Shown here: piece by piece, positions 1 through 64,000 of the stretch | Layout of the letters: the number at the start of each line of letters is the position of its first letter | Position numbering within the stretch: position 1 is the first letter of the stretch | From: Akkermansia sp. | Lineage (GTDB): Bacteria; Verrucomicrobiota; Verrucomicrobiia; Verrucomicrobiales; Akkermansiaceae | Direction of reading: 5' to 3' | Assembly (NCBI GenBank): GCA_045635265.1 | Contig: JAZRBU010000028.1 | Location: forward strand, 29,019-93,018 | DNA: 64,000 bases | Position numbers and translations under genes: made by a program | The notes under the pieces: model-generated | Databases searched by the model: none | Seen by the model: the letters and a program-made list of their open reading frames with translations, nothing else | Told to the model about the DNA's origin: nothing

Positions 1-69
1 GATGATGGCACAGGCCCACAGGCTGCGCTGGGCAATGGGTTCTCCCAAAAATTGCAAAAATTCGTTCAT
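1..69 (-). CDS. Metal ABC transporter permease, first 23 codons only (runs off window)
   Basis: The ATG at 69 overlaps the TGA of the upstream ATPase gene (ATGA at 66-69). The reverse translation MNEFLQFLGEPIAQRSLWACAII stays open to position 1. Its position after the SBP and ATPase genes fits a znu/tro-type operon. It is absent from the ORF track because it has no stop in the window. Confidence 0.5.
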   Translation of the reverse strand, partial: MNEFLQFLGEPIAQRSLWACAII

Positions 70-845
70 GGCTTGAATCGGTAGTTACGCCCGAAAGTCC
101 GGTAGATATGTTCCTCTGTCAGCAGCTCCCCTGCGCTGCCGGCCGCCACAAGCTGTGTATTAAGCAACACTGCACGGTCAAAAAGGCTCTGTGCAGTAGC
201 CAAATCATGATGAGAGGCAATCACCAGCCGCCCTTCATCAGAAAGAGAATGCAGCAGATTCCCCAGCGACTCCACTCCGGGCATATCCAGCCCGGTAAAA
301 GGTTCATCCAGCAGAAGAATGTGGGCCTCCTGCGCCAACGCACGCGCCAGAAAGGCCCGCTGTTGCTGTCCGCCGGACAAAGCACCTATCTGTCGGTTCT
401 GCAAATGCTCCAAATTAAGCGTTTGCAGAGATTTATCCACTATATCACGGTCATGTTTCCGCATGGCTTTCCAGTTACCGAGGGCGGGATAACGCCCCAT
501 CTCCACCAATTGCCGCACCGTGATGGGAAAGGACCAGTTCACCTCCGACCGCTGGGGCATATAGGCAATTTCATGCGGAGTATCATGCAGCGGCTTCCCG
601 TTCCAGAGCACCTGTCCTTTCCTCGGCGTCAAAAGCCCTGCCAGCACATTCAGCAGCGTGGATTTACCGGCACCGTTGGGGCCGATGAGAGCCACCCGCT
701 GTCCGCATTGAGCGCGAAAGCTGATATCCGCCAGCGCATCCTGTCCGGCACCGTAGCCTGCGCTGATACCGCACAACTCCAGGCGGTGTGCCTTGTCGTG
801 GCGGTGTCCACCGCCCCAGCAGATATGATCATGCGCCTCTACCAT
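66..845 (-). CDS. Metal (Zn/Mn-type) ABC transporter ATP-binding protein
   Basis: Walker A GPNGAGKST, ABC signature LSGGQQQR and Walker B LLLDEP. It lies in an operon with a TroA/ZnuA-like binding protein. Confidence 0.9.
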   Translation of the reverse strand: MVEAHDHICWGGGHRHDKAHRLELCGISAGYGAGQDALADISFRAQCGQRVALIGPNGAGKSTLLNVLAGLLTPRKGQVLWNGKPLHDTPHEIAYMPQRSEVNWSFPITVRQLVEMGRYPALGNWKAMRKHDRDIVDKSLQTLNLEHLQNRQIGALSGGQQQRAFLARALAQEAHILLLDEPFTGLDMPGVESLGNLLHSLSDEGRLVIASHHDLATAQSLFDRAVLLNTQLVAAGSAGELLTEEHIYRTFGRNYRFKP

Positions 846-1252
846 ACAAAATTGAAAACATCATGCATTGTTCCGGTCCCCGCCCAGCGCGTGCACGAGC
901 GGGCATCCCGCCCATCAGGCTCCAGCGTCAGCGTTACGGCCTGTTCCCCCGGTTCCGGCCAAGCGGCCTCCACCTCAATATCCAGAGCCTCGCACCCCTC
1001 CGGCAGAGACAAATCGCCCTCCCACGGCAAGTCCCCGGTCACTTCCGCCAGCAGCTCACCATGAAACCGCAGCTGCAGTTTTTCCGGCTTACCCGTTGCA
1101 CGAAGCGTGGCATACACAAGCTGCCGGGCAGACGGCGCAGCCTCTGCTGCAGCCGGCTCAGCCGGCGACGCTGCCCCCGTCAGCCAAGGCAACGGAGCTC
1201 CGGCAATCAACACCCCCACCAGGGTCAGCAAAAAAGCAGCTCTGGGTGACAT
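839..1252 (-). CDS. Hypothetical small exported/membrane protein in the metal-uptake operon
   Basis: ORF 839..1345 trimmed to the Met at 1252 (MSPRAAFLLTLVGVLIAG, hydrophobic N-terminus). This start lies 5 nt after the SBP stop and the gene overlaps the ATPase start by 7 nt. No recognisable domain. Confidence 0.45.
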   Translation of the reverse strand: MSPRAAFLLTLVGVLIAGAPLPWLTGAASPAEPAAAEAAPSARQLVYATLRATGKPEKLQLRFHGELLAEVTGDLPWEGDLSLPEGCEALDIEVEAAWPEPGEQAVTLTLEPDGRDARSCTRWAGTGTMHDVFNFVW

Positions 1253-1256
1253 AGCG

Positions 1257-2117
1257 TCAGCGAGTTTGCCCCAATCCGTCAACAATGTTGCGGATATTGA
1301 AGCGGAATATATCCCGATACGTGGGCATATCCGGGTGAATACCATCCATCACCAGCGGGCGGGTAGTAGCCCCCACCTGCCCTGCCAGCGTCTCCATGGC
1401 ACGCGGGGAACCCGTGGCCTCCGTAAAAATGCACCGCACCTTCAGTTCGCGCAGACTTCTGAGCAGCTGCGCCATGGTGGCCGTATCACCCTCACTCTCC
1501 TGAGCAATCCCATGCACCGGCACCTGGCGGAATCCGTACACCTTGCCGAAATGTCCCATTGCGGCATGCTCTGCCACCAGCACGCGCGCCTCCTGCGGAA
1601 TACGGGCCAGGGACAAGCGTGCCACATGATCCAGCGCCTCCATTTCCGCTGCGTAGGCTCTCTGTCCGGCGCGGAAAAGCGATTTATGCTCCGGAGCAAC
1701 GGCAATCAACGCCTGCATGAGAGAGCGGGAGGCCCGTTCCATGTTCTGCGGCGCATTCCACCAATGCGGGTCTGCCAACTGAGTCCCGGGCAGATAGACA
1801 GGAGGAATGGATTTACCCAACTCCACCACACGAACATTCGGCAGAGTATCCTTCAAATCTTCCAAATACGGCTCCACGCCCATGCCGCAGGCCAGCACCA
1901 GCTTAGCATCGTAAACCAGTGCCAAATCAGCAGCCGTAGGGTTGAACGTATGCAAATCCGCACCGCGGGGGAAGAGGTTCACCACCTCCACCTGCTCACG
2001 GCCTACCGCCAGAGCCATCTCACTCAGCAGCGGATGCAGGCTCGCCACTTTCACCCGACCCTGTGCCGCCATCACACCGAATACCAGCAAAAGCAGACAA
2101 CTCAGGAGCTTTCTCAT
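1257..2117 (-). CDS. Metal ABC transporter substrate-binding protein (ZnuA/TroA family)
   Basis: Trimmed to MRKLLSCLLLLVFGVMAAQG (signal peptide). Family-typical segments such as HPLLSEMA...DLHTFNP and HAAMGHFGKVYG. Operon context. Confidence 0.8.
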   Translation of the reverse strand: MRKLLSCLLLLVFGVMAAQGRVKVASLHPLLSEMALAVGREQVEVVNLFPRGADLHTFNPTAADLALVYDAKLVLACGMGVEPYLEDLKDTLPNVRVVELGKSIPPVYLPGTQLADPHWWNAPQNMERASRSLMQALIAVAPEHKSLFRAGQRAYAAEMEALDHVARLSLARIPQEARVLVAEHAAMGHFGKVYGFRQVPVHGIAQESEGDTATMAQLLRSLRELKVRCIFTEATGSPRAMETLAGQVGATTRPLVMDGIHPDMPTYRDIFRFNIRNIVDGLGQTR

Positions 2118-2210
2118 AGAGAGGATTGTACCGCAGCGGCCTGCATCTGTCAACGCTGCGCCCTGCGACTGACGCACTTACCTGCTCGGTAAGCGAAACC
2201 GCCGCCTCGC

Positions 2211-2259
2211 GTGACATTTGCGCCACAATGCATGTGGCGTTTCTTTCACCGTAGAAAAC
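2211..2259 (+). promoter_or_regulatory. Candidate Pho-regulon operator/promoter module upstream of the porin gene
   Basis: gtgacatttgcgccacaatgcatgtggcgtttctttcaccgtagaaaac aligns without gaps (29/40, then agaaaa) to the element upstream of pstC. It contains GTGACA, the reverse complement of the TGTCAC Pho-box-like core. Confidence 0.5.
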
Positions 2260-2353
2260 TTGCCGGATGGTGATTGTTACGGTTATACTACAGGTGTCGC
2301 AAGGCTATGGAGACACCCCCTCCGCAACCGGGCGACTCAACCGAAAAAAAAGT

Positions 2354-3616
2354 ATGAACAAGAATATACTGACCATGATGGCACTCACTCTGGGTGCAGC
2401 TTCTCTCTGCAAGGCAAGTGATGCGGCAGCCGCTCCTTCCCCGCAGCAACAGCCGGCATTCGACCTCTGCAAGTCCATTTCCGACAGACTGGATTTGTTC
2501 AATGCTGAGCGGGATGGGGCTGAGAACCCCTGGATTCAGGATTTCCGCGTGAAGTTCCGAGCCCAGTACCAATACGGGTATGTTGACCCGGCAGGCGGCG
2601 ACGACCGAGAAAAAGGCGGGCGCGAGCATGGTCGCAACACCAACAGCGAATGGAGGCGCTTCCGTATCGCCGCGCAGGCAAAAGTGCTCAACCGTTTCAC
2701 CCTCGTCTCCAACTGGAACATCGGCGGGCTGGAAGGGCGAGACGAGTTCAAAAACGGCAAGTGGAATCAAACTCACACCTCATCCTCCGTGGATGAGCTC
2801 TACATCTCCGGCAAGATAGCCACCCCCGTCAGCTTTACTCTGGGTAAACACAAACCCGCCTTCATGGGTGAATACCGTACTTCCAGCGCTAAGATTGCCA
2901 CCATTGAGCGTTCCCTGCTGGTCAATCAGCTCAAGGCAGAAAAGGCCTATGGGCTCTCGTTCAAGAATGCAGACAAGAAAGCAACGTGGGGCTGGGAGGC
3001 CGGGCTCTGGGTGAACGGTGCGCGCGACAACCAATGGCTTGAACCCGCCTTTGACAGCGACACCGGCTACATGTTCGGCGGCGGTATCAACTACGCCACC
3101 GGAGATAACAGCCGCCTGTATCTGGACTACATGCACTCGTTTGCCGACTGGAGCGATGTGAACCGCACCGACCTCTCCTACGAGGGCTGCGGCGCGCGGG
3201 ATATCGTGGCTCTCACATGGGAAGCCAAACAGGACAAACTGAGCTTCACCGCAGAAGCCATTGCCGCCTTTAATCTGAACTCCGAACAGGCTGAGAACGC
3301 CTACGGAATCGTGCTGATGCCCACCTACCGCATCTCCCCGCACTTCGAGGGCGTGTTCCGCTACCAGCTGGCCGCCGGCAGCAATGCCATTGCAGGAGAT
3401 GGTCACTTCTACACCAAAAACAGCACCTACAACGGCAGCGCCGACCTCGTGCAGGGACTCTACTTCGGCATGAACTACTACGTCTGCCCCAAGAACCCGG
3501 ACGGCATGAAACTCATGCTCGGCGCAGAATACCTGAACTCCCACGGCACGGATGCCGACGGCAACAAAGGCTTCACCGGCTGGGGCTTCACCGGCGCCAT
3601 GAGAGTCAACTTCTGA
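2354..3616 (+). CDS. Phosphate-selective porin O/P family outer-membrane protein
   Basis: Trimmed to the ATG at 2354 (MNKNILTMMALTLGAASLCKA signal peptide). Beta-barrel-like alternating pattern with a C-terminal ...GAMRVNF. Directly upstream of pstS. Confidence 0.7.
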   Translation: MNKNILTMMALTLGAASLCKASDAAAAPSPQQQPAFDLCKSISDRLDLFNAERDGAENPWIQDFRVKFRAQYQYGYVDPAGGDDREKGGREHGRNTNSEWRRFRIAAQAKVLNRFTLVSNWNIGGLEGRDEFKNGKWNQTHTSSSVDELYISGKIATPVSFTLGKHKPAFMGEYRTSSAKIATIERSLLVNQLKAEKAYGLSFKNADKKATWGWEAGLWVNGARDNQWLEPAFDSDTGYMFGGGINYATGDNSRLYLDYMHSFADWSDVNRTDLSYEGCGARDIVALTWEAKQDKLSFTAEAIAAFNLNSEQAENAYGIVLMPTYRISPHFEGVFRYQLAAGSNAIAGDGHFYTKNSTYNGSADLVQGLYFGMNYYVCPKNPDGMKLMLGAEYLNSHGTDADGNKGFTGWGFTGAMRVNF

Positions 3617-3717
3617 TACCCGTCATTTGAATCCATACGGGGCGGCGCAGAACGCCACCCCACACCCTCGAAAACAACAAACCCAGGGTTAAGTTCCCTT
3701 AACCACACACTAGAACT

Positions 3718-4704
3718 ATGCTTAAAAATACCATTATTACTCTGTTGGGCATTTCCACCCTTGCCCAGGCCGATACCACCATCACCGGCGCCGGTGCCTC
3801 CTTCCCCGCCCCGGTTTACCAGAAATGGACATACGCCTATACACAGGCAACTCCGGGCACCACCGTCACCTACCAGAGCATCGGCTCCGGGGCCGGGCTC
3901 AACCAGATTAAATCCGGCACCATCGACTTTGCCGGGTCGGACAACCCGCTCACGGCAGAACAACAGGAAGAAGCCGGACTGACCATGGTACCCATGCTCA
4001 CCGGGGGTGTCGTCGTCATCGTGAACCTGCCCGGGGTAAAGAGCGGCGCGCTCAAACTCAGCCGCAAGGTGCTGGCAGATATCTACCTAGGCAAAATCAC
4101 CGTCTGGAACGACAAAGCCATCGCCGCGCTCAACCCCGGCATCAAGCTGCCGAAACTCAAGATAACAGTAGTCCGCCGCGCCGATTCCAGCGGCACCTCC
4201 TTCATCTTCACCAACTACCTCTCCAAGATTTCTCCGGAGTGGAAAAGCAAAGTGGGTCAGGGGTCATCCGTCAAATGGCCCGTTGGCATCGGCGGCAACA
4301 AGAATCCGGGCGTCTGTAACAATGTCGCAAAAATCAAGGGAGCTATCGGCTATACCGAATACACCTATGCCGTAGAGGCAAAGCTCAACTGTGCCACCTT
4401 GGAAAATGCCGAAGGCAACTACGTACGCCCCGGGCTGAAGACCTTTGCCGCCTCGGCCTCTGCCGCCGACTGGAAGAACGCCCCCGGCTTCTACATGGAG
4501 CTGACCAACGTGCCCGGCGCACAATCCTGGCCCATCACCGGCGTGACCTACATCCTGCTGCGCAAGGATACCCCCGCCGATAAGAAAGCCGCCATGGGCA
4601 AGTACTTCAAGTGGTGCTTCACTCAGGGTGCTGCCCAGGCCACGAAGCTGAACTATGTCGCCCTGCCTGCCGATGTGGTCGAGCTGGTGAGTGAAAAGCT
4701 CTGA
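3718..4704 (+). CDS. pstS: Phosphate ABC transporter substrate-binding protein PstS
   Basis: Signal peptide followed by ITGAGASFPAPVYQKW and RRADSSGTSFIFTNYL, both typical PstS motifs. Confidence 0.9.
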   Translation: MLKNTIITLLGISTLAQADTTITGAGASFPAPVYQKWTYAYTQATPGTTVTYQSIGSGAGLNQIKSGTIDFAGSDNPLTAEQQEEAGLTMVPMLTGGVVVIVNLPGVKSGALKLSRKVLADIYLGKITVWNDKAIAALNPGIKLPKLKITVVRRADSSGTSFIFTNYLSKISPEWKSKVGQGSSVKWPVGIGGNKNPGVCNNVAKIKGAIGYTEYTYAVEAKLNCATLENAEGNYVRPGLKTFAASASAADWKNAPGFYMELTNVPGAQSWPITGVTYILLRKDTPADKKAAMGKYFKWCFTQGAAQATKLNYVALPADVVELVSEKL

Positions 4705-4756
4705 GTGGCAATCCAGCCCTCACCCAACGCCCCACCATACACATCCATAACATCCT

Positions 4757-4800
4757 CCCCGCTGTTCGCGCAGTCGATACAGCGGGGATTCTCTATTCTC
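4757..4800 (+). terminator. Intrinsic terminator after pstS
   Basis: Stem ccccgctgt (4757-4765) pairs with acagcgggg (4779-4787), followed by the T-rich attctctattctc. Confidence 0.6.
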
Positions 4801-5311
4801 CCCACAACAAATCCATCTGCTTGGAGCGGAAGTAAGCCGTTACCCGTATATCCGGCGGGACTCTCCGGCGCACATGGCGGCCAACCTCAAAACAATCCAA
4901 ACCCTTCACCGGATTTTTCCGGCAAAGCGACAGGGCAAGGTAAAGCCCCGGGTAAAAAAATCGGGCGGCTGCGACCATTTCTGTTCTGAATAGGACATCG
5001 AAGGCGGTATTGTATCCACTTCCATTTTGATTCTGGCAGTTCGTCATCACACCCTTCGCTATACAAACTGCTTCTCGATACAGGGGAAATACACCACCGG
5101 AGAAGAAATCCCCCGGTCTCCGGCTGTAATCCGCCTGTATCACACTTTATGAATGACGTTCCGAGCCTTTTCTCGACCTTCCATAAGGAAAAGCCGGAGC
5201 TCTATTACTCAAATCCGCTGATTATTTGACTAACTGGGCGAGGCGCTATCAACAAAATATCCCCACATACCGCAAGGGCACATGGGGATATGATCACCGA
5301 GCAATATCGGC

Positions 5312-5971
5312 TCAAAGGCTATGCCGGATAATTTTTCCTGAGTGCAAATAGATAATGTGTTCGCAGATATCGGCAGCGAAATCGGCTATTCGTTCTAGGT
5401 CTCGGGAAAGGCCTATGCAGGCGATATAGTATTCGGCAGCGGAGGGAAAACGGGTGATGGCTTGAACGGCAAACAGCTTATTATTGTGTCGAATGTTATC
5501 AACGGCATCATCCCGATCTATCACGCGATAAGCCAATACGGCGTCAGCAGTCCGGAGAACCGCCAAGGCATCACGCAGCATGCTGAGCACCAGTTCAGAC
5601 ATGGTACTAAAGTCAAGGCGCTCCGGTGCAGCATCATCTCGGAAGCGGGAAATTTCCTGCGCACGTTCGGCAATGTGGGCCCCAAAGTCGGCCATGCGCT
5701 CCAGAGCCGTGTTAATTTTGAGGATAGCTGCCACGGTGCGAAGATCGGAAGCAACGGGTTGATAGAGAGCCAGTGTTTTGAGGCACTCTTCCTCAATTCT
5801 GATTTCTGCAGCATCAATTTCCGAATCAGCGGCAATGACACTCTCGGCCAAAGCGGCGTCACCGGCATTGAAAGCCTCAAGAGCTTGGGTAATGGCTTGT
5901 TCCACCCTACCGCCCTGCTCTGCAATCAAGTTCTGCAAACGCAGCAATTCGCGAATAAAATGTTCTTTCAT
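5312..5971 (-). CDS. phoU: Phosphate signalling complex protein PhoU
   Basis: Two PhoU-type repeats (DxxID...E/ERIAD: LERMADFGAHIAE and LERIADFAADICE). Follows pstB. Confidence 0.9.
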   Translation of the reverse strand: MKEHFIRELLRLQNLIAEQGGRVEQAITQALEAFNAGDAALAESVIAADSEIDAAEIRIEEECLKTLALYQPVASDLRTVAAILKINTALERMADFGAHIAERAQEISRFRDDAAPERLDFSTMSELVLSMLRDALAVLRTADAVLAYRVIDRDDAVDNIRHNNKLFAVQAITRFPSAAEYYIACIGLSRDLERIADFAADICEHIIYLHSGKIIRHSL

Positions 5972-6001
5972 GATGGTAATGTCGTAACGTATTATCTATT
6001 T

Positions 6002-6763
6002 TTAACCGAAACGTCCGGTGATATATTCCTCCGTCTTTTTGCAAGAGGGATTGGTGAAGATGCGGGAAGTTTCACCCACCTCGATGATGCAGCCTTTGTA
6101 AAAAAAGGCCGTAACATCAGAAATGCGGGAAGCCTGTTGCATGTTGTGGGTAACAATGACAATAGTGAAGCGGTTTCTGAGTTCCAGCACCAGTTCCTCG
6201 ATTTTGAGGGTCGCGACGGGGTCAATGGCGCTAGTAGGTTCATCCATAAGCAGCACTTCCGGCTCTGCTGCAATAGCTCGGGCTATACAGAGCCGCTGCT
6301 GCTGCCCGCCGGAAAGCGCCATTCCGCTCTCACGCAGCTTATCCTTGACCTCATCCCAGATGCAGGCGCTGCGGAGAGCCTGCTCCACGCGGTCAGCTAT
6401 TTCTCCTTTATTGAGCTTATAGTGCAACCGCAGAGGATAAGCCACATTGTCAAAAATACTCATGGGAAACGGAGTGGGTTTCTGGAAAATCATGCCCACA
6501 CGGCGGCGCAAGTCCAGCAAATCCACCCCCGGAGCCAGAATATTCTCCCCATCTAGCAGCACCTCCCCGGTTGCTCGCTGGTTGCGATGCAGCTCAAAAA
6601 TGCGGTTATACACACGCAAATGGGTGGATTTTCCGCAACCGGAGGGACCGATGACCGCCGTGACCCGATTGGCGGGGATATCCAGCCAGTTGTCGAACAA
6701 TGCCTGATTGGAGCCGTAATAAAAGTTGAGATTACGGACTGATATTTTAGTGTTGTTTTTCAT
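6002..6763 (-). CDS. pstB: Phosphate ABC transporter ATP-binding protein PstB
   Basis: Trimmed to [17 protein letters not shown] (ATG at 6763). Walker [24 protein letters not shown] and [11 protein letters not shown]-like motifs. Confidence 0.92.
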
Positions 6764-7634
6764 GGAAAATACTTCTGGTGAGGATATTGATAAGAAGGAT
6801 AAGCAAGCAGATGATGAGTGCCGCCCCCCAACCGGCAGCATGCATGCTCTCAAAGGGGGAATTCATGGTGTACTCGTTGATTAATACCGGAATGCTTGCC
6901 GTAGGGCGGGAGAAAAAGCCGCCGGGCCAGGCATCCGCAAACATGGCGGTAAACAGCAGCGGGGCTGTCTCGCCGCTCACTCTCGCCAGAGCCAGCAGCA
7001 CCCCGGTCACCAGGCCATTGCGCGCCGATCTCGCCACGATGCAAAGAGTGGCACGCGCGCGGCTCATGCCCAGCGCAAGGGAGGATTCCCGAAGCGTTAC
7101 CGGAACCATGCTGAGCATATCTTCCGTGGTTCGCATGACTACCGGGAACATGATGACAGCCAATGCCACAGCCCCTGCAAAGCCGGAAAAATTCCCCGTA
7201 CTCACGACCAGCAGCACATACACAAACAAGCCCACGATGATGGATGGCACCCCCATCATCACATTGGCACAAAAGCGAAGGACGGCGGCAAGTCTGCTGC
7301 CCTGCCCGAATTCTGCCAGATAGATACCACCCGCCATGGCCGGAGGCACGGCCAACAGAGTGGCGACACCCGTCATCATCAGGGTACCTAACAGGGCGTT
7401 GGCGATGCCGCCTCCCGGCTCTCCATAGGGCTTTGACGGGGAGGTCAGGAACTCCCACGAGATGCTTTGCGCCCCGTGTGTCAGCACAGTGCAGAGAATC
7501 CACCCCATGCCCCCGACTGCCAGCACCACGGAAAACAGAGAAAAGACTGAGAGTACCTTATTTTTGAGTTTCCGGAATAATAACGGTCTGCGCTGAGCCG
7601 CTGTCAGAACGGATGTTTGTTGATTGTTCATCAT
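6747..7634 (-). CDS. pstA: Phosphate ABC transporter permease PstA
   Basis: Multi-TM permease containing the EAA-like loop [18 protein letters not shown]. Overlaps the pstB start by 17 nt. Confidence 0.88.
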
Positions 7635-7872
7635 GGTATATTGTTGAGAACTTCTAATAAATCGCCAGATGGGACTTTAATGTACAAGGGACAAAGTACG
7701 ATGTACAAAGGAAAAGTCAGGCGCGCCTCCGGCTCGCAGTAGTAGAATAAAGATTTGGTTGCAAAGCGTGCGGATTCTGCACCTTGTCCCTCGTCCATTT
7801 GACTTTGTACTTTCCGTTAATTTTCCCATTCACCGAGCTAATCAGACTTTTTAGAAATTTCTTGTTTTTTTG

Positions 7873-8823
7873 TTAACGGGCTTCACCGCGTTTTGCACCG
7901 GTGAGATGCAGATAATACTGGGCCGCTATCTGGATTCCGAGACAAAGTACCAGCAGTACCAGACCCAGAGCAAAGAGCGAGCTGCGCTGCAGGCCATCGG
8001 ACTCCGCAAAATTGCAGGCAAGCGTTGCAGCAATGGTTGTGCCGCCCGAGAAGAGCCCCGCAGGCACCTCCATCAGGTTGCCAATCACGAATAACACCGC
8101 CATCGTTTCGCCCAAAGCTCGCCCCATGCCGATGAATATTCCGCCCAGCAATCCGCGCACACCATAGCGCACCACCACATCGCGGGTCACCTCCCAACGC
8201 GTGCAGCCCAGACCGTACGCGGATTCCCGCAGCACCGTCGGCGTCATGCGAAACACATCGCGCATAACGGCACTCATGTAGGGCAGAATCATCAGCGCCA
8301 GAATCACCCCGGCCGTCAGGAAACCAAAGCCATTGTAATCCTCGCCCAGTAGCCAACGGCCCCCCGGGAGCTCCGCAAGACCAAGAGTTTCCGCAAAGAA
8401 GGGCTGTACATGCTCCAGCATGAGAGGCACCAGCACAAAAAGCCCCCACATGCCATAGATAACGGATGGTATTGCCGCCAGCAAATCCACGCAATAGCTC
8501 AGAGGACGCCCCAGCCACTCCGGACTTTCCACAACAAACAAAGCCGCCACAAACGCCAGCGGAATTGCCAATAACAAAGCCATCCCCGTGGTATACAACG
8601 TTCCCAACACGCTGCTCCACGCACCATACGATTCTTGCGCCGGATCCCACTCCGCAGACCACAGAAAACCGACACCAAACTGCTGCCAAGCATCAGCCGA
8701 ATGCCACCCGAGCTGAACAAATATGCCCGGGACCAACACGGCAATAATCAGCGCACAGCCCAGACAGCACCACTTAAATATCTTATCCTGACGTTGCATA
8801 TACAGATAAACTCCGGCCTTCAT
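7873..8823 (-). CDS. pstC: Phosphate ABC transporter permease PstC
   Basis: Multi-TM permease with ESAYGLGCTRWEVTRDVVV (EAA loop). First gene of the pstCAB-phoU string. Confidence 0.88.
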   Translation of the reverse strand: MKAGVYLYMQRQDKIFKWCCLGCALIIAVLVPGIFVQLGWHSADAWQQFGVGFLWSAEWDPAQESYGAWSSVLGTLYTTGMALLLAIPLAFVAALFVVESPEWLGRPLSYCVDLLAAIPSVIYGMWGLFVLVPLMLEHVQPFFAETLGLAELPGGRWLLGEDYNGFGFLTAGVILALMILPYMSAVMRDVFRMTPTVLRESAYGLGCTRWEVTRDVVVRYGVRGLLGGIFIGMGRALGETMAVLFVIGNLMEVPAGLFSGGTTIAATLACNFAESDGLQRSSLFALGLVLLVLCLGIQIAAQYYLHLTGAKRGEAR

Positions 8824-8870
8824 GGCCTGCGTTCATCCGTAACGTAACACCCGGACGGTAGATTTTCAAT

Positions 8871-8918
8871 CTTTTCTCTGTGAAAGAAATGCCACCTACA
8901 ATATGGCTATTCTGTCAC
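8871..8918 (-). promoter_or_regulatory. Candidate Pho-regulon operator/promoter module upstream of pstC
   Basis: The minus strand reads gtgacagaatagccatattgtaggtggcatttctttcacagagaaaag. Same architecture as 2211-2259. Ends 47 nt upstream of the pstC ATG. Confidence 0.5.
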
Positions 8919-8936
8919 AAAACGGTCTCGCACTTA

Positions 8937-9746
8937 TCAAAGCGGCAAGCGGAAGAAGCTGCAGGCGTTGCGCGTGGTGGCTGCTGCAACCTCCTGCCAA
9001 TCCATACCGCGCAGGGCTGCTATTTTTTCCACCACAAAGCGCGTGCGGCCGGGGATATTCAGCTTGCCGCGGAAGGGCTCCGGAGAGAGGTAGGGAGAAT
9101 CCGTCTCCACCATAAAACGGTCAAGCGGGCACCAGGCCGCCACGGCCTGAACATCCTCTGTCTTTTTGAACGTGAGCAGCCCGGTAAAGGAAATCATGCC
9201 GTTAAGCTCCCCGAACACCAGCTCTGCCTGCGCCTGGGAACCGATGAAGCAATGGAACACGGGGCGCACCTTCGGGAACTGACGCGCAATCGCCACGGCA
9301 TCGTCAAAACAGGCAGACCCCGCCCCTACTTTGTCACGGGTGTGGAGAGAGATATTCAGCCCCAGCTCCTCTGCCAGCGCATAATGCTGCTCCAGCAGCT
9401 CCCACTGGCGGGCACGGAAATCCTTTTCACTCCACCCCTCCGGCGCATCCCAGAAATAATCAAGCCCCGTCTCGCCGATGGCCGCAAGAGAATGACTGCG
9501 GCACAACTCTGCCATCCGCTCCATCGCCGCAGCATCAGCCTCGTGCGCATCGCTGGGATGCACCGCCAGACAGGCCGACACGAACTCCGGCATCTCTGCC
9601 GCCAGCGCCAGATGCTTCTCCCAATCCCACGGGTTTGTGCCCTGTGTGATGCAGTGCCCCACCCCCAGTTCCAGGGATTCGGACCGCACCTGTTCCATGG
9701 GCGGGTACTTGGGCGAAACAAGATGGCAATGCGTGTCGATAATCAT
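8937..9746 (-). CDS. tatD: TatD-family metal-dependent hydrolase/DNase
   Basis: Trimmed to MIIDTHCHL (HxH motif). Also shows ETGLDYFW and the ...H.RD... pattern typical of TatD. Confidence 0.85.
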   Translation of the reverse strand: MIIDTHCHLVSPKYPPMEQVRSESLELGVGHCITQGTNPWDWEKHLALAAEMPEFVSACLAVHPSDAHEADAAAMERMAELCRSHSLAAIGETGLDYFWDAPEGWSEKDFRARQWELLEQHYALAEELGLNISLHTRDKVGAGSACFDDAVAIARQFPKVRPVFHCFIGSQAQAELVFGELNGMISFTGLLTFKKTEDVQAVAAWCPLDRFMVETDSPYLSPEPFRGKLNIPGRTRFVVEKIAALRGMDWQEVAAATTRNACSFFRLPL

Positions 9747-9807
9747 GCCGCAGGTTGTACCCCGCCGCTCCGGAAAAGTCAAGTCTATTCGATTACCCGG
9801 CTCTCCC

Positions 9808-10710
9808 TCACTTTCGCGTAAGATGCTTGATAAAGAAGCGTATCACCTCCTCCGCTGCCGGGCGCACCCGCAGCAGACGCGGATTCCACGCCAGACTCAG
9901 CTTGCGGCTCAGCGAGTCCAGCGCCGGAGATTCCAGCTTCAGCACATCCTCCGGCAGCTCCACTTCCGCTATATCCGGCAGAAATGCCGCATAGCCCCCC
10001 GTCCGCAACAGCCGCAGAGCAAAGGGAAACGACTGCGTGGCATTCATATTACTCATCTTCAGCCCATCTGCCTGCAAGACCTCCTGCAAGCGAGTGTAGA
10101 ACGAGCCGCTGCCAAGAGTCGCAATCGGCAGAGTGGTTACCGCTTTCTCAAAACTGAGTCCTTTCCGCTGCAAATGCGCCGGCACATACAGCGCATACTT
10201 CACCCGCGCCACCGGCACACTCTCCAGCAAATCAGAGGTGATGGCACTTGTGCGCAGAATCCCGAAATCCAGCTCCATATCCAGCAACCGGCCGGACACA
10301 TCCGCATTCCGCAGATTCACAAAAGAAAACTGCCACGGCAGCCCCGCCTGTACCGCCTGCCCCAGCACAGGTGCCACCATCCAGGCGTGAATACTGTCAC
10401 CGCTGCCCAGTATATAGCGGTACATGGTATCAGACGCTCGGCACTTGAAATCATCCAGCGCACAAAACGATGCGTTCACAATCTGCAGCAGCTCCTGTCC
10501 CGCAGGGGTTAGCGTCAGCACACGCCCCTGTCGCCGTGTGAGCGTGATGCCAAAAAACTGCTCCAGCTCCTTGAGCTGGCGGGAATACTGGCTCTGCCGC
10601 GTGGCATCCCCGCGCGCAGCTGCCGCAATGCTCCCCGCCTCCGCCACCTCCTGCAAGGTGCGGAGTCTATCCAGTGATAAACCGTGTTCTGAAAACAATT
10701 GCTCAAACAT
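9808..10710 (-). CDS. LysR-family transcriptional regulator
   Basis: N-terminal HTH (LRTLQEVAEAGSIAAAARGDATRQSQYSRQLKELEQFFG) and about 300 aa with a LysR substrate-binding-type C-terminus. Confidence 0.85.
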   Translation of the reverse strand: MFEQLFSEHGLSLDRLRTLQEVAEAGSIAAAARGDATRQSQYSRQLKELEQFFGITLTRRQGRVLTLTPAGQELLQIVNASFCALDDFKCRASDTMYRYILGSGDSIHAWMVAPVLGQAVQAGLPWQFSFVNLRNADVSGRLLDMELDFGILRTSAITSDLLESVPVARVKYALYVPAHLQRKGLSFEKAVTTLPIATLGSGSFYTRLQEVLQADGLKMSNMNATQSFPFALRLLRTGGYAAFLPDIAEVELPEDVLKLESPALDSLSRKLSLAWNPRLLRVRPAAEEVIRFFIKHLTRK

Positions 10711-10718
10711 CTGCCTTT

Positions 10719-10740
10719 ATAGTACTGTTTTTAGGACTAT
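10719..10740. promoter_or_regulatory. Dyad ATAGT-N12-ACTAT in the LysR/umuD-like divergent region
   Basis: atagtactgtttttaggactat has 5-bp perfect arms. It could be an LTTR box or an SOS-like box (it contains TACTGT). Confidence 0.25.
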
Positions 10741-10805
10741 TCTCAAGTATAAATACCATTCTGATTGAATTTTTCACGCGCCCGCGTTATCATACGCTCA
10801 ACACT

Positions 10806-11225
10806 ATGAGCCAATCCTCTGAACACGGGTCCCCGGGCATCCCCTTTTTCAACGAAACCGTCGCTGCCGGTTTCCCCAGCCCGGCCATGGGCGAACTCAA
10901 CGGCACGCTCGACCTCAACGACCTCTGCATCCGCCATCCGGCCGCTACCTACTTCATCCGTGCGCGGGGTGAAAGCATGATAGGTGCCGGCATCGGCGAC
11001 GGCGATATACTGGTTGTTGACCGCAGCCTCACCGCCCGTCACAGAGATATCATCATTGCCGCCGTCAGCGGTGAATTCACCGTTAAACGGCTTGATATGC
11101 GCCCGGACTCCCCCATCCGCCTCCTCCCGGAAAACCCAGCCTACGCACCCATCACCATCACGCCTGAGCTCAATGCCGAATTCTTCGGCGTTGTCACCCA
11201 TTGCCTCAAAAACCTGAGGAATTAG
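10806..11225 (+). CDS. UmuD-like S24 peptidase (LexA C-terminal-type, no HTH domain)
   Basis: Trimmed to the ATG at 10806. Ala-Gly cleavage-site context ETVAAGFPSPA, Ser in RGESMIGAGI and Lys in FTVKRL (Ser-Lys dyad). Confidence 0.8.
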   Translation: MSQSSEHGSPGIPFFNETVAAGFPSPAMGELNGTLDLNDLCIRHPAATYFIRARGESMIGAGIGDGDILVVDRSLTARHRDIIIAAVSGEFTVKRLDMRPDSPIRLLPENPAYAPITITPELNAEFFGVVTHCLKNLRN

Positions 11226-12064
11226 TTCTTACGGGATTTTACCCAGCAGATTCCCTTACGGACAAGGCTGCTGATACAGAAGTAACAGATAAGGGAGAGA
11301 ATGAGTATAACAGCCAGTGATTGACCTCCCTCATTCGAGTCTTTGAACAGCTCCGGGTCTGCGGCCAGATTGAGCCGCGCCATCAGCTCCCTTGCCGCGA
11401 AAAACAGGATGACAAGCGCCGGAAGCAGGCTCCACAAGGTCGGGCGCTCCGGCGGGGCGGTTTCGGGCTCCGGCAGCTTGGGCGGAGCATCCGGCAAATG
11501 GGTATGAATGGCGTACTCCAGTTCGCGCACATTCTGCACAAAGAGAAAGCCCAGCGGGATGCAGTGAGCGCCATGTGCCCATAACTGCTCCATGACAATA
11601 TCACCGCAGCCTCGGCCGTATTCCCGCACTTCCTTGATTAAATCATGTGCCAGCGGGTAGCTTCGGGCGACAGGGCGGCGGCGGAAGGTGGAGGGACGCA
11701 ACACCAGAGCGCGTTTGTCGGTGAGCACATATACTGTGCGGCGATCCAGCTCCCGCTCCCACCACGGGCTGATGAGAAATCCCACCCCCACCAGGACAAA
11801 GGGCAACAGGAGAAGCAAACACACAAGAAGCGGCAGCCGGACTGCCGCATTATTCCAATGAGAGACTATACCCAGAAAAGCAAGCGAGAGCGTCCCATTC
11901 CATAATAAGGCAAAGAACATACGGTAAGCATAGCCCGGTTTCCAGAGCGAGGTCATGGGCTTCTGCACCAGAAGCAGCTGCTCATCCGCTCCCAGAACCC
12001 GTTCAACCCACTCCCTGTCCTGCACAGGTAATTCCTTATCGCTGAGTTTCATTGGTACTGTCAT
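11222..12064 (-). CDS. Membrane protein, paralogue family member 1 (2 TM + R-R-x-V-Y-x-L-T-D-K-R-A-L-V motif)
   Basis: Trimmed to MTVPMKLS (start 5 nt after the upstream stop at 12069). Shares its architecture with 26418..27548 and 61405..61983. Confidence 0.6.
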   Translation of the reverse strand: MTVPMKLSDKELPVQDREWVERVLGADEQLLLVQKPMTSLWKPGYAYRMFFALLWNGTLSLAFLGIVSHWNNAAVRLPLLVCLLLLLPFVLVGVGFLISPWWERELDRRTVYVLTDKRALVLRPSTFRRRPVARSYPLAHDLIKEVREYGRGCGDIVMEQLWAHGAHCIPLGFLFVQNVRELEYAIHTHLPDAPPKLPEPETAPPERPTLWSLLPALVILFFAARELMARLNLAADPELFKDSNEGGQSLAVILILSLICYFCISSLVRKGICWVKSRKN

Positions 12065-12068
12065 TCTG

Positions 12069-14087
12069 TCATTTTTCCGTATTTGTCCCCTCCTCGGTCG
12101 CAGAAGTTGTGTAGGCCTGGTCTTTATGGGTTGTTTCAGCATGCAACCTGGTCAGCCGTCCGTGTCTAATCAATGGAGCAAGGCAATTATGTCTTAACGT
12201 ATATGCGGCTCTATCCAGCAAAACGCTCATTTGCGTCAAGCTCACATAACGCCCCTTACACAATGACAAAATCATGGAATCCGTCTCCTCCGGATGATGC
12301 CGGGGCTTTTTCCTGAAAACCGCCAAAGCCTGACATAATGCATCCGGCAGGCAAAGCTCTCGTGCCATTTTTTCAGCCCGAGTAACCACAGAGTCGGCAT
12401 CATTAACCACAGAGCACTTTTCCGCATTAACCACAGAGATAGGGGAGTTAACCACAGAGCTTTTTTCGGTATTAACCACAGAGTCGAGGTTCCTTTTCTG
12501 CCTCTCAACAGGAGGGAACTCCTCACCCACAGTTTTTACCAATTTTGCCAGTCTATCCACTAATCCGTATCTGGTTGCAATACTTCTACCTTTGCTTTGC
12601 AGATAGCCCTCTTCCCGGAGATGCGACAACATTCTACCTAAATCAAACGAGTGCAGACGGGGAACGAACAGGCGTAGTTCCTGATTACTGACATATCGGT
12701 CATACGGTATCATCATCAACAGTATTTTTTCAGAAGATGACAAGCGTGCGTATTTTTTGTATCCAAGAAAGTCCTGCTGTATCAGCATCACATTCTTATC
12801 CAGCATGGCCAGATACGGTAATTGCCACACGACCTTAAGAGCTTTTCTATCTTCCTGCAACTTGGGTACGCACAAAAAATTCTCAGACCACCCATTCATC
12901 AACACATCTACACCGGAACCTGCATCCTCCACGATTCCTATCAACTTGAACATGGTTTGAATATTCTTGTTGCGGCACAAACTCTTGCCACCGGCATATA
13001 CCTCCTCCTCACTCATCAACAGGGTTCCTGCATTCTCCAACAATAATCCATCCGGTTGCTTTGTTATTTTAACGCCTCCGGCTTCCCTGTAATCTGCATG
13101 AATAATGGCGTTTGCCAATGCTTCACGCACGGCCTCATACGCCGTGGAATCATCCTTACGGGTGAGATTAACACCTAATTGAAAAGGACGTTTCAGATCT
13201 GATGTTAAACGCGGCAGAACCTTAAAGAAGAACTGATACAAGTTCGGCTCCCACGTACCGTCAGCAGTAATACGGTCAATCCAGCGTTTGCCGGGAACAA
13301 TCTTTTCACTCCCGTCCAGCTCAAAGTAATCCAGCCGAAAAATCGGATGCAACTCGCGTATCGTTTCCGCTCTGCCAAACATGAGCAATCCGGCCAGAGT
13401 CACCCCCTTCTTCCCGGTTTTTCTATCTCTTCGATAAGCCCCCAGTTTCGTTAACAGCGTCTCATCATCCAGAGCAGCCCACGGATGTTGTTTTCTATTT
13501 GCCGTCAACGAATCACGATAATCTTTCAACGTTTGCGCATCTAAATCATCGAGACTGCTTTCGGGAACGATTTCCGCATCGGCAGAATACTGTTGGGTAA
13601 CAACATCCTTATCCCGCAACATGCGACTTACCTCATCGGCCTTACACAAACGGTCTCCTTCCCCGACTCGCACATAACAATTCATCGGCTTACCATCCAG
13701 ATAAACAGGCTTCTGTGCCACAGATGCAGGTTGCACACGTATCGCCAACACTTCCTTATCATCCAACGCAACAATGGCAATATCATCAGCCCCACTCAGA
13801 ACTTCACTGCACTTTGTACCACTACTCAGGACATTGGAAAAATGATCCCGATATAAAGCAGCCTTCTCTATTCCCTCAGGATTTCCCTCATTATCAACCC
13901 CCACTACAATAATACCACCATCCGTATTGGCAAAGGCACTATATGACTCCCAGAAAGATTTAGGAAACCCAACCCTCCCGCTCTTAAACTCGAGAGTCCA
14001 CACCGTCTCGGTCCATTTGTTACGATTAGCGTACAACCCGCATACAACATCGGCAACCGTTTGATTCTGCCCCTTTCGCATAATCAT
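12069..14087 (-). CDS. AlbA_2 (Schlafen-like 'divergent AAA') + HATPase_c_4-type putative ATP-dependent DNA-binding protein
   Basis: N-terminal FKSG...FANTDGGIIVVGVDNEG (AlbA_2-like). Central EAVREALANAIIHADYREAGGVKI (HATPase_c_4-like). C-terminal wHTH-like segment. Visibly AT-richer than its neighbours. Confidence 0.7.
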   Translation of the reverse strand: MIMRKGQNQTVADVVCGLYANRNKWTETVWTLEFKSGRVGFPKSFWESYSAFANTDGGIIVVGVDNEGNPEGIEKAALYRDHFSNVLSSGTKCSEVLSGADDIAIVALDDKEVLAIRVQPASVAQKPVYLDGKPMNCYVRVGEGDRLCKADEVSRMLRDKDVVTQQYSADAEIVPESSLDDLDAQTLKDYRDSLTANRKQHPWAALDDETLLTKLGAYRRDRKTGKKGVTLAGLLMFGRAETIRELHPIFRLDYFELDGSEKIVPGKRWIDRITADGTWEPNLYQFFFKVLPRLTSDLKRPFQLGVNLTRKDDSTAYEAVREALANAIIHADYREAGGVKITKQPDGLLLENAGTLLMSEEEVYAGGKSLCRNKNIQTMFKLIGIVEDAGSGVDVLMNGWSENFLCVPKLQEDRKALKVVWQLPYLAMLDKNVMLIQQDFLGYKKYARLSSSEKILLMMIPYDRYVSNQELRLFVPRLHSFDLGRMLSHLREEGYLQSKGRSIATRYGLVDRLAKLVKTVGEEFPPVERQKRNLDSVVNTEKSSVVNSPISVVNAEKCSVVNDADSVVTRAEKMARELCLPDALCQALAVFRKKPRHHPEETDSMILSLCKGRYVSLTQMSVLLDRAAYTLRHNCLAPLIRHGRLTRLHAETTHKDQAYTTSATEEGTNTEK
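12383..12483 (-). repeat. Five phased copies of TAACCACAGAG (period 21/24 nt) inside the AlbA_2-like CDS
   Basis: Exact 11-mers at 12383, 12404, 12428, 12449 and 12473. Four extend to TTAACCACAGAG. They encode SVVN/SVVT peptide repeats, and the spacers are unrelated in sequence. Confidence 0.9.
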
Positions 14088-14140
14088 ATTCTATCATGTA
14101 ATGAGCCGGAATCAATAGCAAATTTCGTTTCCATTTCGCG

Positions 14141-14881
14141 TCAGAACACCTTGGGATTTTTCGTGATGTTGCGGAAACGGCGCAGGAACGTGGGGGGGAG
14201 TGTGTGCCAGGGCTGGGAGAGAATAATGGCCGTATATGAGTCTTGAGCACCGGAGGTGATGATTTCCAGGCGGCCCGGACGGTAGCGCAGGCGGATGAGG
14301 CCGTCCTCATCACGATAGGTAAGGCGGATGTGTCCAGAGGCTGCGGCGCGGCCGCCGGCATCTCGGCAGATGCGGCGCAGGTGTTCCTCTGCGTCTGCCA
14401 GGGTAGTACCGGGACGGGCAAGTGCTACGGCAAGCTCATACTGCCTGCTGATGAGATTGCCCATGGCGACCGGGCGCGGAGGGTTGGCATGCACACGGCC
14501 GATGACGGCAGGAACGGGGCGGGCGGTCAGGGTAACATTGACGGTAAACTGTTCCCCCCCTCGGCGCAGGCGCAGCTGCAGAACATCACCTGCTCCGCTG
14601 TGCCGCATGCACAGGAAGAGCCCCTCACGACTGTGCACTTTCTGTCCGTTGACGCTCAGCAACACGTCCCCACTGCGAATATCTGCGCGGGCGGCGGGGC
14701 TCTCCGGAGCTACTGCAGAGACTCGCAGGCAATGGGTCTGCGTATCTGCGGCTGTACGGATGCCCAGGAAAACATCGCTCGTAATCATTCTCTGCGTCGC
14801 GGGCACAGTAAGGCTGTTGCCTGCGCCGCCGGGAAGCGCCGCGAGAAGGAACATGCTCAGAATGATTAAGAGACGATTCAT
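14141..14881 (-). CDS. Secreted PDZ-domain protein
   Basis: Signal peptide MNRLLIILSMFLLAALPGGAG. PDZ-like segment VAPESPAARADIRSGDVLLSVNGQKV. Confidence 0.65.
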   Translation of the reverse strand: MNRLLIILSMFLLAALPGGAGNSLTVPATQRMITSDVFLGIRTAADTQTHCLRVSAVAPESPAARADIRSGDVLLSVNGQKVHSREGLFLCMRHSGAGDVLQLRLRRGGEQFTVNVTLTARPVPAVIGRVHANPPRPVAMGNLISRQYELAVALARPGTTLADAEEHLRRICRDAGGRAAASGHIRLTYRDEDGLIRLRYRPGRLEIITSGAQDSYTAIILSQPWHTLPPTFLRRFRNITKNPKVF

Positions 14882-14895
14882 GGTATCAACTCAGA

Positions 14896-15318
14896 TTAAA
14901 GGAAGCAGTCGTTGATGGTAAAGGGTAACTCTTCCTCGGTTTCGATGTGGAACTCTATACCGTGGCGGGTGACGGCTTCGCGTTCCGGCGCGGGCGGAAA
15001 ATATTTATCCCAGTCAGCAGCGGCAATGGTCTGCACCTCTGCGGGGGGGAGCGCTTTCACTGCAGGAGCGGCGGTAAGTTTCTGCTCCGGCTGCTCCAGC
15101 AGAGAGAGGCAGCACAAAACAAGCGTGATGGCAGCGGCACAGGCCAGCATACACCTATAGGCATAGCCTCGTTCCGTAAGCCTTCGGAAGCGAGATTCCA
15201 GGCAGGTTTCCAGGCGCGCGGTCATGGCAGCATCCATCTTCACGGAGTGCAGCTCGTGAGCGGCCAGCTCACGGAGCATTTGCTCCATGTCATGAATCTG
15301 TTGTGACGAATTATTCAT
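14896..15318 (-). CDS. Putative anti-sigma factor (single TM)
   Basis: Immediately downstream of the ECF sigma gene (9-nt gap). Central TM segment CMLACAAAITLVLCCLSLL. Confidence 0.5.
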   Translation of the reverse strand: MNNSSQQIHDMEQMLRELAAHELHSVKMDAAMTARLETCLESRFRRLTERGYAYRCMLACAAAITLVLCCLSLLEQPEQKLTAAPAVKALPPAEVQTIAAADWDKYFPPAPEREAVTRHGIEFHIETEEELPFTINDCFL

Positions 15319-15326
15319 GGCGGTGT

Positions 15327-15863
15327 TTATGAGTTTTCGTTCATCATCTGTTTCATTTTACGGAGTGCCGCATCATAGCGGGCTCGAACGGTGGATTCTC
15401 CGACACCGAGCATGCGCCCGATTTCGGCAAAGCTGAGGTCCTCCCAGAGATGCAGGGTGACCACCTCCGCCTGCTTTTCCGGCAGGCGGGAAAGAAGCGC
15501 ACTAAGGCGGCGGTGGGTATCTTCCGCAGGAAGCGGATCCGGTGCAGATTCCGCCGACCGGTGGCTGCTGTAACGGGCTTCCGCCCGGCGGCGGCGACTG
15601 TCTGCCATGTTCATTTTCATGGCTTCATTCGCAAGTGCCCGCAGCGTGTATGGCAAAAGTGATTTCTCCTCTGCGGAAACGCGTCCTTGGTAGACAGCCT
15701 CCGCAACCCGCTCCAGCGTGCGGGACAGCAGCAGCTCTACATCCGCAGAACTGTCCGCCCGGCGGCGGGCATAAAGGTAGAGACGGTGGCGTGCGGCAAG
15801 AAACCAGCTGCGGCACTGCTGCCGCGCGGCTTCATCACCTTTTTTGTGCCACCATTTAAACAT
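15327..15863 (-). CDS. ECF-type RNA polymerase sigma-70 factor
   Basis: Region 4 HTH: LSFAEIGRMLGVGESTVRARYDAALRKM. About 178 aa, a typical ECF size. Confidence 0.85.
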   Translation of the reverse strand: MFKWWHKKGDEAARQQCRSWFLAARHRLYLYARRRADSSADVELLLSRTLERVAEAVYQGRVSAEEKSLLPYTLRALANEAMKMNMADSRRRRAEARYSSHRSAESAPDPLPAEDTHRRLSALLSRLPEKQAEVVTLHLWEDLSFAEIGRMLGVGESTVRARYDAALRKMKQMMNENS

Positions 15864-15997
15864 GGGTCAGTTGCATCTTGCAGACGGGGAATCCGCGCTG
15901 CCTCCCTGCCCGCACCCATGCGGGAGCAGGCAGGTGAATTGAGGCAGGCAACGGAGTGTCGTCTTCATGGGTATGGCGTGTGACTCAGGGTAGAATG

Positions 15998-16969
15998 TTA
16001 AAGCATGTCCTGTACCACATCCGGCAGCGTTTGTACCGGAGCGTTGGCATTATCTTTCCATATCTTGATTTTCAGCATCGGCTCCGGCAGTTTCTCCGGC
16101 TCTTTCGCGGCGGCAGGCTTCTTCTTCGGGGAGCTCCAGGGCCGGCTCTCGTAGAAGGCCTGCTGAGGGCCGGAGAGGCGGCTCATAAGCTCCTCTCGGC
16201 GTTTCTTCTCATCTACCCGCCGCTGCTGCTTCTCTGCGGCAAGCTCTGCCACAGCTTCTGCCGGCACCCAGAAGGTCCAGCTGCGGCCGGACGGGATGTG
16301 CTCCTGCATGCGCCGGATGGGCTCCGGCAGCTCCGCAAAGGTCATCTTGCGCGTGGTACGGGTATAGAATGCAACGCCGGTTTCCCGAGTACCGCGGTTG
16401 ATATCGCTCAGCGCATCATCTCCCGGCTCCACCTGCATCTGCACGCCGTTGGGCAGCACCGTTACCCCCGGGCGGCGTCCGTTTGCCGCCAGAATCTCTT
16501 TTTCTTTCTCTGCCTCACGCAGGCGTAGAACGGGACGGTAGGCTGCCGCCATGCGGTCATAAAGCTTCGTGTACGTTTCCCACTGCCGTTCCTTTTCCTC
16601 ATCCGTGGCCGGCGCGGGCTGCGCAGCCAGCTCCGCCACACGGGCAAGGGCGGTTTCCGCATCAAAATCCCTCGGTTCAAAGCGTTTGAGAACATCATTG
16701 GCAATATCCGCAGCCATGGGACAGCGGGTAGCATAGATATCCCCCACCGGCTGCCCGGAGCGAAGCCCGGCTGCCAGCGTTTCTACAAAAACATCCTGGT
16801 GGAATGCGTCTGCCAGTCCGCTGCGGAGACGCTGCAGACGTGCCGCAGCATCCGCCGCCACCACCTCCGTGATGTCGCGCCGCAGCTCGGGTGTAACCTC
16901 CTGTGCCGTGAGGGCACTTACGCCCCCCGACAGCAGGAGTACCATGCTCAGATATATTCGTATGGCCAT
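15998..16969 (-). CDS. Hypothetical secreted protein (Mip/FkpA-like layout but no FKBP signature)
   Basis: Signal peptide, then a helical N-terminal part, then GVTVLPNGVQMQVEPG resembling the FkpA linker. The canonical FKBP motifs are absent. Confidence 0.4.
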   Translation of the reverse strand: MAIRIYLSMVLLLSGGVSALTAQEVTPELRRDITEVVAADAAARLQRLRSGLADAFHQDVFVETLAAGLRSGQPVGDIYATRCPMAADIANDVLKRFEPRDFDAETALARVAELAAQPAPATDEEKERQWETYTKLYDRMAAAYRPVLRLREAEKEKEILAANGRRPGVTVLPNGVQMQVEPGDDALSDINRGTRETGVAFYTRTTRKMTFAELPEPIRRMQEHIPSGRSWTFWVPAEAVAELAAEKQQRRVDEKKRREELMSRLSGPQQAFYESRPWSSPKKKPAAAKEPEKLPEPMLKIKIWKDNANAPVQTLPDVVQDML

Positions 16970-17049
16970 AGAACGAGTACTATCTACCTATAATAATCCA
17001 TTTGCCCCCCAAATCCGCAACTTTTTTCTGCATTTTTCTCAAAAATTCG

Positions 17050-17081
17050 CAAAAAAAACCGCCGCAGAAACCTGCGGCGGT
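17050..17081 (-). terminator. Intrinsic terminator after infC
   Basis: accgccgcag (17058-17067) pairs with ctgcggcggt (17072-17081), with a T8 run on the minus strand (17051-17057). Confidence 0.75.
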
Positions 17082-17113
17082 CGAAAAAAGCAAAAAATTG
17101 CAGAAAAGGCTCT

Positions 17114-17767
17114 TTATTCGTCGCCCTCGGCATCAAATTCCTCGGAATCGGCATCGAAGTCCTCTTCCTCGTACTTCTTGAACTTGCGCACACGCTGGGC
17201 AGCGGGCAGCGGGGCCAGCACCATGGTGACGGTATTGCCGGCAAGCTTGGCGGGCTGGTCCACCTGGCCCATGGTCTTCATATCCTCCACCACCTTGGCC
17301 ATCACATCCAGACCGAGCTCGCGGTGGGCGTTCTCGCGGTTGCGGAAGCGAAGCTGGAAGCGGACCTTGTGACCGTGGTCAAGGAACTGCTCCGTGCGAC
17401 TCATCTTGACGTTGTAGTCGTTGACATCCGTACCGACGCGGAGCTTGACCTCCTTCATCTTGACGGCTTTTGTCTTGTTGTTCTTCTGCAGTTTGGCCTG
17501 CATGTACTTGTACTTGCCGTAGTCAATGAGACGGCAGACAGGCGGGTCTGCATTGGGAGCAACCTCTACGAGGTCGAGACCAATTTCCTTGGCCTTGGCG
17601 AGAGCATCGCGGGTGGCCATGACGCCGAGCTGGTCACCCTTGGCGGTGACTACTCGTACTCTGGGAGCGCGGATACGGTCATTGACACGAATCTGCGGAG
17701 TTTTGCCGGCCTGATCGCGACGATTGTTGCGGTTGGCGGGCTTGGTTGGTTTCTGTGGTGCGGGCAC
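17114..17767 (-). CDS. infC: Translation initiation factor IF-3
   Basis: IRVNDRIRAPRVRVV...LDLVEVAPNADPPVCRLIDYGKYKY. Carries basic N-terminal and acidic C-terminal extensions. Confidence 0.92.
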   Translation of the reverse strand: MPAPQKPTKPANRNNRRDQAGKTPQIRVNDRIRAPRVRVVTAKGDQLGVMATRDALAKAKEIGLDLVEVAPNADPPVCRLIDYGKYKYMQAKLQKNNKTKAVKMKEVKLRVGTDVNDYNVKMSRTEQFLDHGHKVRFQLRFRNRENAHRELGLDVMAKVVEDMKTMGQVDQPAKLAGNTVTMVLAPLPAAQRVRKFKKYEEEDFDADSEEFDAEGDE

Positions 17768-17861
17768 GTGTGTGTGTTCTGGTGTTTGACTGCCCCGGCG
17801 GGATCAGATGCGCCGACTTGCGAATCCGGCGCCGGGGCGGAAGAGAGTTACGATGGTAGAT

Positions 17862-19787
17862 TTACTGCTTATCTGCCGGTTTTTCAGGTTGCAGGGCGGG
17901 GCGAATGAGGCGAGCAGAGATTTCTGCCGTAACAGCCTCTACAAAGGCATCCACGGTCATGGTGCCGATGACGTCCAGCTCACGGTGGCGGATGGAAACA
18001 AGCCCCTGCTCTGCCTCTCGCTGACCAACCACGACCATGTAGGGAACGCGGTCCAGACGGGCATTGCGAATCTTGGCGCCAATCTTGTCCGGGTCGGCAT
18101 CCAGCTTGACGCGGACGCGGGCTTCAGCCAGCTTTGTGCGCACCATTTCGGCAAAGTCTGCCACTTTGTCAGAGATGGGCAGCACGCGCACCTGCTCAGG
18201 GGCGAGCCAGGTGGGGAACTTGCCGGCAAAATGCTCAATGAGCAAGCCGGTGAAACGCTCCATGGAGCCGAAGGGGGCACGGTGAATCATCACCGGACGG
18301 TGCGGCTTGTTGTCTGCGCCGGTGTAGGAGAGGTCAAAGCGCTCCGGCAGGTTGTAGTCCACCTGCACGGTGCCCAGCTGCCAGTCACGGCCGATGACAT
18401 CGCGCACGATGAAATCAATCTTGGGACCGTAGAAGGCGGCCTCGTTCTCTGCCTCGATATACTCGAAACCGCTTTCGGAGAGCACCTCGCGGAGGGCGGT
18501 CTCTGCCAGTTTCCAGTTTTCAAAGGTACCGACGTACTTCGGGTCTGTATAATCCTTATCGCGCAGGGAAAGACGGACGCGGAAATCAGTCATCTCCAGC
18601 GTGCCGAGGATGTGCTTCACGATACCGATGCACTGTGCCACTTCTTCCTTAATCTGGTCGGGACGGCAGAAGATGTGGGCATCATCCTGCGTGAAGCCGC
18701 GCACGCGGGTCATGCCGCCCAGCTCGCCGCTCTGCTCCCAGCGGTACACGGTACCGAACTCTGCCAGACGCACGGGGAGGTCACGGTAAGAATGCGGCTC
18801 ATTGGCATAGATGCGGATGTGGTGCGGGCAATTCATGGGTTTGAGCATGAAGCCCGTGATGGTGCGGGTATCCAGTGCGTTGAAGAGGTCGGCGCAGCTG
18901 GCGTTCTCATCGCGCAGTTTCTTGAAGTCGTCCGGATCGGGAATGGGCGGGAACTGGCTTTCCTTATAGTGCTCCCAGTGACCGGAAGTCATGTACAGGT
19001 CCAGTTTGCCGATGTGGGGGGTGAACACCTGGGAGTAGCCGATGCGGTCCAGCTCCTCCGTGATGAAATCCTGAAGCTCGCGGCGGATGATGGAGCCCTT
19101 GGGCTTCCACAGCACAAGGCCCTGCCCCACCATCTCATCAATGGTAAAGAGTCCCATCTCTCGGCCAAGCTTGCGGTGGTCGCGCTTGCGGGCTTCCTCC
19201 AGACGGGCGAGGTGTTCGTCCAGCTGGGTGCGGTTCGGGAAACAGGTACCGTAAACTCGCTGCAGACGCGGGCCGTTGGCATCGCCCTGGTAATAGGCGG
19301 AGGCAACGCTCATCACCTTGAATGCCTTGCAATTACCGGTGCGGCCCACGTGCGGTCCGGCGCAGAGGTCGGTAAAATCACCGTTGCGGTAGATGGAGAT
19401 TTCCTCACCCTCGGGAATGCGGTTCAGGAGGTCCACCTTGAACTTGGAAGCCACATCACGCGGGCCTACGGAACCCAGCTCGCCGCTCTGAGCCATCTGC
19501 ATGGCCTCATCACGGGAAATGGTAGTTCGCTCAAAGGTCTGGTTCTCCTTGACAATTTTCTTCATCTCCGCCTCAATCAGCTCAAACTCGGCGGTGGTGA
19601 TGTTGTGATCCAGCTCAATATCATAGTAGAAGCCGTTCTCAATGGCGGGGCCGGCGGCAAGCTGGGCCTGGGGCCAGATACGGCAAATGGCAGCAGCCAG
19701 AACGTGTGCGCAGGAGTGACGCAGACGCTCCAGATCGCTGGCCTGATTTCTTTCCTCCAGTGTCTTTCGTTCTTTCTGTTCAGACAT
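17862..19787 (-). CDS. thrS: Threonyl-tRNA synthetase
   Basis: RHSCAHVLA (editing/second additional domain), class II motifs, and HRAPFGSMERF. Confidence 0.95.
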   Translation of the reverse strand: MSEQKERKTLEERNQASDLERLRHSCAHVLAAAICRIWPQAQLAAGPAIENGFYYDIELDHNITTAEFELIEAEMKKIVKENQTFERTTISRDEAMQMAQSGELGSVGPRDVASKFKVDLLNRIPEGEEISIYRNGDFTDLCAGPHVGRTGNCKAFKVMSVASAYYQGDANGPRLQRVYGTCFPNRTQLDEHLARLEEARKRDHRKLGREMGLFTIDEMVGQGLVLWKPKGSIIRRELQDFITEELDRIGYSQVFTPHIGKLDLYMTSGHWEHYKESQFPPIPDPDDFKKLRDENASCADLFNALDTRTITGFMLKPMNCPHHIRIYANEPHSYRDLPVRLAEFGTVYRWEQSGELGGMTRVRGFTQDDAHIFCRPDQIKEEVAQCIGIVKHILGTLEMTDFRVRLSLRDKDYTDPKYVGTFENWKLAETALREVLSESGFEYIEAENEAAFYGPKIDFIVRDVIGRDWQLGTVQVDYNLPERFDLSYTGADNKPHRPVMIHRAPFGSMERFTGLLIEHFAGKFPTWLAPEQVRVLPISDKVADFAEMVRTKLAEARVRVKLDADPDKIGAKIRNARLDRVPYMVVVGQREAEQGLVSIRHRELDVIGTMTVDAFVEAVTAEISARLIRPALQPEKPADKQ

Positions 19788-19884
19788 ATTGTACTTGGTG
19801 AAGCTTTAATATGACCCTTTTGCGCTCATTTTTCAAGCTTAATCAGTGCCACATTGCATAAAATGTCTTAAAAATCCTTATTTC

Positions 19885-20772
19885 TCAGGCATCTTTCTTA
19901 AACCCGGGAAGCCCGATACGCAGGGCTCTGCGCTTTGTTCGTCCGGAATTGAGCCTATTCTTCATGCGGCTCAGACAAGGGAAGCAGAACCGAACAATGC
20001 CGCGGATGGACCAGGCCGAGCGCGGCGGCAGGGTGCTGGACATCTCTGCCCCGGAAACGCCGGTAAGCGCAATATCCGATGGCTCGTCTCCCTGTCGGGC
20101 CACCTGCGGATAGAGGGCGTATATTCTCACGCCGGGCAACAGAGCGATAAAATCCCGGTACAAAACATCCACCGCCTTGTACTCAGAAATCCATTCCCAC
20201 ACATTATCGTTGGTAGGCAGGTAATTCAACACCGTTTCATACATGGACTTGGGTACCACATAAGCATGCGTTGCCAGCACCCCGGCCACGCGCCACACCT
20301 CTGCACCCTCTCCCTTTCGGATGCGGTAGCCCAATGGCTCCGGCTGGTTATACCCCAAGTAGAAAAAGTATTTTTCCGTGACGGGGGGCAGACTTTCAGC
20401 CAAGCAGTCAATGGCAGCGTTTTCCAGCGAGAATCGCACATCATCTTCCAGAATCAGCACGTTGTCCCACCCCTTATCCTGAGCATATTGAATGGCAATG
20501 CGATGAGACAATGCACAACCTGCGGTACCGCCCCAGAACGGTGCGCGCTCCACCCCTCGGTCCGTAAACCACGGTTTCTCACCGTAACCCGGCCACGTCT
20601 GTCCGTTCACGGCATCAATACGATGCAGTTTACCTTCCGGAATGGTCGCACCGATTTTTTTCTGAAAATTCTCCCAACGCCCTACGCTGGATTTCAGGTT
20701 AATCACCAGAACCCCATCGAACAGATTCCAGAATTTATTATAATCCGGTGTCTGAGAACTGTCAGTCTGCAT
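19885..20772 (-). CDS. Glycosyltransferase family 25-like (LPS/LOS biosynthesis type)
   Basis: VINLKSSVGRWENFQKK...IDAVNG, CALSHRIAIQYA and LILEDDVRF, which together match the GT25 pattern. Confidence 0.65.
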   Translation of the reverse strand: MQTDSSQTPDYNKFWNLFDGVLVINLKSSVGRWENFQKKIGATIPEGKLHRIDAVNGQTWPGYGEKPWFTDRGVERAPFWGGTAGCALSHRIAIQYAQDKGWDNVLILEDDVRFSLENAAIDCLAESLPPVTEKYFFYLGYNQPEPLGYRIRKGEGAEVWRVAGVLATHAYVVPKSMYETVLNYLPTNDNVWEWISEYKAVDVLYRDFIALLPGVRIYALYPQVARQGDEPSDIALTGVSGAEMSSTLPPRSAWSIRGIVRFCFPCLSRMKNRLNSGRTKRRALRIGLPGFKKDA

Positions 20773-20775
20773 AAT

Positions 20776-21195
20776 TTATTTACCGAGATTTTCCCGGATA
20801 CTGGTTGTAGAACGCACCGGCAAGGCTCCGTGGGGAATGCGCTTGCTGGTCACATACTTGATTCCCTTCGACTCCACAAACGCCTTCTTCTCATCACTGG
20901 TACCGTCGGCGTTCACGAAGAAAATATCCGGCTTTACCTCATCCAGCAGTGGCGCAAAATCCAGATGTTTGCCGGTATCAGGGCCAATGTAAACTTTTTT
21001 CACAAAACGAATAGACTCAAGCATATATTTACGCTCGTCCTCCGTATACATAGTCTTGCGGTTCTTGAGTGCCATGACAGTGGCATCCGAACCGATGGAA
21101 ACGTACACATCTCCGTAGCCGGCAGCTTCCTCAAGGAAAGCTATATGACCACTGTGCAAAACATCAAAACATCCTGATACAAAAACCTTAGGCAT
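20776..21195 (-). CDS. Cytidylyltransferase-like nucleotidyltransferase (TagD/RfaE-II type)
   Basis: HxGH motif: SGCFDVLHSGHIAFL. 139 aa. Confidence 0.75.
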   Translation of the reverse strand: MPKVFVSGCFDVLHSGHIAFLEEAAGYGDVYVSIGSDATVMALKNRKTMYTEDERKYMLESIRFVKKVYIGPDTGKHLDFAPLLDEVKPDIFFVNADGTSDEKKAFVESKGIKYVTSKRIPHGALPVRSTTSIRENLGK

Positions 21196-21225
21196 ATTCG
21201 TTTATGAGTTGAGGGTGAAACATTA

Positions 21226-22386
21226 TTATTCAATCACGCCGCGGTCACGAAGACGCTGCAGGTACTTGGGAGCCCATTCCACGGGCTCATCCTTACCAAA
21301 CGTGCGGCAATAAGGCTCAATGGGATACATATCCTCGCATGCTTCCAGAGCTTCCTCTCGGGCTTCCGGAGTCTCATACAGGTAAACAGCATAACCGCCG
21401 TGACCGCCGCCGCAATACTTATGTGCCAGGCAGTCGCCGATTTTCGGCAGCGGAGCCATACCTTCCGCCAGCTGCAGCTTGTAGCTCATCTGCACGCCGA
21501 TGGCAAGCACGGCAACATCCTGCTCCTGAATACCGAGACGAGCCACGCGCGCAGCTTTGGCAATCTTGTCGAACTGACGCACCAGCCCCGCCAATCCGGG
21601 AGTGTTATGCTCAATACGGGTATCATATACTGCCATGCGCCCACGGAGGAAATCCCCTGTATTCTTGAAATCCAATACCGGCTTGGGTCCGGACTTCCAC
21701 ACGCAGGCACCGGTCTCTGCAATAACGGCCGGGTCCTGCCAGCCGACCCCCAATCCAAGCTCCGACGCCACGGGGTCCCAACCGTTCAGCACGCTCCAGC
21801 CGCCGCTGCCGCCCATACCGGCACCCTTGCGGTACAGCCACTCTTTGAGTGACACCGTGGGAGACACGGAACAATTAACCACATACTCCCCGGGAATGGC
21901 GTTCTCCGGCACATCCAGCCAGCCGCCGGCAAAATCAACACGCAGAGGGGCATGGGTGGGAGCCTTGATGCGATCCAGCATCGCCGTACTGCTGGCAGAC
22001 TTGCCCTCCGGTGCGGCTTTTTCCAACACGACAAACTCCACTCCGTTTTCCTCACAGAATCGGCGTTTTGCATCCTTGTAGCGGTCATCCGTGGTCACAG
22101 CCAGAACATCCGGCTTCACCTGCAGGAAGGCTGACTTAAAGGAAAGAGCCTTATCCTCATCTGTGGACAGCACAACCTCATCCACCTGTTCCAGAGAGGA
22201 AATCACGGACATTTTGTCCGCGTCATCAAGCAGAGACTTGCGTCCATACAGCTCCCACAGCAAATCAGACGGAGGGAAAGACACAATCAGATAATCTCCA
22301 AGTGCTCTTGCATCCTGAAAAAACTTGATATGGCCTGCATGCAGCACATGAAATGCACCGGATACGAATACTTTTTTCTTTTCCAT
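21226..22386 (-). CDS. Fusion: cytidylyltransferase-like domain + GHMP-type sugar kinase domain
   Basis: N-terminus SGAFHVLHAGHIKFF (HxGH). C-terminal half LRVDFAGGWLDVPE, GAGMGGSGGWS (GHMP motif II-like) and GGGHGGYAVYL. Confidence 0.65.
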   Translation of the reverse strand: MEKKKVFVSGAFHVLHAGHIKFFQDARALGDYLIVSFPPSDLLWELYGRKSLLDDADKMSVISSLEQVDEVVLSTDEDKALSFKSAFLQVKPDVLAVTTDDRYKDAKRRFCEENGVEFVVLEKAAPEGKSASSTAMLDRIKAPTHAPLRVDFAGGWLDVPENAIPGEYVVNCSVSPTVSLKEWLYRKGAGMGGSGGWSVLNGWDPVASELGLGVGWQDPAVIAETGACVWKSGPKPVLDFKNTGDFLRGRMAVYDTRIEHNTPGLAGLVRQFDKIAKAARVARLGIQEQDVAVLAIGVQMSYKLQLAEGMAPLPKIGDCLAHKYCGGGHGGYAVYLYETPEAREEALEACEDMYPIEPYCRTFGKDEPVEWAPKYLQRLRDRGVIE

Positions 22387-22408
22387 TCGATAATAAGTAG
22401 TGTTAAAA

Positions 22409-22837
22409 TTATTTCAAAAGCCCCAGCCAGCGGTAAAATGCACCGCTCAGGCCGGATTCATGGGCATCTGCCACGGGTGTTTTCTGCTCAGCGGGAGTCT
22501 GAGCGGCAATCCCGCTGCGGCTCACCAGCCAGCGGTGCAGGAGAGGCACCGCTACGGCGGAAAGCAACTGGAGTGCCACGGTCCGCCCACTCATTTCTCG
22601 CTCCAACGCCTGTTTCTTTTTCCGGCGCGCGGCAATTCTGGAGCTCACCACACCGGCGGCCACCAGCCCCGCCAGTGCAACACCGGATGCCTTGAGCACC
22701 CCTGCAGAGACAGGCAATGCCCTCACGCAGCCTGTCACCCCACGGCGAACAGCCTCCGTTGCATCCACTGCCCGCACGCGTGAAGCCGCAACCCGTGTCA
22801 GGGCTTGCTGTCGGGCTTGATCATTAACTTGAGACAT
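22409..22837 (-). CDS. Hypothetical membrane protein (YqjK-like position)
   Basis: Third gene of a yqjD/yqjE-like string. One hydrophobic segment. The start is uncertain because it overlaps the upstream gene by 40 nt. Confidence 0.4.
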   Translation of the reverse strand: MSQVNDQARQQALTRVAASRVRAVDATEAVRRGVTGCVRALPVSAGVLKASGVALAGLVAAGVVSSRIAARRKKKQALEREMSGRTVALQLLSAVAVPLLHRWLVSRSGIAAQTPAEQKTPVADAHESGLSGAFYRWLGLLK

Positions 22838-23235
22838 TGCTTATCGTTCTTTAATTCCTGAATTGTTGCGGGTGCAAAAGGTACTCTGCCATATTTGCGG
22901 GCAAGCTTCAGCAACAAAATACCGCTGCCCAGCAACAGGCACAGCACTGCTGCCAGAGCACCTATCCAACCGAGCCATATCTCCAGCACCACGCACAACA
23001 ACGCGCAACCTACCAGATACGCACCGGCCAGCAACACACACCCGGCAGCCAGCAGGCACGCCCGGCGCACCTGCAGCCCGGCATACTCCTGCAGCTCAAC
23101 AGCAAACAGTTCTGCAAGCGAGCCCAGATGATCTGACACCTGTGCCGCCACGGCACGCACCCCCGCCAAGGCAGCTACTGCCTGCCTCTTACACTCAGAA
23201 GGCTCCGGAGAGGTCTTTTTGAATAACCCGAACAT
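22798..23235 (-). CDS. YqjE-like (phage-holin_3_6-type) inner-membrane protein
   Basis: Trimmed to MFGLFKKT. Two long hydrophobic helices. Follows a DUF883 gene, as in the E. coli yqjD-yqjE arrangement. Confidence 0.5.
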   Translation of the reverse strand: MFGLFKKTSPEPSECKRQAVAALAGVRAVAAQVSDHLGSLAELFAVELQEYAGLQVRRACLLAAGCVLLAGAYLVGCALLCVVLEIWLGWIGALAAVLCLLLGSGILLLKLARKYGRVPFAPATIQELKNDKQCLKLMIKPDSKP

Positions 23236-23310
23236 ACTGCTGTCTGCACGGCACACGCTGTGCGGTCACCGCGCGGCGGCAACCACACAGCCTGCTCAAA
23301 ACTTTCGCAA

Positions 23311-23640
23311 TCAGCGCTTGGATACACCAAGCAGCAAACCGACGAGCACGCCGACGCCGAGAGCGCCCAGCATGGAGCCGGTGGGATTTTCCTTCACGTA
23401 GGCCTCACCGGCCTTGTGCAGTTCCTTGGCCTTGCTGCAAGTCACATCCCAACCCTCATTGACCTGCTTACGAGCCTGAGCTGTATAACCGCGCACGCTG
23501 TCCATCTGCTCAACAGCCACGGCGCGAAGCTTCTCATACTGCTCGCAGGCATACTTGCGGGCAGCAGTCAGGCGATCGCAGGCATCTGCAGTGGGAGCAG
23601 GAGCCGGCACCGGAGTCTCGATTTTTTCTTCGTTTTCCAT
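23311..23640 (-). CDS. DUF883 (ElaB/YqjD family) membrane-anchored ribosome-associated protein
   Basis: About 109 aa. Helical N-terminal part and the C-terminal anchor NPTGSMLGALGVGVLVGLLLG typical of ElaB/YqjD. Confidence 0.7.
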   Translation of the reverse strand: MENEEKIETPVPAPAPTADACDRLTAARKYACEQYEKLRAVAVEQMDSVRGYTAQARKQVNEGWDVTCSKAKELHKAGEAYVKENPTGSMLGALGVGVLVGLLLGVSKR

Positions 23641-23880
23641 GATTAAGTTATGATTCTGATTTTCCAGAAAAGGTTCAATCCCGGGAGCACTAAGCTCCCG
23701 CGTACCCTACTATATACCACACAGCTCAAAGGAAAGCAAGCAATCAACGCAAAATTATGACGTTTTTCCTAATCCGTTTGAACTTTCCCGCTTCCCTGCT
23801 CCATTTTTGCGTCTGCGCGCATTATTGCCTTGCCTTTACCGCGCGGGTGCGTTATAATGCCACAGCTTCAAATAACTGGC

Positions 23881-25017
23881 ATGAAAGCAATTCTTGCACT
23901 CGAAAACGGAATTATCTTCGAAGGCACCTCTTTCGGTGCCACTGGTACTGTCACCGGCGAACTCGCCTTTAACACAGCCGTTGTAGGCTATCAGGAGCTC
24001 ATCACTGACCCCTCCTGGAAAGGACTCTTCCTCACCTACACATACTCCCACATCGGCAGCTACGGCATTAACGAGGAAGACAATGAGAGCGATCGCGCGC
24101 AGGCTGCAGCCGTCATTGCAACCGAACTTTCCCGCCTGCATTCCAACTGGCGCTCCACAGAATCCCTGAGCGACTGGCTTGCCCGCTACGGTGTACCCGG
24201 CATTGAAGGTGTAGACACCCGCAAGCTCACCCTCATCATCCGCGAGCAGGGCTCCATGCGTGCCTGCATCACCACCGAACTGAGCGCAGAGGAAGCCGTC
24301 GCCGCAGCTAAAGCCGCGCCCTCCATCTCCGAAACCGCTCCGGTGAGCGCCGTTTCCACCGCCGAGCCCTACCATTGGGACGGCGAATCCCGCGGCTGGA
24401 AACTGCCGAACAAATCCCGCGGCGACCTGTCCTACTACACGGAGCTTCCCGCAGCCACCCGCAAAGCCGTAGTGCTTGATTTGGGCGTCCAGCGCAGCGT
24501 GCTGGCCACCCTCCGCCGAGACGGGTTCGACCTCACCGTTGTGCCGGCTGCCACTTCTGCAGAGAATATCCTGGCTCTGGGCGCAGACGGCCTCTTCATT
24601 TCCCACGGCCCCGGCTCCCCCGAGGCTCTCTCCGGCGTTGTCGCAGAAGTAACGAAACTCATCGGCAAGCTGCCCATTTATGCTATGGGGCTGGGTCACC
24701 AGGTGCTTGCCATGGCTATGGGCTGCAAGAGCGTGAAGCTTCCCTTCGGTCACCACGGCGGCAACTACGCTGTACGAGACCTCCGCAGCGACGCCGTCTC
24801 CATCACCACGCAGAACAACTTCTATGCCGTAGAGGCAGACTCTGTCACCGGCGACGCCGTCATCACCCACACCAACCTGAGTGACAGCACCGTGGCAGGC
24901 GTGGCCTCCAAGAGCGCACCCGCTGCAGGCGTGCAGTTCCTGCCCGTTCCTCCTCCCACCGGTGAGCCCCGCATCTTTGCAGAGTTCATCGATATGGTTG
25001 ACTCCTTCAAGAAATAA
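23881..25017 (+). CDS. carA: Carbamoyl-phosphate synthase small-subunit homologue with degenerate glutaminase triad
   Basis: Trimmed to the ATG at 23881. The N-terminal CPSase_sm_chain is well conserved (GATGTVTGELAFNTAVVGYQELITDPSW). In the GATase part, AMGLGHQ replaces GICLGHQ and QFLPV replaces QGHPE. Confidence 0.8.
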   Translation: MKAILALENGIIFEGTSFGATGTVTGELAFNTAVVGYQELITDPSWKGLFLTYTYSHIGSYGINEEDNESDRAQAAAVIATELSRLHSNWRSTESLSDWLARYGVPGIEGVDTRKLTLIIREQGSMRACITTELSAEEAVAAAKAAPSISETAPVSAVSTAEPYHWDGESRGWKLPNKSRGDLSYYTELPAATRKAVVLDLGVQRSVLATLRRDGFDLTVVPAATSAENILALGADGLFISHGPGSPEALSGVVAEVTKLIGKLPIYAMGLGHQVLAMAMGCKSVKLPFGHHGGNYAVRDLRSDAVSITTQNNFYAVEADSVTGDAVITHTNLSDSTVAGVASKSAPAAGVQFLPVPPPTGEPRIFAEFIDMVDSFKK

Positions 25018-25049
25018 ACACCGCCCCTCGGGCCCAATCACATTACATC

Positions 25050-26324
25050 ATGAACACACTCGTTATCGGCTCCCAGTGGGGCGATGAAGGCAAAGGCAAG
25101 GTCATCGACTTCCTGACTGAAACCGCCGACTTCGTTATCCGCAGCCAGGGCGGCAGCAATGCCGGCCACACGGTCATTGCCAACGGCAAGAAATACGTCC
25201 TCCACCTGGTACCCTCCGGCATTCTGTGGCCGGGCAAGGTAAACGTCATCGGCAACGGCGTTGTCATCAACCCCACCTCTCTGGTGGAAGAAATGACCTA
25301 CCTGCGCGATCTCGGCGTCTCCATCACCCCGGAGAACCTCATCATCTCTGACCGCGCTCATGTGGTGCTGCCCATCCACAAGGAAATTGATGCCGCCCAG
25401 GAAGAAGCTCTCGGCGAGCACAAAATCGGCACCACCAAGCAGGGTATCGGACCCACCTATGCCGACAAGGCACGCCGTATCGGCATCCGCATGATTGACC
25501 TTGCAGACCCCGACCGTCTCCGCAAGGTGCTGGAAGCCCGAATCGAGACCGCCAATGATGAGCTGGCTCGTCTTGGCTGGCCCAAGGCAGATCCGCAGGT
25601 GACTCTGGATGCCGTGATGGCTGCAGCCGATGTTCTGCGCCCGCACATCACCAACACCATCCCCACCGTCAACAAGGCTATCAAGGCCGGTAAGACCGTT
25701 CTCTTTGAGGGTGCTCAGGGTGCCATGCTCGACATCGATTTCGGCACCTACCCCTTCGTCACCAGCTCCAACACCAGCGCCGGCGGCTGCTGCACCGGCT
25801 CCGGCGTGGCCCCGACCCGCATCGACAAGATTATCGGCGTATGCAAGGCTTACACCACCCGCGTGGGTGAAGGCCCCATGGTCACGGAAGATGCCGAGAT
25901 TGCCGATTACCTGCACGGCCTCGGCCGTGAGTTCGGCGCCACGACAGGCCGTCCCCGCCGCTGCGGCTGGGCAGACGGCGTAGTGCTGCGCTACTCTGCC
26001 ATGTTCAACGGCTTTGACGAGATGGCCATGACCAACCTCGACGGGCTCGATGAGTGCGACTCCATCAAGATTTGCACCGGTTACCGCTGCGGTGATGAGG
26101 TGCTGGAGTATCCCCCCGCCCTCATGGACGACTGGGCCAAGTGTGAGCCCGTGTATGAGTCCGTTCCCGGTTGGAAGCAGGACATCTCCAAGTGCACCAC
26201 ATGGGAAGAGCTTCCTGAGGCCTGCAAGGCATACGTCAAGCGCTTCGGTGAGGTCATCGGCTGCCCCGTAGGCACCGTGGGCGTAGGCCCCGACCGCGAG
26301 CAGACTATCAATGTTCCCCTGTAA
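25050..26324 (+). CDS. purA: Adenylosuccinate synthetase
   Basis: GSQWGDEGKGK, GTTKQGIGPTYADK, YTTRVGEGP and GATTGRPRRCGW. Confidence 0.95.
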   Translation: MNTLVIGSQWGDEGKGKVIDFLTETADFVIRSQGGSNAGHTVIANGKKYVLHLVPSGILWPGKVNVIGNGVVINPTSLVEEMTYLRDLGVSITPENLIISDRAHVVLPIHKEIDAAQEEALGEHKIGTTKQGIGPTYADKARRIGIRMIDLADPDRLRKVLEARIETANDELARLGWPKADPQVTLDAVMAAADVLRPHITNTIPTVNKAIKAGKTVLFEGAQGAMLDIDFGTYPFVTSSNTSAGGCCTGSGVAPTRIDKIIGVCKAYTTRVGEGPMVTEDAEIADYLHGLGREFGATTGRPRRCGWADGVVLRYSAMFNGFDEMAMTNLDGLDECDSIKICTGYRCGDEVLEYPPALMDDWAKCEPVYESVPGWKQDISKCTTWEELPEACKAYVKRFGEVIGCPVGTVGVGPDREQTINVPL

Positions 26325-26352
26325 AGGAATAACAAACGCATTTAAACAAAGA

Positions 26353-26384
26353 ACCGCGTCCGAAAGGGCGCGGTTTTTTGTTTG
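26353..26384 (+). terminator. Intrinsic terminator after purA (possibly bidirectional)
   Basis: accgcgtcc-gaaa-gggcgcggt followed by ttttttgtttg. Confidence 0.8.
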
Positions 26385-26417
26385 TGCTTACAGGCAGCGA
26401 CAACTCAGCGCGCAGCC

Positions 26418-27548
26418 TTACTCCTTCGCCAGCTCACCCCACACACGCTTCTGATAACGATACGACTTAGCCGTCAGGCAACCTCCGCTCAGGAACATGA
26501 GCCCCCAGCACGTCAGAAACAGAGGAACAGCGAAAAGATTGACGAGACTCAGCGCATGAGCCTCCTCCGGAGCATCCGCAAAATAGAGCAGCACGGTTTC
26601 CCTGCCTTTGGGATTATTCTGAAAAAGCTCGGCGTCCTTTACCTCCCGGCAATAGCGCCGACCATCCGCAACGGTATATTCGTAAATGGGGCGATATGCG
26701 TCCCCGTCCTTCTCCGCACGGACCACTTTCCCAACTGTTCGCTCGGCTTTCACAAAATACTCCAGAGGCTCTTCCGCCAGCGAAATCCCGGCATACAGGG
26801 CAAGCGTTCCGCCAACTATCATTACCACGGAAATTACACCCCAACATTTCTCCGGCGGTTGCACACTGGAGCGTGGGTCTGCCCAACTCAGGCTGCGGGA
26901 ATGCTCCGCATCCATCCGTGGAGGGAAAGCTGCTGCCGTCGTCTGCAGAGCCTCCAGCACAGACCCCATATCGGCCAAATTAAGGAAACCCAATCGAGGA
27001 CGCCTACCAAATGCATCCGGAGCGGTGTTCTCGTATGCCAGCACAATATCACCGCGGCCTCCTTTCCGCTCCACAATCTCCACCACCATATTAGATGCCA
27101 ACGGATATAGCGTCATCTCCCAACCCGGCAGCGGCAGCCTGCTCTTCGCCACCACAGCATGCCGATTCGTCACGGCATAAAATGTTCGCCGACGATTCCC
27201 CACCGTCAGCACAGGTATCAACAAAGTCAGACCGACCAAGAGCATGCAAAAGGAGGCAATCAGGTAGCCCACGGCATCCACCTCCTGGCTACCCAGGGAC
27301 ACCAGTATGAAGATTCCGGAAAACATAGACATGACCAACGTCAGCAGAATCCAGTGCTGCAGCGCTTTCTTCTCCGGAATACACCGCGGGCGAACATACC
27401 AACGCACGGCCTCACCGTCCGACAATACAGACCTCAGAGCTACCTTTTCTCCCTCTCCTAAGACTTGTGTTGACATGGTAGATTCCTTGTTTTTCTGCCT
27501 CAATTCTCTCATCGGAATCAGAGCATCATCTCCGGACTCCGCACTCAT
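26418..27548 (-). CDS. Membrane protein, paralogue family member 2, with DUF3592-like C-terminal module
   Basis: N-terminal half parallels 11222..12064 (RRRTFYAVTNRHAVVAK, GRGDIVL). C-terminal TM-beta-TM unit VGKVVRAEKDGDAYRPIYEYTVADGRRY. The start codon is uncertain because there are several in-frame Met codons. Confidence 0.6.
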   Translation of the reverse strand: MSAESGDDALIPMRELRQKNKESTMSTQVLGEGEKVALRSVLSDGEAVRWYVRPRCIPEKKALQHWILLTLVMSMFSGIFILVSLGSQEVDAVGYLIASFCMLLVGLTLLIPVLTVGNRRRTFYAVTNRHAVVAKSRLPLPGWEMTLYPLASNMVVEIVERKGGRGDIVLAYENTAPDAFGRRPRLGFLNLADMGSVLEALQTTAAAFPPRMDAEHSRSLSWADPRSSVQPPEKCWGVISVVMIVGGTLALYAGISLAEEPLEYFVKAERTVGKVVRAEKDGDAYRPIYEYTVADGRRYCREVKDAELFQNNPKGRETVLLYFADAPEEAHALSLVNLFAVPLFLTCWGLMFLSGGCLTAKSYRYQKRVWGELAKE

Positions 27549-27931
27549 CCGCCCCCATTCTATGCCCTTTCAGACCGCCTTGCAAGCCAAAATCTCACTA
27601 CTCAATTTAGAAGCCTCCACCACTTCACTCCCGGATAAAAACTGACTTTTTGCCGGCAATCAACATTTCTCCCGAAACACCTTTTTCCACACCTCATTTT
27701 TCTATCAATAATTCACCCGCTGCAGAAATTAAATTTCCGGGCAGACACATTCCATCCTCCTCATATCATTCCAAACTCCGGCCACCGGATTCGATGTTAG
27801 TCTACCCCCAATCAATTCTTCTTATCATATCAGCATTTCTGAATTACGCACTGTTAATTATTATTGTCCATTTTCCTATTTTTTCATATTTTTACTCCCA
27901 TCTTTTTATTTTGTTTCAATAACTGCTACGT

Positions 27932-27946
27932 TTTCTAAACTTATAA
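27932..27946 (+). repeat. 15-nt direct repeat copy 1 (tttctaaacttataa)
   Basis: An exact copy recurs at 28238-28252, 306 bp away, within the ORF-poor AT-rich spacer. Confidence 0.8.
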
Positions 27947-28237
27947 AACACCCACTCCCTTTCGGCATCAAAACAAGGCTTATTTTTACCTCATGTCAAA
28001 ATCCCACACCACCGCAGGTTCATTTTTCACCCAACATCTCAGCACCATTCTGCAGGAACGCCCAATTGCTCATTTTAAACTCTCAAACTAACGTCTCTGA
28101 GCATCTCTACATACTTGCTTTCCCTTAAGCGTCTCTTTTCACTAAGAATTTCTTCAGACTTGTAATTTATTCTATTTATTGCATATAGATTAAACTCTGC
28201 AATATGCCCGTTTGTTTAATTTTCGCACTTGTTATCG

Positions 28238-28252
28238 TTTCTAAACTTATAA
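28238..28252 (+). repeat. 15-nt direct repeat copy 2 (tttctaaacttataa)
   Basis: Exact match to 27932-27946. Confidence 0.8.
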
Positions 28253-28769
28253 TCAACAGTCTCCATTTCAATCTGCACACAGAGAAAAGATGACGCCTTC
28301 GTGAAGGATTACCCACCGCTCCAAAAGCCATCTTTTCGGGCTTCAAAACCACAAAAACGAGACTTTCTCAAGCCAAATTACCCCCGCAAAACACCGTATT
28401 TTCTCCTCATCAAAAAGAAGATTCCACTCAAAAATAATGAAAATATCGCAAAATTCGGATTTTTATCATGAATATCATCTTTTTTAGCATTAAATTGATA
28501 TTCTTGAGCCTATTTTTTCTTTTGTTCATCACATTTCCTCTATCGGCAGAGTTAGATAGTTTTGCACTCTGAGAAATTGCTACGACGTTCGCTCTTTCAT
28601 CCCTATCATTAGTGGCAAAGCAGCGTTCTTCTTTAGCGACACACACACAGCGCATTTATCCTCATATAATGCACAAAACAGCCGCTAAACAGCGACAATT
28701 CGCCATGATTTCCAGGCTCGCACTAGAAGCACTGAATATCAGCCATTTACAATAAAACGCCGCAAGAAG

Positions 28770-28829
28770 CGCGAGAATCGCATATTCCGTACAAAAGTAC
28801 GGGCGCGTTTCAAATTTTCGATTCTCGCG
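28770..28829 (-). terminator. Nested hairpin downstream of the 249-aa gene
   Basis: An 11-bp perfect inverted repeat, cgcgagaatcg (28770-28780) with cgattctcgcg (28819-28829), encloses an inner hairpin ccgtac-aaaa-gtacgg (28787-28802). Confidence 0.5.
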
Positions 28830-28834
28830 GCACT

Positions 28835-29584
28835 TTAAATTCCGCTTTTTCGCTTTTGTGTGGGTTTCTTCTTGGACTTTTTCACGGGTTTGGATTCTTC
28901 CCGCGTCTCCTCATCCGAAGCGTCTGACGGAGACACGAGCTCCAGCAATTCCTTGTAGGAAGCCAGAACAGCCGGGCCAACCCATTCATTGCCACTGTAA
29001 CTACCCGTGCCGATTTCTTTCATGTTCCCGGTTTGCGCATCCATCATCGTAATAGCACCATTGGCATATTTGAAATAGGCCAGAGGTTTTCCGGAGGCAT
29101 TGACCGCCCGCAAATCGTACGTACCATAGCTGTACTCCTTGCCACGGGCATCCTTTTGAAAGAGCGCCTCGCGAGCCTTGGCGTGATAGATATTCACAAC
29201 GGGGCAAGGAATACTGCCGCTGGCGGCAGAGCCTCGTGACTTCCCCTTCTTCTTATTTTTCCCGGATTTGCCCTCATTTCCATTCTGCTCAGGAGGGAAA
29301 TCGAGATACAGGACAAGAGCTGCACCGCTGCGCTCTATCTCCTCATGCGTCGGAATCAGCGGGGCACAGACTTCGCCCAACCTATCCTTCACATTATACC
29401 CCAGATAGCACAGGAAAAAGACCTTGGCTTTGCGGTCATATTTGGGGGTATTGATGACATATCCCTTACCGCGCCGCCCCGCCTCTATCATCCCGGAAAC
29501 GGAAGGAGACGCAGCTTGCAAAGGCACCGACAGACAGGTCAGAAGCCCCAGAAAAATACAGCAGAATTTCAGATATTGATACAT
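28835..29584 (-). CDS. Hypothetical secreted protein with Lys-rich loops/tail
   Basis: Signal peptide MYQYLKFCCIFLGLLTCLSVPLQA. No recognisable domain. Last gene of the DUF4143 ATPase operon. Confidence 0.55.
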   Translation of the reverse strand: MYQYLKFCCIFLGLLTCLSVPLQAASPSVSGMIEAGRRGKGYVINTPKYDRKAKVFFLCYLGYNVKDRLGEVCAPLIPTHEEIERSGAALVLYLDFPPEQNGNEGKSGKNKKKGKSRGSAASGSIPCPVVNIYHAKAREALFQKDARGKEYSYGTYDLRAVNASGKPLAYFKYANGAITMMDAQTGNMKEIGTGSYSGNEWVGPAVLASYKELLELVSPSDASDEETREESKPVKKSKKKPTQKRKSGI

Positions 29585-29613
29585 ATTATTATCAGGTACG
29601 ATAGTGTTTATTA

Positions 29614-30171
29614 TTACAACTCACGAAAGAACTTTTCCACGGGCTCCATGGGAATGTCAGCAGGCATATTGCCGATATCCTGCACCTCGCCGGTCTCAAA
29701 ATTGAAATAATGAAGGGCACCGGATTGCTGGCGCAGGTAGAGCTCCGTGGGGTACTTCTTCCAGCCGGCAGTACCTCCCTGAAACCCGATACAGGTATAC
29801 CACGGCTCATAGTACCCCTGCCCATCATCCCCGGGCAGCCCCTCGGTCGGGCTTACTTGGACACTATAAAAAAGCGTATCGTCGATATGATATGTACGCA
29901 TATACCAGCGGCGAGTCCCATCACAGTATAGCGTTTTTGTGCTGAAAAAGGAGCTGATGATACTCCCCAGAACAACCAGACAAATCACCCCAAAACACCC
30001 CAGAGAACAGCCATGAGAGCACCCGCTCTTCTTCCCCTGCAGGCGCATTTTTATCAACGCTCGTCCTATGATGACCAGCACCACTACTGCCGCAACAGGC
30101 ATCACATAAGGAGCAATTTCGTACCACATATTATCAAGCACAAAAGGTTTGTTCCGACGCTGTTTCCTCAC
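29614..30171 (-). CDS. Hypothetical 2-TM membrane protein
   Basis: The GTG at 30171 overlaps the ATPase stop (GTGA). An alternative ATG lies at 30129. Two hydrophobic helices are followed by an aromatic-rich soluble part. Confidence 0.5.
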   Translation of the reverse strand: MRKQRRNKPFVLDNMWYEIAPYVMPVAAVVVLVIIGRALIKMRLQGKKSGCSHGCSLGCFGVICLVVLGSIISSFFSTKTLYCDGTRRWYMRTYHIDDTLFYSVQVSPTEGLPGDDGQGYYEPWYTCIGFQGGTAGWKKYPTELYLRQQSGALHYFNFETGEVQDIGNMPADIPMEPVEKFFREL

Positions 30172-31400
30172 ATAGCGGATATCGGGAATGCCTTATGCCC
30201 TTTACCGATGGAGAACATCTCCCTTGCGGTACAGAGAACGACACCCGGCTGCATTTCGGCATTACCGGTGGGGATGCCGCCCACCGCTTTTAAATCAGCC
30301 GATGTCGGACTGCTGCTCCGCTTGACTTCCATGGGATAGATTTTCCCGCTGTGTTCAAGCAGGAAGTCCACTTCGGCTCCATTGCTGTCCCGATAGTAGC
30401 TCAGCCGAGAACGCAGCCCGCGGCTGCCCAGAGCCCGATATAATTGCCCGAACACCCAGGTTTCCAGGATAGCTCCACTCATGGCTCCGCTTTGCAAAGA
30501 GGCCGGAGTAGGCCAGCTGCAAAGCCACGCACAAAGGCCGGTATCCATGAAATATAGCTTGGGGGATTTGCTCAAGCGCTTAATCGTATTGATTGAATAT
30601 GGCTGCAGCAGAGTGACGATACCACTTGCTTCCAGAATACTTACCCAGCTTTTTGCCGTCTTGGGAGAAATCCCGGCATCCTTTGCCAAATCAGCATACA
30701 CCAGTTGCTGCCCGGTTCGCGCGGCGGCAGATTGCATGAGCACCATAAACGCATTTTTGTCACTTACCTGAGTCAATGCCTGAACATCTCTCTCCAGATA
30801 CGTTTGCAGATAGGAATCAAAATATTGGTCTACATTTCGATTGAGATCCCGGTGCAGTGCCGGATAGCCCCCGCGCCAGATGCGTGCATAGAGTTCATTG
30901 ATATCGCACGAACGACGCGCCGGCATCAATTCCGTCAGACGCTCGAGCGTGGGAAAAAAGTCGGCCTCGTTGCTTGTACGGGTTATTTCGCGCTGGGAGA
31001 GAGTGCAAAGCTCCAGAATCCCCACTCGCCCGGCCAGGCTTTCACTCACCCCCTTCATCATGTGAAACCGCTGGGAACCGGTCAGCCAATACATGCCCGG
31101 GCGGTCTTCCTTATCCACCATCCACTTGATAGCTCTCAACAGTTCCGGTGCATACTGCACCTCATCGATACAGAGCGGTGTCCCCTTCTCTTCAAGATAC
31201 CCGATAGGATCATTTTTGGCCTGTCGTAGCTCTCGAAAATCATCGAGATTAACATAATTCATATCCCCGGGCATGATTTGCTTCAACATCGTCGATTTGC
31301 CCACCTGCCGAGCACCGGTTATCAGCACGCATGGAAAACTGCGGCTCATTTCCTCAACCGTAGAGAGTGCTTTTCTGGGAATGTATTCGTTCTCGTTCAT
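30168..31400 (-). CDS. AAA ATPase with DUF4143-type C-terminal domain
   Basis: Walker A ITGARQVGKST and Walker B LCIDEVQY. About 410 aa, with the usual AAA_14 + DUF4143 layout (YFMDTGL..., EVDFLLE...). Confidence 0.75.
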   Translation of the reverse strand: MNENEYIPRKALSTVEEMSRSFPCVLITGARQVGKSTMLKQIMPGDMNYVNLDDFRELRQAKNDPIGYLEEKGTPLCIDEVQYAPELLRAIKWMVDKEDRPGMYWLTGSQRFHMMKGVSESLAGRVGILELCTLSQREITRTSNEADFFPTLERLTELMPARRSCDINELYARIWRGGYPALHRDLNRNVDQYFDSYLQTYLERDVQALTQVSDKNAFMVLMQSAAARTGQQLVYADLAKDAGISPKTAKSWVSILEASGIVTLLQPYSINTIKRLSKSPKLYFMDTGLCAWLCSWPTPASLQSGAMSGAILETWVFGQLYRALGSRGLRSRLSYYRDSNGAEVDFLLEHSGKIYPMEVKRSSSPTSADLKAVGGIPTGNAEMQPGVVLCTAREMFSIGKGHKAFPISAM

Positions 31401-31460
31401 CTTCCTGTCCCATTCTGCCCCCGCCCGCAGAAATTGTCAAGCAAAATGAACTCCGCTTCT

Positions 31461-31493
31461 ATGCAAAACAGGAATCGGATTCCCGTTTTGCAT
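31461..31493. promoter_or_regulatory. 33-bp palindromic operator-like site 1 upstream of the DUF4143 ATPase gene
   Basis: atgcaaaacaggaatc-g-gattcccgttttgcat, with arms matching 15/16. Confidence 0.6.
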
Positions 31494-31522
31494 AAAATTT
31501 TACCAAATTGACCCTCTTTTTT

Positions 31523-31555
31523 ATGTAATAATGGAATTAGATTCCCGTTTTGCAT
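31523..31555. promoter_or_regulatory. 33-bp operator-like site 2 (degenerate left arm, identical right arm)
   Basis: atgtaataatggaatt-a-gattcccgttttgcat. The 21-nt stretch gattcccgttttgcataaaat is identical to site 1. Centres are 62 bp apart. Confidence 0.55.
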
Positions 31556-31572
31556 AAAATAAACCAAGTCAT

Positions 31573-32559
31573 TCAGCTTAAATTCCAGTACGCCTTGGCC
31601 TGCTTCACCTGTGGCAGATTCAGGTAGCGGCTCAGGAGCAAATTGGCACTGCGGTGCCCCATCTCCAACTGCAGCGCTCCCAAATTCTGAAAATACGCCG
31701 CATGATAGCTGGCAAAAGTGTGGCGACACACATCCGGCACCCACTGCCCGGGTGCAAATCCGGCTGCGCGTCTCAGCCGCCTCCAGCGGTTTTCCCAGTT
31801 ACCGGGAATGCGCAGCGGCACCCCGCGCAGCTTCCCTTTATTACGCAGCGGCACGGCACGCCCGCCGCCGGTCTTACTGCTACTCGCCGGAACAATCACC
31901 CTGCCCTGCTGCGGTTGAATATGCGTAGTCTCCAACCGCGCCACCTCCTGCGGTCGCAGCCCGCAATACAGCAACAAATGCAGCGATAACTGCATGTCGC
32001 GATGCTGCGGCATCTTGGCGGCAGCCTCCAAGCGCTTGATTTCTTCCGCGCCAAGAGGCTTGATTTCCTGCTCCCTCACCCGGCGGCATTCTATGCGTGA
32101 CACGGGATTTTCGCTACACCACTCCTGCTTTTGCCCATAAGAAAAAATGCTGTGCAGAATCGCCCTGCCCTTGTTATAGCTATGCACACTTCCACCGAAA
32201 GCCGTCTGCAACAGCTCCCGACACTCACGGCTAGACATCGCCCGCAGCGGTCGCTCCGCTACACCTTCCACCCGCAGCATTCGCCGCACAAAATGCCGCA
32301 AATCCCGCAGCGTCACCGCCCTCCGCCCCGCCCGAGCCTGCACACTCGCCCAAGCTGCCGTCTCAAAAGAAACCGTATGCTCCTCTGCCCTGATTGCCGC
32401 CACCCCCGCATGCAACACCCGCCGCATCAACCGCATCATTTCTCCCCTCTCCATCCCGGCACACCTCTCCCCCAGCTCCTCCGCCGCCTCCATCACTAGG
32501 CGGGATATATCGTTGAGATTCAGTGGTAACTCCTTAATTATTTCTTTTGCTGTTTTCAT
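31573..32559 (-). CDS. Tyrosine recombinase/integrase
   Basis: Trimmed to MKTAKEII (ATG at 32559). Catalytic pattern: R in GLRPQEVARL, CRHTFASY, and MGHRSANLLLSRYL (H...Y). Confidence 0.85.
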   Translation of the reverse strand: MKTAKEIIKELPLNLNDISRLVMEAAEELGERCAGMERGEMMRLMRRVLHAGVAAIRAEEHTVSFETAAWASVQARAGRRAVTLRDLRHFVRRMLRVEGVAERPLRAMSSRECRELLQTAFGGSVHSYNKGRAILHSIFSYGQKQEWCSENPVSRIECRRVREQEIKPLGAEEIKRLEAAAKMPQHRDMQLSLHLLLYCGLRPQEVARLETTHIQPQQGRVIVPASSSKTGGGRAVPLRNKGKLRGVPLRIPGNWENRWRRLRRAAGFAPGQWVPDVCRHTFASYHAAYFQNLGALQLEMGHRSANLLLSRYLNLPQVKQAKAYWNLS

Positions 32560-32576
32560 AGTTTTGGTAGGTGGTT

Positions 32577-32593
32577 CAGCATTTTTAATGCTG
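32577..32593. promoter_or_regulatory. 17-nt palindrome CAGCATT-N3-AATGCTG in the integrase leader
   Basis: cagcatttttaatgctg. Read on the minus strand it is identical to 32734-32750. It ends 17 nt from the integrase ATG. Confidence 0.6.
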
Positions 32594-32733
32594 GTCAAGC
32601 AGAAAAATCTGTTTTGCACTCTTAAATGCTGAAAAAAACACAATACTATGTGCACAGTGCTGGTTCAAGATAAATCAAGTCGATTGCACTTCATGCCCGT
32701 TTTATAAACAAGTCATAAATGTACAGGTTCATA

Positions 32734-32750
32734 CAGCATTAAAAATGCTG
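32734..32750. promoter_or_regulatory. 17-nt palindrome CAGCATT-N3-AATGCTG in the RM-gene leader
   Basis: cagcattaaaaatgctg, 14 nt upstream of the GTG start at 32765. An extra half-site aatgctg lies at 32625-32631. Confidence 0.6.
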
Positions 32751-32764
32751 ATAAATAGAGCCAT

Positions 32765-35700
32765 GTGAAATCCACTCTCCGTACCCTACTTGATTCCATA
32801 CGCGAAGCTACCCAACAAACATCTGAAGCTGATAAAGGGCACCGTTTTGAGGTACTCATGAAGCGGTATCTGCTGACTGACCCCACCTATAAGGCTCGAT
32901 TCTCAGATGTCTGGCTCTGGAATGAATGGCCCTATGCCAAAGGTCACGATGTGGGTATTGATATCGTGGCCAAAGAGGCTGATTCTGACCGTTACGTAGC
33001 CATACAGTGCAAATTTTATGAGCCTACACACCTGATGAGACTCCCTGATGTGCAGACTTTCTTCGCGGCTCTCAATGCCACCATCAATACTGAGTACAGC
33101 AAAAAGGACTCATTCGTACAAGGCATCATCATTGCCACGACTGACCATTGGAATGTAGTTCTGCTCAATAAATTGTATCAACAACACATTCCCTGCCAAC
33201 ACATCGGACTCTCTGACCTGGAAGAAGCCGCCGTGGACTGGTCTACCATTCTCAAAGGACAAGGTGAAATCGCAAAGTATCAGCCCCGCCCCCATCAGCG
33301 TGAAGCCATTGATGCCGTATTGGAGGGGTTCATGACTACTGACCGTGGTAAACTCATCATGGCCTGCGGTACCGGTAAGACTTTCACGGCTCTCCGACTG
33401 ATGGAAGAATTCACAGGTGGTAAGGGTTGTGTCCTGTTTCTTGCTCCGAGCATTGCCCTCGTTGCCCAAAGTCTGCGTGAATGGATGGCTCAAACAACTT
33501 GCAAAATCCATCCCATTGCCGTGTGTTCTGATGGTGAAGCATCCTCCATTGATGACTTGGTGGATTTGTCTGCTCGTGACCTCCCTGCGAGAGCTACCAC
33601 AGACCCCACGACTATTGCTCAACTGTATGCCAGATTCAAGGATAGCCATCTGACTGTTATTTTCTCCACATATCAGTCCATAGAGAAATTACATGAGGCT
33701 CAAAAGATCGGTGCATTGCCGGAATTTGACCTCTGCATCTGTGATGAAGCCCACCGCACGACAGGTGTTTCCCTCTATGATGAGAAGAAGGGTAAGCACC
33801 ATGAATCTCACTTCACCAAAATTCACAAGCAGGACTACATCGCATGCCGTAAGCGAGTCTACATGACTGCCACGCCGAAGATTTATGCCGAATCTGCGCG
33901 ACAAAAAGCAAAGGATACCAATGCAGAACTGGCTTCAATGAATGACCGTTCCTACTTTGGGGATGAATACTTCCGTCTGCCCTTCTCCCGTGCTGTTCGC
34001 GAGGGTCTGCTCACCGATTATAAAGTGCTGGTGCTCTGCGTTGATGAGGATTACGTAAAGGACATCATGGGGGAGCAACTCCAACAGGATGAAACAGGCG
34101 CCATTGAACTGGATGATGCCGTGCGACTTGTTGGCTGTTATAACGGACTGCGTAAAAAAGTCTTGTTGCCCGCCAATGCTGCTGCAGGTAATGCTGATTC
34201 CTACGACCCATCTCTCCCCGAACTACTTTCTCACGATGAGGACTTCCTTACCTCTGACCCGGGGCCGATGAAACGTGCGGTATCCTTTGCCAATGTCATC
34301 AAGGCTTCCAAGAATTATACCGAGATGTGGGGTAAGGTTGTGAATGCCATCCGCAAGGATGAAGAGGACGATTCTTCTTTCCTTGATAGCGAGATGCAGC
34401 ATGTGGATGGCAACATGGACATGGGAGAACGCGCGGCTCTGCTCTCGTGGCTCAAAGGTAATGCAGGAACAAACGCCAATCATGGTGTACCCGAATGTCG
34501 TATTCTCTCCAATGCTCGCTGCTTGTCAGAAGGTGTGGATGTTCCGTCTCTGGATGCGGTCATGTTCCTTGCACCTCGTAAATCGCAGGTGGATGTGGTG
34601 CAGTCCGTGGGGCGAGTGATGCGAATTGCTCAGGGTAAGAAGTTCGGTTACATCATTCTGCCCATCGGTATATCTCCCAGGGATAAGCCCGAAGAAGTGC
34701 TGGATAAGGATGAGAAGTATCGTGTGGTTTGGGATGTTCTGCAAGCTCTCCGCTCACACGACGACCGCTTCAACGCTGAAATCAACTCCATTGAACTCAA
34801 CAAGGGCCGAGGTAAACGTATCGTAGTAGGTGGTGTTACCGGGAAAAAGGGCAAGAAGCGCAACCCGAAAAAGAAGGATGGTTATGATGAATACGAGGAG
34901 GATGTACTCGTTGCCAAAGAAGGCGATGACAAACAGCTTTCCTTTGATTTTGACTTTGAGAAAGAATTACCCGCATGGACGGATGGTATCCTCGTCCGCA
35001 CCGTTCAGAAGTGCGGCGACAGGCGTTATTGGGAGGATTGGGCAAAGAACATCGCCAAGATTGCAGAAAAGCAGACAGCGGCTATCAACACACTTCTGGA
35101 TAAGGGTATTGGTTTGGCGGAGTTCCAACTCTTCCTGTCAGGTCTGCGAGAAAACACGAACCCTGCCATTACCGAGGCTGATGCCATTGAAATGTTGGCA
35201 CAGCAATTCATCTCCCGACCTGTGTTCAATGCGCTCTTTGAGAAGTATCAGTTCGCAGAGAACAATCCTGTCTCCAAGACCATGAACGACATGCTGGACA
35301 TCGTGCAGCAGAACACCGATGCCAATGACTTGCGAGAACTACGCCGCTTCTATGATTCAGTGAAAGACCGAGCCCAGAGCATTGATAACGCTGCCGGGCG
35401 TCAGCAGGTGGTCGTAGAACTTTACGACAAGTTCTTCAAGCAAGCATTCCCCAAGTTGGCCGAGAAACTGGGTATCGTTTACACCCCCATCCCTGTGGTA
35501 GACTTCATCGTGCATTCCGTCCACAAGGTGCTGCAACAGGAATTCGGGGTCAAAGATGGTCTGGGGGCCCGTGGTGTAAAGATTCTTGACCCCTTTACAG
35601 GAACAGGCACATTCATCGTCCGCGCCATCCAGAGCGGCCTTATCAAACGCAGCCAACTGCCTTACAAGTATCGTAACGAACTCTTTGCCTGTGAAATTGT

Positions 35701-37660
35701 GCTGCTTGCCTACTACATCGCGTGTGTAAACATTGAGGTGGCTTATCATGGTGTCATGAAGCAGGAGGAATACGAACCGTTCAATGGTATCTGCTTGACC
35801 GATACTTTCCGCATGGATGGTAACAGTGCTGCTGATAAGGACTTGTTCGCAGCCTTTGAGGATAACGGCGAGCGTGTGAAGAACCTCTGCAAGCAGGACA
35901 TCCGAGTGATTATCGGTAATCCTCCTTATTCTGCCAAACAAGAGTCTGCAAACGATAACAATCAGAATGAAGCCTATCCATACTTGGATGAGCGTATCGC
36001 TAATACATACGCTAAGAATGCCAAGGCTACTAACAAGAACAGTCTCTACGACTCATACATCCGTGCATTCCGATGGGCATCCGACCGCATTACCGATGAT
36101 GGTATCCTCGCCTTTGTAACCAATGGTGCATACATTGATAACAACGCCATGACTGGCTTCCGTCAGTCCCTCATGGACGAGTTTGATTCCATCTACTGCT
36201 TCAATCTCCGAGGAAACGCTCGCACATCAGGTGTTCAGCGTCAGAAGGAAAAGGGTAATGTGTTCGGTGAGGGGTCTCGCACACCGATTGCCATTATCAT
36301 CCTCGTCAAGAAGAAGAACCGACCTGCTGGTCAGCTGGCTACGCTTCATTATCACGACATCGGTGATTATCTCTCTCGTGAGCAGAAACTTGAAATCATC
36401 CAGGGGTTTGGTAACTACTCTGGTATCCCTTGGCAGCCACTCATCCCTGATGAACACGGAGATTGGCTCAATCACCGCACATCTGGTTATGATAAGTTCC
36501 TGTCCATCGGTGATAAAGCCACCAAGGGTAAGCCTGATACCAAGGCTCTCTTTACCTTGTTCTCCAATGGGGTAAAGACGAACCGTGACACATGGTGTTA
36601 TAACTATTCTCGCGTTGCGTTGGAAAGCAACATGCGCCGTAGTATTGAGTTCTTCAATACTCAATCAGGACTTGCAGAATTTGACTACGACCCCACCAAA
36701 TTCTCATGGGGAAGACAGCAGAAAAAGGATGCAGAGCGTGGTAAGCAATACTGTTTCTCTGCTTCATCCATCGTCCCTGCTGTTTATCGTCCGTTCTGTA
36801 AGCGTCATGGATACATCCATAAAGACATGAACGACATGCTTTATCAGATACCTAAACTGTTCCCTACACCACAGCATAAGAACTTGGTAATTCAACTAAC
36901 AGGTAATGGTTCTAGCAAACCGTTCTCTTGTCTTATTAGTGCGATAACGCCAGATTTACAGGTAATGTTCAATGGACAGTGCTTCCCCCTCTACTGGTAT
37001 GAGGAACGGAATGCCGATGCGCCGATGCTTGACCTTGGTATGGAAGCCGATGCAGGTGATTACATCCGTCACGATGGCATCTCAAACTTCGGACTCAAAC
37101 AGTTCCGAACAGCCTACGGAGACCCCAAGATTGGTAAGGAGGACATCTTCTATTATGTGTATGGGCTGTTGCATAGCACAGAATACCGCACACGCTTTGA
37201 GAACGACCTGAAAAAGGAACTTCCCCGCATCCCCTTTGCCAAGGATTTCTGGGCATTCTCCAAGGCCGGCCGTAAGTTGGCAGAACTCCATCTGAACTAT
37301 GAGACGATAGAACCTTGGCCAATCAAGGAATACTCCCATGGTAACTTCCGAGTGACCAAGATGCGTTTCCCCAAGAAAGGAATTCGTCACACCATCATCT
37401 ACAATGACTCATGTACGCTGAGTGAGATTCCCGAAGAGGCATACGAATACATCGTGAATGGCAAGTCCGCCATCGAATGGGTCATGGAGCGCTATGCCGT
37501 CACCATAGATAAAGATAGTGGTATCACCAATGACCCGAATGACTGGTGTGACGAACAAGGCAATCCCCGCTACATTATTGACCTCGTGAAACGCATCGTC
37601 CGTGTCAGCATGGAAACCATGGAGATAGTAAAAACCTTGCCCCCGCTGGAGGAGATGTGA
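32765..37660 (+). CDS. Type ISP restriction-modification enzyme (Mrr-like nuclease + SF2 DEAH translocase + N6-adenine methyltransferase + TRD), LlaGI/LlaBIII-like
   Basis: GTG start. Nuclease motif GIDIVAK...AIQCKFY (D...QxK). Helicase motifs: I ACGTGKT (about 33367), II DEAH (33742-33753), VI QSVGRVMR. MTase motifs: I LDPFTGTGTF, IV NPPY (35918-35929). 1631 aa as a single polypeptide. Confidence 0.85.
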   Translation: MKSTLRTLLDSIREATQQTSEADKGHRFEVLMKRYLLTDPTYKARFSDVWLWNEWPYAKGHDVGIDIVAKEADSDRYVAIQCKFYEPTHLMRLPDVQTFFAALNATINTEYSKKDSFVQGIIIATTDHWNVVLLNKLYQQHIPCQHIGLSDLEEAAVDWSTILKGQGEIAKYQPRPHQREAIDAVLEGFMTTDRGKLIMACGTGKTFTALRLMEEFTGGKGCVLFLAPSIALVAQSLREWMAQTTCKIHPIAVCSDGEASSIDDLVDLSARDLPARATTDPTTIAQLYARFKDSHLTVIFSTYQSIEKLHEAQKIGALPEFDLCICDEAHRTTGVSLYDEKKGKHHESHFTKIHKQDYIACRKRVYMTATPKIYAESARQKAKDTNAELASMNDRSYFGDEYFRLPFSRAVREGLLTDYKVLVLCVDEDYVKDIMGEQLQQDETGAIELDDAVRLVGCYNGLRKKVLLPANAAAGNADSYDPSLPELLSHDEDFLTSDPGPMKRAVSFANVIKASKNYTEMWGKVVNAIRKDEEDDSSFLDSEMQHVDGNMDMGERAALLSWLKGNAGTNANHGVPECRILSNARCLSEGVDVPSLDAVMFLAPRKSQVDVVQSVGRVMRIAQGKKFGYIILPIGISPRDKPEEVLDKDEKYRVVWDVLQALRSHDDRFNAEINSIELNKGRGKRIVVGGVTGKKGKKRNPKKKDGYDEYEEDVLVAKEGDDKQLSFDFDFEKELPAWTDGILVRTVQKCGDRRYWEDWAKNIAKIAEKQTAAINTLLDKGIGLAEFQLFLSGLRENTNPAITEADAIEMLAQQFISRPVFNALFEKYQFAENNPVSKTMNDMLDIVQQNTDANDLRELRRFYDSVKDRAQSIDNAAGRQQVVVELYDKFFKQAFPKLAEKLGIVYTPIPVVDFIVHSVHKVLQQEFGVKDGLGARGVKILDPFTGTGTFIVRAIQSGLIKRSQLPYKYRNELFACEIVLLAYYIACVNIEVAYHGVMKQEEYEPFNGICLTDTFRMDGNSAADKDLFAAFEDNGERVKNLCKQDIRVIIGNPPYSAKQESANDNNQNEAYPYLDERIANTYAKNAKATNKNSLYDSYIRAFRWASDRITDDGILAFVTNGAYIDNNAMTGFRQSLMDEFDSIYCFNLRGNARTSGVQRQKEKGNVFGEGSRTPIAIIILVKKKNRPAGQLATLHYHDIGDYLSREQKLEIIQGFGNYSGIPWQPLIPDEHGDWLNHRTSGYDKFLSIGDKATKGKPDTKALFTLFSNGVKTNRDTWCYNYSRVALESNMRRSIEFFNTQSGLAEFDYDPTKFSWGRQQKKDAERGKQYCFSASSIVPAVYRPFCKRHGYIHKDMNDMLYQIPKLFPTPQHKNLVIQLTGNGSSKPFSCLISAITPDLQVMFNGQCFPLYWYEERNADAPMLDLGMEADAGDYIRHDGISNFGLKQFRTAYGDPKIGKEDIFYYVYGLLHSTEYRTRFENDLKKELPRIPFAKDFWAFSKAGRKLAELHLNYETIEPWPIKEYSHGNFRVTKMRFPKKGIRHTIIYNDSCTLSEIPEEAYEYIVNGKSAIEWVMERYAVTIDKDSGITNDPNDWCDEQGNPRYIIDLVKRIVRVSMETMEIVKTLPPLEEM

Positions 37661-37672
37661 TATAGTATCTAT

Positions 37673-38491
37673 ATGGGAGAAAAGAAGTATACGAGATTAT
37701 CACGCCAAGAAATCGAGTTGGCGCTCGCAAATACGCAAATGAAAGTAGGCGAATTAGCCCAGCTAACTCTGAGCAGTATTCTTCAGCATCCCGATTTTCC
37801 CTCTGAATACTTAGAAAAGTTCAGATGTAAAAATTTTAGCAAAAATACTTTCGGTCTTTCCAGAGCACTATTAATCAGAAGAAGAGAATGGGCCAAAACT
37901 CCTCAATTACCTTACTATGCGGAATATCTGGAATGTAATGGCAAATATTACTGTCTTTGTTCAGAATGGACAGAACGACAGCTACCAAAATTAAAAAATT
38001 GGGTTAATCGTCACAAAATCGATTTGAGTGAACGCCGGAACCTTTGGCAACTTGAAGAAGCACATCCTCAACAGAAAAACCGATGGGCTGTAGTTGAATT
38101 AGAACAATTGTGCCAGGATAAAATCATTCCCTGTGGCAGAATCAAACGAGGAAAAGGAAATGATAGATTAATAAAGATTTCAAAAACCGATTGGCTGGGA
38201 ATAGTGGATAAAGAACCAAATCGCATCGTCTTCCGTTTCAGAAAGAATAATATATATAGGCTATACGCTGTTTCTACGAGTTTGATTCGCGAAACAATAA
38301 ATGCTTTCCCGCATAGATTTTCAAAAACAACAGCTAGCGAATACTGGAGTTTTTCATTAAATATTTTATCTGGCAAACTTAGTAATACTCAAGGTTCACC
38401 GAGAACAGCATTTGCTACATGTTATGTATACATTGCGAGACCGACAGCGTCTTCCAAAATTCAGTCTCCACAGAAAAATATTAACACCTGA
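37673..38491 (+). CDS. Hypothetical protein (272 aa), no recognisable domain
   Basis: ATG 12 nt after the RM stop, on the same strand. Very AT-rich. Coding-like composition with no internal stops. Confidence 0.6.
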   Translation: MGEKKYTRLSRQEIELALANTQMKVGELAQLTLSSILQHPDFPSEYLEKFRCKNFSKNTFGLSRALLIRRREWAKTPQLPYYAEYLECNGKYYCLCSEWTERQLPKLKNWVNRHKIDLSERRNLWQLEEAHPQQKNRWAVVELEQLCQDKIIPCGRIKRGKGNDRLIKISKTDWLGIVDKEPNRIVFRFRKNNIYRLYAVSTSLIRETINAFPHRFSKTTASEYWSFSLNILSGKLSNTQGSPRTAFATCYVYIARPTASSKIQSPQKNINT

Positions 38492-38538
38492 TTTCTTATC
38501 CGTCAAAAAGCAAACTTTAAAAAAACTACATTTTTGAT

Positions 38539-40587
38539 ATGAACTACCTCTCAAAAGTAGAAGCAAAGAAAGCCGTCTTATCTGATGGCAAAAACATTTG
38601 CAACATGTCTTTCAGCCTCCGTGATGACGACGAATTAGCATGGTTGGCAATTGAACACGGAGCGTCTATCAATGATGTCTCTTACAGACTACAAAATGAC
38701 CTTGCCTTTTCTCTTAAATATGCGAGATATTGCGCCAAATTGGGAATAGTTGAACAAAATTTCTTCAGAGCATTATTTATTGCACAACATTCTCTTGAAT
38801 TCCTTAACACTTACTGTTCACTATTTGCAAATGAGCCGGAGTTCATTATGTACTTGAAGCTTGCTCATGGAAAGAATTATAGATCTCCCATAGTCTCACT
38901 CAACAAATATGAAGGAGAAGAGCTGGCTCACATCATCAATCAATATAAGCGCAACCTGATAAAAGAATTGAAAGAGGAATATTATTCCCATTCTTATCAG
39001 GAAATGCATTTAAAAACAGGTTACAATGCAGCAAATGAACTGCGTAATTTCGCCCTATTGTCACGTGGTGACAACCTTCCGTTCTGCGAGATTCCTGAGC
39101 TGATAAAAAAACAAATTGAACGCTTAGATACACAAGTTGATTGTTTGAGAGCAACTAGCAGGAAAGGCTCATTTCCTGAACGCGTCATAGATGCCATTCT
39201 TAAGCAACTCAATGTTGCATTTGACCGAGAAGTTGTTTTCCAGTGGAGTCGCCCTAATAATGCAAACAAATTAAATGGTTACAAGCGTTATGACTTCTAT
39301 CTTCCTGAATACAATGCAATAATAGAAGTGCATGGAGCTCAACATTATTCGGCAGGGTTCGAAACATTCGGCGGGCGTTCTCTGAAGGAAGAACAGGCCA
39401 ACGATCACTTAAAACAAGCATTAGCTAAACAAAATGGCATTACCAATTATATCGTCATTAATGCCGCAGTTTCCAACTTTTATTATATTAAAGAATCAGT
39501 CATTTCGAATAAAGATTTCTCTACTTGCTTCGATTTATCAAAATTAAACTGGCATGAGATAAAAATAGCAACTATAGAGGAACCAGACATAAGCTTACCC
39601 TTATATCAATTACAAAAATCTTTTTATGAAGAACTGAGTTCTCTATTCAATAACACCTTCTCTGTTATCCCAATCCAACAACCATCTAAAGATTTTGGTG
39701 AAGGGTGTTCGGAAGAGACTTCCAAACTGACAATATGGAAAAAAAGCATCAAAGTCAGTATGCGAGGTCTGTATCCTCATGAAATCATATTGCTAGAGCG
39801 AGCCAAGCGTTCATCGGCACCGGAAATGACATGTCCAGTTGATGCTGACAATGTTATTGGTAAGTGGTACTATGAATATGGAATCTCAAATGTGCGTCCC
39901 ATAGTTGAACGATTGGCTGATTCAGGATTTATACAAGTAGGAGGACTACGATATACACTTCAACGCACAGAAGCTAATAAACTCAAACAGTTTGCTTCCA
40001 AACAAGGCATAAAGGCTCATGGCAAGAAAGAAGAAATTATCGCTCGAATTCTCGAAAACATTCCCGAACACATTATCAAAGAGACCTTCACTAAACAGTA
40101 CTATGAGCTAACGGAATTAGGCAAACAAGAGCTGAATGAAAACAGCTACATTTTTGATGCCATTCAAGTTCCGATTCTGGACGCAATGACTCGAATCAAA
40201 TTAGCGCAGCAACATCCCGATCAGGACATCTATGAAGTCATACAGAGACACCTCAAAGGTCATGAACCCTCTACCGGCTGCACAAATACAGACTCCGCAC
40301 AAAGTGCTACAAACTACGATGAGGGTGATAAATACCAGATCATTTGTACCCTGGACAAAAAGACTTGCGAGCGATGTGGTTCGATGGATTTGAAAGTTTT
40401 TGACTATGCACAAAAGGAAATAGGTGTTACTTACCCACCATTCCACGATGGTTGCCGCTGCTGTGCAGTACCGTATTTTGACGGAGACGAACATAATGAG
40501 CGTGCAGCACGAAACAGAGACGGCAAAACCATCTTTGTGGAAAATATGAATTGGCAAGAATGGAGAAAAGTATATGGCAGCAACTAA
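38539..40587 (+). CDS. Multidomain hypothetical protein: DUF4116-like N-terminal repeats + DUF559/Vsr-like PD-(D/E)xK core + SAP motif + C-terminal phage MuF-like Cys-rich domain
   Basis: RYDFYLPEYNAIIEVHGAQHY...EQANDHLKQALAKQNGI (nuclease-like, about 39241-39500). LKQFASKQGIKAHGKKEEIIARIL (SAP-like). LDKKTCERCGSMDLKVF...YPPFHDGCRCCAVPY (MuF/SPP1 gp7-like, about 40351-40480). Confidence 0.6.
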   Translation: MNYLSKVEAKKAVLSDGKNICNMSFSLRDDDELAWLAIEHGASINDVSYRLQNDLAFSLKYARYCAKLGIVEQNFFRALFIAQHSLEFLNTYCSLFANEPEFIMYLKLAHGKNYRSPIVSLNKYEGEELAHIINQYKRNLIKELKEEYYSHSYQEMHLKTGYNAANELRNFALLSRGDNLPFCEIPELIKKQIERLDTQVDCLRATSRKGSFPERVIDAILKQLNVAFDREVVFQWSRPNNANKLNGYKRYDFYLPEYNAIIEVHGAQHYSAGFETFGGRSLKEEQANDHLKQALAKQNGITNYIVINAAVSNFYYIKESVISNKDFSTCFDLSKLNWHEIKIATIEEPDISLPLYQLQKSFYEELSSLFNNTFSVIPIQQPSKDFGEGCSEETSKLTIWKKSIKVSMRGLYPHEIILLERAKRSSAPEMTCPVDADNVIGKWYYEYGISNVRPIVERLADSGFIQVGGLRYTLQRTEANKLKQFASKQGIKAHGKKEEIIARILENIPEHIIKETFTKQYYELTELGKQELNENSYIFDAIQVPILDAMTRIKLAQQHPDQDIYEVIQRHLKGHEPSTGCTNTDSAQSATNYDEGDKYQIICTLDKKTCERCGSMDLKVFDYAQKEIGVTYPPFHDGCRCCAVPYFDGDEHNERAARNRDGKTIFVENMNWQEWRKVYGSN

Positions 40588-40617
40588 AGCCTACTAATCA
40601 GTTCCAGCGCATGTCTA

Positions 40618-40680
40618 TTGTCTCATATCTGCTAAAAAAGCAAGAGATTTTACGCAGATATGAGACAAAATCTTTTTTTC
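40618..40680 (+). terminator. Intrinsic terminator after the 682-aa gene
   Basis: A 15-bp stem, ttgtctcatatctgc (40618-40632) with gcagatatgagacaa (40655-40669), followed by aatcttttttt. Confidence 0.8.
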
Positions 40681-40769
40681 TGCACCTTTCTCCATGTGGA
40701 CACATTCTGCTGTCCGAAACAGACATTCGTTTCTGCGGCAAACAAGAGTTTCCTCTCTCATTTCCTTGG

Positions 40770-40814
40770 AAAGAAATGACACAACGCCCCGCGCTTCGGG
40801 ATGAAGGCGGGGCG
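40770..40814 (-). terminator. Hairpin terminator after groEL
   Basis: cgccccgc (40785-40792) pairs with gcggggcg (40807-40814), 55 nt past the groEL stop. The minus-strand tail is ttgtgtcatttctt. Confidence 0.55.
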
Positions 40815-40868
40815 TGAATTGTTTTATATTACAGGGTAGTCAGGCAGTGTGACTTTTTGGGGGGCTGC

Positions 40869-42536
<1,668 letters not shown>

Positions 42537-42555
42537 TTATGAGTTAAAATGATAT

Positions 42556-42840
42556 TTAGTCGATAACGGCGAGGATGTCGCTCTCACTGAGGATGGTGTA
42601 GGTGGTGCCGTTGTAGGTGACCTCCGTGCCGCCGTACTTGGCGATGAGCACCTTGTCATTCACAGCCACATTGAAGGGGATGAGGTTGCCGTCCTTATCA
42701 CGGCCGCCGGTACCGATGGCGCGAACGATGGCTTCCTGGGGCTTCTCCTTGGCGGTATCCGGAAGGAAAAGGCCGCCTGCAGTCTTGGTTTCGGCTTCTA
42801 CACGCTCTACGAGCACTCGCTGTCCTAATGGTTTAATCAT
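42556..42840 (-). CDS. groES: Co-chaperonin GroES
   Basis: [37 protein letters not shown]. 94 aa. Confidence 0.95.
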
Positions 42841-42874
42841 GGTATGTCTGTTTGGTTATTTGTTAAAAAATTGT

Positions 42875-42922
42875 ATAGAAAGAGGGGATTCCCGGGCGGG
42901 TGTTCCGGCACCGCGCCCGGGA
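42875..42922 (-). terminator. GC-rich hairpin between dnaK and groES (terminator/attenuator)
   Basis: tcccgggcg (42890-42898) pairs with cgcccggga (42914-42922). The minus-strand tail is aatcccctctttc. Confidence 0.5.
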
Positions 42923-42936
42923 GGGATGAATGATTT

Positions 42937-44871
<1,935 letters not shown>

Positions 44872-44942
44872 CTATTGTTATGTTGTTTTGTTTGTTTAGA
44901 ATCTTCGGCGTCGTGATGAGACGCGCTCTTACTTTCTTATGT

Positions 44943-44958
44943 TGCAAATTGCGTGCCA
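44943..44958 (-). promoter_or_regulatory. Sigma-54 (-24/-12) promoter consensus upstream of dnaK
   Basis: The minus strand reads TGGCACGCAATTTGCA, matching TGGCACG-N4-TTGCW exactly with correct GG-N10-GC spacing. The -12 element lies about 87 nt upstream of the dnaK ATG. Confidence 0.6.
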
Positions 44959-45076
44959 ACTTTGATTTTTTTGTGATTTTTTATGCCAAAATCGTCAAAA
45001 AAGCTCATTTTTCAGACTTTTTGACTGCGTCTTACCCTACCCTCGACAGCTAAGATAACCGCTGCGACACACGCAG

Positions 45077-45133
45077 ATGCGGCATTTTGCCCCACCGGCA
45101 TGCGACAAAACGCACCATGCGGCATTTTGCCGC
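45077..45133. promoter_or_regulatory. Repeated dyads GCGGCA-TTT-TGCCGC (x2) plus related inverted element; candidate enhancer/operator sites
   Basis: atgcggcattttgcc occurs at 45077-45091 and 45117-45131 (exact 15-mers, 40 bp apart), with tgcgacaaaacgca at 45101-45114 between them. The sites lie 120-175 bp upstream of the sigma-54 element and 125-180 bp upstream of the tal ATG. Confidence 0.5.
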
Positions 45134-45257
45134 ACATCGACCGTCCGATTACAAATCGGGTGCATAAAGTATCATCTAAAACGTGTTGAATCAAGTTGCA
45201 GGCTTGAAGAGAAGCCGAAAATATGCTAGAATACTGCCACAGCATACAAGTTACATT

Positions 45258-46214
45258 ATGGCAACACAGCTTGAGCAATTGAAAAAGTACACGACCGTCG
45301 TGGCCGATACGGGTGATTTCCGTCAAATGGAAGAATTCTCTCCGCAGGATGCCACAACCAATCCTTCTCTGATTCTGGCCGCAGCCGCCAAGCCGGAGTA
45401 CCGCCCGATTCTGGACGCGGTGGTGGCGGATTTCAAGGCCACGGTAAGCAACCCTGCCGAGCGAGTGGGCGAGCTGATGGATCGCGTAATTGTCGCATTC
45501 GGTCTGGAGATTCTCAAGCGCGTGCCCGGTCGAGTATCCAGTGAGGTGGATGCCCGTCTTTCCTTTGATACCGAGGGCACCGTGACCAAGGCCCGCGAAA
45601 TCATGGCACTGTATGAAGCCGCCGGGATTCCGCGCGAGCGCGTGCTGATTAAGATAGCCTCCACCTGGGAAGGCATACAGGCAGCCCGCCAGCTGGAGCA
45701 AGAGGGCATTCACTGCAACCTGACCCTGCTGTTCAGCCTGGTGCAGGCCGTTGCCTGTGCAGAGGCAGGCGTGCGCCTCATCTCCCCCTTCGTGGGCCGC
45801 ATTCTGGACTGGTACAAGAGCAGCACCGGTCAGGATTACACCTCTGAGACCGACCCCGGCGTCATCTCCGTGCGCACCATTTACAATTACTACAAGAAGT
45901 TCGGCTACCCGGTGCAGATTATGGGTGCTTCCTTCCGCAACACGGGTGAGATTCTGGCTCTGGCCGGCTGCGACCTGCTGACCATTTCCCCGAACCTGCT
46001 GGCTGAGCTGGCCGGCAGCGAAGAGCCGGTGACACCGGTACTGACCCCGGAGGCTGCTCAGGCCAGCGATATCGAGCGTATCCCCGCAGACGAAAAGAGC
46101 TTCCGATTCCTCTTCAACGAGGACGCCATGGCCACGGAAAAAACGGCTGAAGGCATCCGTAAATTCTCTGCAGACATCCGCAAACTGGAGGCCCTGCTGG
46201 CTTCCATGCTCTGA
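45258..46214 (+). CDS. tal: Transaldolase (type B)
   Basis: Trimmed to the ATG at 45258 ([21 protein letters not shown]). Active-site region KIASTWEGI. Confidence 0.93.
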
Positions 46215-46248
46215 TTTCCATTAGAAAAATCAACCCAAAGCAAGAACG

Positions 46249-47238
46249 ATGAAAGTACTCGTTACCGGCGGTGCCGGATATATAGGTTCCCACACGGTAC
46301 GTCAGCTGGTGAAAGCCGGAGCAGATGTCACAGTGCTGGACAGCATGGTCTACGGTCACCAGGCCGCTATCGTAGACAAGGAAGTAACCCTGGTGAAAGG
46401 TGATCTGGGTGACCCCTCCGTGGTGTACCCGCTGCTCATCAACGGCAAGTTTGATGCCGTGGTGCACTTTGCCGCCTTCATTCAGGTGGGTGAGTCCGTA
46501 ACAGACCCCCTGAAGTATTATGAGAACAATATCGCCAAGCCGCTGGTGCTGTTGCGCGCCATGATTCTGGCCGGCACCAAGCGCTTCGTGTTCTCCTCCA
46601 CCTGTGCCACCTATGGTGAGCCCACGCAGATTCCCATTCCCGAGACGGAGAAGCAGGACCCCATCAACCCCTACGGCGGCTCCAAATTCATGCTGGAGAA
46701 AGTCTGTAAGGACTGCGACCGCGCATACGGTCTCAAGAGCGTATTCCTGCGCTACTTCAATGCCTCCGGCTCCGCCGTGGACGGCGCCATCGGTGAAGAC
46801 CACGAGCCGGAGAGCCACCTCATCCCGGTAATTCTGCAGGCCATCAAGGGCGAGCGCCCCGGCATCACCGTGTTCGGTACGGATTACGATACCCCGGACG
46901 GCACCTGCATCCGTGACTACATCCACGTGGATGATTTGGCAGATGCCCACCTGCGTGCGCTCGACTACCTGATGAAGGGCGGAGAGACCAACTGGTTCAA
47001 CCTGGGTACCGGCAACGGCTTCTCCGTGAAGCAGATTATTGACGCCGCAGAAAAAGTGACGGGCATGAAAGCCCCCGTCTCCTACGGCCCCCGCCGTGAG
47101 GGCGATCCGCCCCGTCTGATTGCCGACTCCCGCAAGGCTGCAGAAATCCTGGGATGGATTCCCAAGTACCAGGATGTCACGCAGATTGTGGAGACTGCTT
47201 GGAAATGGCACAACGGTCCCCGCGGCGGTCACTATTAA
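46249..47238 (+). CDS. galE: UDP-glucose 4-epimerase
   Basis: GGAGYIGSH, YGGSKFMLEK (YxxxK) and DGTCIRDYIHVDDLA. Confidence 0.92.
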   Translation: MKVLVTGGAGYIGSHTVRQLVKAGADVTVLDSMVYGHQAAIVDKEVTLVKGDLGDPSVVYPLLINGKFDAVVHFAAFIQVGESVTDPLKYYENNIAKPLVLLRAMILAGTKRFVFSSTCATYGEPTQIPIPETEKQDPINPYGGSKFMLEKVCKDCDRAYGLKSVFLRYFNASGSAVDGAIGEDHEPESHLIPVILQAIKGERPGITVFGTDYDTPDGTCIRDYIHVDDLADAHLRALDYLMKGGETNWFNLGTGNGFSVKQIIDAAEKVTGMKAPVSYGPRREGDPPRLIADSRKAAEILGWIPKYQDVTQIVETAWKWHNGPRGGHY

Positions 47239-47265
47239 TCCCCCGCAGCACAACCTTATCCCCTG

Positions 47266-47297
47266 CCCCGCAGTGAAAACTGCGGGGCTTTTTTTTA
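47266..47297 (+). terminator. Intrinsic terminator after galE
   Basis: ccccgcag-tgaaaa-ctgcgggg followed by T8. Confidence 0.85.
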
Positions 47298-47311
47298 CGG
47301 ACAAAATGAGG

Positions 47312-47354
47312 CAAAAAAAAGCGCGTACTGCTCCGAATCGGAACAACACGCGCT
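47312..47354 (-). terminator. Intrinsic terminator after the autotransporter gene
   Basis: agcgcgt (47320-47326) pairs with acgcgct (47348-47354), with a T8 run on the minus strand. Confidence 0.75.
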
Positions 47355-47376
47355 GTAAATTACAGAGGCGCTACTA

Positions 47377-50300
47377 TCAGAACTTGATAGAGGTATTGAT
47401 GTTGGCGCTGTAGTTGACAGCGTCACCCATGACTTCCAGAGCGGCGTTGGCGCCGACACTCCAGGAGGCATTGATATCATACGCAGCACCGACGCGCACA
47501 CCGGCGCCAACAGTACCGGGATTGGCTCCCTCTGCGCACCAGCCATTGACGGAGGGCATGGGATTATCACGCATGAGATCACCCAGGAAGCGGGCTTCCG
47601 CATACATCACAGTAGAAGCATAGCGGCGGGTAATACCGGTACCGAACTCAGCGCGAAGGTTGCGGATTTCACCGCTGTCAACCCCGGCAACAGTATCGCC
47701 CGTGTTCATGTAGTACTCCAAGCCGCCGAAGACGTTGACCGTAGTCGTATCGGAAATGGAGCGGCTCCAGTCCAGACGACCATTCAGCTGAAGGCTGTCC
47801 TGCTCCCAGGACATGGAGGAAGCACGGGAGGGCGTAGATTCCACAGAACCGTAAACGGCAGACCAGCTGAAGGTGATACCACTGGTATCACTCAGCCGCT
47901 TGATGACGGATGCACCGTAGACACCAACATAAGTACCGTCCTGCTCCATCTCATCCAGCATACCGTCGGGAGTCACATCCGTGGTATTCACGCCGATGGC
48001 CAGACCCACACAGGAAGTCTTGCCCAGCATGGTCTCGATACCGAAGGCGGCACCAAGGGTGGAGGTATCACTACCGCGCTTCACGCCGTCGTCTCCCACA
48101 GACATGCTGTTATAGAGAGCGGATACCCAGACGGAGGGACCATTCTCACCCACAGAACCGGAAGCGGAACGCTGGCCCTGCAGAGCATCGGCAAAGGCGT
48201 GAGAAGCGGCAAACATACCCCAGTTGCTCTGCACCATAAGATCACGCAGCTCACTATTGGAGATGGACCACTTGCCGTTCGTGTGCTCATACACCTTGTC
48301 AAGGTCAAGAAGCACCTGCACCTTGCCTTCCGTCTCCTTGAGCGTCAGGGCATATTCGGTGTTGGGATTACCGTCATCGTAGTTCAGCACAAGCTGCCCG
48401 AAATCACCGGTAAGAGAGGAAGATTCCATCAGCACGTCGCCGTCGGCATACTTGCCGGCTTCCAGCTGCACAAGCGTATCTGCCGTGAGCGTGATGGAAC
48501 CGGAAACAGTCAGCTTGCAGCCATCGGAAACAACAGCCATGCTGCGCTTCTGGGAATCCTTCATGCCATTGAAGTAAACCGTACCGCCATTGAGACGGAG
48601 ATTGCCGTCCAGTTTGGCATTGCGGTCCAGAACAATAGCCGTGGCATTGCCGGTGCGGACATTGCCGGTAAGGCTGCCGCCGCGGAAATAGAGTCCCTGC
48701 TTGCCGGAGAGTACCAGCTGCACGCCCTCATCCGCCACCATACGACCGCCGTTCAGGTAGATATTGCCGGCACCCAGAGCTTCCTCACGTGCAATGCGAA
48801 GAGCGCCGTCGTTCACAGTCATATCACCGGTGGAAGAATTCTTGCCGCGCAGAACAGTCTCACTGTCCATCACGGTAATAGAGGTATCACCCTTGAGCGC
48901 AACATCGATAGATGCAGGACCGGTGGCAATGATATCCGTATCCTTGAGGGAACCGCCCTTGACGGAACCGCTCTCCAGAGCAACCTGTGCAGCGGTGGTA
49001 TCATCCCCCACGGTCACATCACCCATGATGGAAAGCTTGCCGTCATAGGCCGTACCGGAGAACTCACCGCCGCGGGCAATGACATTGTTCTTCACAGCGT
49101 ACTCACCCATATTGAGCTTACCGCCCGTCAGTTCAATATCACCGGAACCGAAGGAATCTGCACCGCCGGCATTCACCGTGCCGTCTTCGATGGAGGTACC
49201 GCCTTCATAGGTGTTCGCGGCGTTCATATTCAGCGTACCCTTACCGCGTTTGATAAGAGAAGCCTTGCCAACGATAGAGCCGGAACCGCCGAAGGAGACA
49301 TCCTCAGAACCCTCCACCTCAATGGAAGCAGGACGCACATCACCCACGATTTCCACCGTACCGCCGTTATTGAAGACAACCTTGTCTCGGTTGTAGAAGC
49401 GTGCATCATCGGCATCGGTATCCCATTCCTGGTCACCGAGCTGGGACCACACGCCCACCTGACCGGATTTCCAGTACAGCGTGGCGGGATTCTCCTCCAC
49501 CTTCAGCATGAGAGAGGAACCGCTGACGGCGAGCGTATTCACGTTACGCGTATCCGTCACGGGAGTCAGCATGGCAAGGTCACCGCTGATGCTGCCGGCA
49601 TTCACCAGCACATAGTTTCCTCCGTTCTCGTAGTTATTGACGTCAAGAACCGTATCGGAGAGAATCGTCAGAGCACCGCCCACCTGAAGCGTGATGCCGG
49701 GTCCGCCGGGAATCAGCTTGCCGCCGTTAAGCGTCAGCTCACCGGAAACGGAAGAGATGTCCGTGTAGGAGATAGAAGAATCGGCAGCAGATTCCAGAGA
49801 ACCCTGCAGATTACCGCCGCTGAACTTGACATCCTGACCGGAAACAAGCACCAGGGGAGTCTCAGGATTCAGAGAACCGCCCTGCAAGTCCATATCTGCG
49901 GTAGTGCTGCCCTGCAGAGAGAGCATGCCGTTCTGAACCGTAATCAGGCCGGTGGTGGAGTGGTCGCCGCGCAGCACCGTGTTCCCCAGCACCGTGAGGT
50001 TGGTCTTACCAACAAGCAGAGTCTCAATCGTCACGCCTTCAGCGGTGATGGAAGTATCCTTCAGGGAACCGCCGGTGATAGTAGCAGCCTTGAGCACCAC
50101 GGAAGAAGCGGTAGTATTCTCACCAATAGTAGCCGTACCGGTCACGCTGAGCGTACCCGCATAGGCCGTACCGGAGAACGTACCGGAATTGACCATCACG
50201 TTGTTGCTCACGGCATATTCACCCAGCTCCAGATTACCGCCTTTCACAGTGATATCACCCGTACCGAAAGCCTTTTCATGACCGGCGATAAGCGTACCGT

Positions 50301-52401
50301 TAAGCAGCTCTGTTCCGCCGGAGTACTCGTTTGCGAGAGAAATCTTCAAGGAACCGTCACCCTGTTTGGTGAGCTTCATGTCACCGGCAAGCTTACCACC
50401 GGAAGGATCAGCCACCCATTCATAGGCACCGGCGGTGGTATTATCCACCAGCACCATGGACGGACGAAGCTCGCCCTTGAGAGTGACCGTACCGGCAGCG
50501 GTGTCGGTAAACGTAGCGGATGCACCGTTGGAGAACGCGTAGGCCTGACCGTTCTGCTCCCAGTTGATAGCTACGGAGCTCCAGACGAAGTCGCCGTCAC
50601 CGTTGGCCCAGGTAGCATCCAGAAGCGCAGGCAGCGTGGTGTAGTAGTACAGAACGCGGAGGGCACCCTCAGTCTCCCAGCGCAGATTGGCATAGGTCAC
50701 ATCAAAACCAATCTCAGGAGCACCGATTGCCGTCAGATTAGCAGATGTCCAGCCATCCAGAGCCACGGCTTCAGCCATTTCCATGAGCTTGTACTTACCG
50801 TCCGTCAGCGGAGAATCCACTACAAGATTGATTGTAGAACCGGCATTGAACGTCACCGATGTCTCGGAATTCAGAAGCACACCGGAAGCGGTGAGATTCA
50901 GGGCATTCACCTCAAAGGTCAGCGAGTTGTTACCGTCGAAAACAATACCGACGGCTTCGATGGTGCTGCCGGTGCCCTTGACATGAAGCTTAGACCCAGA
51001 GGAGAACACGACACGACCGTCTCCCTGATTCACTTCCAAATCTTCAAAAACAGAAGCGGCAACTGCACCGTTATTCAGATACAGCGTAGAATTGTTGCCG
51101 GCAATAAAAGCACCGGTCAGGTAAACTGCACCGTCCGTCACCATCATGCGGCCGCCGTGAACCGTAGTCACGCCGAGTGCCAGAGAGGTGGAGGAAAGAG
51201 TCACCTCCTCTGCGGAAGGAGTGGTCGGGTTTGCCTCCTCAGGATTTGCGCCTTCAGCCTTGAATGCCGTCAAATCTTCCAGCACATTACGGGCGGAGAA
51301 AATCACATCACCGGCAGCCTGCTCTGTTGTACCGGCTGCGTTGGTGTACGGGGCATTGATGCTGACCGAGCAGTCCACATTGATGGGGTCATAGAACGTA
51401 ACCGAAGAATTGGCACCTGCAGAAACGTTAAGAGCACCTTTGTAATCGGTCTTCATACCGATACTTTCGAGGTAATAAGCCTCACCGTCACGGAAGCTGG
51501 CATAAACACCGTTATTGCGGAATGTCACAGAATCATTACCGGCGATGGTAATAGAGTTCAGCGCACCGACGGCAGCACCCAGAGCATCACCGCCGCGAGC
51601 AGAGGTCACGGAAAGGCGGTTTCCCTGGAAGACAACGTCCTCGTTGTTGACAATCCGTACATCGTTACCGAAAACAGCACCGCCGCAACCGAACGCCTCA
51701 GTCCCATCCCCTCCGTCCACGCTCAGAACCAGCTTATTGGCCTGAATACTGACGTCCTTATTATTGGCAATCTCCATCGTCACGCCGCCGAGCGTACCAC
51801 CCAAAGCGTGCCCCTTGCGCATCTCATTTCCCTCGGTAGCAACGTCCACCGTCGTAACATTGCGGGTGATATTGATATTGCGGTTATTGCGGATAGAGAA
51901 GGTATCCCCGTTGTCTGTAAATCCGGCCAAATCACCCAGGGTATCCGTCTCGTCGCTGATTTCAGGCAAACCGGCCGCCATCACGCCGCCCATAAAGGCA
52001 AAGTTCGTCTTTACACCGACATCAACCGTACTACTGTCGACCGTGAGATTATTGAGACCGACAAAAGTCAAATCACCGACAGTCAGAAGCTTACCACCGG
52101 AAGACATATTGATACTGCCGGGGTTATCATTGCTCCAGCTGGTGAAGAGGACATCCTTCACCCCATCAGTGAACAGAGAGTATGCCGGGTTCCAAGTAAT
52201 GGTAAAGTTCGACACGTTATTGGCCGATTTGAGCAGGAAGGCGGCCTGCTTCTGGCTACCGGCCACATCGCTGGGCTGAGTCACAGTAATCTGGGCATAA
52301 CCATTCGGCACATCACTGATTCCGCCGAACGTTACGGCGGGGAATGCCACCACGGCTGCTACAAGCGCGTGGAACAAAGACACGGGGAGGTGTGGTTTCA
52401 T
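47377..52401 (-). CDS. Autotransporter outer-membrane protein with PATR-type beta-strand repeats
   Basis: Trimmed to MKPHLPVSLFHALVAAVVAFPAVTF (ATG at 52401). Repeated GGTxxxxGTLxxG...FGTGDI modules. The C-terminal ~280 aa form a beta-barrel-like region ending ...NINTSIKF. Confidence 0.85.
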   Translation of the reverse strand: MKPHLPVSLFHALVAAVVAFPAVTFGGISDVPNGYAQITVTQPSDVAGSQKQAAFLLKSANNVSNFTITWNPAYSLFTDGVKDVLFTSWSNDNPGSINMSSGGKLLTVGDLTFVGLNNLTVDSSTVDVGVKTNFAFMGGVMAAGLPEISDETDTLGDLAGFTDNGDTFSIRNNRNINITRNVTTVDVATEGNEMRKGHALGGTLGGVTMEIANNKDVSIQANKLVLSVDGGDGTEAFGCGGAVFGNDVRIVNNEDVVFQGNRLSVTSARGGDALGAAVGALNSITIAGNDSVTFRNNGVYASFRDGEAYYLESIGMKTDYKGALNVSAGANSSVTFYDPINVDCSVSINAPYTNAAGTTEQAAGDVIFSARNVLEDLTAFKAEGANPEEANPTTPSAEEVTLSSTSLALGVTTVHGGRMMVTDGAVYLTGAFIAGNNSTLYLNNGAVAASVFEDLEVNQGDGRVVFSSGSKLHVKGTGSTIEAVGIVFDGNNSLTFEVNALNLTASGVLLNSETSVTFNAGSTINLVVDSPLTDGKYKLMEMAEAVALDGWTSANLTAIGAPEIGFDVTYANLRWETEGALRVLYYYTTLPALLDATWANGDGDFVWSSVAINWEQNGQAYAFSNGASATFTDTAAGTVTLKGELRPSMVLVDNTTAGAYEWVADPSGGKLAGDMKLTKQGDGSLKISLANEYSGGTELLNGTLIAGHEKAFGTGDITVKGGNLELGEYAVSNNVMVNSGTFSGTAYAGTLSVTGTATIGENTTASSVVLKAATITGGSLKDTSITAEGVTIETLLVGKTNLTVLGNTVLRGDHSTTGLITVQNGMLSLQGSTTADMDLQGGSLNPETPLVLVSGQDVKFSGGNLQGSLESAADSSISYTDISSVSGELTLNGGKLIPGGPGITLQVGGALTILSDTVLDVNNYENGGNYVLVNAGSISGDLAMLTPVTDTRNVNTLAVSGSSLMLKVEENPATLYWKSGQVGVWSQLGDQEWDTDADDARFYNRDKVVFNNGGTVEIVGDVRPASIEVEGSEDVSFGGSGSIVGKASLIKRGKGTLNMNAANTYEGGTSIEDGTVNAGGADSFGSGDIELTGGKLNMGEYAVKNNVIARGGEFSGTAYDGKLSIMGDVTVGDDTTAAQVALESGSVKGGSLKDTDIIATGPASIDVALKGDTSITVMDSETVLRGKNSSTGDMTVNDGALRIAREEALGAGNIYLNGGRMVADEGVQLVLSGKQGLYFRGGSLTGNVRTGNATAIVLDRNAKLDGNLRLNGGTVYFNGMKDSQKRSMAVVSDGCKLTVSGSITLTADTLVQLEAGKYADGDVLMESSSLTGDFGQLVLNYDDGNPNTEYALTLKETEGKVQVLLDLDKVYEHTNGKWSISNSELRDLMVQSNWGMFAASHAFADALQGQRSASGSVGENGPSVWVSALYNSMSVGDDGVKRGSDTSTLGAAFGIETMLGKTSCVGLAIGVNTTDVTPDGMLDEMEQDGTYVGVYGASVIKRLSDTSGITFSWSAVYGSVESTPSRASSMSWEQDSLQLNGRLDWSRSISDTTTVNVFGGLEYYMNTGDTVAGVDSGEIRNLRAEFGTGITRRYASTVMYAEARFLGDLMRDNPMPSVNGWCAEGANPGTVGAGVRVGAAYDINASWSVGANAALEVMGDAVNYSANINTSIKF
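48919..49204 (-). repeat. Internal ~95-aa duplication, copy B, within the autotransporter passenger
   Basis: GGTSIEDGTVNAGGADSFGSGDIELTGGKLNMGEYAVKNNVIARGGEFSGTAYDGKLSIMG...GGSLKDTDIIATG parallels copy A. Confidence 0.8.
50035..50330 (-). repeat. Internal ~95-aa duplication, copy A, within the autotransporter passenger
   Basis: GGTELLNGTLIAGHEKAFGTGDITVKGGNLELGEYAVSNNVMVNSGTFSGTAYAGTLSVTG...GGSLKDTSITAEG. Confidence 0.8.
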
Positions 52402-52599
52402 ATATGTATATAGTTGAAATATCGGAAGATAGGAGCCCCGAACATAAATCGGGGAGGACTCTGCTGCTGATTCCGCACATCTTCCGGGCACAAAAACCGG
52501 CAACAAAATCTCTACTTTGTCCATTCTACCCTATCATCTTATGGAGTCAAGCTAAAAGAAAACATTTACCAAGATTATTAGTTCTTTCTTTACGCAACA

Positions 52600-52635
52600 C
52601 AAAAAAACCGCAAGCCGACACCAGCCGGCTTGCGG
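52600..52635 (-). terminator. Intrinsic terminator after tig
   Basis: ccgcaagccg (52608-52617) pairs with cggcttgcgg (52626-52635), with a T7 run on the minus strand (52601-52607). Confidence 0.8.
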
Positions 52636-52660
52636 AAGAAAAAGGCGGTATTCAATCGGC

Positions 52661-53968
52661 TCAAGCCTCCTGCACCGTCACCTTGGCATTGCGGGACAGA
52701 AGATCCAGCACCTTGGAGGTCACAATGGAGAGACGGATGCCCGTCACGCGATTTTCGCGATACATCTTGCGGATGAAGTTCTTGAGGTTCTTCTCCTGAG
52801 CCTGCTCAGCCATGCGGGACATAGCCGCAAGCAGCTCCTGATCAGTCACCTCCACATTCTCACGGACAGCAATCTCCTGCAGAGCGAAGTACACACGCAG
52901 ATTGCGCTCCGTCTCCTTCACGGAATCGGCACGCAGAGCATCCATATCCTTGGCTACATCATAGTTGCCGGACTGAATGGCGGCATACACCTTGCGCTGC
53001 ACCGTATTATCATTTTCACGCTCGACAAGGTCAGCCGGAAGAGCGAAAGTGAGCTGATCCGCCAGCTTCTCAGAAATCTGGTCAGCCTTAGCCTCATCAT
53101 TGGCGCGCTCCTTGTTGCTCTTCAGATTCTCACGCACAATCTCCTTAATCTCGTCGAGAGACTTCTCCGGCAGAGCAGCGGCGAAGAGCTCAGCCGTAAT
53201 CTCCGGCACCTGCTTCTCACGAACCTCCTTCACCGTGCAGGAGAACGTCACTTCCTTCCCGGCAAGGTCGGAAATGGGGAAATCTTCCTTCATGGTAACC
53301 ACAACGTCCTTGGACTCACCGGCAGAAAGACCGATAAGACCTTCCGGCAGACCGGGAACAAAGGAATCCTCCTCAAGAGACATCCAATGACCGTCACGGC
53401 CTTCCATGAAACCAACAGGCTTGCCGCAGTACTCAGCAGTGGGCTTACCCTCAACGGTGGTCTTGAAATCAATCACGGCGATATCGCCCTTGGCACCGGC
53501 GCGCTCCACAACTTCATGCTTGGCGGAAGCCTCTGCATACTTCTGAAGCGTCTCCTGCACCTCGTCATCGCTCACCTCCGTGGAAGGCACGGAAACCTCA
53601 ATACCCATATATTCCGGCAACTCAAACTCAGGAACAATCGTGAGAGTGGAGCTGAGCGTCATCGAGCCGTCTTCGTTCGTCACAACGGAAGGCGTACCGA
53701 AATCGAGTACCTTCAAATCAGGATTCTGCTCGAGGGACTGCTCCTGCACATCGGACTTAATGCGGTAATCCAGCTCTTCAGCGATAGCGGAAGCGTAGCG
53801 CTTGGCAATCACGCTCTTGGGAGCCTTGCCGGGACGGAATCCGGGGATGCGGGCGCTCTTGGAGTAAGAAGCCATGATGCTGTCCTTCATGGAGGACACT
53901 TCCTGAGCGGAGGCGGTAGCAGTAAGCGTTGCCTGGCAATCGCTTGTCTTGTTAATACTGATGTCCAT
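52661..53968 (-). CDS. tig: Trigger factor
   Basis: N-terminal ribosome-binding motif GFRPGKAP. Central PPIase-like domain and C-terminal helical domain. 435 aa. Confidence 0.92.
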   Translation of the reverse strand: MDISINKTSDCQATLTATASAQEVSSMKDSIMASYSKSARIPGFRPGKAPKSVIAKRYASAIAEELDYRIKSDVQEQSLEQNPDLKVLDFGTPSVVTNEDGSMTLSSTLTIVPEFELPEYMGIEVSVPSTEVSDDEVQETLQKYAEASAKHEVVERAGAKGDIAVIDFKTTVEGKPTAEYCGKPVGFMEGRDGHWMSLEEDSFVPGLPEGLIGLSAGESKDVVVTMKEDFPISDLAGKEVTFSCTVKEVREKQVPEITAELFAAALPEKSLDEIKEIVRENLKSNKERANDEAKADQISEKLADQLTFALPADLVERENDNTVQRKVYAAIQSGNYDVAKDMDALRADSVKETERNLRVYFALQEIAVRENVEVTDQELLAAMSRMAEQAQEKNLKNFIRKMYRENRVTGIRLSIVTSKVLDLLSRNAKVTVQEA

Positions 53969-54101
53969 GGTTTAACGGAGTTAGAAAAACTGTAAAAAAA
54001 CGCGTGGCGATTATGCCGCAAGGGCAAAAAAAAGGCAAGCACAGAATAAATAATGACGCAAATATCTGCACCTGCGCCATTTTAAGCTTGCCAAAGGCAA
54101 C

Positions 54102-54968
54102 TCAGTTCAGCAAAAAATCCAGAGCACGCAGCTCCATACTTCCGTACCATTCAGCCTTATCCAGACGAGCTCTCTGCTCACTGAGAGATTTCGCTGCACG
54201 CAGGAGAGCCGCAGAAGCTGCCTCCATTTCCGGAGTATCCGGCTTAATATGCCCCTGCAGCAGCAGACTGCGGGTGGGCAGCGTTGTATCATGTAACAAA
54301 AGCAAGTACTTCAACTCCGTCTGCGCCTTCAGGGCAGACGGAGCATCCTGCACAGTCACAAGAGCCTCAGCAGCCTTGAGCTGAATTTCCGTATACAGCT
54401 TAATATCCGCCAGAACTCTCTTATTGCTGAGAGTGAGCAGCGGAATCATGTTAAAAACAGCATGCAGCGGCAGCACCTTCAGCACCGCCTCCGACTGCTT
54501 CACGTCCGCGCCCAAATAGTCCAGCAGCAGACGCATCTGCAACTCATCCACGCCATACCCACCCTGCATGTACTCCCGAGCACTCCGCAAAGCATACTGC
54601 TGACGCCGTGACAAATCCCCGAAAGCCTGCATTTTCAGTATTTCAGCAAACACCGGAGGCATTTTTTCCAACGCGGCAGCTTCCCGCGCCATAGCAGCAA
54701 GATTCTGCTCCGTTTCACGCCAGCGGGCAGCGCGGGTACGCGCCATACCGCGGAAAAGAACCTGCTTCATGGCGCAAGCCTGTTCCCGGCGCTGAGACTC
54801 AGACAACTCCAGCATCTGAGATTGGGAGGGAGGCAGCGGAACCCCGGCAGAGGCATACTCCGCAAAGGGTTCCATCCCCAGCACTGCCTGTGCAGCAGGC
54901 GGCAACTCCTCTGCCATGAGCATAGAAGCGCCGCACAACAGCAAACTCAGGCAATGCACCCGGGTCAT
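54102..54968 (-). CDS. Hypothetical secreted helical protein
   Basis: Signal peptide MTRVHCLSLLLCGASMLMA. The ATG overlaps the tyrS stop (ATGA at 54965-54968). No recognisable domain. Confidence 0.5.
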   Translation of the reverse strand: MTRVHCLSLLLCGASMLMAEELPPAAQAVLGMEPFAEYASAGVPLPPSQSQMLELSESQRREQACAMKQVLFRGMARTRAARWRETEQNLAAMAREAAALEKMPPVFAEILKMQAFGDLSRRQQYALRSAREYMQGGYGVDELQMRLLLDYLGADVKQSEAVLKVLPLHAVFNMIPLLTLSNKRVLADIKLYTEIQLKAAEALVTVQDAPSALKAQTELKYLLLLHDTTLPTRSLLLQGHIKPDTPEMEAASAALLRAAKSLSEQRARLDKAEWYGSMELRALDFLLN

Positions 54969-56188
54969 GCAAACTCACCCATGTAGAATTTCTTCTTACC
55001 GCGGCGAATAATCACCACAGCCCCTTCCAAGGCACAGGCGGGAGACACCTCAAAGGCAACATCCTTCACCACATCCCCGTTCAGGGAAATTGCGCCGTTA
55101 TTGATAAACTCTCTGGCTTCTCGCTTGGAGCTGCACACACCGGCCGATACCAGCACATCCGCCAGCGGACCGCAGGAAAGCTTCACGACAGGCACATTTT
55201 TCATACCGGCCTTGATATCTCGCAGGCTCAGGCTCTTGAAATCACCGGCAAAGAGTTTTTCACTGATTTCCACTGCATGTTCAAACTCTTCCGCACCGTG
55301 CAGGTCCGTAATAATCTCACGAGCAAGAGCTTTCTGAGCAAGGCGCAGCTCCGGATGCTGCAGATGCTGCGCTTCAATCTCCATAATCTGTTCCGGCGTC
55401 AGGAACGTCAGACGCTTCAGGTAGGTGATGACGCAGGTATCATCCGAATTGAGCAGGAACTGGTACAGCTCATAAGAGGACGTCTTATTCTTATCAAGCC
55501 AAAGAGCATTACCTTCACTCTTACCGAACTTATTCCCCTGAGCATCCGTCACCAGCGGCATCGTAAGGGCGTATACTTCATCCCCCGTCGTCTTACGAAT
55601 CAGCTCAATACCCGTGGTGATATTGCCCCACTGGTCACTGCCGGCCACCTGCAAATCCACCCCGCGGGTCTCATGCAGATGCTTGAAGTCCAGTGCCTGA
55701 ATCAGCATGTAGGAGAATTCGGCATAGGAGATACCCGTCTCCATCTGGCGCCGCACATGATCCTTGGAAAGCATGTAGCCCACATTGATGTACTTACCGT
55801 AATCACGGAAGAAATCAATGACGGTCATATCCTTCACCCAGTCATAGTTATTGACAACCTCAAAGCCGAACACCTTTTCCACCTGGTCACGCAGAGCCTC
55901 ATAGTTACGGAACACTTCTTCCTTCTGTTTCAGCTCGCGCTCAACGGTACCGCGGGGGTCACCAATCAAGCCCGTGGCAAGACCAACCAGCAGAATGGGA
56001 GTGTGCCCGGCCGCTTTCAATCGGCGGGTAACCAGGAAACTGGAATAATGACCCAGATGCAGACTGTCAGCGGTGGGGTCCGTGCCAATATAGAACGTGA
56101 GCCCGCCCTGGTTCAATTTTTCAATCAAATCCGGGCTGGAAATCTGATTCACCAGTCCACGCCATTCAAGCTCTTCGTAAAAGGTCAT
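54965..56188 (-). CDS. tyrS: Tyrosyl-tRNA synthetase
   Basis: HIGH-type LHLGH, KMSKS-type KFGKS, and a C-terminal S4 domain. Confidence 0.95.
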   Translation of the reverse strand: MTFYEELEWRGLVNQISSPDLIEKLNQGGLTFYIGTDPTADSLHLGHYSSFLVTRRLKAAGHTPILLVGLATGLIGDPRGTVERELKQKEEVFRNYEALRDQVEKVFGFEVVNNYDWVKDMTVIDFFRDYGKYINVGYMLSKDHVRRQMETGISYAEFSYMLIQALDFKHLHETRGVDLQVAGSDQWGNITTGIELIRKTTGDEVYALTMPLVTDAQGNKFGKSEGNALWLDKNKTSSYELYQFLLNSDDTCVITYLKRLTFLTPEQIMEIEAQHLQHPELRLAQKALAREIITDLHGAEEFEHAVEISEKLFAGDFKSLSLRDIKAGMKNVPVVKLSCGPLADVLVSAGVCSSKREAREFINNGAISLNGDVVKDVAFEVSPACALEGAVVIIRRGKKKFYMGEFA

Positions 56189-56352
56189 AACTCAAGAAAA
56201 AGTACAGTGAGCATCGTAGCACGGACGGAGCGGCCTGTCAATGTTGAGAGCGCGTACTGACACTCTCTGAACTGCGCTTTTCCGGCACAAATAACCGGGT
56301 AGAACATACTTTAGACTTCACACGCGCGCGAAAAAATGAGAAGATACACCCC

Positions 56353-56949
56353 ATGAGATTCGCCAGATTCCTGCTTCCGATTGCCCTATTCCCGCTGCTG
56401 ACCGGCTGCGGGGGCGAAGATGAGGAGGAGCAACGTGAAAAAGCAGCCCGCTTTACCACCTCCACCAAACCCGCGCCCAACCCACAGCGGGAATCCTTAG
56501 AATCTCTGGTACGTACGGATCGCAACGCCGCGCCGACATCACTCACCAAGGCTCCGCAGTTCGAACTTTTCAGCTATTACGCAGGGGAAGACATCCGCCA
56601 GGTGACCGGCGTTTCCGGTCGCACCCTGATTCTCTGTTTCGCCGCACCTTGGTGCCCCTACAGTAACAGAATGCGCACCGGGCTCCGCCAAATTGCGGAA
56701 CAGGGCAAGGGAACCGTGCAGGTCATCATGGTCAACCCGGACGAGTATGACAACCTCGCCAATTCCTTCTCTCTCTCCAAGGTACCCACCACCATCTTCT
56801 ACACGGAAGGGGTCCGCTTACGCACCATCGAAGGCGCCTATACCGCCGACAGCGTGAGAGCCTTCCTTCAGGGGCTACTCTCCCAGGATGACCAGGCTCG
56901 CGGAACGGCCGCACCGGTTCTGGTACCCATTTCATCCATTTCTAACTAA
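56353..56949 (+). CDS. Thioredoxin-fold lipoprotein with WCPYS (CxxS) motif
   Basis: Lipobox LLTGC at residues 16-20. Thioredoxin-like segment LILCFAAPWCPYSNRM...VPTTIFY. Confidence 0.7.
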   Translation: MRFARFLLPIALFPLLTGCGGEDEEEQREKAARFTTSTKPAPNPQRESLESLVRTDRNAAPTSLTKAPQFELFSYYAGEDIRQVTGVSGRTLILCFAAPWCPYSNRMRTGLRQIAEQGKGTVQVIMVNPDEYDNLANSFSLSKVPTTIFYTEGVRLRTIEGAYTADSVRAFLQGLLSQDDQARGTAAPVLVPISSISN

Positions 56950-56970
56950 AAAACATTTCTTCAAATTATC

Positions 56971-57945
56971 ATGAGATATCTTACAGGTTTACAACCCAGC
57001 GGACAGCTGCACATCGGCAACTATTTCGGAGCCATCCGCCCCGCTGTCGAGTTGCAGAAAAAAGGTGAAGCATTCTACTTCATCGCCAACTATCACGCCA
57101 TGACCACCATGGAGAGTGCTGAAAAGCTAAAGGAAAACACCTACGGTCTGGCCGTAGACTTCCTGGCTTGCGGGCTCGACCCGGAAAAATCCGTTTTCTT
57201 TGCCCAGTCCGCAGTGCCGGAAGTGCATGAGTTGGCTTGGATTCTCTCCACGGTGTGCCCCATGGGCCTGCTGGAGCGCTGCCACTCATACAAGGAAAAG
57301 ACAGCAAAAGGGATTGCAGCCAATCACGCCCTTTTTGCCTATCCTGCGCTGATGGCTGCCGACATTCTGCTGTACAACGCAGACGCTGTGCCCGTGGGCA
57401 AGGACCAGAAACAGCACCTGGAAGTCACCCGTGACCTGGCCGGAAAAATCAATGATACCTTCGGGGCAGACATCTTCAAGCTGCCGGAGCCCATCATCAG
57501 TGAAGTAACGTCCGTTGTCCCCGGACTGGACGGACAGAAGATGAGCAAGAGCTACGGCAACACCCTACCCATGTTCGGTGAGGAAAAACCGCTCCGCAAG
57601 CTCATCAACAAGAAGGTGGTCACAGACGCCACCCCCCTGGAAGACCCCAAACCCACGGAGGGTTCCATCATCCTGCAGCTTTACAAACTCTTTGCCAGCC
57701 CGGAGCAGTATCAAAGCATGGTAGATGCCCACGTGGCCGGCGGCGTCGGATACGGACAGTTCAAAAAAGACCTCTTTGAAGCCTACTGGGAGCATTTCCG
57801 CACCGCCCGAGAACGCCGCGAATGGCTGCTGGCCAACCCGGACTACGTGCACAGCGTGCTGAACAATGGTGCAGAACGCGCCCGAAAGGAAGCCGCTGCC
57901 ACCCTGACTAAGCTCCGCAAAGCAGTGGGTCTGGCCTGGTGCTGA
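56971..57945 (+). CDS. trpS: Tryptophanyl-tRNA synthetase
   Basis: GQLHIGNY (HIGH) and KMSKS. Confidence 0.95.
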   Translation: MRYLTGLQPSGQLHIGNYFGAIRPAVELQKKGEAFYFIANYHAMTTMESAEKLKENTYGLAVDFLACGLDPEKSVFFAQSAVPEVHELAWILSTVCPMGLLERCHSYKEKTAKGIAANHALFAYPALMAADILLYNADAVPVGKDQKQHLEVTRDLAGKINDTFGADIFKLPEPIISEVTSVVPGLDGQKMSKSYGNTLPMFGEEKPLRKLINKKVVTDATPLEDPKPTEGSIILQLYKLFASPEQYQSMVDAHVAGGVGYGQFKKDLFEAYWEHFRTARERREWLLANPDYVHSVLNNGAERARKEAAATLTKLRKAVGLAWC

Positions 57946-57964
57946 TTTCCCCCCCTGCCCCGCC

Positions 57965-58903
57965 ATGAGCGATCGCGCCCTCATCTACGGCACTATTGCC
58001 ATTGATACCCTCATCACCCCCGGTGGCCAGGTCAGCTCCGTGCTGGGCGGCTCCGGGGTCTATGCGGCGCTGGCGGCCCGGCTCATCACCGGAGAGTCTG
58101 ATCTCGTCGGCGTGGTGGGAGACGATTTTCCGAAAGAGTTCAGCATGGCGCTGGAAGCCAGGGGAATCAGCCTGCAACACGTGGACAGAGCCCCCGGACG
58201 CACCTTTGCCTGGACCGGGAAATACGAAAAGGACATGAACCTGCGCACCACGGTGGAAACGGTGGAAGGGGTGCAGGAACACCACCGCATCTGCCTGACG
58301 GACGACCTGAAAAAAGCACGTCTGGTAGTTGCCACCAACGTGACACCGCCGCTGCAATACCGGCTCGTTGAGCAATGCGGTGCCGCTCAGTTCGTGATGG
58401 CGGATTTCATGAAATCCTGGATTGAGCGGGAACCGGAATACACCCGCATGCTGCTGCAACGCACAGACTTGGCCCTCATGAACGATGAGGAAGCAAGGGC
58501 TTTTTCCGGCACGGATGATTCCATCGAAGCCGGCTACCGTATTCTGGAAGCAGGGCCGCGCTATGCCATCGTCAAGCACGGCAGCGCCGGTGCCACTCTC
58601 TTTCACCGCACCCCGGCAGGAGCCACACGCCTGTTCCGCTGCCCCGCATGGCCGCTGGCAAATCCAAAAGACCCCACCGGAGCGGGAGACTCTTTCATGG
58701 GGGCTCTGGCCGGGCACCTCACCTCCTGCCTGAACGGCGGGAATCCCTCTTGGGAAGCCATGAAGAGCGGTGTGGCTCTCGCCACGGTCGTTGCCTCTTT
58801 CACCTGCGAAAAATTCGGCACGGTAGCCCTTTTTGCTCTCTCCGGGCAGGAGCTGGCAGAAAGAGTTCTGCAGTTTCACACCATGACCGAATGGAAATTG
58901 TAA
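57965..58903 (+). CDS. PfkB-family carbohydrate/nucleoside kinase
   Basis: C-terminal DPTGAGDSF motif. N-terminal GGSGVYAA. 312 aa. Confidence 0.8.
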   Translation: MSDRALIYGTIAIDTLITPGGQVSSVLGGSGVYAALAARLITGESDLVGVVGDDFPKEFSMALEARGISLQHVDRAPGRTFAWTGKYEKDMNLRTTVETVEGVQEHHRICLTDDLKKARLVVATNVTPPLQYRLVEQCGAAQFVMADFMKSWIEREPEYTRMLLQRTDLALMNDEEARAFSGTDDSIEAGYRILEAGPRYAIVKHGSAGATLFHRTPAGATRLFRCPAWPLANPKDPTGAGDSFMGALAGHLTSCLNGGNPSWEAMKSGVALATVVASFTCEKFGTVALFALSGQELAERVLQFHTMTEWKL

Positions 58904-59012
58904 TCAGCAGCAGATATCTACCGTTTTCAGCGTCTTATAATCATTTCTTCCTTGCCGCATGCGGGCGGCTGTGCTAACCTCATCCACGTTCTCATTTTAC
59001 TTATTATCCCTT

Positions 59013-60257
59013 ATGAGCGAAACAGAAAACAAGCCCATAGATGTAGACCATTCCACCGTATCCGTACCGTTAGGTGAGCGGCGCTCATTCGTCAACATGC
59101 TGTTCCTGATGCTCGGGTTCACCTTCTGTTCCTCCAGCATGATGGTGGGCGCCAAGCTCGGCAACGGATTTGACCTTGAAGGGTTCATTTACGCCGTTGC
59201 ACTGGGCGGTCTTTTCCTGGCCGTCTATACGGGTCTGCTCGGCTACATCGGCAGCCGCAGCGGGCTTTCCCTGGACCTCCTGTGCCAGCGCGCCTTCGGC
59301 CGAGTGGGGTCCTACCTTCCCTCCACCGTCATTGTCATCACCCAGATGGGATGGTTCGGCGTGGTACTGGGGCTTTTATCCGTGCCGACAGCGGAAGCGA
59401 TGCACATCAACCCGTGGTGGGTGGTCCTGGTTGGCGGGGCCCTCATGACTGCCTCCACATACTACGGCATCAAGGGGCTCGTTATCGTGAGCATCATTTC
59501 CGTACCTCTGGTAATTCTGCTGGGCTGTTATTCCGTCATTACCGCCACCGTTGACGGCGGCGGAATTGTCTCCGTATTTGCCAAGAACTCCGGGCAGCTC
59601 ACTCTAGTGGCAGGCATCGATTTGGCGATTGCCTCCTTCATCAGCGGCGGCACCACAACCCCCAATTTCACCCGCTACGCAAAAACGCCGAAAGCCAGCA
59701 TCATCGTCACAACAGTTGCTTTCTTTATAGGCAACTCCCTCATGTTCATCTTCGGTGCCGTGGGCGGTGCCTTCACCGGCAAAGACGATATTTTCTATGT
59801 GATGATAGCTCAAGGGCTGATTCTGCCGGCTCTCTTCGTTCTGGGCACCAACACCTGGACCACAAATGACAACTCTCTCTACTCCTGCGGTCTGGGCCTG
59901 ACCAATCTGACGCGTATGGCGCCTCGCCCCATGATTCTCATTTCCGGCACCATCGGTACGCTGGCATCCCTCTGGCTGCGTGACAACTTCGTCAACTGGC
60001 TGGTATTCCTCTCTGCCATTCTTCCGCCCATCGGCATTGTGCTGGTGCTGGATTTCTTCATTCACCCCAAGCGCTACGCCCCCAAGGCCCGTCCGTACCG
60101 TGGACTGTTTATCGGGCCGATTGCAGCCGTGGCGTCCGGCGTGTTAGCAGGCACCGTGCTGAAAGAGCACTGGGGCATCAGCGCCATCAACGGCTTGGTG
60201 GTTTCCGCCATTGTCTACCTCTTCTGGAACTTTGCATTCTCACGCAAGTCCAAATAA
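59013..60257 (+). CDS. NCS1-family (cytosine/purine-type) permease
   Basis: Trimmed to the ATG at 59013. About 12 TM helices, with a CodB-like pattern including ISGGTTTPNFTRY. Confidence 0.7.
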   Translation: MSETENKPIDVDHSTVSVPLGERRSFVNMLFLMLGFTFCSSSMMVGAKLGNGFDLEGFIYAVALGGLFLAVYTGLLGYIGSRSGLSLDLLCQRAFGRVGSYLPSTVIVITQMGWFGVVLGLLSVPTAEAMHINPWWVVLVGGALMTASTYYGIKGLVIVSIISVPLVILLGCYSVITATVDGGGIVSVFAKNSGQLTLVAGIDLAIASFISGGTTTPNFTRYAKTPKASIIVTTVAFFIGNSLMFIFGAVGGAFTGKDDIFYVMIAQGLILPALFVLGTNTWTTNDNSLYSCGLGLTNLTRMAPRPMILISGTIGTLASLWLRDNFVNWLVFLSAILPPIGIVLVLDFFIHPKRYAPKARPYRGLFIGPIAAVASGVLAGTVLKEHWGISAINGLVVSAIVYLFWNFAFSRKSK

Positions 60258-60283
60258 CCTCCGTTGATTTTCAGCAGAACAAA

Positions 60284-60318
60284 CAGCCGCATTCGTTCAC
60301 CCGAATGCGGCTGTTTGC
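60284..60318 (+). terminator. Hairpin terminator after the permease gene
   Basis: cagccgcattcg (60284-60295) pairs with cgaatgcggctg (60302-60313), followed by tttgcg. The T-tail is weak. Confidence 0.6.
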
Positions 60319-60334
60319 GTATGGGACTGGCCCC

Positions 60335-61333
60335 TTATAATGAGGAAAGAATACGGGCGACATGCAGATGACTGCGGCAGAGCTTCAGCGTCACTCTCAT
60401 ACGCCGCCAGCCCTTGAACGGAAGCAAAAGCCCCTGAAGCACGGCACGCCGCCGCAGACGGCGGCATATCTTTTCCCGCACGGTCGGCTTGATGACGGAA
60501 CGCAGCCGCGCCAGCAAATCATCCAACGCCTTCAGCACATCTCCCTTCACCGGCCAGTCACAGCGCACTGCGTGGCGCAGGATTTCGTGCACAGCACGAA
60601 TGGCATAAGAGGGATGCTGCCGGCACTGAACCAAAATTTCCTCTGCATGAGATGCGATGAAACGCAGGAAATCCACATGAAAGTCTTCCGACTCTCCCGC
60701 CGGTCGATAGTAGTGCCGACAGGTACTCAAGGGAGCTACACGGTAACGGCACTCCGCTTCCAATGCCCTGTGCATGAAATCACAATCTGCCAACACGGGA
60801 TATTGCTGCCGGCGGAAGCCGCCGAGCCGGCGCAGCAAGGAAGCAGAACAGAAAAAAGACTGCAAATGGCAGGGCGTACGCAGGAAAAGATGGTCCGTAT
60901 GCGGCGTTAGCGGGCGGGCCTGGCCGTTTGACGGGTTCACCTGAATGGCGGAAGAAAACACACAATCCACTTCTCCGTTCAGTATGGGAGCACAGCATGC
61001 AGCTGTATTTTCCACCATCACCTCCGACTCCGGGGTCAGGAAAAGGCAAACTTTACCCTTTGCCATCCCCAGGCCCTTGTTCATGGCATCGTATCGGTTC
61101 TCATACGGCTCAGACACATAGCCGGAGATATGCCAGCTGTTTTGCTCCGCCGCCAGATACTCGGGTGTTTCATCCTCTGAGCCCATATCCACGACCAGGC
61201 ATTCCGTCCGCAACTCTCCCTGCAACATAAGAGGCTGCACCGCTTCAATGCAATGCGGCAGATACCGCATTGCATCCCGGCAGACAATGATGACGGAGAG
61301 ATCCATTTCCGAGTTCTGAGCAGCAACAGTCAT
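60335..61333 (-). CDS. Glycosyltransferase family 2
   Basis: LSVIIVCRDAMRYLPHCIEAV and VVDMGSEDET (DxD-like). Confidence 0.75.
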   Translation of the reverse strand: MTVAAQNSEMDLSVIIVCRDAMRYLPHCIEAVQPLMLQGELRTECLVVDMGSEDETPEYLAAEQNSWHISGYVSEPYENRYDAMNKGLGMAKGKVCLFLTPESEVMVENTAACCAPILNGEVDCVFSSAIQVNPSNGQARPLTPHTDHLFLRTPCHLQSFFCSASLLRRLGGFRRQQYPVLADCDFMHRALEAECRYRVAPLSTCRHYYRPAGESEDFHVDFLRFIASHAEEILVQCRQHPSYAIRAVHEILRHAVRCDWPVKGDVLKALDDLLARLRSVIKPTVREKICRRLRRRAVLQGLLLPFKGWRRMRVTLKLCRSHLHVARILSSL

Positions 61334-61404
61334 GGCGTATCAGGTACAGACTGAGTGTACCGCAACGTGCCCCCTTTAACAAGAAAAATGACGCATTTCC
61401 GGTG

Positions 61405-61983
61405 CTATTCCGTTACATTCTTCCCGGTCGTTTTCGCCATACGGCGCAGCAGCTGCTCCGGCTCCTGCCAAGCATCTGCCGGCAAATGCAGAAAGCCCTC
61501 CGGATCCGGGCGTCCGTTGGTTGAAGAAATGTTGCTGGTGCCCAAAATCAGACTGACAGTGCCATCAGAGTGGATTCTGCGTTCTTTCGGCTGATTCTCC
61601 AAATCAAAGAAGCTACGGAAGTCGTATTTCCCGATGAGGTAGCGGATGATAAGGGCTCGTCCGGTCGTGATGGCATACACAACACGCCGCTGCCAGCGCA
61701 GGCCAATCCACGGAGCCGCCACAACCAATAAAACAAGGGGAAACCCGGCGCAGAACATAGCGAGCAATAATTTACTCGCCGGATTTGAACCATCGTACGT
61801 CTGCACATACACCACAGCTCCGATGCCTCCCAGCAATGAAAGCATACCGCATAAAAACAGCAAGCGGCTCATCACCGTCCACAATCGCGGCTTCGGCTGC
61901 CCCACCCAGAGCAATTCCTCATCTTTTTTGAGAGCACTTTGCAACACCGCCCGCTCCGGGGGATTTAAATCATCTATATTCAT
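61405..61983 (-). CDS. Membrane protein, paralogue family member 3
   Basis: Trimmed to MNIDDLNPPERAV. Shares EELLWVGQPKP, two TM helices, RRVVYAITTGRALII and a C-terminal FLHLP... segment with the other two members. Confidence 0.6.
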   Translation of the reverse strand: MNIDDLNPPERAVLQSALKKDEELLWVGQPKPRLWTVMSRLLFLCGMLSLLGGIGAVVYVQTYDGSNPASKLLLAMFCAGFPLVLLVVAAPWIGLRWQRRVVYAITTGRALIIRYLIGKYDFRSFFDLENQPKERRIHSDGTVSLILGTSNISSTNGRPDPEGFLHLPADAWQEPEQLLRRMAKTTGKNVTE

Positions 61984-62052
61984 AAGGCATTCAGGTGAAA
62001 ACAAACCGCCCGCAGATACCAAGCAGCACCTGCGGGCGGTGAAAGTTAAGGA

Positions 62053-63636
62053 TTAGTGGATGCGCTTGAGCAACCAGGGCAGCAGCTCCTTGATGGCCAC
62101 ACGCTCCTGCTCCATGGAATCACGGTGACGAATAGTCACCGTATCCTTGAGCGCGGGATCGCCTTCCTCACCCAGCGTCTCAAAGTCCACCGTGATGCAG
62201 AACGGCGTGCCGACCTCGTCCTGACGACGATAACGGCGACCCACAGCCCCCGTCTCATCGTAGAACACATTCATGAACGGGCGCAGCTCTGCCTCAATCT
62301 CACGGGCAATACGCACCTGCTCTGCATTCTTCTTGAGCAGCGGGAAAATAGCAGCCTTGATGGGCGCCATACGCGGATGGAAACGCATGACGGTGCGGAT
62401 GTCGCTCTTGCCGTCCTTGCCCAGCTCTTCCTCATCAAATGCCTCACAGATGACGGCCAGCACCGTGCGGTCGCAGCCGGCAGAGGGCTCCACCACATGG
62501 GGAATGAACTTCTCACGAGTCACCTCGTCGAAGTACTCCATGGGTTTGCCTGAGCCCTTCTGATGGGTAGAGAGGTCGTAATCAGTACGGTAGGCGATAC
62601 CCTGCAGCTCCTGCACACCGAAGGGGAACTGGTACTCCAGGTCATACGTCTTTTTGGAGTAGAAAGCCAGCTCATCCTTGGGCACGTCCAGGATGTGAAT
62701 CTTGTCGCGGGGGATACCGATGTTCTCATAGAACACCAGGCAGTTCTCCAGCCACTCATCCGTCAGACGGAAGCCATCCTCCTCGCGGCAGAAGTATTCA
62801 ATCTCCATCTGCTCGAATTCGCGGGAGCGGAAAGTGAAGTTGCGCGGGTTAATCTCGTTACGGAAAGATTTACCAATCTGAGCGATACCGAAAGGCACCT
62901 TCATGCGGGAGGAATCCAGAATGTTCTTATACTGGCAGAAGATGCTCTGCGCAGTCTCAGGACGCAGCCAGCCGGTGGCCGAGGGGTCATTTTCATCGGA
63001 CGTGGCACCGATGGTAGTCTTGAACATCAGGTTGAAGGAACGAGCCTCCGTGACCAGAGAACCGTTGGCGGGGTTGTAGCGCACGGAATCCGTCACCTCC
63101 TCCGTCGTCTCCTCTGCCAGCTCAATATCGGCGGCCTGCAGCTTCTTGCCGGAAATCTGAGCATAATACTGGGCAGCCCCCTTGCGAGCCGTCTTGGCGC
63201 TCTTTTCATCCGCGCCGGGCACCAGCATGGAGAACTCCTTCTTCGTGCTCCAGGAGCCATCCTTGGCCGCTGCACCCTTCCACCAGTAGGCCACACCGCT
63301 CTGAGCAGGAATCTGGTCAGCACGCAGGCGCTCCTTGGTGAGCAGACAGTCGCACAGAGGATCAGTAAAGCCGTTCACGTGGCCGGAAGCCTCCAGCACG
63401 GAATTGTGGGTGAGAATAGCACCATCCATGCCCACAATGTCGGGACGCTCCTGCACATGCACGCGCCACCAGTAGTCCTTGAGATTGCGCTTCAGCTCAG
63501 CACCGAGGGGACCGTAGTCCCAGCAGCCGTTGAGGCCGCCGTATATCTCTGCTGCCTGAAAAATGAAACCTCTGCGCTTGCAAAGGCTGACGATTTTTTC
63601 CATTCGGACGGGATCCGTCTGCGTACGATCTGCCAT
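62053..63636 (-). CDS. glyQS: Glycyl-tRNA synthetase (single-chain, class II dimeric type)
   Basis: RRGFIFQAAEIYGGLNGCWDYGPLG, FRNEI.PR and GxGxGxxR-like class II motifs. 527 aa. Confidence 0.93.
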   Translation of the reverse strand: MADRTQTDPVRMEKIVSLCKRRGFIFQAAEIYGGLNGCWDYGPLGAELKRNLKDYWWRVHVQERPDIVGMDGAILTHNSVLEASGHVNGFTDPLCDCLLTKERLRADQIPAQSGVAYWWKGAAAKDGSWSTKKEFSMLVPGADEKSAKTARKGAAQYYAQISGKKLQAADIELAEETTEEVTDSVRYNPANGSLVTEARSFNLMFKTTIGATSDENDPSATGWLRPETAQSIFCQYKNILDSSRMKVPFGIAQIGKSFRNEINPRNFTFRSREFEQMEIEYFCREEDGFRLTDEWLENCLVFYENIGIPRDKIHILDVPKDELAFYSKKTYDLEYQFPFGVQELQGIAYRTDYDLSTHQKGSGKPMEYFDEVTREKFIPHVVEPSAGCDRTVLAVICEAFDEEELGKDGKSDIRTVMRFHPRMAPIKAAIFPLLKKNAEQVRIAREIEAELRPFMNVFYDETGAVGRRYRRQDEVGTPFCITVDFETLGEEGDPALKDTVTIRHRDSMEQERVAIKELLPWLLKRIH

Positions 63637-63810
63637 AACGCGGCTATTCTATCCTAATTCCGCAGGCTTGCCAAGTCTAAAGCGGGTTGTCACTCACTTT
63701 CAATGTCAAATCATGCTCCGTTCACAACCTCCCGCTGCAAATACATCTTGACATCCCTCCTGTTTTTCAATACGCTACCGCTCAGGGAAAAGCGACTCCC
63801 GACTAATATC

Positions 63811-64000
63811 ATGAATCGCAACATTCTCATTACCGGCGGGGCCGGATTCATCGGGTCACATGTGGTGCGGCTCTTTGTCAGTAAATATCCGGAGTACCGC
63901 ATCATCAATCTGGATAAATTGACCTATGCCGGCAATCTGTCCACACTCAAGGATGTGGAGAACGCCCCAAACTACACATTCATACGGGAAGACATCTGCC
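63811..64000 (+). CDS. rfbB: dTDP-glucose 4,6-dehydratase, N-terminal 63 codons (runs off window)
   Basis: The ATG at 63811 gives MNRNILITGGAGFIGSHVVRLFVSKYPEYRIINLDKLTYAGNL... (Rossmann GxxGxxG plus the RfbB-typical NLDKLTYAGN). Absent from the ORF track because it has no stop in the window. Confidence 0.8.
   Translation, partial: MNRNILITGGAGFIGSHVVRLFVSKYPEYRIINLDKLTYAGNLSTLKDVENAPNYTFIREDIC

Follow-up and report, generated by a model that had tools for sequence, protein, structure and literature searches.

What kind of locus is the low-GC block that lies between a membrane-protein gene and groEL on this Akkermansia contig, and what is the role of the recombinase encoded within it? In the 64,000-nucleotide stretch that we analysed (the window), the GC content is 46.6% in 27549-40868 as compared to 56.2% across the rest; 1-kb windows have a mean GC of 0.469 inside the block (minimum 0.370) and 0.562 outside it (sd 0.033, minimum 0.462). 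The sharp compositional drop through several levels described in the initial annotation is borne out by a stepped GC profile: GC amounts to 51.5-52.6% in the genes for the 249-aa, 171-aa and DUF4143 proteins, 59.1% in the recombinase gene (GC3 0.68; host-like), 49.0% in the Type ISP restriction-modification (RM) gene, 37.9% and 39.3% in the genes for the 272-aa and 682-aa proteins (GC3 0.32 and 0.37), and 62.7% in groEL. All the genes named there (tyrosine recombinase, Type ISP enzyme, DUF4143 ATPase, orphans, membrane protein, groEL) are present, and the view of the block as foreign in composition and outside the fixed synteny is supported. No tRNA or tmRNA genes and no Rfam matches were detected in the window, and the search for flanking duplications suggested as a check turned up no direct repeats around the block within the window. 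The locus is a mosaic, not a single island.

The mosaic structure emerges from comparison with relatives, all of which are metagenome contigs. Ten contigs sharing an identical GroES differ in the genes after groEL, which comprise Type I RM, Type ISP, HipA + AbiEii (AbiE/HipA), AAA_13/15 ATPases, AlbA_2 and unknown genes, in support of the defence-island hotspot proposed earlier. In the conspecific L084/L091 (flank identity to the window 97.7-98.3%), an AAA_15 ATPase gene replaces window positions 37755-40828 with the 272-aa and 682-aa genes, an additional 1.5 kb follows the 249-aa gene, and 7 bp stand in place of a DUF4143 insertion. Three discrete indels or replacements set a conspecific contig apart from the window, and the proposal of several independent acquisitions is upheld. 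Identity of the Type ISP gene to that of L091 is 99% up to ~35,950 and 72-88% thereafter, and its C-terminal third (35955-37660) is an exchanged specificity allele. In L087, groEL and its terminator are followed by 115 bp and then by the 171-aa and 249-aa genes, with no recombinase and no cargo, while its sister L085/L092 holds 9.25 kb with Type I RM and the recombinase at the same place. The composition, the exact indel boundaries, the gene content and the strain-to-strain replacement are direct observations, and we are highly confident that the locus is a mosaic hotspot.

On the groEL side (groEL, 40869..42521, minus strand, within the right-flanking dnaK-groES-groEL block), the intrinsic terminator hairpin of groEL occupies 40785..40817 (minus strand), and within the 40 nt past the groEL stop (40829..40868), position 40829 is a recurrent break or insertion point in relatives: homology ends there for L081, L084-86, L088 and L092, and the groEL 3' flank is duplicated around the inserts of L081, L082, L086 and L091. 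A 220-bp piece (40609-40830) that includes the cargo terminator is kept among strains with different cargo.

The limits of the island, initially placed at 27650-40780, hold for only part of that interval. Demonstrably variable DNA comprises ~31,445-40,776 and the DUF4143 insertion at 30,130-31,390, while 27,650-30,129 is kept in relatives. Outside the island, the left flank encodes a 376-aa DUF3592-type membrane protein (26418..27548, minus strand; weak Pfam DUF3592 match) whose gene is 96.9% identical at the nucleotide level in L091. It is followed by an AT-rich non-coding spacer of 1.29 kb (27549..28834; 39.6% GC, strong C>G skew) without an Rfam match and with 95.7% identity in L091; other species have an unrelated ~1.5-kb non-coding stretch of 40% GC at this position. 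Next come genes for a 249-aa secreted protein with a signal peptide and a Lys-rich tail (28835..29584, minus strand; no match in family searches) and a 171-aa small membrane protein (29614..30129, minus strand; the listed open reading frame extends to 30171). Positions 11177-12444 of L091 match window positions 30129-28862 at 97.9%, and the 249-aa gene follows the recombinase in L091 and L092 and directly follows groEL in L087. Because the 27.65-30.13 kb segment is kept beside groEL even in L087, which has neither recombinase nor cargo, the two genes and the spacer are a conserved neighbourhood and not demonstrably island.

What had been taken for an acquired DUF4143 operon is a single-gene insertion into a conserved one: a clean 1,261-bp segment (30130..31390, minus strand), absent in L091, L092 and L087 and present in L081 and L089. 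It carries the AAA_14+DUF4143 ATPase gene (30168-31400, minus strand; Pfam DUF4143 6.6e-45, AAA_14 1.4e-28), which matches the PADLOC candidate defence gene PDC-S01 (1.7e-115). The promoter scan places a sigma-70-like promoter of the DUF4143/171-aa/249-aa operon, TTGACA-17-CAGAAT, at 31412..31440 (minus strand), and the same promoter sits directly before the 171-aa gene in L091. Between this promoter and the recombinase lie two tandem ~60-nt palindromic units (31442..31560) with arms TATGCAAAACGGGAATC (3 copies vs 0.11 expected; RNA fold -44.8 kcal/mol, z = -5.7), found in L091 and L089 and missing from L092; these units probably act in termination or insulation.

On the other side of the recombinase, the cargo begins with an intact 1631-aa Type ISP enzyme (32765..37660, plus strand) with all five Pfam domains (Mrr_cat_2, ResIII/helicase, ISP_coupler, N6_Mtase and Type_ISP_C, the latter at 9.8e-113; PADLOC REase_MTase_IIG, E = 0). 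Starting 12 nt past its stop, the 272-aa gene (37673..38491, plus strand) encodes a near-orphan with no match in family searches, only three homologues in 5.8 billion sequences and an unusable AF2 model (pLDDT 46). The 682-aa multidomain protein (38539..40587, plus strand; Pfam Phage_Mu_F and SAP) has a helical N-terminus and a MuF-like C-terminus as well as a SAP DNA-binding motif and a nuclease-like core. Its residues 202-330 have homing-endonuclease-type PHROG matches, its family core motif is RYDFYIP..IIEVHGAQH, and its AF2 model (pLDDT 75.8) yields weak Foldseek matches to FAN1 (E 6e-3) and Vsr (prob 0.98, TM 0.40-0.45); the core is a probable Vsr/PD-(D/E)xK-like nuclease, and the protein is a candidate effector. 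A hairpin with a T-run (40618..40668, plus strand) terminates the cargo operon. A role in defence is inferred for the 272-aa, 682-aa and DUF4143 genes.

The Xer-like tyrosine recombinase (31573..32559, minus strand; 328 aa, start MKTAKE..., 59% GC) has a Pfam Phage_integrase match (1.2e-11) covering only part of the domain, weak XerC/XerD matches and a PHROG integrase match (5.6e-25); against XerD 1a0p (E 2e-4), the catalytic motifs Arg, R-H-T-F and G-H align. Homologues of 98-59% identity carry the name Akkermansia sp., and divergence is roughly in step with the host. The initial annotation had placed this gene in the middle of the island. Instead, it stands at the junction of the variable and conserved arms and is paired with an inverted-repeat promoter module; its host-like GC, host-paced divergence and fixed position at the edge led us to reject a recently acquired mobile-element gene. 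This pairing, in which the repeats covary, favours a role in local inversion or switching, either in place of that of an island integrase or in addition to it.

The 205 bp separating the recombinase from the Type ISP gene contain a perfect pair of 18-nt inverted repeats with 140 bp in between, the sole perfect non-hairpin inverted-repeat pair in the 64 kb. The proximal repeat IRp (TCAGCATTTTTAATGCTG, 32576..32593) precedes the recombinase ATG by 16 nt, and the distal repeat IRd (CAGCATTAAAAATGCTGA, 32734..32751), which is also the homology edge vs strains with Type I RM, precedes the Type ISP GTG by 14 nt. The 140-bp segment between them (32594..32733), a putative invertible element, holds TTGAAC-17-TATTGT (32640..32668, minus strand), a sigma-70-like sequence that faces the recombinase and is the one promoter-like element conserved between the two genes. 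This element scores 8/12, just below the scanner threshold, and is called from the consensus alone; its TTG and TA..GT columns are invariant and 17 nt apart across eight loci (TTG-17-TAnnGT; alignment A1). Approximately 20 nt upstream of the -35 element lies an invariant motif, CGGGCATGAAG (32689..32699, minus strand), with identical orientation in all ~15 assemblies.

Each repeat consists of short dyad arms (CAGCA/TGCTG) flanking an asymmetric 7-nt centre. At the 12 loci compared, which span five chromosomal contexts, the centre takes the forms TTTTTAA, TTTCTAA, TTCCTTA, TTTGAAC, TTGCGAA, TTATGAA, TTGCTAA and TTCGGAA, and despite these eight variants the two copies at each locus stay reverse complements. 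In 6 of 17 pairs, both sides had changed (14 cells), a covariation reached in 0 of 500 shuffles and far lower in slid controls; no change in the covariation count kept pairing via a G:U-type pair. The arms follow the recombinase lineage (CAGTA/TACTG with the L089, L095, L102 clade), the type-2 clade has a distal repeat shortened to ~11-12 nt, and in L108 a distance of 487 nt, with a whole gene in it, separates the repeats. The module (cargo, repeat, promoter, repeat, recombinase) was found at four other chromosomal sites with cargo including a Type III-like RM, an efflux-like operon and an autotransporter/TRL lipoprotein, and at least two paralogues occur within one assembly. At the proS locus, L093, L094 and L107 have a similarly organised four-gene cargo (gene lengths identical in L093/L094; efflux-like matches for L093 only). 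Viral contigs returned chance matches only.

Repeats, promoter and recombinase together have the architecture of a tyrosine-recombinase inversion switch. A. muciniphila is documented to have dozens of invertons with 17-nt repeats ~157 bp apart (PMC11892184), as compared to 18 nt and 140 bp here. The recombinase gene and the cargo operon are divergent, with the 140-bp segment between them, and, as the repeat-to-start distances are only 14-16 nt, both transcription units must be driven from inside it. Most probably, the recombinase would bind both repeats and invert the segment, so that the promoter would serve either the recombinase gene, as in the observed orientation, or the restriction/defence operon; the segment is probably a flip-switch for the adjoining restriction-enzyme operon. 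Several points count against a switch: the promoter faces the recombinase in the observed orientation, the RM operon is left with no recognisable promoter, a simple toggle would predict cargo-ON, recombinase-OFF as the stable majority, and the type-2 distal repeat is shortened. The repeats, their covariation and the conservation of the promoter are observed directly; with no flipped copy among ~15 assemblies, we can only infer that inversion occurs and which gene is ON in each state, and we put the switch at slightly better than even.

Could the recombinase instead have inserted itself and the cargo, as a classical integrative island able to excise, at an att site in the groEL 3' flank, with the repeats serving as operators or Int-binding sites that regulate int? 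The presence or absence of cargo plus recombinase between L085/L092 and L087, the recurrent break at 40829 with duplicated groEL 3' ends (the usual signature of 3'-end integration), the recombinase at the groEL-distal end of the variable arm and its integrase match would all fit. However, no groEL-flank direct repeat, nor any longer than ~12 nt, bounds cargo plus recombinase in the window, L091, L092 or L089; the 'empty site' of L087 is 115 bp of unrelated sequence with no clean attB; the recombinase, unlike the cargo, is host-like in GC and GC3; paralogues occupy fixed loci whose non-defence cargo is conserved (proS); and operators for a regulator need no exactly reverse-complementary asymmetric centres. 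We consider such an island unlikely.

Less probable still, and distinctly doubtful, are paired looping operators or a long-range RNA helix controlling recombinase or cargo mRNA at a locus that varies by homologous recombination only. While the single orientation in every assembly, the dyad symmetry of each repeat (as in a binding site for a dimeric regulator) and the overlap with the 5' leaders of both genes are compatible with this, the covariation is strictly Watson-Crick, and the conserved promoter between the repeats means that no single transcript would contain both. Furthermore, operator spacer bases normally drift independently, whereas here all eight centre variants match between partners; the lineage-linked arm changes and the gene enclosed in L108 also speak against it. 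Finally, an old fixed core region of merely unusual composition is scarcely credible, despite the conservation of the recombinase, the 171-aa and 249-aa genes and the spacer in relatives and a GC of 51-53% in some genes that is within the host range, and is refuted for 31.4-40.8 kb by cargo that differs in every strain examined, even a conspecific at 98% flank identity, and by L087 with neither recombinase nor cargo.

Our preferred explanation, which we regard as reasonably probable as a whole, couples a mosaic defence hotspot, located downstream of groEL in an Akkermansiaceae genome, to a recombinase-driven inversion switch. The resident recombinase (31573-32559) is the fixed edge of a variable arm extending to the groEL terminator, an arm that here is one operon (Type ISP enzyme, 272-aa orphan, 682-aa nuclease-like protein and hairpin terminator), and a separate 1.26-kb insertion brought the DUF4143/PDC-S01 ATPase into the 171-aa/249-aa operon on its other side. 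Cargo diversity would arise separately from inversion, by homologous recombination in conserved flanking DNA, with groEL at one end and the recombinase, the switch and the 5' two-thirds of the RM gene at the other, or by site-specific or Campbell-type insertion just past the groEL stop; as cargo within the species breaks inside the Type ISP gene and not at the repeat, the repeat is not needed for cargo exchange. The locus thereby combines two known kinds, a defence hotspot and an inverton, and, if inversion does take place, defence would be phase-variable.

Across 27549-40868 the GC content is 46.6%, versus 56.2% for the remaining window (mean of 1-kb windows 0.469 within the block and 0.562 ± 0.033 outside it). 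The initial annotation had described an integrase-centred, low-GC island at 27650-40780, and the computed profile bears out both the trough and its several steps: 39.6% GC in a non-coding spacer (27549-28834), 51.5-52.6% in the genes for a 249-aa protein (28835-29584), a 171-aa protein (29614-30129) and an AAA_14+DUF4143 ATPase (30168-31400), 59.1% (GC3 0.68) in the recombinase gene (31573-32559, minus strand, 328 aa from MKTAKE), 49.0% in an intact Type ISP restriction-modification (RM) gene (32765-37660), 37.9% (GC3 0.32) and 39.3% (GC3 0.37) in the genes for a 272-aa and a 682-aa protein, and 62.7% in groEL. The deviation is thus greatest in the 272-aa and 682-aa genes (38-39%) and nil in the recombinase (59%). 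The tyrosine recombinase, Type ISP enzyme, DUF4143 ATPase and orphan genes named in that annotation were all found, and several genes of the block are without family matches. A search for tRNA and tmRNA genes as possible integration targets found none in the 64-kb window, nor did any Rfam family match there. The 1.29-kb spacer, located between the 249-aa and DUF3592 genes, has a strong C-over-G skew, is 95.7% identical to a conspecific contig and has no Rfam match; other species carry an unrelated non-coding stretch of ~1.5 kb (40% GC) in its place. Decayed cargo, a regulatory region and a novel RNA are all possible identities.

The Type ISP protein combines in one polypeptide a nuclease (Mrr_cat_2, 5e-38), an SF2 helicase (ResIII, 1.6e-23), a coupler (ISP_coupler, 4e-41), an N6-methyltransferase (N6_Mtase, 1.8e-07) and a C-terminal specificity region (Type_ISP_C, 9.8e-113; all Pfam), as is characteristic of the class, and its PADLOC match is full-length. 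The DUF4143 ATPase is likewise a full-length match (E 1.7e-115, residues 5-410) to the PADLOC candidate defence family PDC-S01 (PDLC04790). Since the Type ISP, 272-aa and 682-aa genes are co-directional, separated by gaps of only 12 and 47 nt, and followed by a shared hairpin terminator (40618-40668), they appear to form one operon. The 272-aa protein has 3 homologues among 5.8 billion sequences; it matched nothing among family models, the PDB or PADLOC, and its AF2 model is too poor for a fold search. The 682-aa protein is composed of a helical N-terminus, a conserved core (RYDFYIP..IIEVHGAQH), a SAP motif and a MuF-like tail. Its AF2 model gives weak matches to Vsr-type nucleases and to FAN1, the latter coinciding with the SAP region of the sequence search; sequence searches did not confirm a nuclease domain, to which the fold matches lend weak support. 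Contigs with the 682-aa homologue P0124 stop just upstream of the gene. We consider the 272-aa/682-aa pair, together with several cargo sets without an assigned function, candidate new defence systems.

For comparison we used ten long metagenome contigs (L081-L090) retrieved by exact-sequence look-up of the window's GroES, and added loci L091-L108 through recombinase homologues; exact look-up of the window's GroEL and of its recombinase returned no record. The GroEL is verrucomicrobial, with the best among the genome-contig matches listed being 79% identical. L084 and L091 are conspecific with the window, sharing 97.7-98.3% nucleotide identity across 12 kb of flank. All ten contigs share the dnaK-groES-groEL block at 91-98% identity, and the genes past groEL vary. 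Type I RM follows groEL in L082, L083, L085 and L086 (in L082 accompanied by an AlbA_2/HATPase protein), and Type ISP in L084, L088 and L090, together with an AAA_15/AAA_21 ATPase in L084, an AAA_13 ATPase in L090, and HTH plus HipA and DUF6088 plus AbiEii in L088; in L081 and L089 the genes lack an assigned function. L087 has neither cargo nor recombinase: groEL is followed by its terminator, 115 bp of AT-rich, unrelated sequence and then the 171-aa and 249-aa genes, whereas its sister (L085/L092) carries 9.25 kb at this position, comprising two small genes, hsdRSM and the recombinase. Had the block been an ancient core region it should be present in all relatives; with L087 empty and L085/L092 occupied, it is not fixed.

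Gene content between groEL and the recombinase or 171-aa gene is therefore polymorphic across ~10 contigs, including a conspecific with 98% flank identity, and the known defence genes at the site are Type ISP and PDC-S01 in the window and Type I RM, AbiEii, HipA, AAA_15/AAA_21, AAA_13 and AlbA_2 in relatives. With content polymorphism, defence-gene enrichment and a composition shift coinciding, the 3' flank of groEL is a strain-variable defence hotspot, and both the site and the taxon are new for such hotspots. The proposal of a defence-island hotspot built from multiple acquisitions is in large part right, as the varied cargo shows, but the limits of the island and the role given to its 'integrase' need revision. 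The 171-aa and 249-aa genes lie 3' of groEL or of the recombinase in every species examined and so belong to the conserved neighbourhood rather than to the island, and the recombinase is part of a switch-like module described below. The surroundings of the dnaK-groESL block also differ among related species (window 42937-58900 versus L083, L085, L087, L089 and L092). The transaldolase, epimerase and PATR-autotransporter genes, found upstream of dnaK in L084 as in the window, are inverted and downstream of the 249-aa gene in L087 and L092, and the trpS/pfkB block, at 56-59 kb in the window, abuts dnaK in other species; judging from these shifted neighbourhoods, the ends of the locus coincide with rearrangement breakpoints.

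Comparison with the conspecific L091 shows that the block has been pieced together from five or more modules. The AT-rich spacer and DUF3592 gene are about 96-97% identical between the two, and L091 has 1.5 kb extra 3' of the 249-aa gene. The segment with the DUF4143 gene (30130-31390) is a clean insertion of 1,261 bp, against 7 bp in L091, and sits between a conserved promoter, TTGACA-17-CAGAAT (31412-31440), and the 171-aa gene. The adjoining 31391-37754 is common to both at 91.5% identity, and at 37755-40828, where the window has the 272-aa and 682-aa genes and a 220-bp intergenic piece, L091 has an AAA_15 gene instead. Within the Type ISP gene itself, identity to the L091 allele is 99% over the first 3.2 kb (to about 35,950) and 72-88% beyond. 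As the low-identity part (35955-37660) is confined to the C-terminal third, that is, the methylase end and the specificity domain, the specificity part has probably been swapped via intragenic recombination, which at the sequence level points to allelic exchange of target specificity. About 400 bp of the same gene (36588-36983) have no match in L090 or L088. The DUF4143 gene sits immediately downstream of the recombinase in two chromosomal contexts, full length at the groEL locus (window, L081 and L089) and as a 225-aa fragment next to a nitroreductase gene (L095:6959-7636), yet it is cleanly present or absent within the window's species; a functional or insertional link between it and the recombinase is possible.

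On the groEL side, homology with most relatives ends at 40829, 40 nt past the groEL stop codon and before the terminator hairpin (40785-40817). In L086 and L081 the final ~60 nt of groEL, together with 44 nt, occur twice, on either side of a ~750-bp insert; L082 has a 74-bp duplication around the AlbA_2 gene, and L091 a 25-bp duplication of the groEL flank; no second copy of this flank exists within the window. Such duplicated flanks are the footprint of a circular element bearing a copy of its target's 3' end. The ~750-bp insert (L086:12015-12760 and L081:12012-12760) directly follows groEL, has its own terminator and an uncalled HTH ORF of ~150 aa, and resembles a miniature element, whole or as a remnant, that integrates at the groEL 3' end. 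A dyad with the sequence AGTCA-CACTGCC-TGACT (40838-40854), conserved just past the groEL stop about 10 nt from 40829, has a 5+7+5 geometry, the same as that of the recombinase-associated repeats described below. A 5-nt dyad being expected by chance about this often, AGTCA-N7-TGACT is at most a lead to an att site. We rejected a 12-mer, TCTGCGTAAAAT, shared between the vicinity of the cargo terminator and the sequence downstream of the recombinase in L092, as this weak candidate was not reproduced in the window.

The recombinase aligns with XerD over the catalytic motifs, namely the Arg (GLRPQE), R-H-T-F, G-H and the C-terminal Tyr, with the first His of HxxR replaced by Asp, and is thus predicted to be a tyrosine recombinase with its catalytic residues in place. 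It is only distantly related to XerD. All four of its NCBIfam matches are weak and Xer-type (XerC, XerD, archaeal XerA and generic tyrosine recombinase). The family is small, amounting at E ≤ 1e-30 to about 100 of the 50%-identity clusters in a set of 1.84 billion representatives; the homologues, 98-59% identical, are labelled Akkermansia sp. or Akkermansiaceae, and a search of metagenome contigs with the recombinase gave one contig of 1.3 kb. Downstream of the gene lie two tandem near-perfect palindromes of ~60 nt (31442-31560; arms TATGCAAAACGGGAATC) with an RNA fold z-score of -5.7. As these units are present in L091 and L089 and missing from L092, they are best seen as a small structured insertion.

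The recombinase and Type ISP genes are divergent, and the 205-bp gap between them holds two 18-nt sites, a proximal repeat (IRp, 32576-32593, TCAGCATTTTTAATGCTG) and a distal one (IRd, 32734-32751, CAGCATTAAAAATGCTGA). The two are 100% complementary, inverted and 140 nt apart; they are the sole such pair in 64 kb, and the window holds no third copy of the site. Each consists of 5-nt dyad arms (CAGCA/TGCTG) around an asymmetric 7-nt centre, which is the geometry of tyrosine-recombinase core sites. At other loci the centre varies, and the partner site is always its exact reverse complement: TTTCTAA in L086, TTCCTTA in L090, TTTGAAC in L085/L092 (where the arm has changed to match), TTGCGAA in L093/L094, TTATGAA in L107 (at the same proS locus as L093), TTGCTAA in L108, and TTCGGAA with CAGTA/TACTG arms in L081/L089, L095-98 and L102/103. 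In an alignment of eight loci, 6 of the 17 pairs have changed on both sides (14 cells), pairing was in no case kept through a G:U-type change, and 90.4% of cells are paired, with the unpaired ones in the outer arms; controls slid out of register reach at most 42% pairing, and none of 500 shuffles attained the observed covariation. The arm type follows recombinase lineage, the CAGTA-arm recombinases being 77-81% identical among themselves and 67-77% to that of the window. The repeats could in principle be the two sides of an RNA helix or independent operators; the Watson-Crick-only covariation, the dyad symmetry within each site and the tracking of arms with lineage favour DNA-DNA matching over both.

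The 140-bp segment between the repeats (32594-32733) carries an invariant TTG and TA..GT spaced 17 nt apart in the alignment. In the window these correspond to a promoter-like element, TTGAAC-17-TATTGT (32640-32668, minus strand, 8/12 to consensus), which faces the recombinase and is preceded about 20 nt upstream by an invariant CGGGCATGAAG. IRp is 16 nt from the recombinase ATG and IRd 14 nt from the Type ISP GTG, leaving no room outside the segment for a promoter of either gene. As the promoters must then lie inside, inversion would turn the promoter away from the recombinase and towards the cargo operon. The repeat pair around a short intergenic segment and the nearby recombinase are the hallmarks of an inverton, and we infer that the segment inverts: the recombinase would flip the 140 bp, and the inversion would phase-vary the Type ISP/272-aa/682-aa operon. 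Turnover of the cargo would be a separate process, proceeding by homologous recombination between the conserved flanks and also by insertion at the groEL 3' flank.

Some observations speak against such a switch. Neither by eye nor by scan did we find a conserved cargo-facing sigma-70 promoter, and in all of ~15 assemblies, which represent the majority state, the segment lies one way round, its promoter pointing at the recombinase. Inversion should create the junctions …GGTTCATA-CAGCATTAAAAATGCTG-AACCACC… and …ATTTAT-CAGCATTTTTAATGCTG-GTCAAGCAG…; three patterns for a flipped switch, scanned against the viral contigs of IMG/VR, produced nothing beyond chance matches, which fell in high-GC coding regions of phages. 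Moreover, a toggle with one promoter predicts cargo-ON as the stable state, whereas the assemblies show the promoter directed at the recombinase. The explanation would be an unrecognised second promoter, trans-acting paralogues or a strong bias of the switch; strong orientation bias has been reported for some A. muciniphila invertons (PMC11892184). Some metagenome contigs end exactly at module boundaries, L101 at the distal repeat, L099 and L100 about 170-230 nt upstream of a recombinase paralogue, and L104-L106 just upstream of the 682-aa homologue, which fits population heterogeneity (cargo variation or inversion) breaking assemblies.

The same order of cargo, IRd, promoter, IRp and recombinase is found at four further chromosomal sites. 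Next to proS (L093, L094 and L107) the cargo is a four-gene operon, which in L093 matches HlyD, FtsX and OEP weakly; next to a nitroreductase gene (L095-98) it comprises two genes without an assigned function, with the DUF4143 fragment downstream; next to an M42 peptidase gene (L102/103) it is a Type III-like RM system (SNF2, DUF4391, methylase and Res); and next to HSP90 (L108) it is an autotransporter, the repeats there being 487 nt apart with a TRL lipoprotein gene inside. At a fifth site, next to ALAD (L099/L100), the contigs stop about 170-230 nt upstream of a recombinase paralogue. As L107 and L082 come from one assembly, a single genome can carry two recombinase paralogues or more. A recombinase-repeat module serving RM, export or surface operons at fixed loci resembles local phase-variation invertases and is unlike island integrases. 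Separately, L093 and L094 (4492-4800 in both) carry an array, ~300 bp long, in which some ten short, GC-rich hairpins of differing sequence follow one another, with spacers (A)GCGAAATT in the left half and the complement AATTTCGC(T) in the right half, and 13-nt terminal inverted repeats (AAATGGGAAGTTG / CAACTTCCCATTT); the two contigs are 99.8% identical to the right of the array and unrelated to the left, so that either a rearrangement broke here or the assembly was joined at a structured element.

Among known systems, the module resembles gut invertons. A. muciniphila has about 32-39 invertons, located near PEP-CTERM and autotransporter genes; about 32 in one genome belong to group 138, which shares one repeat motif, implying a global invertase, and one example has 17-nt repeats around a 157-nt interior (PMC11892184). 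As a rule, an inverton cannot regulate the invertase encoded near it (PMC11892184). The module shares with gut invertons a short intergenic segment between inverted repeats (18 nt and 140 nt versus 17 and 157), a promoter-like element within it and a tyrosine recombinase gene close by; with those of A. muciniphila it shares the bacterial family, the likeness being one of repeat length and spacing, and the autotransporter, surface/export and RM cargo at paralogous loci overlaps the reported inverton neighbours. Unlike in group 138, each locus has a private repeat centre and a private adjacent recombinase, and, contrary to that rule, the recombinase's own putative promoter lies inside the segment. 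In E. coli, the local tyrosine recombinases FimB and FimE invert fimS, a short promoter element, and so phase-vary the adjacent operon; fimB and fimE have their own promoters and are transcribed towards fimS, and the fim repeats are 9 bp. While the local recombinase, short inverted repeats, promoter-bearing element and adjacent operon are all shared with fimS, here the recombinase gene points away from the switch and would rely on the promoter within it, and the cargo is a defence operon that is itself swappable.

The arrangement also recalls accretion as known from the CIME/ICE elements of Streptococcus thermophilus at fda, where elements targeting a 3' end accumulate in tandem. Copies of the target's 3' end likewise bound small inserts after groEL in L081, L082 and L086, the modules are nested and some inserts have lost their recombination genes; however, the window has no second copy, and those repeats do not adjoin the resident recombinase. 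Similarity to E. coli defence hotspots extends to the fixed site, conserved flanks, strain-specific systems, low-GC cargo, nearby integrase and replacement consistent with flank-mediated homologous recombination (PMC10121019). What sets the locus apart from those hotspots is the conserved recombinase with its covarying inverted-repeat module, and cargo consisting of one operon that abuts the module.

Other recombinase-based explanations fare less well. As in integrons, a tyrosine recombinase is divergent from acquired genes and, relative to Type I RM strains, the boundary between conserved and variable sequence is a recombinase-type site next to the recombinase gene; but the recombinase does not match the model of IntI (the bacterial integron-integrase), there are no attC-like sites between cargo genes, the cargo units are whole operons of up to 5 kb, and the within-species breakpoint is intragenic. 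In the hsdS shufflons of Type I RM systems, as in Mycoplasma pulmonis and S. pneumoniae, an adjacent tyrosine recombinase carries out the inversions. A. muciniphila is also among the Type I RM shufflon examples (PMC11741434). A tyrosine recombinase beside an RM system and inverted repeats are common to both; however, shufflon repeats lie within duplicated specificity genes and those here are intergenic and bracket a promoter, the C-terminal region of the window's Type ISP gene has no inverted or direct duplicates, and the effect would be ON/OFF with specificity unchanged. An island mobilised by its integrase is less likely, as no long direct repeats bound the block and integrase in the window, L091, L092 or L089 and the window has no second copy of the groEL flank. 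Taken together, the sequence comparisons suggest a strain-variable groEL-flank hotspot coupled to a recombinase with a covarying inverted-repeat putative promoter switch.

A more far-reaching reading, which we think improbable, is that the module is a portable, self-limiting toggle whose promoter drives either the recombinase ('searching') or the operon ('locked ON'), with operons exchanged against the distal repeat. Were this true, Akkermansiaceae would hold a family of dedicated sites at which defence, surface and export operons dock, can be swapped and vary in phase, an operon-scale, switchable functional analogue of the integron, and the 272-aa/682-aa pair and the uncharacterised cargo sets of the paralogous loci would count as new defence or surface systems governed by the switch. 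The covarying centres also provide a search signature (dyad arms, 7-nt centre and adjacent 328-aa recombinase) that could find modules and their cargo genome-wide. Akkermansia and related bacteria stand out among gut symbionts and are candidates for use as probiotics, and the way they vary phage defence and DNA methylation bears on the engraftment of strains, on phage therapy and on how tractable they are genetically. If the proposed switch is real, defence-island turnover and inverton phase variation, usually studied apart, would be joined at one locus: restriction and other defence operons would be expressed in only part of the population, and could also be replaced wholesale between strains with the control module retained.

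Follow-up and report, generated by a model that had tools for sequence, protein, structure and literature searches.

ORF-A and ORF-B, two adjacent AT-rich genes closing a Type ISP restriction-modification (RM) unit on its 3' side in Akkermansia sp., are probably horizontally acquired cargo genes that are independent of each other and do not form a two-component system; ORF-A would be an accessory and ORF-B a nuclease directed by its MuF domain. Both are real genes; conserved motifs run through the homologues of each, which reach down to about 30% identity. The pair is confined to nearly identical copies of one island, and the two genes are separate in all diverged loci.

Genomic island and operon layout

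The window, the whole stretch of 64,000 nucleotides that was analysed, contains an island that is common to other Akkermansia contigs. The main features of the island are the following.

29614-40805, no strand assigned: shared island of about 11.2 kb (blastn against L008; GC dip relative to the flanks)
30168-31400, minus strand: AAA_14/DUF4143 ATPase gene (Pfam E 1e-28 and 7e-45)
31573-32655, minus strand: tyrosine recombinase (Phage_integrase, Pfam E 1.2e-11)
32765-37660, plus strand: Type ISP RM enzyme, 1631 aa, one polypeptide (Pfam and PADLOC)
36588-36983, plus strand: hypervariable stretch within the Type ISP gene, without DNA match to L008, L003 or L034
37673-38491, plus strand: ORF-A, 272 aa, ATG start; unannotated family found as the last gene of RM and BREX operons
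38539-40587, plus strand: ORF-B, 682 aa, ATG start; multidomain nuclease-like protein
40618-40680, plus strand: intrinsic-terminator-like hairpin and U-run 3' of ORF-B (folding compared with shuffles)

In addition to the genes listed, the island carries a 185-aa membrane-like ORF. The window and locus L008 are 91% identical across positions 29614-36588 and 98.5% identical across 36983-40805, and the blastn match ends at both island edges. The GC content inside the island is depressed with respect to the flanking DNA. The tyrosine integrase on the minus strand agrees with an earlier note on this DNA, which had spoken of an integrase island. No convincing att-like direct repeats border the island, the tRNA scan found none, Rfam gave zero matches over the whole window, and a megablast search of E. 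coli genomes with the A-B region also gave zero matches.

The GC content is 0.379 for ORF-A and 0.393 for ORF-B (GC3 of 0.315 and 0.366, respectively), while it is 0.490 for the RM gene, 0.542 for the window and 0.627 for groEL. Both ORFs are AT-rich, as the earlier note had described, but at 38-39% GC the effect is milder than its figure of about 33%.

The Type ISP gene is complete. All five Pfam domains, Mrr_cat_2, ResIII, ISP_coupler, N6_Mtase and Type_ISP_C (E 1e-112), are present in this order, and the protein has the Mrr-like nuclease, SF2 translocase, coupler, N6-adenine methyltransferase and C-terminal specificity domain by which Type ISP enzymes are recognised. In PADLOC it matches REase_MTase_IIG with 1996 bits. 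The DNA flanking the segment 36588-36983 is 80-98% identical to L008, L003 and L034, and the segment itself is possibly a swapped target-recognition region.

The 272-aa and 682-aa ORFs follow the Type ISP gene on the same strand with gaps of 12 nt (RM gene to ORF-A) and 47 nt (ORF-A to ORF-B), exactly as had been reported. A scan of the plus strand found no terminator-like site in either gap. The hairpin at 40618-40668 with its U-run has a folding energy of -24.1 kcal/mol (z = -4.84 against shuffles), and the claim of a strong terminator only after ORF-B holds as well. We infer that the RM gene, ORF-A and ORF-B are co-transcribed, and the 12/47-nt spacing with the shared terminator may be compatible with a local functional coupling of the three.

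Structure and relatives of ORF-A

The members of the ORF-A family range in size from 272 to 477 aa (homologues P0122, P0123, P0136-P0143, P0287 and P0288). Two parts can be distinguished in ORF-A.

37724-38026, plus strand: conserved N-terminal domain, residues ~18-118, about 95 aa (profile search, AF2)
38027-38488, plus strand: variable beta-rich C-terminal part with a WxFxLxxxxGxL motif (low-confidence model)

The N-terminal domain is characterized by the motifs ILQHPDFP, YSKxxFGLSxxLL, (R)YY and YYCLCSxW, and the C-terminal part has no conserved catalytic residues. The 272-aa protein had been noted as lacking any recognisable domain; indeed, zero matches were found in Pfam, NCBIfam, PADLOC and PHROGs. 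Weak Pfam matches over the family (E<=5) showed nothing consistent, with no HTH families even at this level, and the family and domain profiles found nothing among PDB sequences. Metagenome and viral scans with the ORF-A family also gave nothing, ORF-A does not occur in IMG/VR, in GenBank phages or in plasmids, and no extra copies of the A-type domain were found in the RM/BREX proteins or in the rest of the window.

The AF2 model of the N-terminal domain, built on 56 sequences, has a pLDDT of 90.7 and a pTM of 0.82. The best Foldseek matches of this model (E 0.83 in the PDB and 0.34 in BFVD) are not significant, and the fold has no significant match to HTH proteins. A likeness to SeqA-C was rejected, the TM of 0.35-0.37 being accompanied by a non-significant E of 4.1. 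The AF2 model of full-length ORF-A, from a 3-sequence alignment, has a pLDDT of 59.9, and its Foldseek matches are meaningless. ORF-A was also rejected as an HTH controller (C) protein in view of the missing HTH, the location of the gene downstream of the RM gene and the length of the family members.

A profile search with the N-terminal domain found 503 representative proteins (E<=1e-3), and NCBIfam has no name for the carriers of this domain. The A-type domain is C-terminal in 103 of 160 instances. Its fusion partners, about 85% of which are without annotation, include HSDR_N, PD-(D/E)xK, GmrSD, HNH, NucS and GIY-YIG-like nucleases and, in one protein, TIR. The most common carrier is a family of ~330 aa with 483 metagenome relatives. 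Several of its neighbours (61 proteins sampled at 18 loci) have ResIII, Mrr_cat, WYL, GIY-YIG, RE_SacI or Vsr domains, and on a Priestia plasmid the carrier, annotated as 'hypothetical protein', is located between dcm/Sau3AI and MutH/Sau3AI. The fusions and the neighbourhoods point to restriction and defence.

The closer relatives of ORF-A are found behind Type ISP genes (L003 and L034), behind the BREX-1 genes BrxC-PglX-PglZ-BrxL (L031), behind SNF2+DUF4391+Mod+Res, a Type III-like series (L032), and after DUF2971 or unknown genes (L005 and L004); B is absent from all six. Members of the family occupy the last position in translocating RM-type operons with adenine (N6-type) methyltransferases. 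The family is clearly defence-linked by its position at the end of Type ISP, BREX-1 and Type III-like operons, although its independent contexts number only about five and a single ancestral arrangement may lie behind the three Type ISP loci. For a defence accessory family that is as yet undescribed, ORF-A is a good candidate.

Among four lineages, the Type ISP proteins have 79-90% identity, while the A-like proteins behind them have only 32-39% overall identity; the value for the window and L008 copies is 98.5%. Relative to ORF-A of the window, the N-terminal domains in five A-like contexts are 48-66% identical, whereas the identity of the C-terminal parts is at most 28% or undetectable.

Domains and relatives of ORF-B

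Four regions were located in ORF-B.

38539-39135, plus strand: N-terminal DUF4116-like region (Pfam DUF4116, 17.6 bits, below cut-off)
39136-39573, plus strand: nuclease-like domain, residues ~200-345 (PHROGs)
39976-40059, plus strand: possible SAP (DNA-binding) motif (Pfam SAP, below cut-off)
40291-40578, plus strand: C-terminal MuF/SPP1 gp7-type minor head domain with CxxC...HxxCxC (Pfam Phage_Mu_F)

The nuclease-like domain matches phrog_4538 (E 1e-29), phrog_9084, annotated as 'homing endonuclease' (E 1.6e-18), and also phrog_559 and phrog_7140, which supports the earlier description of the 682-aa protein as nuclease-like. Residues D252, E263, H265, Q268, H269, N288, D289 and K292 are invariant, and the domain is present in 35 viral contigs. 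Its hhalign comparison with Vsr is not significant (E 0.066, probability <1%), and its profile found no sequence match in the PDB. The only PADLOC match of ORF-B is WH_III-A at E 0.077.

Precomputed PF13475 matches exist for many ORF-B homologues and PF02037 matches for several. The SAP match in ORF-B itself (Pfam E 4.7e-4) reaches 20.2 bits against a cut-off of 23.9 bits, and the family profile gave only weak SAP matches in the PDB (2rno, E 0.0012; FAN1 SAP region, E 0.02). The MuF domain occupies residues 585-680 of 682 and was found with PF04233 (30.7 bits against a GA of 29.6), TIGR01641 (E 8e-9) and phrog_115, 'minor head protein' (E 6e-23). In tblastn this region matches 210 phage records, with up to 48% identity to minor head proteins of Firmicutes phages. 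ORF-B retains only the C-terminal half of the Pfam MuF model (positions 52-111 of 112). Neither the MuF domain nor the SAP match was part of the earlier note.

The core of ORF-B, which consists of the DUF4116-like region, the nuclease-like domain, a helical region and the weak SAP match, also occurs in Clostridia. Non-phage proteins of Clostridia, which have no MuF, correspond to the first ~560 residues, and in the family alignment the Akkermansia clade alone has the MuF domain. ORF-B is an intact ORF with 54-60% conservation across Akkermansia lineages. The homologues are solitary genes with a GC content of 0.38-0.41, located between unrelated genes of 0.56-0.60, some of which are recognisably housekeeping. 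In Akkermansia the B-like genes adjoin housekeeping genes; the one in L014 comes after a 354-aa ORF that, read by eye, is aminomethyltransferase-like. Some relatives bear NUMOD or zinc-ribbon modules, and some are in large phage contigs. The position of the homologues outside defence islands weakens a defence role for ORF-B.

Only the MuF and nuclease domains of ORF-B have phage relatives. Full-length ORF-B is absent from the 2.9 million viral contigs of IMG/VR, where only the nuclease domain was found. No portal, terminase or other structural genes were found among the scanned or recognised neighbours of ORF-B (RM gene, ORF-A, integrase, groEL, groES and dnaK) or at the homologue loci. Accordingly, ORF-B was rejected as part of an intact prophage. 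The earlier note had named homologues that are ordinary prophage structural genes as the finding that would speak against its view; with ORF-A missing from phages and plasmids and full-length ORF-B from IMG/VR, this is not what was found.

Separability of ORF-A and ORF-B

The adjacency of A and B was seen only in copies of this one island with 98% identity or more, and within these the RM-A-B arrangement is stable in five contigs. In addition to the six diverged A-like contexts without B, there are at least seven diverged B-like contexts without A (among them L006/L007, L014, L015 and L017-L019), and tblastn found the partner gene absent at every separated locus. The B homologues of Clostridia have a different, conserved upstream partner, which has no homology to ORF-A. 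The two genes are separable.

The earlier note had proposed that the two genes form one module, and had named a failure of the pair to co-occur elsewhere as a finding against this. No pair was found beyond the copies of this island, so that the view of A and B as a pair is largely refuted; a toxin-antitoxin pair is ruled out by the same lack of co-occurrence. The idea of a separately acquired cassette is retained in part: both genes are foreign, AT-rich cargo, but they are not one cassette or module. A link to defence is supported for the ORF-A family, with its place at the end of Type ISP, BREX-1 and Type III-like operons, but not for a system made of A and B. The negative PADLOC result that had been anticipated was obtained, with zero matches for ORF-A and none significant for ORF-B.

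Proposed roles and alternative explanations

In the explanation that we favour, the N-terminal domain of ORF-A, judged only from its fusions and neighbourhoods, would be a nucleic-acid or target-recognition module and may bind DNA. ORF-A would then be a non-catalytic accessory, sensor or adaptor working alongside the upstream restriction machine, with its variable C-terminal module as the part under arms-race selection. In the Akkermansia clade alone, the ORF-B protein has gained the C-terminal MuF/gp7 domain of phage minor head proteins. In SPP1 the portal binds full-length gp7 and takes it into the procapsid (PMC6316719). ORF-B, which has only half of the MuF model, may also bind portals, and could be a DNA-binding nuclease that the captured domain guides to the portals or procapsids of phages, where it would cut or block phage DNA. 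The nuclease activity of ORF-B is a prediction from its domains, and an anti-phage effect of ORF-A or ORF-B is putative.

A more far-reaching joint reading, which we regard as very unlikely, would make ORF-A a new class of RM/BREX-coupled 'guard' proteins and ORF-B a host 'Trojan-horse' nuclease. A new nucleic-acid-reading domain, common to hundreds of uncharacterised restriction-type nucleases, would tether ORF-A to the DNA or complex on which Type ISP, BREX or Type III enzymes act, and the hypervariable C-terminal module would be a sensor of phage counter-defence. ORF-B would dock on portals or enter procapsids by means of MuF and destroy packaged genomes. Type ISP, BREX and Type III enzymes are described as methylating a single strand of asymmetric sites. 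We know of no described defence strategy aimed at virion assembly.

The common strand, the 47-nt gap, the GC values of 0.379 and 0.393 and the one terminator after B could also be those of a single new two-gene anti-phage system, in which ORF-A, as sensor or partner, and ORF-B, as nuclease effector, form one cassette behind the RM gene. Such a system would agree with the missing PADLOC matches, with the identity of 98.5% between island copies for the A-B stretch against 91% for the RM part, and with another family in which A-domain proteins often have a nuclease gene after them (a GIY-YIG partner). However, the restriction of the pair to near-identical island copies, the numerous A-like and B-like contexts without the partner, and the unrelated upstream partner in Clostridia make it highly improbable. 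There is also very little likelihood that the Type ISP enzyme, ORF-A and ORF-B are one three-gene unit at this locus, with accessories that extend or back up restriction and with parts that are separate elsewhere. The short gaps free of terminator-like sites, the one terminator and the stable arrangement in five contigs fit such a unit, but its parts differ in GC (0.49, 0.38 and 0.39) and in history, the trio does not recur independently, and Type ISP enzymes work as single polypeptides according to Chand et al. (2015), as cited in PMC12707154.

ORF-B taken as the leftover of a prophage packaging module, either a MuF-type polymorphic toxin or a minor head protein, would have no host function, and ORF-A would be unrelated to it. 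The MuF domain is genuine, 96% of the muf genes in bacterial genomes are in prophages or remnants, and nuclease domains occur in more than half of MuF toxins (PMC5576092). We nevertheless consider a leftover most improbable: the order in ORF-B is reversed, with the nuclease N-terminal and MuF C-terminal, structural genes are lacking among the scanned neighbours and at the homologue loci, and the bulk of the protein is shared with non-phage proteins of Clostridia. The absence of the full-length protein from viral contigs and the intact, conserved ORF in Akkermansia also count against it. It is unlikely, too, that ORF-B is a selfish free-standing homing-endonuclease-like gene and ORF-A a small controller-like regulator of the upstream RM/BREX operon. 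The PHROGs matched by the nuclease domain bear the annotation of homing, intron-encoded or HNH endonucleases, some relatives carry NUMOD or zinc-ribbon DNA-binding modules or are found in large phage contigs, and the homologues are solitary, low-GC genes among genes of higher GC; ORF-A, for its part, is placed in an operon with RM-type genes. However, at 682 aa and with DUF4116, SAP and MuF or transmembrane extensions, ORF-B is not what a homing endonuclease typically looks like. The usual place of a controller gene is in front of the genes under its control, while ORF-A trails the RM gene; neither an HTH nor another regulator fold was found in it, its N-terminal domain is mostly fused to nucleases and not to regulators, and a hypervariable C-terminus is unexpected for a housekeeping regulator.

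Comparison with known systems

ORF-B can be compared with the MuF polymorphic toxins and SPP1 gp7 (PF04233, TIGR01641; Jamet et al. 2017, PMC5576092). Over its last ~95 residues it has homology to the MuF core, with the CxxC...HxxCxC motif, and many MuF toxins have a nuclease-type domain in the same polypeptide, as ORF-B does. However, MuF is in the N-terminal region of the toxins (PMC5576092) and C-terminal in ORF-B. The toxin genes lie in prophages or remnants near portal or terminase genes, neither of which adjoins ORF-B among the scanned neighbours. Unlike the toxins, ORF-B is for the most part a cellular Clostridia-type core without MuF, and no immunity-like gene is evident. ORF-B is in this sense a cellular nuclease-like protein with a captured phage-head portal-binding domain, which, if functional, suggests immunity or sabotage aimed at capsid assembly.

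With Vsr and DUF559-type proteins of the PD-(D/E)xK superfamily, the ORF-B segment RYDFY...IIEVHGxQHY can be aligned to (K/R)PD(I/F)V...F(V/T)(N/H)GCFWH of Vsr, at the non-significant E value given above. The free-standing homing-endonuclease-like genes of phages have PHROG annotations and NUMOD/zinc-ribbon relatives in common with ORF-B. In comparison with both, ORF-B is far larger and has the additional DUF4116, SAP and MuF modules.

Both genes are found in Akkermansia, a gut commensal of therapeutic interest; to our knowledge, little is known of its phage defences from experimental work. BrxU/GmrSD and PARIS are accessory or embedded genes within BREX loci. Like such genes, the ORF-A family is found within RM and BREX operons or as their last member, and it shares its domain with GmrSD-type and other restriction nucleases. 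However, ORF-A is related to none of them in sequence or fold; a nuclease, ATPase or HTH domain cannot be recognised in it, and it matches no PADLOC model. The A domain could serve as a test of the recruitment of accessory factors by translocating RM/BREX systems with N6-type methyltransferases.

In the modular Type IV and Type II restriction enzymes, a nuclease is combined with a DNA-reader domain, for example SRA, EVE or winged-helix. The fold of the A N-terminal domain does not match any known reader, and in ORF-A the domain is N-terminal and has no nuclease in the same protein. The domain is widespread, is missing from all four family libraries that were searched, and resembles no structure that could be detected; it offers a way into the annotation of many "hypothetical proteins" of defence islands. 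As in the modular enzymes, the A-type domain is elsewhere usually a C-terminal appendage of larger proteins, some of them with PD-(D/E)xK, HNH or GmrSD, in restriction-rich neighbourhoods; a DNA-recognition module would be expected to have such an architecture.

Organization of the region

The main features of the region are listed below in window coordinates, with GC contents for comparison; the value for the whole window is 0.542.

31573-32655, minus strand: tyrosine integrase, upstream
Upstream of the restriction-modification (RM) gene: AAA_14/DUF4143 ATPase
32765-37660, directly upstream of ORF-A: Type ISP RM gene, 1631 aa, GC 0.490
37673-38491, plus strand: ORF-A, 272 aa, GC 0.379
38539-40587, plus strand: ORF-B, 682 aa, GC 0.393
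40618-40680, 3' of ORF-B: long near-perfect hairpin and U-run, -24.1 kcal/mol, z = -4.84 against shuffles
Downstream of ORF-B: groEL (directly following, GC 0.627), groES and dnaK

The earlier note had described ORF-A and ORF-B as two AT-rich frames behind the RM gene. Their coordinates and lengths, the spacing of 12 nt between the RM gene and ORF-A and of 47 nt between ORF-A and ORF-B, and the hairpin after ORF-B are all confirmed. A terminator scan found no terminator-like sites on the plus strand in either gap. The AT-richness is genuine, since both frames have a lower GC content than the RM gene, the window and groEL, but it amounts to 38-39% GC and not to the proposed value of about 33%. 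The Type ISP gene is complete, with the Pfam domains Mrr_cat_2, ResIII, ISP_coupler, N6_Mtase and Type_ISP_C and a PADLOC match to REase_MTase_IIG of 1996 bits.

The host is an Akkermansia: PurA of the window belongs to a cluster at 90% identity in which the members with names are Akkermansia sp. or Akkermansiaceae, and among named genomes the nearest match of ORF-B is in an Akkermansia MAG. Comparison of the contigs reveals an island of about 11.2 kb (29614-40805) common to the window and contig L008. In L008 a HipA/HTH toxin-antitoxin pair (12755-14333) follows ORF-B at the place of the groEL gene of the window, and in contig L009 the left flank is an inverted match to window 45195-46126. 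The island arrangement thus differs among strains.

Several other features were observed in the window. The intergenic section between the AAA_14/DUF4143 and integrase genes (31442-31560) contains an imperfect direct repeat of 57 nt with 77% identity and a spacing of 62 nt. An AT-rich section without substantial ORF (27550-28830, GC 0.37-0.46) lies on the left side of the low-GC region, beyond the part that L008 has in common with the window. Another AT-rich gene (12069-14087, minus strand, 672 aa, local GC 0.46-0.48), the N-terminus of which resembles the 'RecG-related' PDB entry 2kyy (E 4e-4), is probably foreign. An ORF of 88 aa (40551-40817, plus strand) shares its first part with the 3' end of ORF-B and runs through the terminator hairpin. 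It is probably spurious, although an immunity-like small gene is a possible reading, and in L008 it was called as a gene of 80 aa. Inside the Type ISP gene, about 400 bp (36588-36983) have no DNA similarity to the Type ISP genes of contigs L008, L003 and L034, which are 80-98% identical elsewhere. This segment could be a swapped target-recognition region.

Distribution of ORF-A and ORF-B

The two frames had been interpreted as one two-gene module. They are adjacent only in contigs carrying the same island, with the same integrase and RM gene, where ORF-A is 98.5% and ORF-B 99.4% identical. All diverged relatives in the contigs compared are uncoupled, as listed below.

Uncoupled homologues of ORF-A (A-like) and ORF-B (B-like) in the comparison loci
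A-like, L003: behind a Type ISP gene 82% identical to that of the window
A-like, L034: behind another Type ISP gene
A-like, L031: follows a full BREX type 1 operon (BrxC, PglX, PglZ, BrxL)
A-like, L032: behind SNF2, DUF4391, N6_N4 methyltransferase and Type III Res genes
A-like, L005 and L004: preceded by DUF2971 or by unrecognised small genes
B-like, L006/L007: adjoins a cytochrome c gene
B-like, L014: behind a 354-aa ORF, aminomethyltransferase-like as read by eye
B-like, L015-L019: Clostridia

When A and B were searched against all loci with tblastn, the missing partner was absent from each uncoupled locus. Among the loci compared the pair does not occur outside this island, which is the outcome that the earlier note had itself named as refuting its module. 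The module is rejected: ORF-A and ORF-B are two separate entities. ORF-A is clearly associated with RM and BREX systems.

ORF-A and its N-terminal domain

ORF-A has no family match in Pfam, NCBIfam, PADLOC or PHROG, even at permissive thresholds, and no sequence relative in PDB. The family consists of a well conserved N-terminal domain of about 95 aa (N-domain), with the motifs ILQHPDFP, YSKxxFGLSxxLL, (R)YY and YYCLCSxW, and a variable, beta-rich C-terminal region in which the motif WxFxLxxxxGxLY occurs once or twice. The AlphaFold2 model of the N-domain (56-sequence domain alignment) is confident, with pLDDT 90.7 and pTM 0.82, and contains four helices, one strand, one further helix, a beta-hairpin and a long helix. 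Foldseek gave no significant match for this model in PDB (best E 0.83, TM <=0.37) or in BFVD (best E 0.34). The N-domain is therefore undescribed in the libraries searched and structurally unmatched.

An exhaustive profile search (E<=1e-3) located the N-domain in 503 representative proteins. It is C-terminal in a larger protein in 103 of 160 instances, essentially stand-alone in 29, and N-terminal in 18, mostly of the ORF-A family; two copies are present in seven proteins. The majority of fusion partners are without annotation. Those recognised by Pfam are mostly of restriction or effector type (HSDR_N/HSDR_N_2, PDDEXK_3, GmrSD_N/C, NucS_C, YhcG_C, HNH, T5orf172/MUG113, TIR_2); Ank, Sel1 and LRR repeats are also found. 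No member of the ORF-A family was found in 2.9 million viral contigs, in GenBank phages or in PLSDB plasmids, and the family appears to be cellular.

The commonest carrier of the ORF-A-type domain is a protein of about 330 aa with a PD-(D/E)xK-like N-terminus, which has 483 relatives in metagenome contigs. Of 61 neighbours sampled in 18 loci, several have ResIII/DEAD, Mrr_cat, WYL, NA-iREase1, RE_SacI or Vsr domains, and serine recombinases are found as well; each family is in 1-4 of the 61 proteins, as raw counts with no background set. About ten of 19 loci (among L078-L150; for example, L078 6001-7029 followed by 7041-7898) have a same-strand ORF of 265-307 aa 3' of the carrier, which matches GIY-YIG in four cases. 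Carrier and ORF may form an undescribed two-gene restriction-like unit. In a Priestia megaterium plasmid the carrier (RefSeq, "hypothetical protein") is flanked on one side by a dcm/Sau3AI pair and on the other by a MutH/Sau3AI-family gene with an SNF2 gene.

The four Type ISP proteins are mutually 79-90% identical, while the A-like proteins behind them are 32-39% identical, excepting the near-identical copies of the window and L008. In all five A-like contexts the N-domains are 48-66% identical to that of window ORF-A, and the C-terminal parts are <=28% identical or unalignable. DNA similarity among these loci stops precisely where the RM gene ends. Taken together, these comparisons indicate a fixed "trailing" slot behind the RM gene that is subject to fast divergence or cassette replacement.

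We infer that within restriction systems the N-domain could serve to recognise nucleic acids or targets, and that ORF-A would act together with the upstream machine as an accessory, sensor or adaptor that has no catalytic activity, with its variable C-terminus as a putative adaptive surface. Asymmetric recognition sites and methylation of a single strand are general to the three kinds of upstream system, Type ISP, BREX-1 and Type III. A review (PMC12707154) describes these properties for Type III and BREX. They may be a hint at what the N-domain reads.

ORF-B and its putative role

The domains of ORF-B are as follows.

N-terminus: DUF4116-like, weak; scores under the Pfam cut-off in ORF-B itself, with Pfam records in many homologues
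About 200-345: nuclease-like domain; phrog_4538 (E 1e-29), phrog_9084 "homing endonuclease" (E 1.6e-18), phrog_559, phrog_7140
480-507: possible SAP motif; below the Pfam cut-off, family profile against a SAP-containing PDB chain E 0.0012
585-680: MuF / SPP1-gp7 minor head domain; PF04233 above gathering score, TIGR01641 (E 8e-9), phrog_115 (E 6e-23)

The residues D252, E263, H265, Q268, H269, N288, D289 and K292 are invariant throughout the family. There is a sensible alignment between the fragment RYDFY...IIEVHGxQHY and the Vsr motif. Since the hhalign value (E 0.066) is not significant and the nuclease-like domain has no sequence match in PDB, it can be called only putatively Vsr-like. The nuclease-like domain is also encoded by 35 viral contigs, of which several exceed 100 kb.

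According to the family alignment, ORF-B and Clostridia proteins have the first ~560 residues in common. Several of the Clostridia proteins end instead in hydrophobic tails, apparently membrane-spanning as judged by eye; the MuF domain is limited to the Akkermansia clade. In three of four loci the Clostridia homologues have a conserved upstream partner unrelated to ORF-A, and the partner genes (L015 8984-9964, L017 500-1774, L018 4841-6400) share a C-terminal domain of about 120 aa. A TM2 domain is present in the L018 partner and is fused to the C-terminus of one Akkermansia homologue, P0003, which hints at a membrane link of the family. DUF3592 membrane proteins lie near ORF-B (26418-27548, minus strand; weak, 21.4 bits) and near the Ruminococcus homologue (L019 7733-8269), which may be a coincidence.

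In tblastn the last 123 residues of ORF-B match 210 phage records, and phages of Brevibacillus, Clostridium and Clostridioides encode minor head or head-morphogenesis proteins with up to 48% identity to this MuF part. SPP1 gp7 binds the portal strongly, which targets it to the procapsid interior (PMC6316719). With low confidence, we propose that ORF-B would be a DNA-binding nuclease directed to phage portals or procapsids by its captured MuF domain. Alternatively, ORF-B could be a domesticated phage fragment or a selfish gene of homing-endonuclease type. Neither a phage structural nor a recognised defence family was found among the proteins scanned beside the B homologues, and a defence role of ORF-B would be hypothetical.

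Comparison with known systems

The observation of the earlier note stands, and its interpretation of the pair as novel defence or accessory cargo is partly right. ORF-A and ORF-B are foreign defence-island cargo, absent from the PADLOC catalogue and new to current defence catalogues. The RM/BREX association holds for ORF-A. The most useful lead is the ORF-A family with its widespread, unannotated and structurally unmatched domain.

Prophages or their remnants contain 96% of muf genes, as a rule directly downstream of the portal gene, and in MuF toxins the MuF domain lies in the N-terminal region, with the toxin C-terminal (PMC5576092). In ORF-B this order is reversed, the nuclease-like domain being N-terminal to a C-terminal MuF, and the neighbours scanned give no prophage context; for these reasons ORF-B is excluded from the MuF-toxin family as defined.

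Follow-up and report, generated by a model that had tools for sequence, protein, structure and literature searches.

MuF proteins are among the most widespread head proteins of phages, and until now they have been regarded as a handle that the phage itself uses to load effectors into capsids. The MuF protein of SPP1, gp7, also binds DNA. It binds the portal strongly and goes to the capsid interior (PMC6316719, PMC5576092), and the core of MuF has as yet no assigned biochemical role (PMC5576092). Canonical muf genes follow the portal gene, as we also find in phiC2, and 96% of muf genes are found in prophages or remnants near portal, terminase or capsid genes (PMC5576092). In MuF-effector fusions, the MuF polymorphic toxins (Jamet et al. 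2017, PMC5576092; Iyer et al. 2017, PMC5512222), a complete, N-terminal MuF domain is joined in one chain to a C-terminal toxin, very often a nuclease, and the gene lies after the portal gene of a prophage and is followed by an immunity gene. Other described systems that bear on the present locus are the EDxHD, or Vsr-like, homing endonucleases, such as I-Bth0305I (PDB 3R3P) and the free-standing enzymes of Staphylococcus and Enterococcus phages, and FAN1, in which helical repeats accompany a SAP motif and a nuclease of the PD-(D/E)xK VRR-nuc type. Finally, prophages carry superinfection-exclusion and assembly-interference genes; in lactococcal phages of the P335 type, for example, such genes are placed between those for repressor and integrase. 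These genes and the Tai systems (PMC11364771) act via a phage structural component.

The gene described here lies in a 64,000-nucleotide stretch of DNA from Akkermansia sp. (the window). The ORF list gives it as a complete frame with an ATG start, encoding 682 aa. The original prediction had placed a nuclease core, a SAP motif and a C-terminal MuF domain in this one protein; all three regions are present, and the three-part composition of nuclease, SAP and MuF core is real. The protein is made of known parts newly combined, with a mechanism that is putative. The features referred to below are as follows.

32765-37660, + strand: Type ISP restriction-modification enzyme (Pfam Mrr_cat_2, ResIII, ISP_coupler, N6_Mtase, Type_ISP_C)
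37673-38491, + strand: 272-aa accessory ORF of the Type ISP gene (a homologue follows another Type ISP gene)
38539..40587, + strand: multidomain nuclease-SAP-MuF protein, 682 aa (ORF list, cluster, GC)
38539..39138, + strand: all-helical N-terminal region with DUF4116-like repeats, aa 1-~200 (Pfam, AF2)
39151..39543, + strand: Vsr-like PD-(D/E)xK nuclease domain of the phage homing-endonuclease type, aa ~205-335 (PHROG, conservation, fold), with candidate catalytic residues E214, D252, E263, H265, H269, D289 and K292
39544..39837, + strand: linker/helical region, aa 336-433 (family alignment, AF2)
39838..40290, + strand: SAP-containing putative DNA-binding module, aa 434-584 (Pfam, BLASTP, phmmer/jackhmmer)
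39976-40059, + strand: SAP motif, aa 480-507 (Pfam SAP)
40291..40584, + strand: conserved MuF (SPP1 gp7 / Mu gpF) core, aa 585-682 (Pfam, PHROG, tblastn), with a Cys/His cluster of C610, C613, H636, C639 and C641
40618..40668, + strand: inverted repeat (arms of 21 nt with 90% complementarity) and, after it, a T-run; likely terminator

The nuclease domain, within which the string KRYDFYLPEYNAIIEVHGAQHY...NGITNYIVI occupies aa 249-307, is Vsr-like, and its closest relatives are the catalytic domains of phage homing endonucleases. Strong PHROG matches were obtained to phrog_4538 (1e-29), phrog_9084 'homing endonuclease' (1.6e-18) and phrog_7140 'intron encoded nuclease' (1e-9). The core had been expected to be of DUF559/Vsr type. 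The Vsr-like part of that description stands on fold, EDxHD residues and PHROG matches, but a direct Pfam match was not obtained, as neither DUF559 (PF04480), DUF2726 (PF10881) nor Vsr matches the 682-aa protein even at E<=1. In 40 aligned relatives of the domain these families do appear as weak Pfam matches (DUF559 in 14/40, DUF2726 in 6/40, Vsr in 3/40), together with DpnII-MboI (11/40) and PvuRts1I_N (7/40), the best E-values lying between ~3e-4 and 5e-3 by family (1.6e-3 for DUF559 and 4.6e-3 for DUF2726).

The active site was mapped onto Vsr and I-Bth0305I by way of PMC3239194 and an alignment with 3r3p. The catalytic set E...D...(H/N)...H...D is present, and all five EDxHD positions have counterparts, in E214, D252, H265, H269 and D289. 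D252, E263, G266, Q268, H269, D289 and K292 are invariant both in the 40 domain relatives and in a 29-member family of the whole protein, while E214 is near-invariant and H265 is invariant in the family and at least 90% conserved in the domain relatives. The second histidine follows the first at +4 (H265 to H269), as in DUF559-type motifs, the spacing being +5 in Vsr. Judged from these alignments, the active-site set of a Mg-dependent-type endonuclease domain is intact and invariant, and the domain is a predicted nuclease.

Structure prediction agrees with this assignment. The domain model is confident (pLDDT 89.4) and its best PDB match is Vsr (1cw0_A, E 3.3e-3, prob 1.00, TM 0.43-0.47); a profile of the domain searched against the PDB gave weak matches only, including 3r3p at E 0.31. 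The full-length model resembles predicted phage homing endonucleases and proteins annotated as 'VSR endonuclease', DUF559 or DUF2726 (E 2e-10 to 4e-3), and superimposes on BFVD homing endonucleases with an rmsd of 2.4-3.0 Å over 136 alignment columns at 32% identity. Among the phage relatives the domain is combined with DUF4379, NUMOD1 or I-HmuI-like modules, and the closest of them are often multi-copy in Staphylococcus Kayvirus genomes. Whilst the fold is shared with the EDxHD homing endonucleases, the 682-aa protein is three times larger, has no zinc-ribbon or NUMOD (the latter absent from a Pfam scan of the whole protein) and is not set in an intron, intein or phage. The whole protein has no sequence match in the PDB, and no defence model in PADLOC-DB 2.0 matches it beyond a noise match at E 0.077. 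With Foldseek, the top PDB match of the full-length model is FAN1 (prob 0.99-1.0), at an E-value of 0.03-0.08 that is not significant; domain order and nuclease subfamily also differ, and homology to FAN1 was rejected in favour of an architectural analogy only.

The MuF core is well conserved and matches phrog_115 'minor head protein' at 6e-23; in tblastn, phages of Clostridium, Clostridioides and Brevibacillus have minor head proteins that are 37-48% identical to it. Pfam Phage_Mu_F (PF04233), named in the original prediction, passes its cut-off at aa 585-643 (30.7 bits against 29.6), with the match confined to positions 52-111 of 112 in the profile; TIGR01641 stays below its own (7.7e-9, 35.9 against 39.65). 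An exhaustive search of 1.84e9 representatives recovered 3805 relatives of the core at E<=1e-3. The motif LD..TC..C ... PP.H..CRC ... R.AR..G ... W is present in aa 585-682, and the consensus residue is kept at every position that is at least 90% conserved in 149 MuF cores, including D606, T609, C613, D617, P633, P634, H636, C639 and R640, which upholds the C-terminal signature first read from the sequence. The invariant polar residues D606, T609, D617, H636, R640 and R655 would equally fit some other enzymatic or ligand-binding role. That MuF itself is an ADP-ribosyltransferase was considered and rejected, as such transferases are fused to MuF (PMC5512222, PMC9503650). AF2 gives no reliable model of the core (pLDDT ~30), since aa 585-682 are covered by four alignment rows only.

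MuF had been described as normally N-terminal, which is only loosely right: the canonical core occupies residues ~250-345, and in 149 relatives it is preceded by an N-terminal region with a median of 241 aa. In the present protein this region of ~240 aa is absent, so portal binding may be lost, and the space is filled by the unrelated nuclease and SAP regions. Compared with the MuF polymorphic toxins, with which it shares the gut-microbiome setting and the conserved core motif, the protein has the core only, at the C-terminus, with the nuclease before it and SAP between.

The SAP motif (PF02037) is found at aa 480-507 with E 4.7e-4, as predicted, but at 20.2 bits it falls below the Pfam cut-off of 23.9. 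SAP is listed for homologues in precomputed tables, the homologous positions of the closest C-terminal relatives pass with values down to 5.6e-12, and AF2 places a helix-loop-helix at 479-488/497-507. The same holds for DUF4116 (PF13475), which was also proposed: a match is seen at aa 10-52 (E 2.8e-3), but again below the cut-off (17.6 bits against 24.9), and the family is listed for many homologues. The AF2 model of aa 1-~200 is helical throughout, with pLDDT mostly 84-96 over aa 11-150 and 73-89 over aa 151-200. The linker at aa 336-433 has no profile match and is conserved within the family only, as judged from the family alignment, with a pLDDT of 64-92 per 10-residue block.

The distribution of relatives points to an architecture that is both rare and maintained. 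The 90% cluster of the gene has eight members, its representative being 99% identical, and relatives with 54-57% identity keep the same domain architecture, which at 50% identity amounts to one representative. Among the best 150 MuF-core representatives this nuclease occurs only in the gene's own family, so that the fusion is as unusual as had been thought. The rest of the family, from Clostridia, has the same DUF4116-nuclease-SAP body and differing C-terminal ends, which may be missing altogether, be transmembrane tails or contain other domains, and protein length across the family ranges from 580 to 965 aa. In the viral contigs searched, full-length relatives were absent and the nuclease domain was found alone; a metagenome scan added one short locus. 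The GC content of the gene is 39.3%, against 61-63% for purA and groEL and ~57-62% for the host, and GC is below that of the flanks in most of 14 loci of relatives that were compared. In Akkermansia-like genomes the relatives occupy at least three different loci; family loci are often at contig ends, and several sit among housekeeping genes, without defence neighbours. We take the gene to be horizontally acquired.

In the window, the gene belongs to an island between purA and groEL that contains a Type ISP restriction-modification system, an AAA_14/DUF4143 ATPase and an ORF with only a partial match to the integrase family; further genes in the window we take, by eye, to be groES and dnaK. The Type ISP enzyme, which also matches PADLOC REase_MTase_IIG at 1996 bits, and its 272-aa ORF lie directly upstream on the same strand (32765..38491). 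At a locus without the nuclease-SAP-MuF gene (L100), another Type ISP gene is followed by a homologue of the 272-aa ORF. The ORF was rejected as a partner of the nuclease-SAP-MuF gene, since it travels with Type ISP genes. Downstream, the inverted repeat and T-run at 40618..40668, which a simple terminator scan missed because the 9-nt loop is above its limit, likely form a transcription terminator after the gene, and groEL comes next. No portal, terminase or capsid family was found in the ORFs of at least 100 aa between 23.8 and 40.6 kb and in ten further window ORFs, apart from the frame that runs opposite 23836-25041 and some ORFs that overlap for the most part; over the ORFs scanned, this agrees with the proposed placement of the gene outside any prophage. 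There are no tRNA genes in the window and no direct or inverted repeats that bracket the gene, the pairs found being taken as chance because they are short and have one arm inside the ORF of the gene. No intron, intein or disrupted target gene was seen at the locus, and neither a downstream immunity gene nor another immunity or self-protection factor for the nuclease was found. The absence of packaging and immunity genes near 38539..40587 is a further difference from the MuF polymorphic toxins.

The C-terminal part of the protein also occurs by itself. Residues 434-682 align end to end with the stand-alone proteins P0124 (BLASTP E 6e-45) and P0127 (E 7e-35), and these and others of their kind (P0125, P0128 and P0129 among them) are homologous over the C-terminal 250 aa with 33-37% identity, belong to the same MuF core clade with 46-59% identity in the core, and are without the nuclease and DUF4116 region. 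P0127 and P0129 have a hydrophobic start that is, by inspection, probably transmembrane. Of the 149 best representatives of the MuF core, 16-18 contain the region aa 434-584 according to phmmer and jackhmmer. On these alignments, SAP plus MuF core (aa 434-682) is a recurrent module, not a one-off graft, and probably represents a ready-made unit. Its setting was looked up at four loci. The order around P0127 is HTH_3, Peptidase_M78, SAP-MuF, Uma2 nuclease, Abi_2 and integrase; P0129 has an S24 CI-type repressor on one side and an integrase on the other; and the cassette of P0124, seen in two host contexts, reads MerR, SAP-MuF, large serine recombinase, HNH, DUF2924/DUF5681 genes and Type IIG R-M. 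In three of the four contexts, then, SAP-MuF is beside a repressor and an integrase or recombinase, two of these being also near Abi or R-M genes, and a portal gene adjoins it in none of the four. This lysogeny-type or integrative-element setting is seen for relatives of the C-terminal module, at three of the four loci looked up, and not for the window gene. The position of the relatives between repressor and integrase recalls the prophage superinfection-exclusion and assembly-interference genes, as does the idea of acting through a phage structural component, but to these genes and the Tai systems there is no sequence relationship; the window gene differs further in lying outside a prophage and in having no membrane anchor. 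In the remaining context (L098/L099), the SAP-MuF gene is preceded, at a distance of 10 nt, by the gene of a 689-aa protein that has five CapR repeats and, at its C-terminus, a nuclease. This nuclease is homologous to that of the 682-aa protein (BLASTP E 5e-9) and has a weak DUF2726 match. Such adjacency gives the fusion support from gene neighbourhood.

Taken together, we tentatively propose, at a little short of even chances, that the gene encodes a horizontally acquired nuclease that acts in the conflict of phages with the bacterium or with an element that the bacterium carries. In this model the nuclease would cut phage DNA during packaging or entry. Because SPP1 gp7 binds both portal and DNA, the MuF core is proposed to bring the nuclease to the portal, procapsid or DNA end of an infecting phage or, alternatively, to switch it on when such a partner appears. 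The SAP motif would supply general binding to double-stranded DNA, the helical N-terminus may regulate or oligomerise the protein, and family members with transmembrane tails in place of the MuF core would put the same nuclease at the membrane.

Four other explanations have to be weighed against this proposal. The kinship of the catalytic domain would also suit a selfish, free-standing gene of the homing-endonuclease kind, which would cut a specific chromosomal site and spread by repair, with SAP and other regions used for DNA recognition and MuF as a passenger. The multi-copy phage relatives with their varied modules, the low-GC insertion at differing loci, often at contig ends, and a solitary family gene with no same-strand upstream partner (L083) are consistent with this reading. 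Set against it are the size of the family proteins, which is far above that of typical homing endonucleases, the lack of NUMOD and zinc-ribbon modules, the transmembrane tails of several members, which fit poorly, the restriction of viral matches to the nuclease domain and the lack of an intron, intein, disrupted target or flanking repeats. The strict conservation of the MuF core would also be left unexplained, and we regard a homing gene as unlikely. It is somewhat less probable still that the protein is a MuF-type toxin in reversed order, a leftover or servant of a phage or satellite, in which the core loads the nuclease into capsids for injection. Effectors are known to be packaged by way of MuF domains, and nuclease domains occur in more than half of the MuF toxins that have been predicted (PMC5576092, PMC5512222, PMC9503650); the core is intact here, and an ORF 6 kb upstream has a match, partial only, to the integrase family. 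However, the scanned window ORFs contain no portal, terminase or capsid family, such as lie near 96% of muf genes, the domains stand in inverted order, the N-terminal part of MuF is lacking, and the gene is followed by a terminator and groEL in place of an immunity gene. Moreover, the closest relatives of the module are beside a repressor and an integrase or recombinase, in regions typical of expression in lysogeny and not in late operons.

The arrangement upstream of the gene could be read in another way, with the protein as a toxin or abortive-infection nuclease paired with the gene immediately before it and with MuF and SAP of no mechanistic importance. In eight family loci, including that of the window, an unrelated ORF precedes the gene on the same strand, with a gap of 12-47 nt in seven of them and of 284 nt in L008; one such ORF is weakly HEPN-like, and the arrangement is conserved between L007 and L016. 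These upstream ORFs share no similarity among themselves, however, that of the window belongs with the Type ISP gene and has a homologue elsewhere without a family gene, and the solitary gene of L083 has no such partner, all of which makes a two-gene system improbable. Finally, a rare architecture with one representative at 50% identity, and a composition foreign to the host, might be expected of a decaying, functionless chimera in which a nuclease gene and a prophage fragment were accidentally fused. This we consider very improbable indeed, given an intact frame of 682 aa, relatives at 54-57% identity that keep the whole architecture, conserved catalytic and MuF-core positions, and the occurrence of nuclease and SAP-MuF as adjacent genes elsewhere (L098/L099).

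A broader form of the proposed conflict nuclease, which we hold to be doubtful but worth stating, is that cells and prophages have captured SAP-MuF as a means of targeting or sensing other phages. By fusion with a nuclease, as in the window gene, or by pairing with one (L098, L092), it would bring that nuclease to the portal, procapsid or DNA end of an infecting phage, and either the phage genome would be destroyed during packaging or entry or progeny capsids would be loaded with nuclease. The presence of a MuF core outside the head-gene module, and its links to nucleases by fusion and adjacency, suggest that phages are now the target of this handle, or that it serves in competition between them. 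If true, this would be defence by mimicry of a virion component, a principle that has not been described before, and would offer a tractable route to what the MuF core binds. If so, the genes in question would make up a new defence or exclusion family, common in the prophages of gut Firmicutes and present also in Akkermansia, which is of medical interest.

The window gene encodes a single 682-aa protein which combines a Vsr-like nuclease, a SAP-like motif and the core of a phage MuF domain; the gene lies downstream of a large restriction-modification (R-M) enzyme gene.

Principal features of the locus
38539..40587, + strand: nuclease-SAP-MuF ORF, 682 aa, from the ORF list
upstream of the window gene: Type ISP R-M enzyme, 1631 aa, from Pfam and PADLOC matches

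All three regions had been proposed from the sequence, and profile searches bear this out to differing degrees. Pfam places Phage_Mu_F (PF04233) at aa 585-643, just over its curated cut-off (30.7 vs 29.6 bits; profile positions 52-111 of 112), while SAP (aa 480-507, E 4.7e-4) and DUF4116 (aa 10-52, E 2.8e-3) were matched under their cut-offs. The Pfam scan of the window protein gave nothing for DUF559, DUF2726 or Vsr, which by the original prediction's own criterion formally refutes the nuclease assignment, but other evidence overrides this. PHROG profiles were much clearer than Pfam: aa 205-330 match phrog_4538 (1e-29) as well as homing endonuclease and intron-encoded nuclease families (1.6e-18 to 1e-9), and aa 588-680 match minor head protein families (6e-23). 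Pfam (MuF, SAP) and PHROG (nuclease, minor head) therefore together place all three regions in one protein.

The nuclease domain is common to all of the 120 homologues listed. Ten of its residues (Y251, D252, F253, I261, E263, G266, Q268, H269, D289 and K292) are invariant both in 40 aligned homologues and across the 29-member alignment of full-length relatives; E214, within an SFPER motif, is nearly invariant, and H265 is invariant across the 29-member family, with at least 90% conservation in the 40 domain relatives. Scanned singly, these 40 gave weak matches to DUF559 (14/40), DpnII-MboI (11/40), PvuRts1I_N (7/40), DUF2726 (6/40) and Vsr (3/40). A profile search of the PDB gave a weak match to the EDxHD homing endonuclease I-Bth0305I (3r3p, E 0.31), pairing PE with PE, YDF with VAF (D196A mutant) and IIEVHG with AIEVNG (window/3r3p). 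The AF2 model of the nuclease domain alone is confident (pLDDT 89.4), and its best PDB match is DNA-bound Vsr (1cw0_A, E 3.3e-3, probability 1.00), followed by R2 retrotransposon nucleases, 1vsr, PvuRts1I and AbaSI. Compared with predicted viral structures, the full-length model matched homing endonuclease, 'VSR endonuclease', DUF559 and DUF2726 entries (E 2e-10 to 4e-3), the homing endonuclease matches having an rmsd of 2.4-3.0 Å over 136 alignment columns at 32% identity. Vsr residues E25, D51, H64, H69 and D97 correspond to I-Bth0305I E170, D196, N208, H213 and D222 (PMC3239194), and by this mapping the window counterparts are E214, D252, H265, H269 and D289; the single difference from the Vsr/I-Bth0305I set is a second histidine at +4 rather than +5. 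The conserved residues, the catalytic-residue mapping and the model matches thus identify the domain as a Vsr-like nuclease, belonging to the homing-endonuclease type known from phages. It looks catalytically competent, its predicted catalytic residues being intact in the alignments.

The C-terminal 123 aa matched 210 phage records by tblastn, the best being head-morphogenesis and minor head proteins of Clostridium, Clostridioides and Brevibacillus phages (37-48% identity, E ~1e-17); the phiC2 match covers aa ~256-340 of a 465-aa protein, whose gene lies directly 3' of the portal gene. Searched exhaustively, 1.84 billion representatives yielded 3805 core relatives at E<=1e-3, most with the core at about residues 250-345, and in the 149 best cores a median of 241 residues precedes it. 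At every position at least 90% conserved among these 149, the window protein carries the consensus residue, including L605, D606, T609, C613, D617, G629, P633, P634, H636, C639, R640, R655, A657, R658, G662 and W675. From this agreement, and from the median of 241 preceding residues elsewhere, we conclude that, on alignment, the C-terminus of the window protein preserves the MuF core well but lacks the N-terminal MuF region that usually comes before it. AF2 failed on the core (pLDDT ~30) because only four sequences in the alignment cover it. The SPP1 protein gp7 is a strong portal binder, of which a few copies enter the procapsid, and it has been described as binding DNA (PMC5576092, PMC6316719); according to PMC5576092, no biochemical function is known for the MuF domain. 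Two other core relatives, P0122 and P0123, comprise two tandem MuF cores without another recognised domain.

Rather than canonical head proteins, the nearest relatives of the core are 300-515-aa proteins in which a SAP domain (E-values down to 5.6e-12) is followed by the MuF core, two of them (P0127 and P0129) starting with a hydrophobic stretch that, read from the sequence by eye, is a putative transmembrane helix. Residues 434-682 of the window protein align continuously with P0124 (37% identity, E 6e-45) and P0127 (33%, E 7e-35; both BLASTP). The SAP region is common to 18 of the 149 best MuF-core representatives, and the nuclease domain occurs in none of these 18.

Genomic contexts of SAP-MuF relatives
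P0124: MerR, SAP-MuF, large serine recombinase, HNH, DUF2924/DUF5681 genes, Type IIG R-M
P0127 (L092 7136-12062): HTH_3, Peptidase_M78, SAP-MuF, Uma2 nuclease, Abi_2, integrase; phage replication genes adjoin
P0128 (L098 139-3358, also L099): 689-aa CapR-nuclease gene ending 10 nt 5' of the SAP-MuF gene
P0129 (L096 4465-8082): SAP-MuF flanked by an S24 CI-type repressor and an integrase

In these four look-ups the module lies in a lysogeny-type or integrative-element region (three relatives) or beside a nuclease gene, and in a head module in none. Two host backgrounds share the P0124 cassette. In the 689-aa neighbour of P0128, five CapR repeats are combined with a Vsr-like nuclease at the C-terminus, homologous to that of the window protein (BLASTP E 5e-9), and this gene pair is a split counterpart of the window fusion. 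The pairing of nuclease and SAP-MuF is therefore known in fused form and from neighbouring genes; SAP-MuF is modular, with fused and split nuclease forms. The interval between repressor and integrase in prophages is a classical place for superinfection-exclusion genes. The SAP-MuF genes of L092 and L096 occupy such an interval (Peptidase_M78- or S24-type repressor).

Four full-length relatives carry the MuF core (54-57% identity), one with an additional TM2 domain. Some 25 Clostridia proteins (29-37% identity) have DUF4116, nuclease and SAP in common, and their C-terminal ends vary between no extension, hydrophobic, apparently transmembrane tails and another helical domain. The nearest genome match comes from an Akkermansia MAG, where the gene occupies another locus, adjoining a gcvT-like gene; a further MuF-type copy is flanked by a multihaem-cytochrome-like gene and an ankyrin gene. 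The full architecture was absent from the viral contigs and the GenBank phages searched, both of which carried the nuclease domain alone. The family gene is lower in GC than its flanks in most of 14 loci compared. An unrelated same-strand ORF lies 5' of it in eight loci including the window, at 12-47 nt in seven and 284 nt in the eighth (L008). One such ORF (L004 9528-9986, 152 aa) has an R-x4-H motif and weakly matches Csx1/Csm6 models in their HEPN part (E 0.003); the upstream ORFs of other loci are unrelated, one bearing a TM2 domain (L015).

The window gene is of foreign origin and is situated in an R-M island. Its GC is 39.3%, vs 61-63% for purA and groEL on its two sides and 51-63% for most of the window. 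The product of this groEL belongs to a cluster at 90% identity in which every named member is an Akkermansia sp. chaperonin GroEL, which places the host in Akkermansia. Only 12 nt separate the Type ISP gene from a downstream 272-aa ORF without a family match (the pair at window 32765-38491), and the GC of this ORF, 38%, is far below the 49% of the enzyme gene. We assign this ORF to the Type ISP cassette because a 410-aa homologue (36% identity) likewise lies directly 3' of a Type ISP gene in L100, from a different genome, and the 272-aa ORF may be an unrecognised accessory of such systems. Further upstream are an AAA_14/DUF4143 ATPase gene and an ORF with a merely partial integrase-family match; 3' of the window gene are a hairpin with a T-run, then groEL, groES and dnaK (the last two recognised by eye). 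No phage structural gene is among ten other large ORFs of the window, all of them housekeeping or unknown. From these and the neighbours, the original prediction that the gene lies outside any prophage therefore holds for the ORFs sampled.

Several other elements were observed in the window. A 57-nt element is repeated in tandem at 31442-31560 (two copies, 62 nt apart, 77% identical), each copy containing a ~20-nt palindrome (TTCTATGCAAAACAGGAATC/GATTCCCGTTTTGCATAAAA); the copies overlap a 115-aa ORF in the short gap that runs from the ATPase gene to where the partial-integrase ORF starts. A perfect 18-nt inverted repeat, TCAGCATTTTTAATGCTG (32576-32593 and 32734-32751, arms 140 nt apart), extends over the beginning of the partial-integrase ORF and the sequence immediately 5' of the Type ISP gene. 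The other edge of the acquired island may be represented by a 1.3-kb segment of 40% GC without an ORF >100 aa (27549-28834), which separates the island genes from a DUF3592-like gene. Low GC (46-48%) also marks a second patch, in which 12069-14087 (-) encodes Schlafen AlbA_2 and HATPase_c_4 domains in a protein of 672 aa; this may be a further acquired or defence-related gene. The 1715-aa protein at 47377-52524 (-), bearing PATR (passenger-associated transport) repeats, probably represents a large surface or autotransporter-like protein.

Each part of the window protein is already known. Known MuF-nuclease fusions have the opposite domain order and lie in prophage packaging modules, whereas here MuF is reduced to its core, the core is C-terminal, a SAP module separates it from the nuclease and the gene lies outside a packaging module. 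The SAP-MuF module is not described in two MuF surveys (PMC5576092, in which SAP is never mentioned, and PMC5512222, in which it appears once in another context), and a keyword literature search for a defence or exclusion role found no paper on it. No catalogued defence family in PADLOC matches the window protein.

It is possible that the window gene is a selfish homing-type gene, and possible likewise that its product is a virion-delivered effector or a toxin module. We favour a role in conflict, and give a minority chance to the protein marking a new defence principle. In our model the window protein would act in phage-host or phage-phage conflict, and we hypothesise a targeting or triggering mechanism in which the SAP-MuF part would direct or trigger the nuclease via the natural partner of the MuF core.

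Follow-up and report, generated by a model that had tools for sequence, protein, structure and literature searches.

The window, a 64-kb stretch of Akkermansia DNA, contains on its minus strand the genes dnaK (42937..44856; 639 aa; NCBIfam NF001413, E = 9e-288), groES (42556..42840; 94 aa; NCBIfam GroES) and groEL (40869..42521; 550 aa; NCBIfam GroEL, E = 1e-261). A 400-bp intergenic region (44857-45257) separates dnaK from a divergent transaldolase gene, which starts at 45258. Within this region, the minus strand carries the sequence TGGCACGCAATTTGCA at 44943..44958, a predicted sigma-54 core promoter whose assignment draws on an exact match to the consensus, on conservation among orthologues and on a PSSM score. 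The element is composed of a -24 part, TGGCAC (44953-44958, with the GG at 44956-44957), and a -12 part, TTGCA (44943-44947, with the GC at 44944-44945), and reads gt-TGGCAC-gcaat-TTGCA-ac with its flanks. It conforms to TGGCAC-N5-TTGCW, and the gap between the GG and the GC is exactly 10 nt. The original prediction was of a perfect sigma-54 consensus on the minus strand at this place, facing dnaK from about 87 nt away. Both parts hold: the match is exact and flanked by T and A as described, and the dnaK ATG, at 44856 on the minus strand, lies 87 nt from the final base of the -12 element.

The strict form TGGCACG-N4-TTGCW occurs once in the 64-kb window, compared with 0.04 occurrences expected from dinucleotide-preserving shuffles, of which 4 in 100 contain one match. 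A looser consensus, with at most two mismatches, is not enriched in the window (36 observed vs 43 expected), so that statistics from this single window depend on the one exact match. A second exact match to TGGCAC-N5-TTGCW, at 22563-22578 on the minus strand, is intragenic, and it was rejected as a promoter and assigned to background. A matrix-based estimate of the background, proposed together with the original prediction, was made on the 64-kb window by using a PSSM built from the 81 orthologous Akkermansia dnaK sites. The element upstream of dnaK scores 36.2 bits, whereas all other sites in the window score at most 10 bits and the maximum among shuffles is 13.2 bits. Because the matrix was derived from orthologous sites, these scores are partly circular, as is the dyad consensus given below, and raw conservation is the stronger argument.

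To assess conservation, DnaK served as the query against a single genome of each species, which yielded 80 further loci, all from Akkermansia or from Akkermansiaceae MAGs. The nearest of these relatives has a DnaK that is 99% identical to that of the window, and the best 120 DnaK homologues in a homologue search are all from Akkermansia, with at least 89% identity. An element of the form TGGCA(C/T)-N5-TTGC(A/T) is located 63-101 nt 5' of the dnaK ATG in 80 of 80 other Akkermansia species. The -24 part is TGGCAC in 58 of the 80 loci, TGGCAT in 20 and CGGCAC in 1, and the -12 part is TTGCG in 1. None of the 81 orthologous sites departs from GG and GC. In the 81-sequence profile, columns T0, G1, G2, C3, A4, T10-T12, G13 and C14 show no or almost no variation, and four columns of the spacer accept all bases; fixed GG and GC dinucleotides around a free spacer are the footprint that would be expected of recognition by sigma-54. 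As a sequence comparison, the agreement of 81 of 81 dnaK loci is decisive against a chance origin of the core.

Only 88 core matches were found on both strands of approximately 1.5 Mb of Akkermansia DNA, and 79 of these are the dnaK promoter. The gene located 5' of the promoter and its upstream sites is of more than 40 different kinds among species and may be on either strand, and the module nevertheless stays with dnaK, which argues that it belongs to dnaK. The possibility that the upstream sites regulate the divergent transaldolase gene was rejected because this neighbour varies among species.

Upstream of the core, the intergenic region contains candidate activator sites in the form of 17-bp dyads. 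The distal site, at 45118..45134, is the perfect dyad TGCGGCA-AAA-TGCCGCA and starts 176 nt 5' of the T of TGGCAC, and the proximal site, TGGGGCA-AAA-TGCCGCA at 45078..45094, starts 136 nt 5' of the same T. A possible middle site, GGTGCGTTTTGTCGCA at 45101..45116, retains an intact right half (TGTCGCA) next to a degenerate left half, and is the weakest of the three candidates; a middle dyad at a spacing of 17-25 bp is common in other Akkermansia species. The candidate dyads in the region upstream of Akkermansia dnaK take the form TGCGGCAAAATGCCGCA, and their consensus, T-GCG(R)CA-WWW-TG(Y)CGC-A, is present in two to four copies in 77 of the 81 loci. When at most one mismatch is allowed, the density of dyads is 8.2 per kb within 250 nt 5' of the core vs 0.09 per kb elsewhere in the Akkermansia loci, an enrichment of approximately 90-fold. 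They are located approximately 65-180 nt 5' of the core, their starts cluster at 103, 117, 121, 146 or 160 nt 5' of the T of TGGCAC, and the preferred spacings from dyad to dyad are 18-19, 25 and 43-44 bp. The most divergent Akkermansia species have relaxed versions, such as TGAGACA-TTT-TGTCTCA and TGTGACA-AAA-TGTAACA.

The format of these dyads, with two 7-nt halves around a 3-nt centre, a ...CA-N3-TG... core and a tandem arrangement, matches that of sites bound by NtrC-family activators. NtrC itself recognizes TGCACCA-N3-TGGTGCA, and LuxO recognizes TTGCA-N3-TGCAA. The Akkermansia sites resemble NtrC-family enhancers in their 17-bp length, in the CA...TG around an A/T centre of 3 nt and in their tandem placement approximately 100-200 bp upstream, and in 77 of 81 loci dyads stand at the distance expected of an enhancer, for which approximately 80-200 bp from the promoter was taken. 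They differ from the NtrC and LuxO sites in the half-site, which is TGCG(R)CA in Akkermansia and, in distant lineages, relaxes to TGTG(N)CA or G-N-CA. The genes concerned differ as well, since NtrC and LuxO act on nitrogen or quorum-sensing genes, whereas the Akkermansia dyads are associated with chaperone genes.

The sequence between dyads and promoter (44959..45077) is AT-rich, carries A/T tracts and is likely to be a region of bending or looping. Among 79 loci, this spacer has a median length of 90 bp, contains approximately 2.5 A/T tracts and is 64% A+T, compared with 44% A+T in the loci as a whole. The IHF consensus occurs in only 9 of the 79 spacers, and intrinsic bending therefore looks more likely than an IHF site. 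Among Akkermansia species, conservation within the intergenic region is confined to the dyads, the core and the start region.

Transcription is predicted to start at 44932..44933 on the minus strand, 12 nt 3' of the C in the -12 GC, in keeping with standard sigma-54 geometry. A conserved (G/A)GTAAG motif begins at the predicted start, and a G occupies the start position in 66 of 81 loci. The resulting leader (44857..44931) would be A-rich and would contain near its 5' end the stem-loop GCGTC-tcatcac-GACGC (44908-44924). When each sequence is folded separately, a stem-loop is found at approximately +10 to +30 in most of the 81 loci, although the stems themselves vary (GGGCTCA/TGAGCCC, GTCTGC/GCAGAC, GTGGCA/GCCAC and CTCCCT/AGGGAG are examples). 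For the first 45 nt of the leader, the mean MFE z-score is -2.4 relative to shuffles, and 72% of loci score below -1.5. RNAalifold found no consensus structure in a MAFFT alignment of the 81 leaders because MAFFT is unable to register hairpins of unrelated sequence, and the case for the hairpin therefore depends on the separate folds. The stem-loop is probably a 5' hairpin that stabilizes the dnaK mRNA.

In all loci, groES is located 3' of dnaK, mostly 75-100 nt away, and around groES the sigma-54 PSSM gives no hit in any of them, with scores of 9.8 bits at most. Because groES always follows dnaK and lacks its own sigma-54 site, it is plausible that groESL is co-transcribed with dnaK from the sigma-54 promoter. 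The spacer between dnaK and groES contains a GC-rich hairpin, CCCGGGCG...CGCCCGGG (42891..42921, minus strand), which lacks a clean U tract and might be a partial terminator, a processing site or a stabilizer.

In public RNA runs, the locus is represented only by shallow or mixed contigs. The runs X1-X6, which include the window, mostly matched the dnaK coding sequence of other species. On the orthologous locus L062, the runs X19, X26, X31 and X33 give a depth of 2-6, with gaps even within genes. A contig from X19 starts at L062:9949, only 3 nt from the predicted start of transcription, and was rejected as a mapped start because coverage is patchy at approximately 5x and has gaps inside dnaK.

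The dnaK gene is classically controlled by other means, and the original prediction held that CIRCE and sigma-32 elements are absent near dnaK. The scans agree with this. CIRCE, of the form TTAGCACTC-N9-GAGTGCTAA, is absent from the entire 64-kb window when at most two mismatches per arm are allowed. A relaxed sigma-32 pattern, CTTGAAA-N11-16-CCCCATNT, has 13 matches in the window, none of them in the intergenic region (44857-45257). Control by HrcA and CIRCE or by sigma-32 acts on the same genes, and presumably for the same physiological purpose, as the Akkermansia dnaK promoter. The mode of action differs, however, since those systems work by de-repression or by replacement of the sigma factor, whereas an ATPase is proposed here to activate a closed complex. 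Chlamydia, a fellow member of the PVC group, uses HrcA (PMC8762339).

The promoter-plus-dyad layout is common to the dnaK loci of Akkermansia, Limisphaerales and Planctomycetia. Metagenome sequences were scanned for the core together with an exact dyad 85-115 nt 5' of it, and at least 120 contigs matched. Among the matches listed, most are chance occurrences that have only one dyad and are followed by unrelated ORFs, and 10 are directly 5' of heat-shock genes, each verified by sequence or Pfam. These 10 precede dnaK (L092, L122, L152, L164 and L200), groES (L144), Hsp20 genes (L081, L182 and L108) or a gene for a Clp ATPase (L104). In viral contigs, 0 of 28 matches to the same composite pattern are at chaperone genes. 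The encoded DnaK proteins are 81% (L152 and L200), 63% (L122) and 61% (L164) identical to that of the window.

L122 belongs to Limisphaerales (Verrucomicrobiota). Five more Limisphaerales loci have the arrangement dnaK-groES-groEL, with a TGGCAC-N5-CTGCT core approximately 56 nt from the ATG, and the dyads upstream of dnaK in this group have the form TGTGCCA-N3-TGTCACA. L164 belongs to Pirellulales/Planctomycetia, and six more Planctomycetia loci, in which dnaK is followed by clpB, have the exact core CTGGCACGG(G/C)CTTTGCT, which stands 72-88 nt 5' of the ATG and is itself preceded by a conserved GGCCAAAATGGC dyad. The part of the candidate activator site that is invariant across all of these lineages is G-N-CA-N3-TG-N-C.

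The sigma factor that this promoter would require is known in the genus, as RpoN of A. muciniphila is Amuc_0021 (PMC12552655), and the refutation attached to the original prediction, a genome that lacks rpoN, is thus not borne out for the genus. A signature scan found no RpoN box in the 64-kb window or in the 80 other Akkermansia loci. The GAFTGA and Walker A signatures of enhancer-binding proteins were found neither in the window nor in the 80 Akkermansia loci. No gene for such a protein is located within 10 kb of dnaK in approximately 90 loci, including those of Limisphaerales and Planctomycetia, or in the 10 kb past the right end of the window. Genes for enhancer-binding proteins do occur beside four of the composite matches (L084, L119, L167 and L179), where they belong to unrelated systems, such as PilR with a pilin gene, and they were rejected as candidates.

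Sigma-54 control of chaperone genes already has precedent. In Flavobacterium psychrophilum, 5'-end RNA-seq revealed a -24/-12 motif, SM4, with mapped starts before groES-groEL, lon, dnaK, grpE-dnaJ, htpG, skp and clpB (PMC9723704). The chaperone genes with SM4 form a co-expressed stress cluster for quality control, B254 (PMC9723704, Guerin et al. 2021), and none of the three PF00158 proteins of this organism is assigned as the activator of the SM4 cluster (PMC9723704). As in Akkermansia, a -24/-12 promoter is located directly before dnaK. F. psychrophilum is a member of Bacteroidota, and its starts were mapped from RNA, whereas the Akkermansia start is predicted from sequence. Moreover, no upstream activator site is described for F. 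psychrophilum, whereas a 17-bp dyad is defined for Akkermansia, and each chaperone operon of F. psychrophilum has its own promoter, whereas in Akkermansia dnaK and groESL are adjacent and the promoter is found at dnaK only.

A 2025 PSSM survey by Carrera-Reyna, Cruz-Flores and Merino found that, in Planctomycetota and Bacteroidota, chaperone genes are over-represented among those with a predicted sigma-54 promoter (PMC12316311). The enriched genes encode GroEL, GroES, IbpA, GrpE, DnaJ and DnaK, along with Clp and Lon proteases (PMC12316311). The survey names neither Verrucomicrobiota nor Akkermansia for the chaperone cluster and gives no activator or upstream site, and its citation [80] for experimental dependence, a Blattabacterium genome paper, looks misplaced (PMC12316311). 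The Planctomycetia dnaK-clpB loci described above agree with this in silico survey (PMC12316311). For Akkermansia and Verrucomicrobiota, our search of the literature turned up no publication that links sigma-54 with dnaK. Judged by sequence comparison, the new elements are the Verrucomicrobiota case, the tandem 17-bp candidate activator site and the site core shared by Verrucomicrobiota and Planctomycetia chaperone promoters.

Some stress genes of other bacteria are also preceded by sigma-54 promoters, namely E. coli pspA, which is activated by PspF, ibpB, and lonD of Myxococcus xanthus, which depends on HsfA/HsfB. These resemble the Akkermansia case in that sigma-54 and an enhancer-binding protein induce stress or heat-shock genes. 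However, each of these promoters is accessory and serves a single gene, in organisms where core chaperones are under sigma-32 or HrcA, whereas in Akkermansia the core chaperone operon itself has the sigma-54 promoter and is without CIRCE or a sigma-32 element. The original prediction had described RpoN-dependent control of this operon as an unusual design. Phylogenetic footprinting and the tandem dyads strongly support the part concerning a sigma-54 promoter at dnaK. The word unusual is true relative to the textbook models of sigma-32 and HrcA, but is overstated in light of the starts mapped in F. psychrophilum and the predictions for Planctomycetota and Bacteroidota (PMC9723704, PMC12316311).

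The reading that we prefer, with a probability of roughly 0.8, is that the element is a functional sigma-54 (RpoN) promoter of dnaK, and probably also of groES-groEL downstream. Beyond the sequence elements, their geometry, conservation, gene context and distribution, which the analysis shows, the mechanism that we infer involves sigma-54 dependence in vivo, binding of an activator, looping of the DNA, the predicted start site, a stress signal and co-transcription of groESL. Sigma-54 RNA polymerase would bind the -24 GG and the -12 GC as a closed complex that is incapable of opening alone. An NtrC-family enhancer-binding protein, encoded elsewhere, would bind two or three of the tandem dyads as dimers approximately 135-175 nt upstream, and the bound dimers would assemble into an ATPase ring. 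The AT-rich spacer with its tracts would then loop, so that the ring could contact the closed complex and open it through ATP hydrolysis. Transcription of dnaK, and probably of groESL, would begin near 44932, and the mRNA would start with the 5' stem-loop, which is probably stabilizing. The same module precedes dnaK, groES, hsp20 and clp genes across several lineages and on unassigned metagenome contigs, which makes protein-folding (heat) stress the most likely signal, and control would be exerted through the activity of the activator.

DnaK and GroEL are abundant housekeeping proteins, so a sole promoter that requires an activator would demand either high basal activity of the activator or a second promoter. 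This raises an alternative in which the sigma-54 promoter serves stress induction only, and basal transcription of dnaK-groESL starts at a second promoter of a housekeeping type, in keeping with the textbook view that both proteins are required at a high level always. Such a promoter might be located in the same intergenic region or before groES, where the GC-rich hairpin stands between the two genes, and might have been missed since the promoter consensus of Verrucomicrobiota is poorly defined and the sigma-70 scan used the E. coli consensus only. With that consensus, no sigma-70-like site is present on the dnaK strand of the 400-bp intergenic region (44857-45257), whose sole site of this type faces the divergent transaldolase gene, and the absence of conservation beyond dyads, core and start region also speaks against a second promoter there. 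Contigs from X26 and X6 span the sigma-54 core and could mean that transcripts start upstream of it, but their depth is only 2-3, and they may be DNA carry-over. On balance, we consider a second promoter rather doubtful, though a serious competitor to a sole sigma-54 promoter.

It is far less probable that the dyads are operators for a repressor, analogous to those of HrcA/CIRCE or HspR/HAIR, and that the sigma-54 element is incidental or minor. The dyads are inverted repeats, as are the operators used in textbook heat-shock control of dnaK/groESL, and no activator gene was found in the window or in the Akkermansia loci. However, the dyads are located 65-180 nt 5' of the sole conserved promoter element rather than over the promoter or the start, and in three lineages they accompany a -24/-12 core that is strictly conserved. 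Sigma-54 promoters need an activator, as is textbook knowledge, and the 7-3-7 format and tandem layout of the dyads match NtrC-type enhancers, which again favors activator sites over operators.

Slightly less likely still is that the sigma-54 holoenzyme acts here mainly as a roadblock, or as a poised complex that damps transcription from elsewhere, and not at a productive promoter. Stable sigma-54 closed complexes can occlude overlapping promoters in E. coli and Salmonella, as textbooks describe, but no overlapping promoter is detectable at this locus. The tandem dyads, the AT-rich looping spacer and the fixed distance to dnaK suit a productive, enhancer-dependent promoter, and the equivalent promoters of F. 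psychrophilum have mapped starts. A functionless match that arose by chance, for which one might cite the 0.04 matches expected per window (not negligible across a genome) and the lack of enrichment of the relaxed consensus, is effectively refuted by conservation, as 81 of 81 species keep the core at the same place with a free spacer, conserved dyads accompany it, and core and dyads recur in two other lineages.

A broader proposal is that one conserved NtrC-family activator that reads G-N-CA-N3-TG-N-C, together with sigma-54, runs a core chaperone regulon of dnaK, groESL, clpB, hsp20 and more in Verrucomicrobiota and Planctomycetota, and possibly in Bacteroidota. In this proposal, and by analogy with PspF, which is inhibited by PspA, the ATPase activator could itself be the stress sensor, for example through inhibition by free DnaK or GroEL. 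We advance this tentatively, with the odds somewhat against it. If true, it would constitute a third major bacterial design for the heat-shock response, beside sigma-32 and the repressors HrcA, HspR and CtsR.

Akkermansia is a much-studied gut symbiont and a candidate probiotic, and it relies for its tolerance of heat, oxygen and processing on chaperones, whose regulation in this genus has had no earlier description. The analysis provides a testable cis-regulatory map that comprises the promoter, three candidate activator sites, the looping spacer and the leader hairpin, and the dyad consensus is a direct handle for finding the activator and its stress signal. Together with the start map of Flavobacterium, these observations suggest that sigma-54 and an ATP-dependent activator, in place of sigma-32 or HrcA, may drive the core proteostasis genes in much of the PVC and FCB groups.

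The predicted dnaK leader (44857-44931, minus strand) contains a 5'-proximal stem-loop, GCGTC-tcatcac-GACGC, at 44908-44924 (minus strand). A stem-loop occupies the equivalent position in nearly all of the 81 Akkermansia dnaK loci compared, with stem sequences that differ among loci, and follows a (G/A)GTAAG start that is conserved. Across these loci, the leader fold has a mean z-score of -2.4. The stem-loop is probably an mRNA-stabilizing hairpin. Farther along the same strand, the spacer that separates dnaK from groES includes a strong GC hairpin (CCCGGGCG...CGCCCGGG; 42891-42921, minus strand), which lacks a clean U tract. This hairpin may set the ratio of dnaK to groESL, acting as a partial terminator or as a site of processing.

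The order of genes downstream of the predicted sigma-54 promoter depends on lineage. In Planctomycetia (L235-L240) the promoter is followed by dnaK-clpB, whereas in Limisphaerales (L201-L205) and Akkermansia it is followed by dnaK-groES-groEL. An in-silico survey of sigma-54 regulons describes grpE and groES as sigma-54 dependent in B. thetaiotaomicron and F. psychrophilum (PMC12316311), and gives as the source its reference 80, a paper on the Blattabacterium genome. For F. psychrophilum, the evidence comes instead from a study that mapped transcription starts (PMC9723704).

The window contains a second exact TGGCAC-N5-TTGCT match (22563-22578, minus strand), but this one is intra-ORF; the ORF in question precedes a cytidylyltransferase-like gene (21226-22386). 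The match is not accompanied by dyads, the 17-bp inverted repeats that are putative NtrC-type activator sites, and was taken as background.

Just downstream of groEL, which is on the opposite strand, is a low-GC island (about 32765-40587, plus strand) in which GC content falls to 0.38-0.46, versus about 0.55. The island comprises ORFs of 1631 amino acids (32765-37660, plus strand), 272 amino acids, and 682 amino acids (38539-40587, plus strand), the last of which has a C-terminus weakly matching a phage SPP1 gp7/minor capsid (MuF-like) domain. The island looks like horizontally acquired DNA. Elsewhere, a 1715-amino-acid ORF (47377-52524, minus strand) with autotransporter-type beta-strand repeats (TIGR02601) encodes a candidate large surface protein.

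On metagenome contig L179, a sigma-54 promoter with its core at about 6851 (oriented coordinates) has the dyad GCGACAGACTGTCGC. Genes for a histidine kinase and an NtrC-type enhancer-binding protein lie directly upstream of this promoter, and small stress-type proteins (YciE/DUF892-like) are encoded after it, so L179 may carry a paralogous system with the same dyad type. The phage-like contig L221 (IMG/VR IMGVR_UViG_3300045999_010097) has an array on its reverse strand around position 929, in which a perfect dyad, GCGGCATAATGCCGC, is followed by two tandem sigma-54-like cores, TGGCACGATTATTGCT and TGGCATGGAATTTGCA, and then by a short stretch with a terminal hairpin, ccggaccc-ttat-gggtccgg. 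This array may represent a phage transcript wired to the sigma-54 stress activator of its host, or may have arisen by chance.
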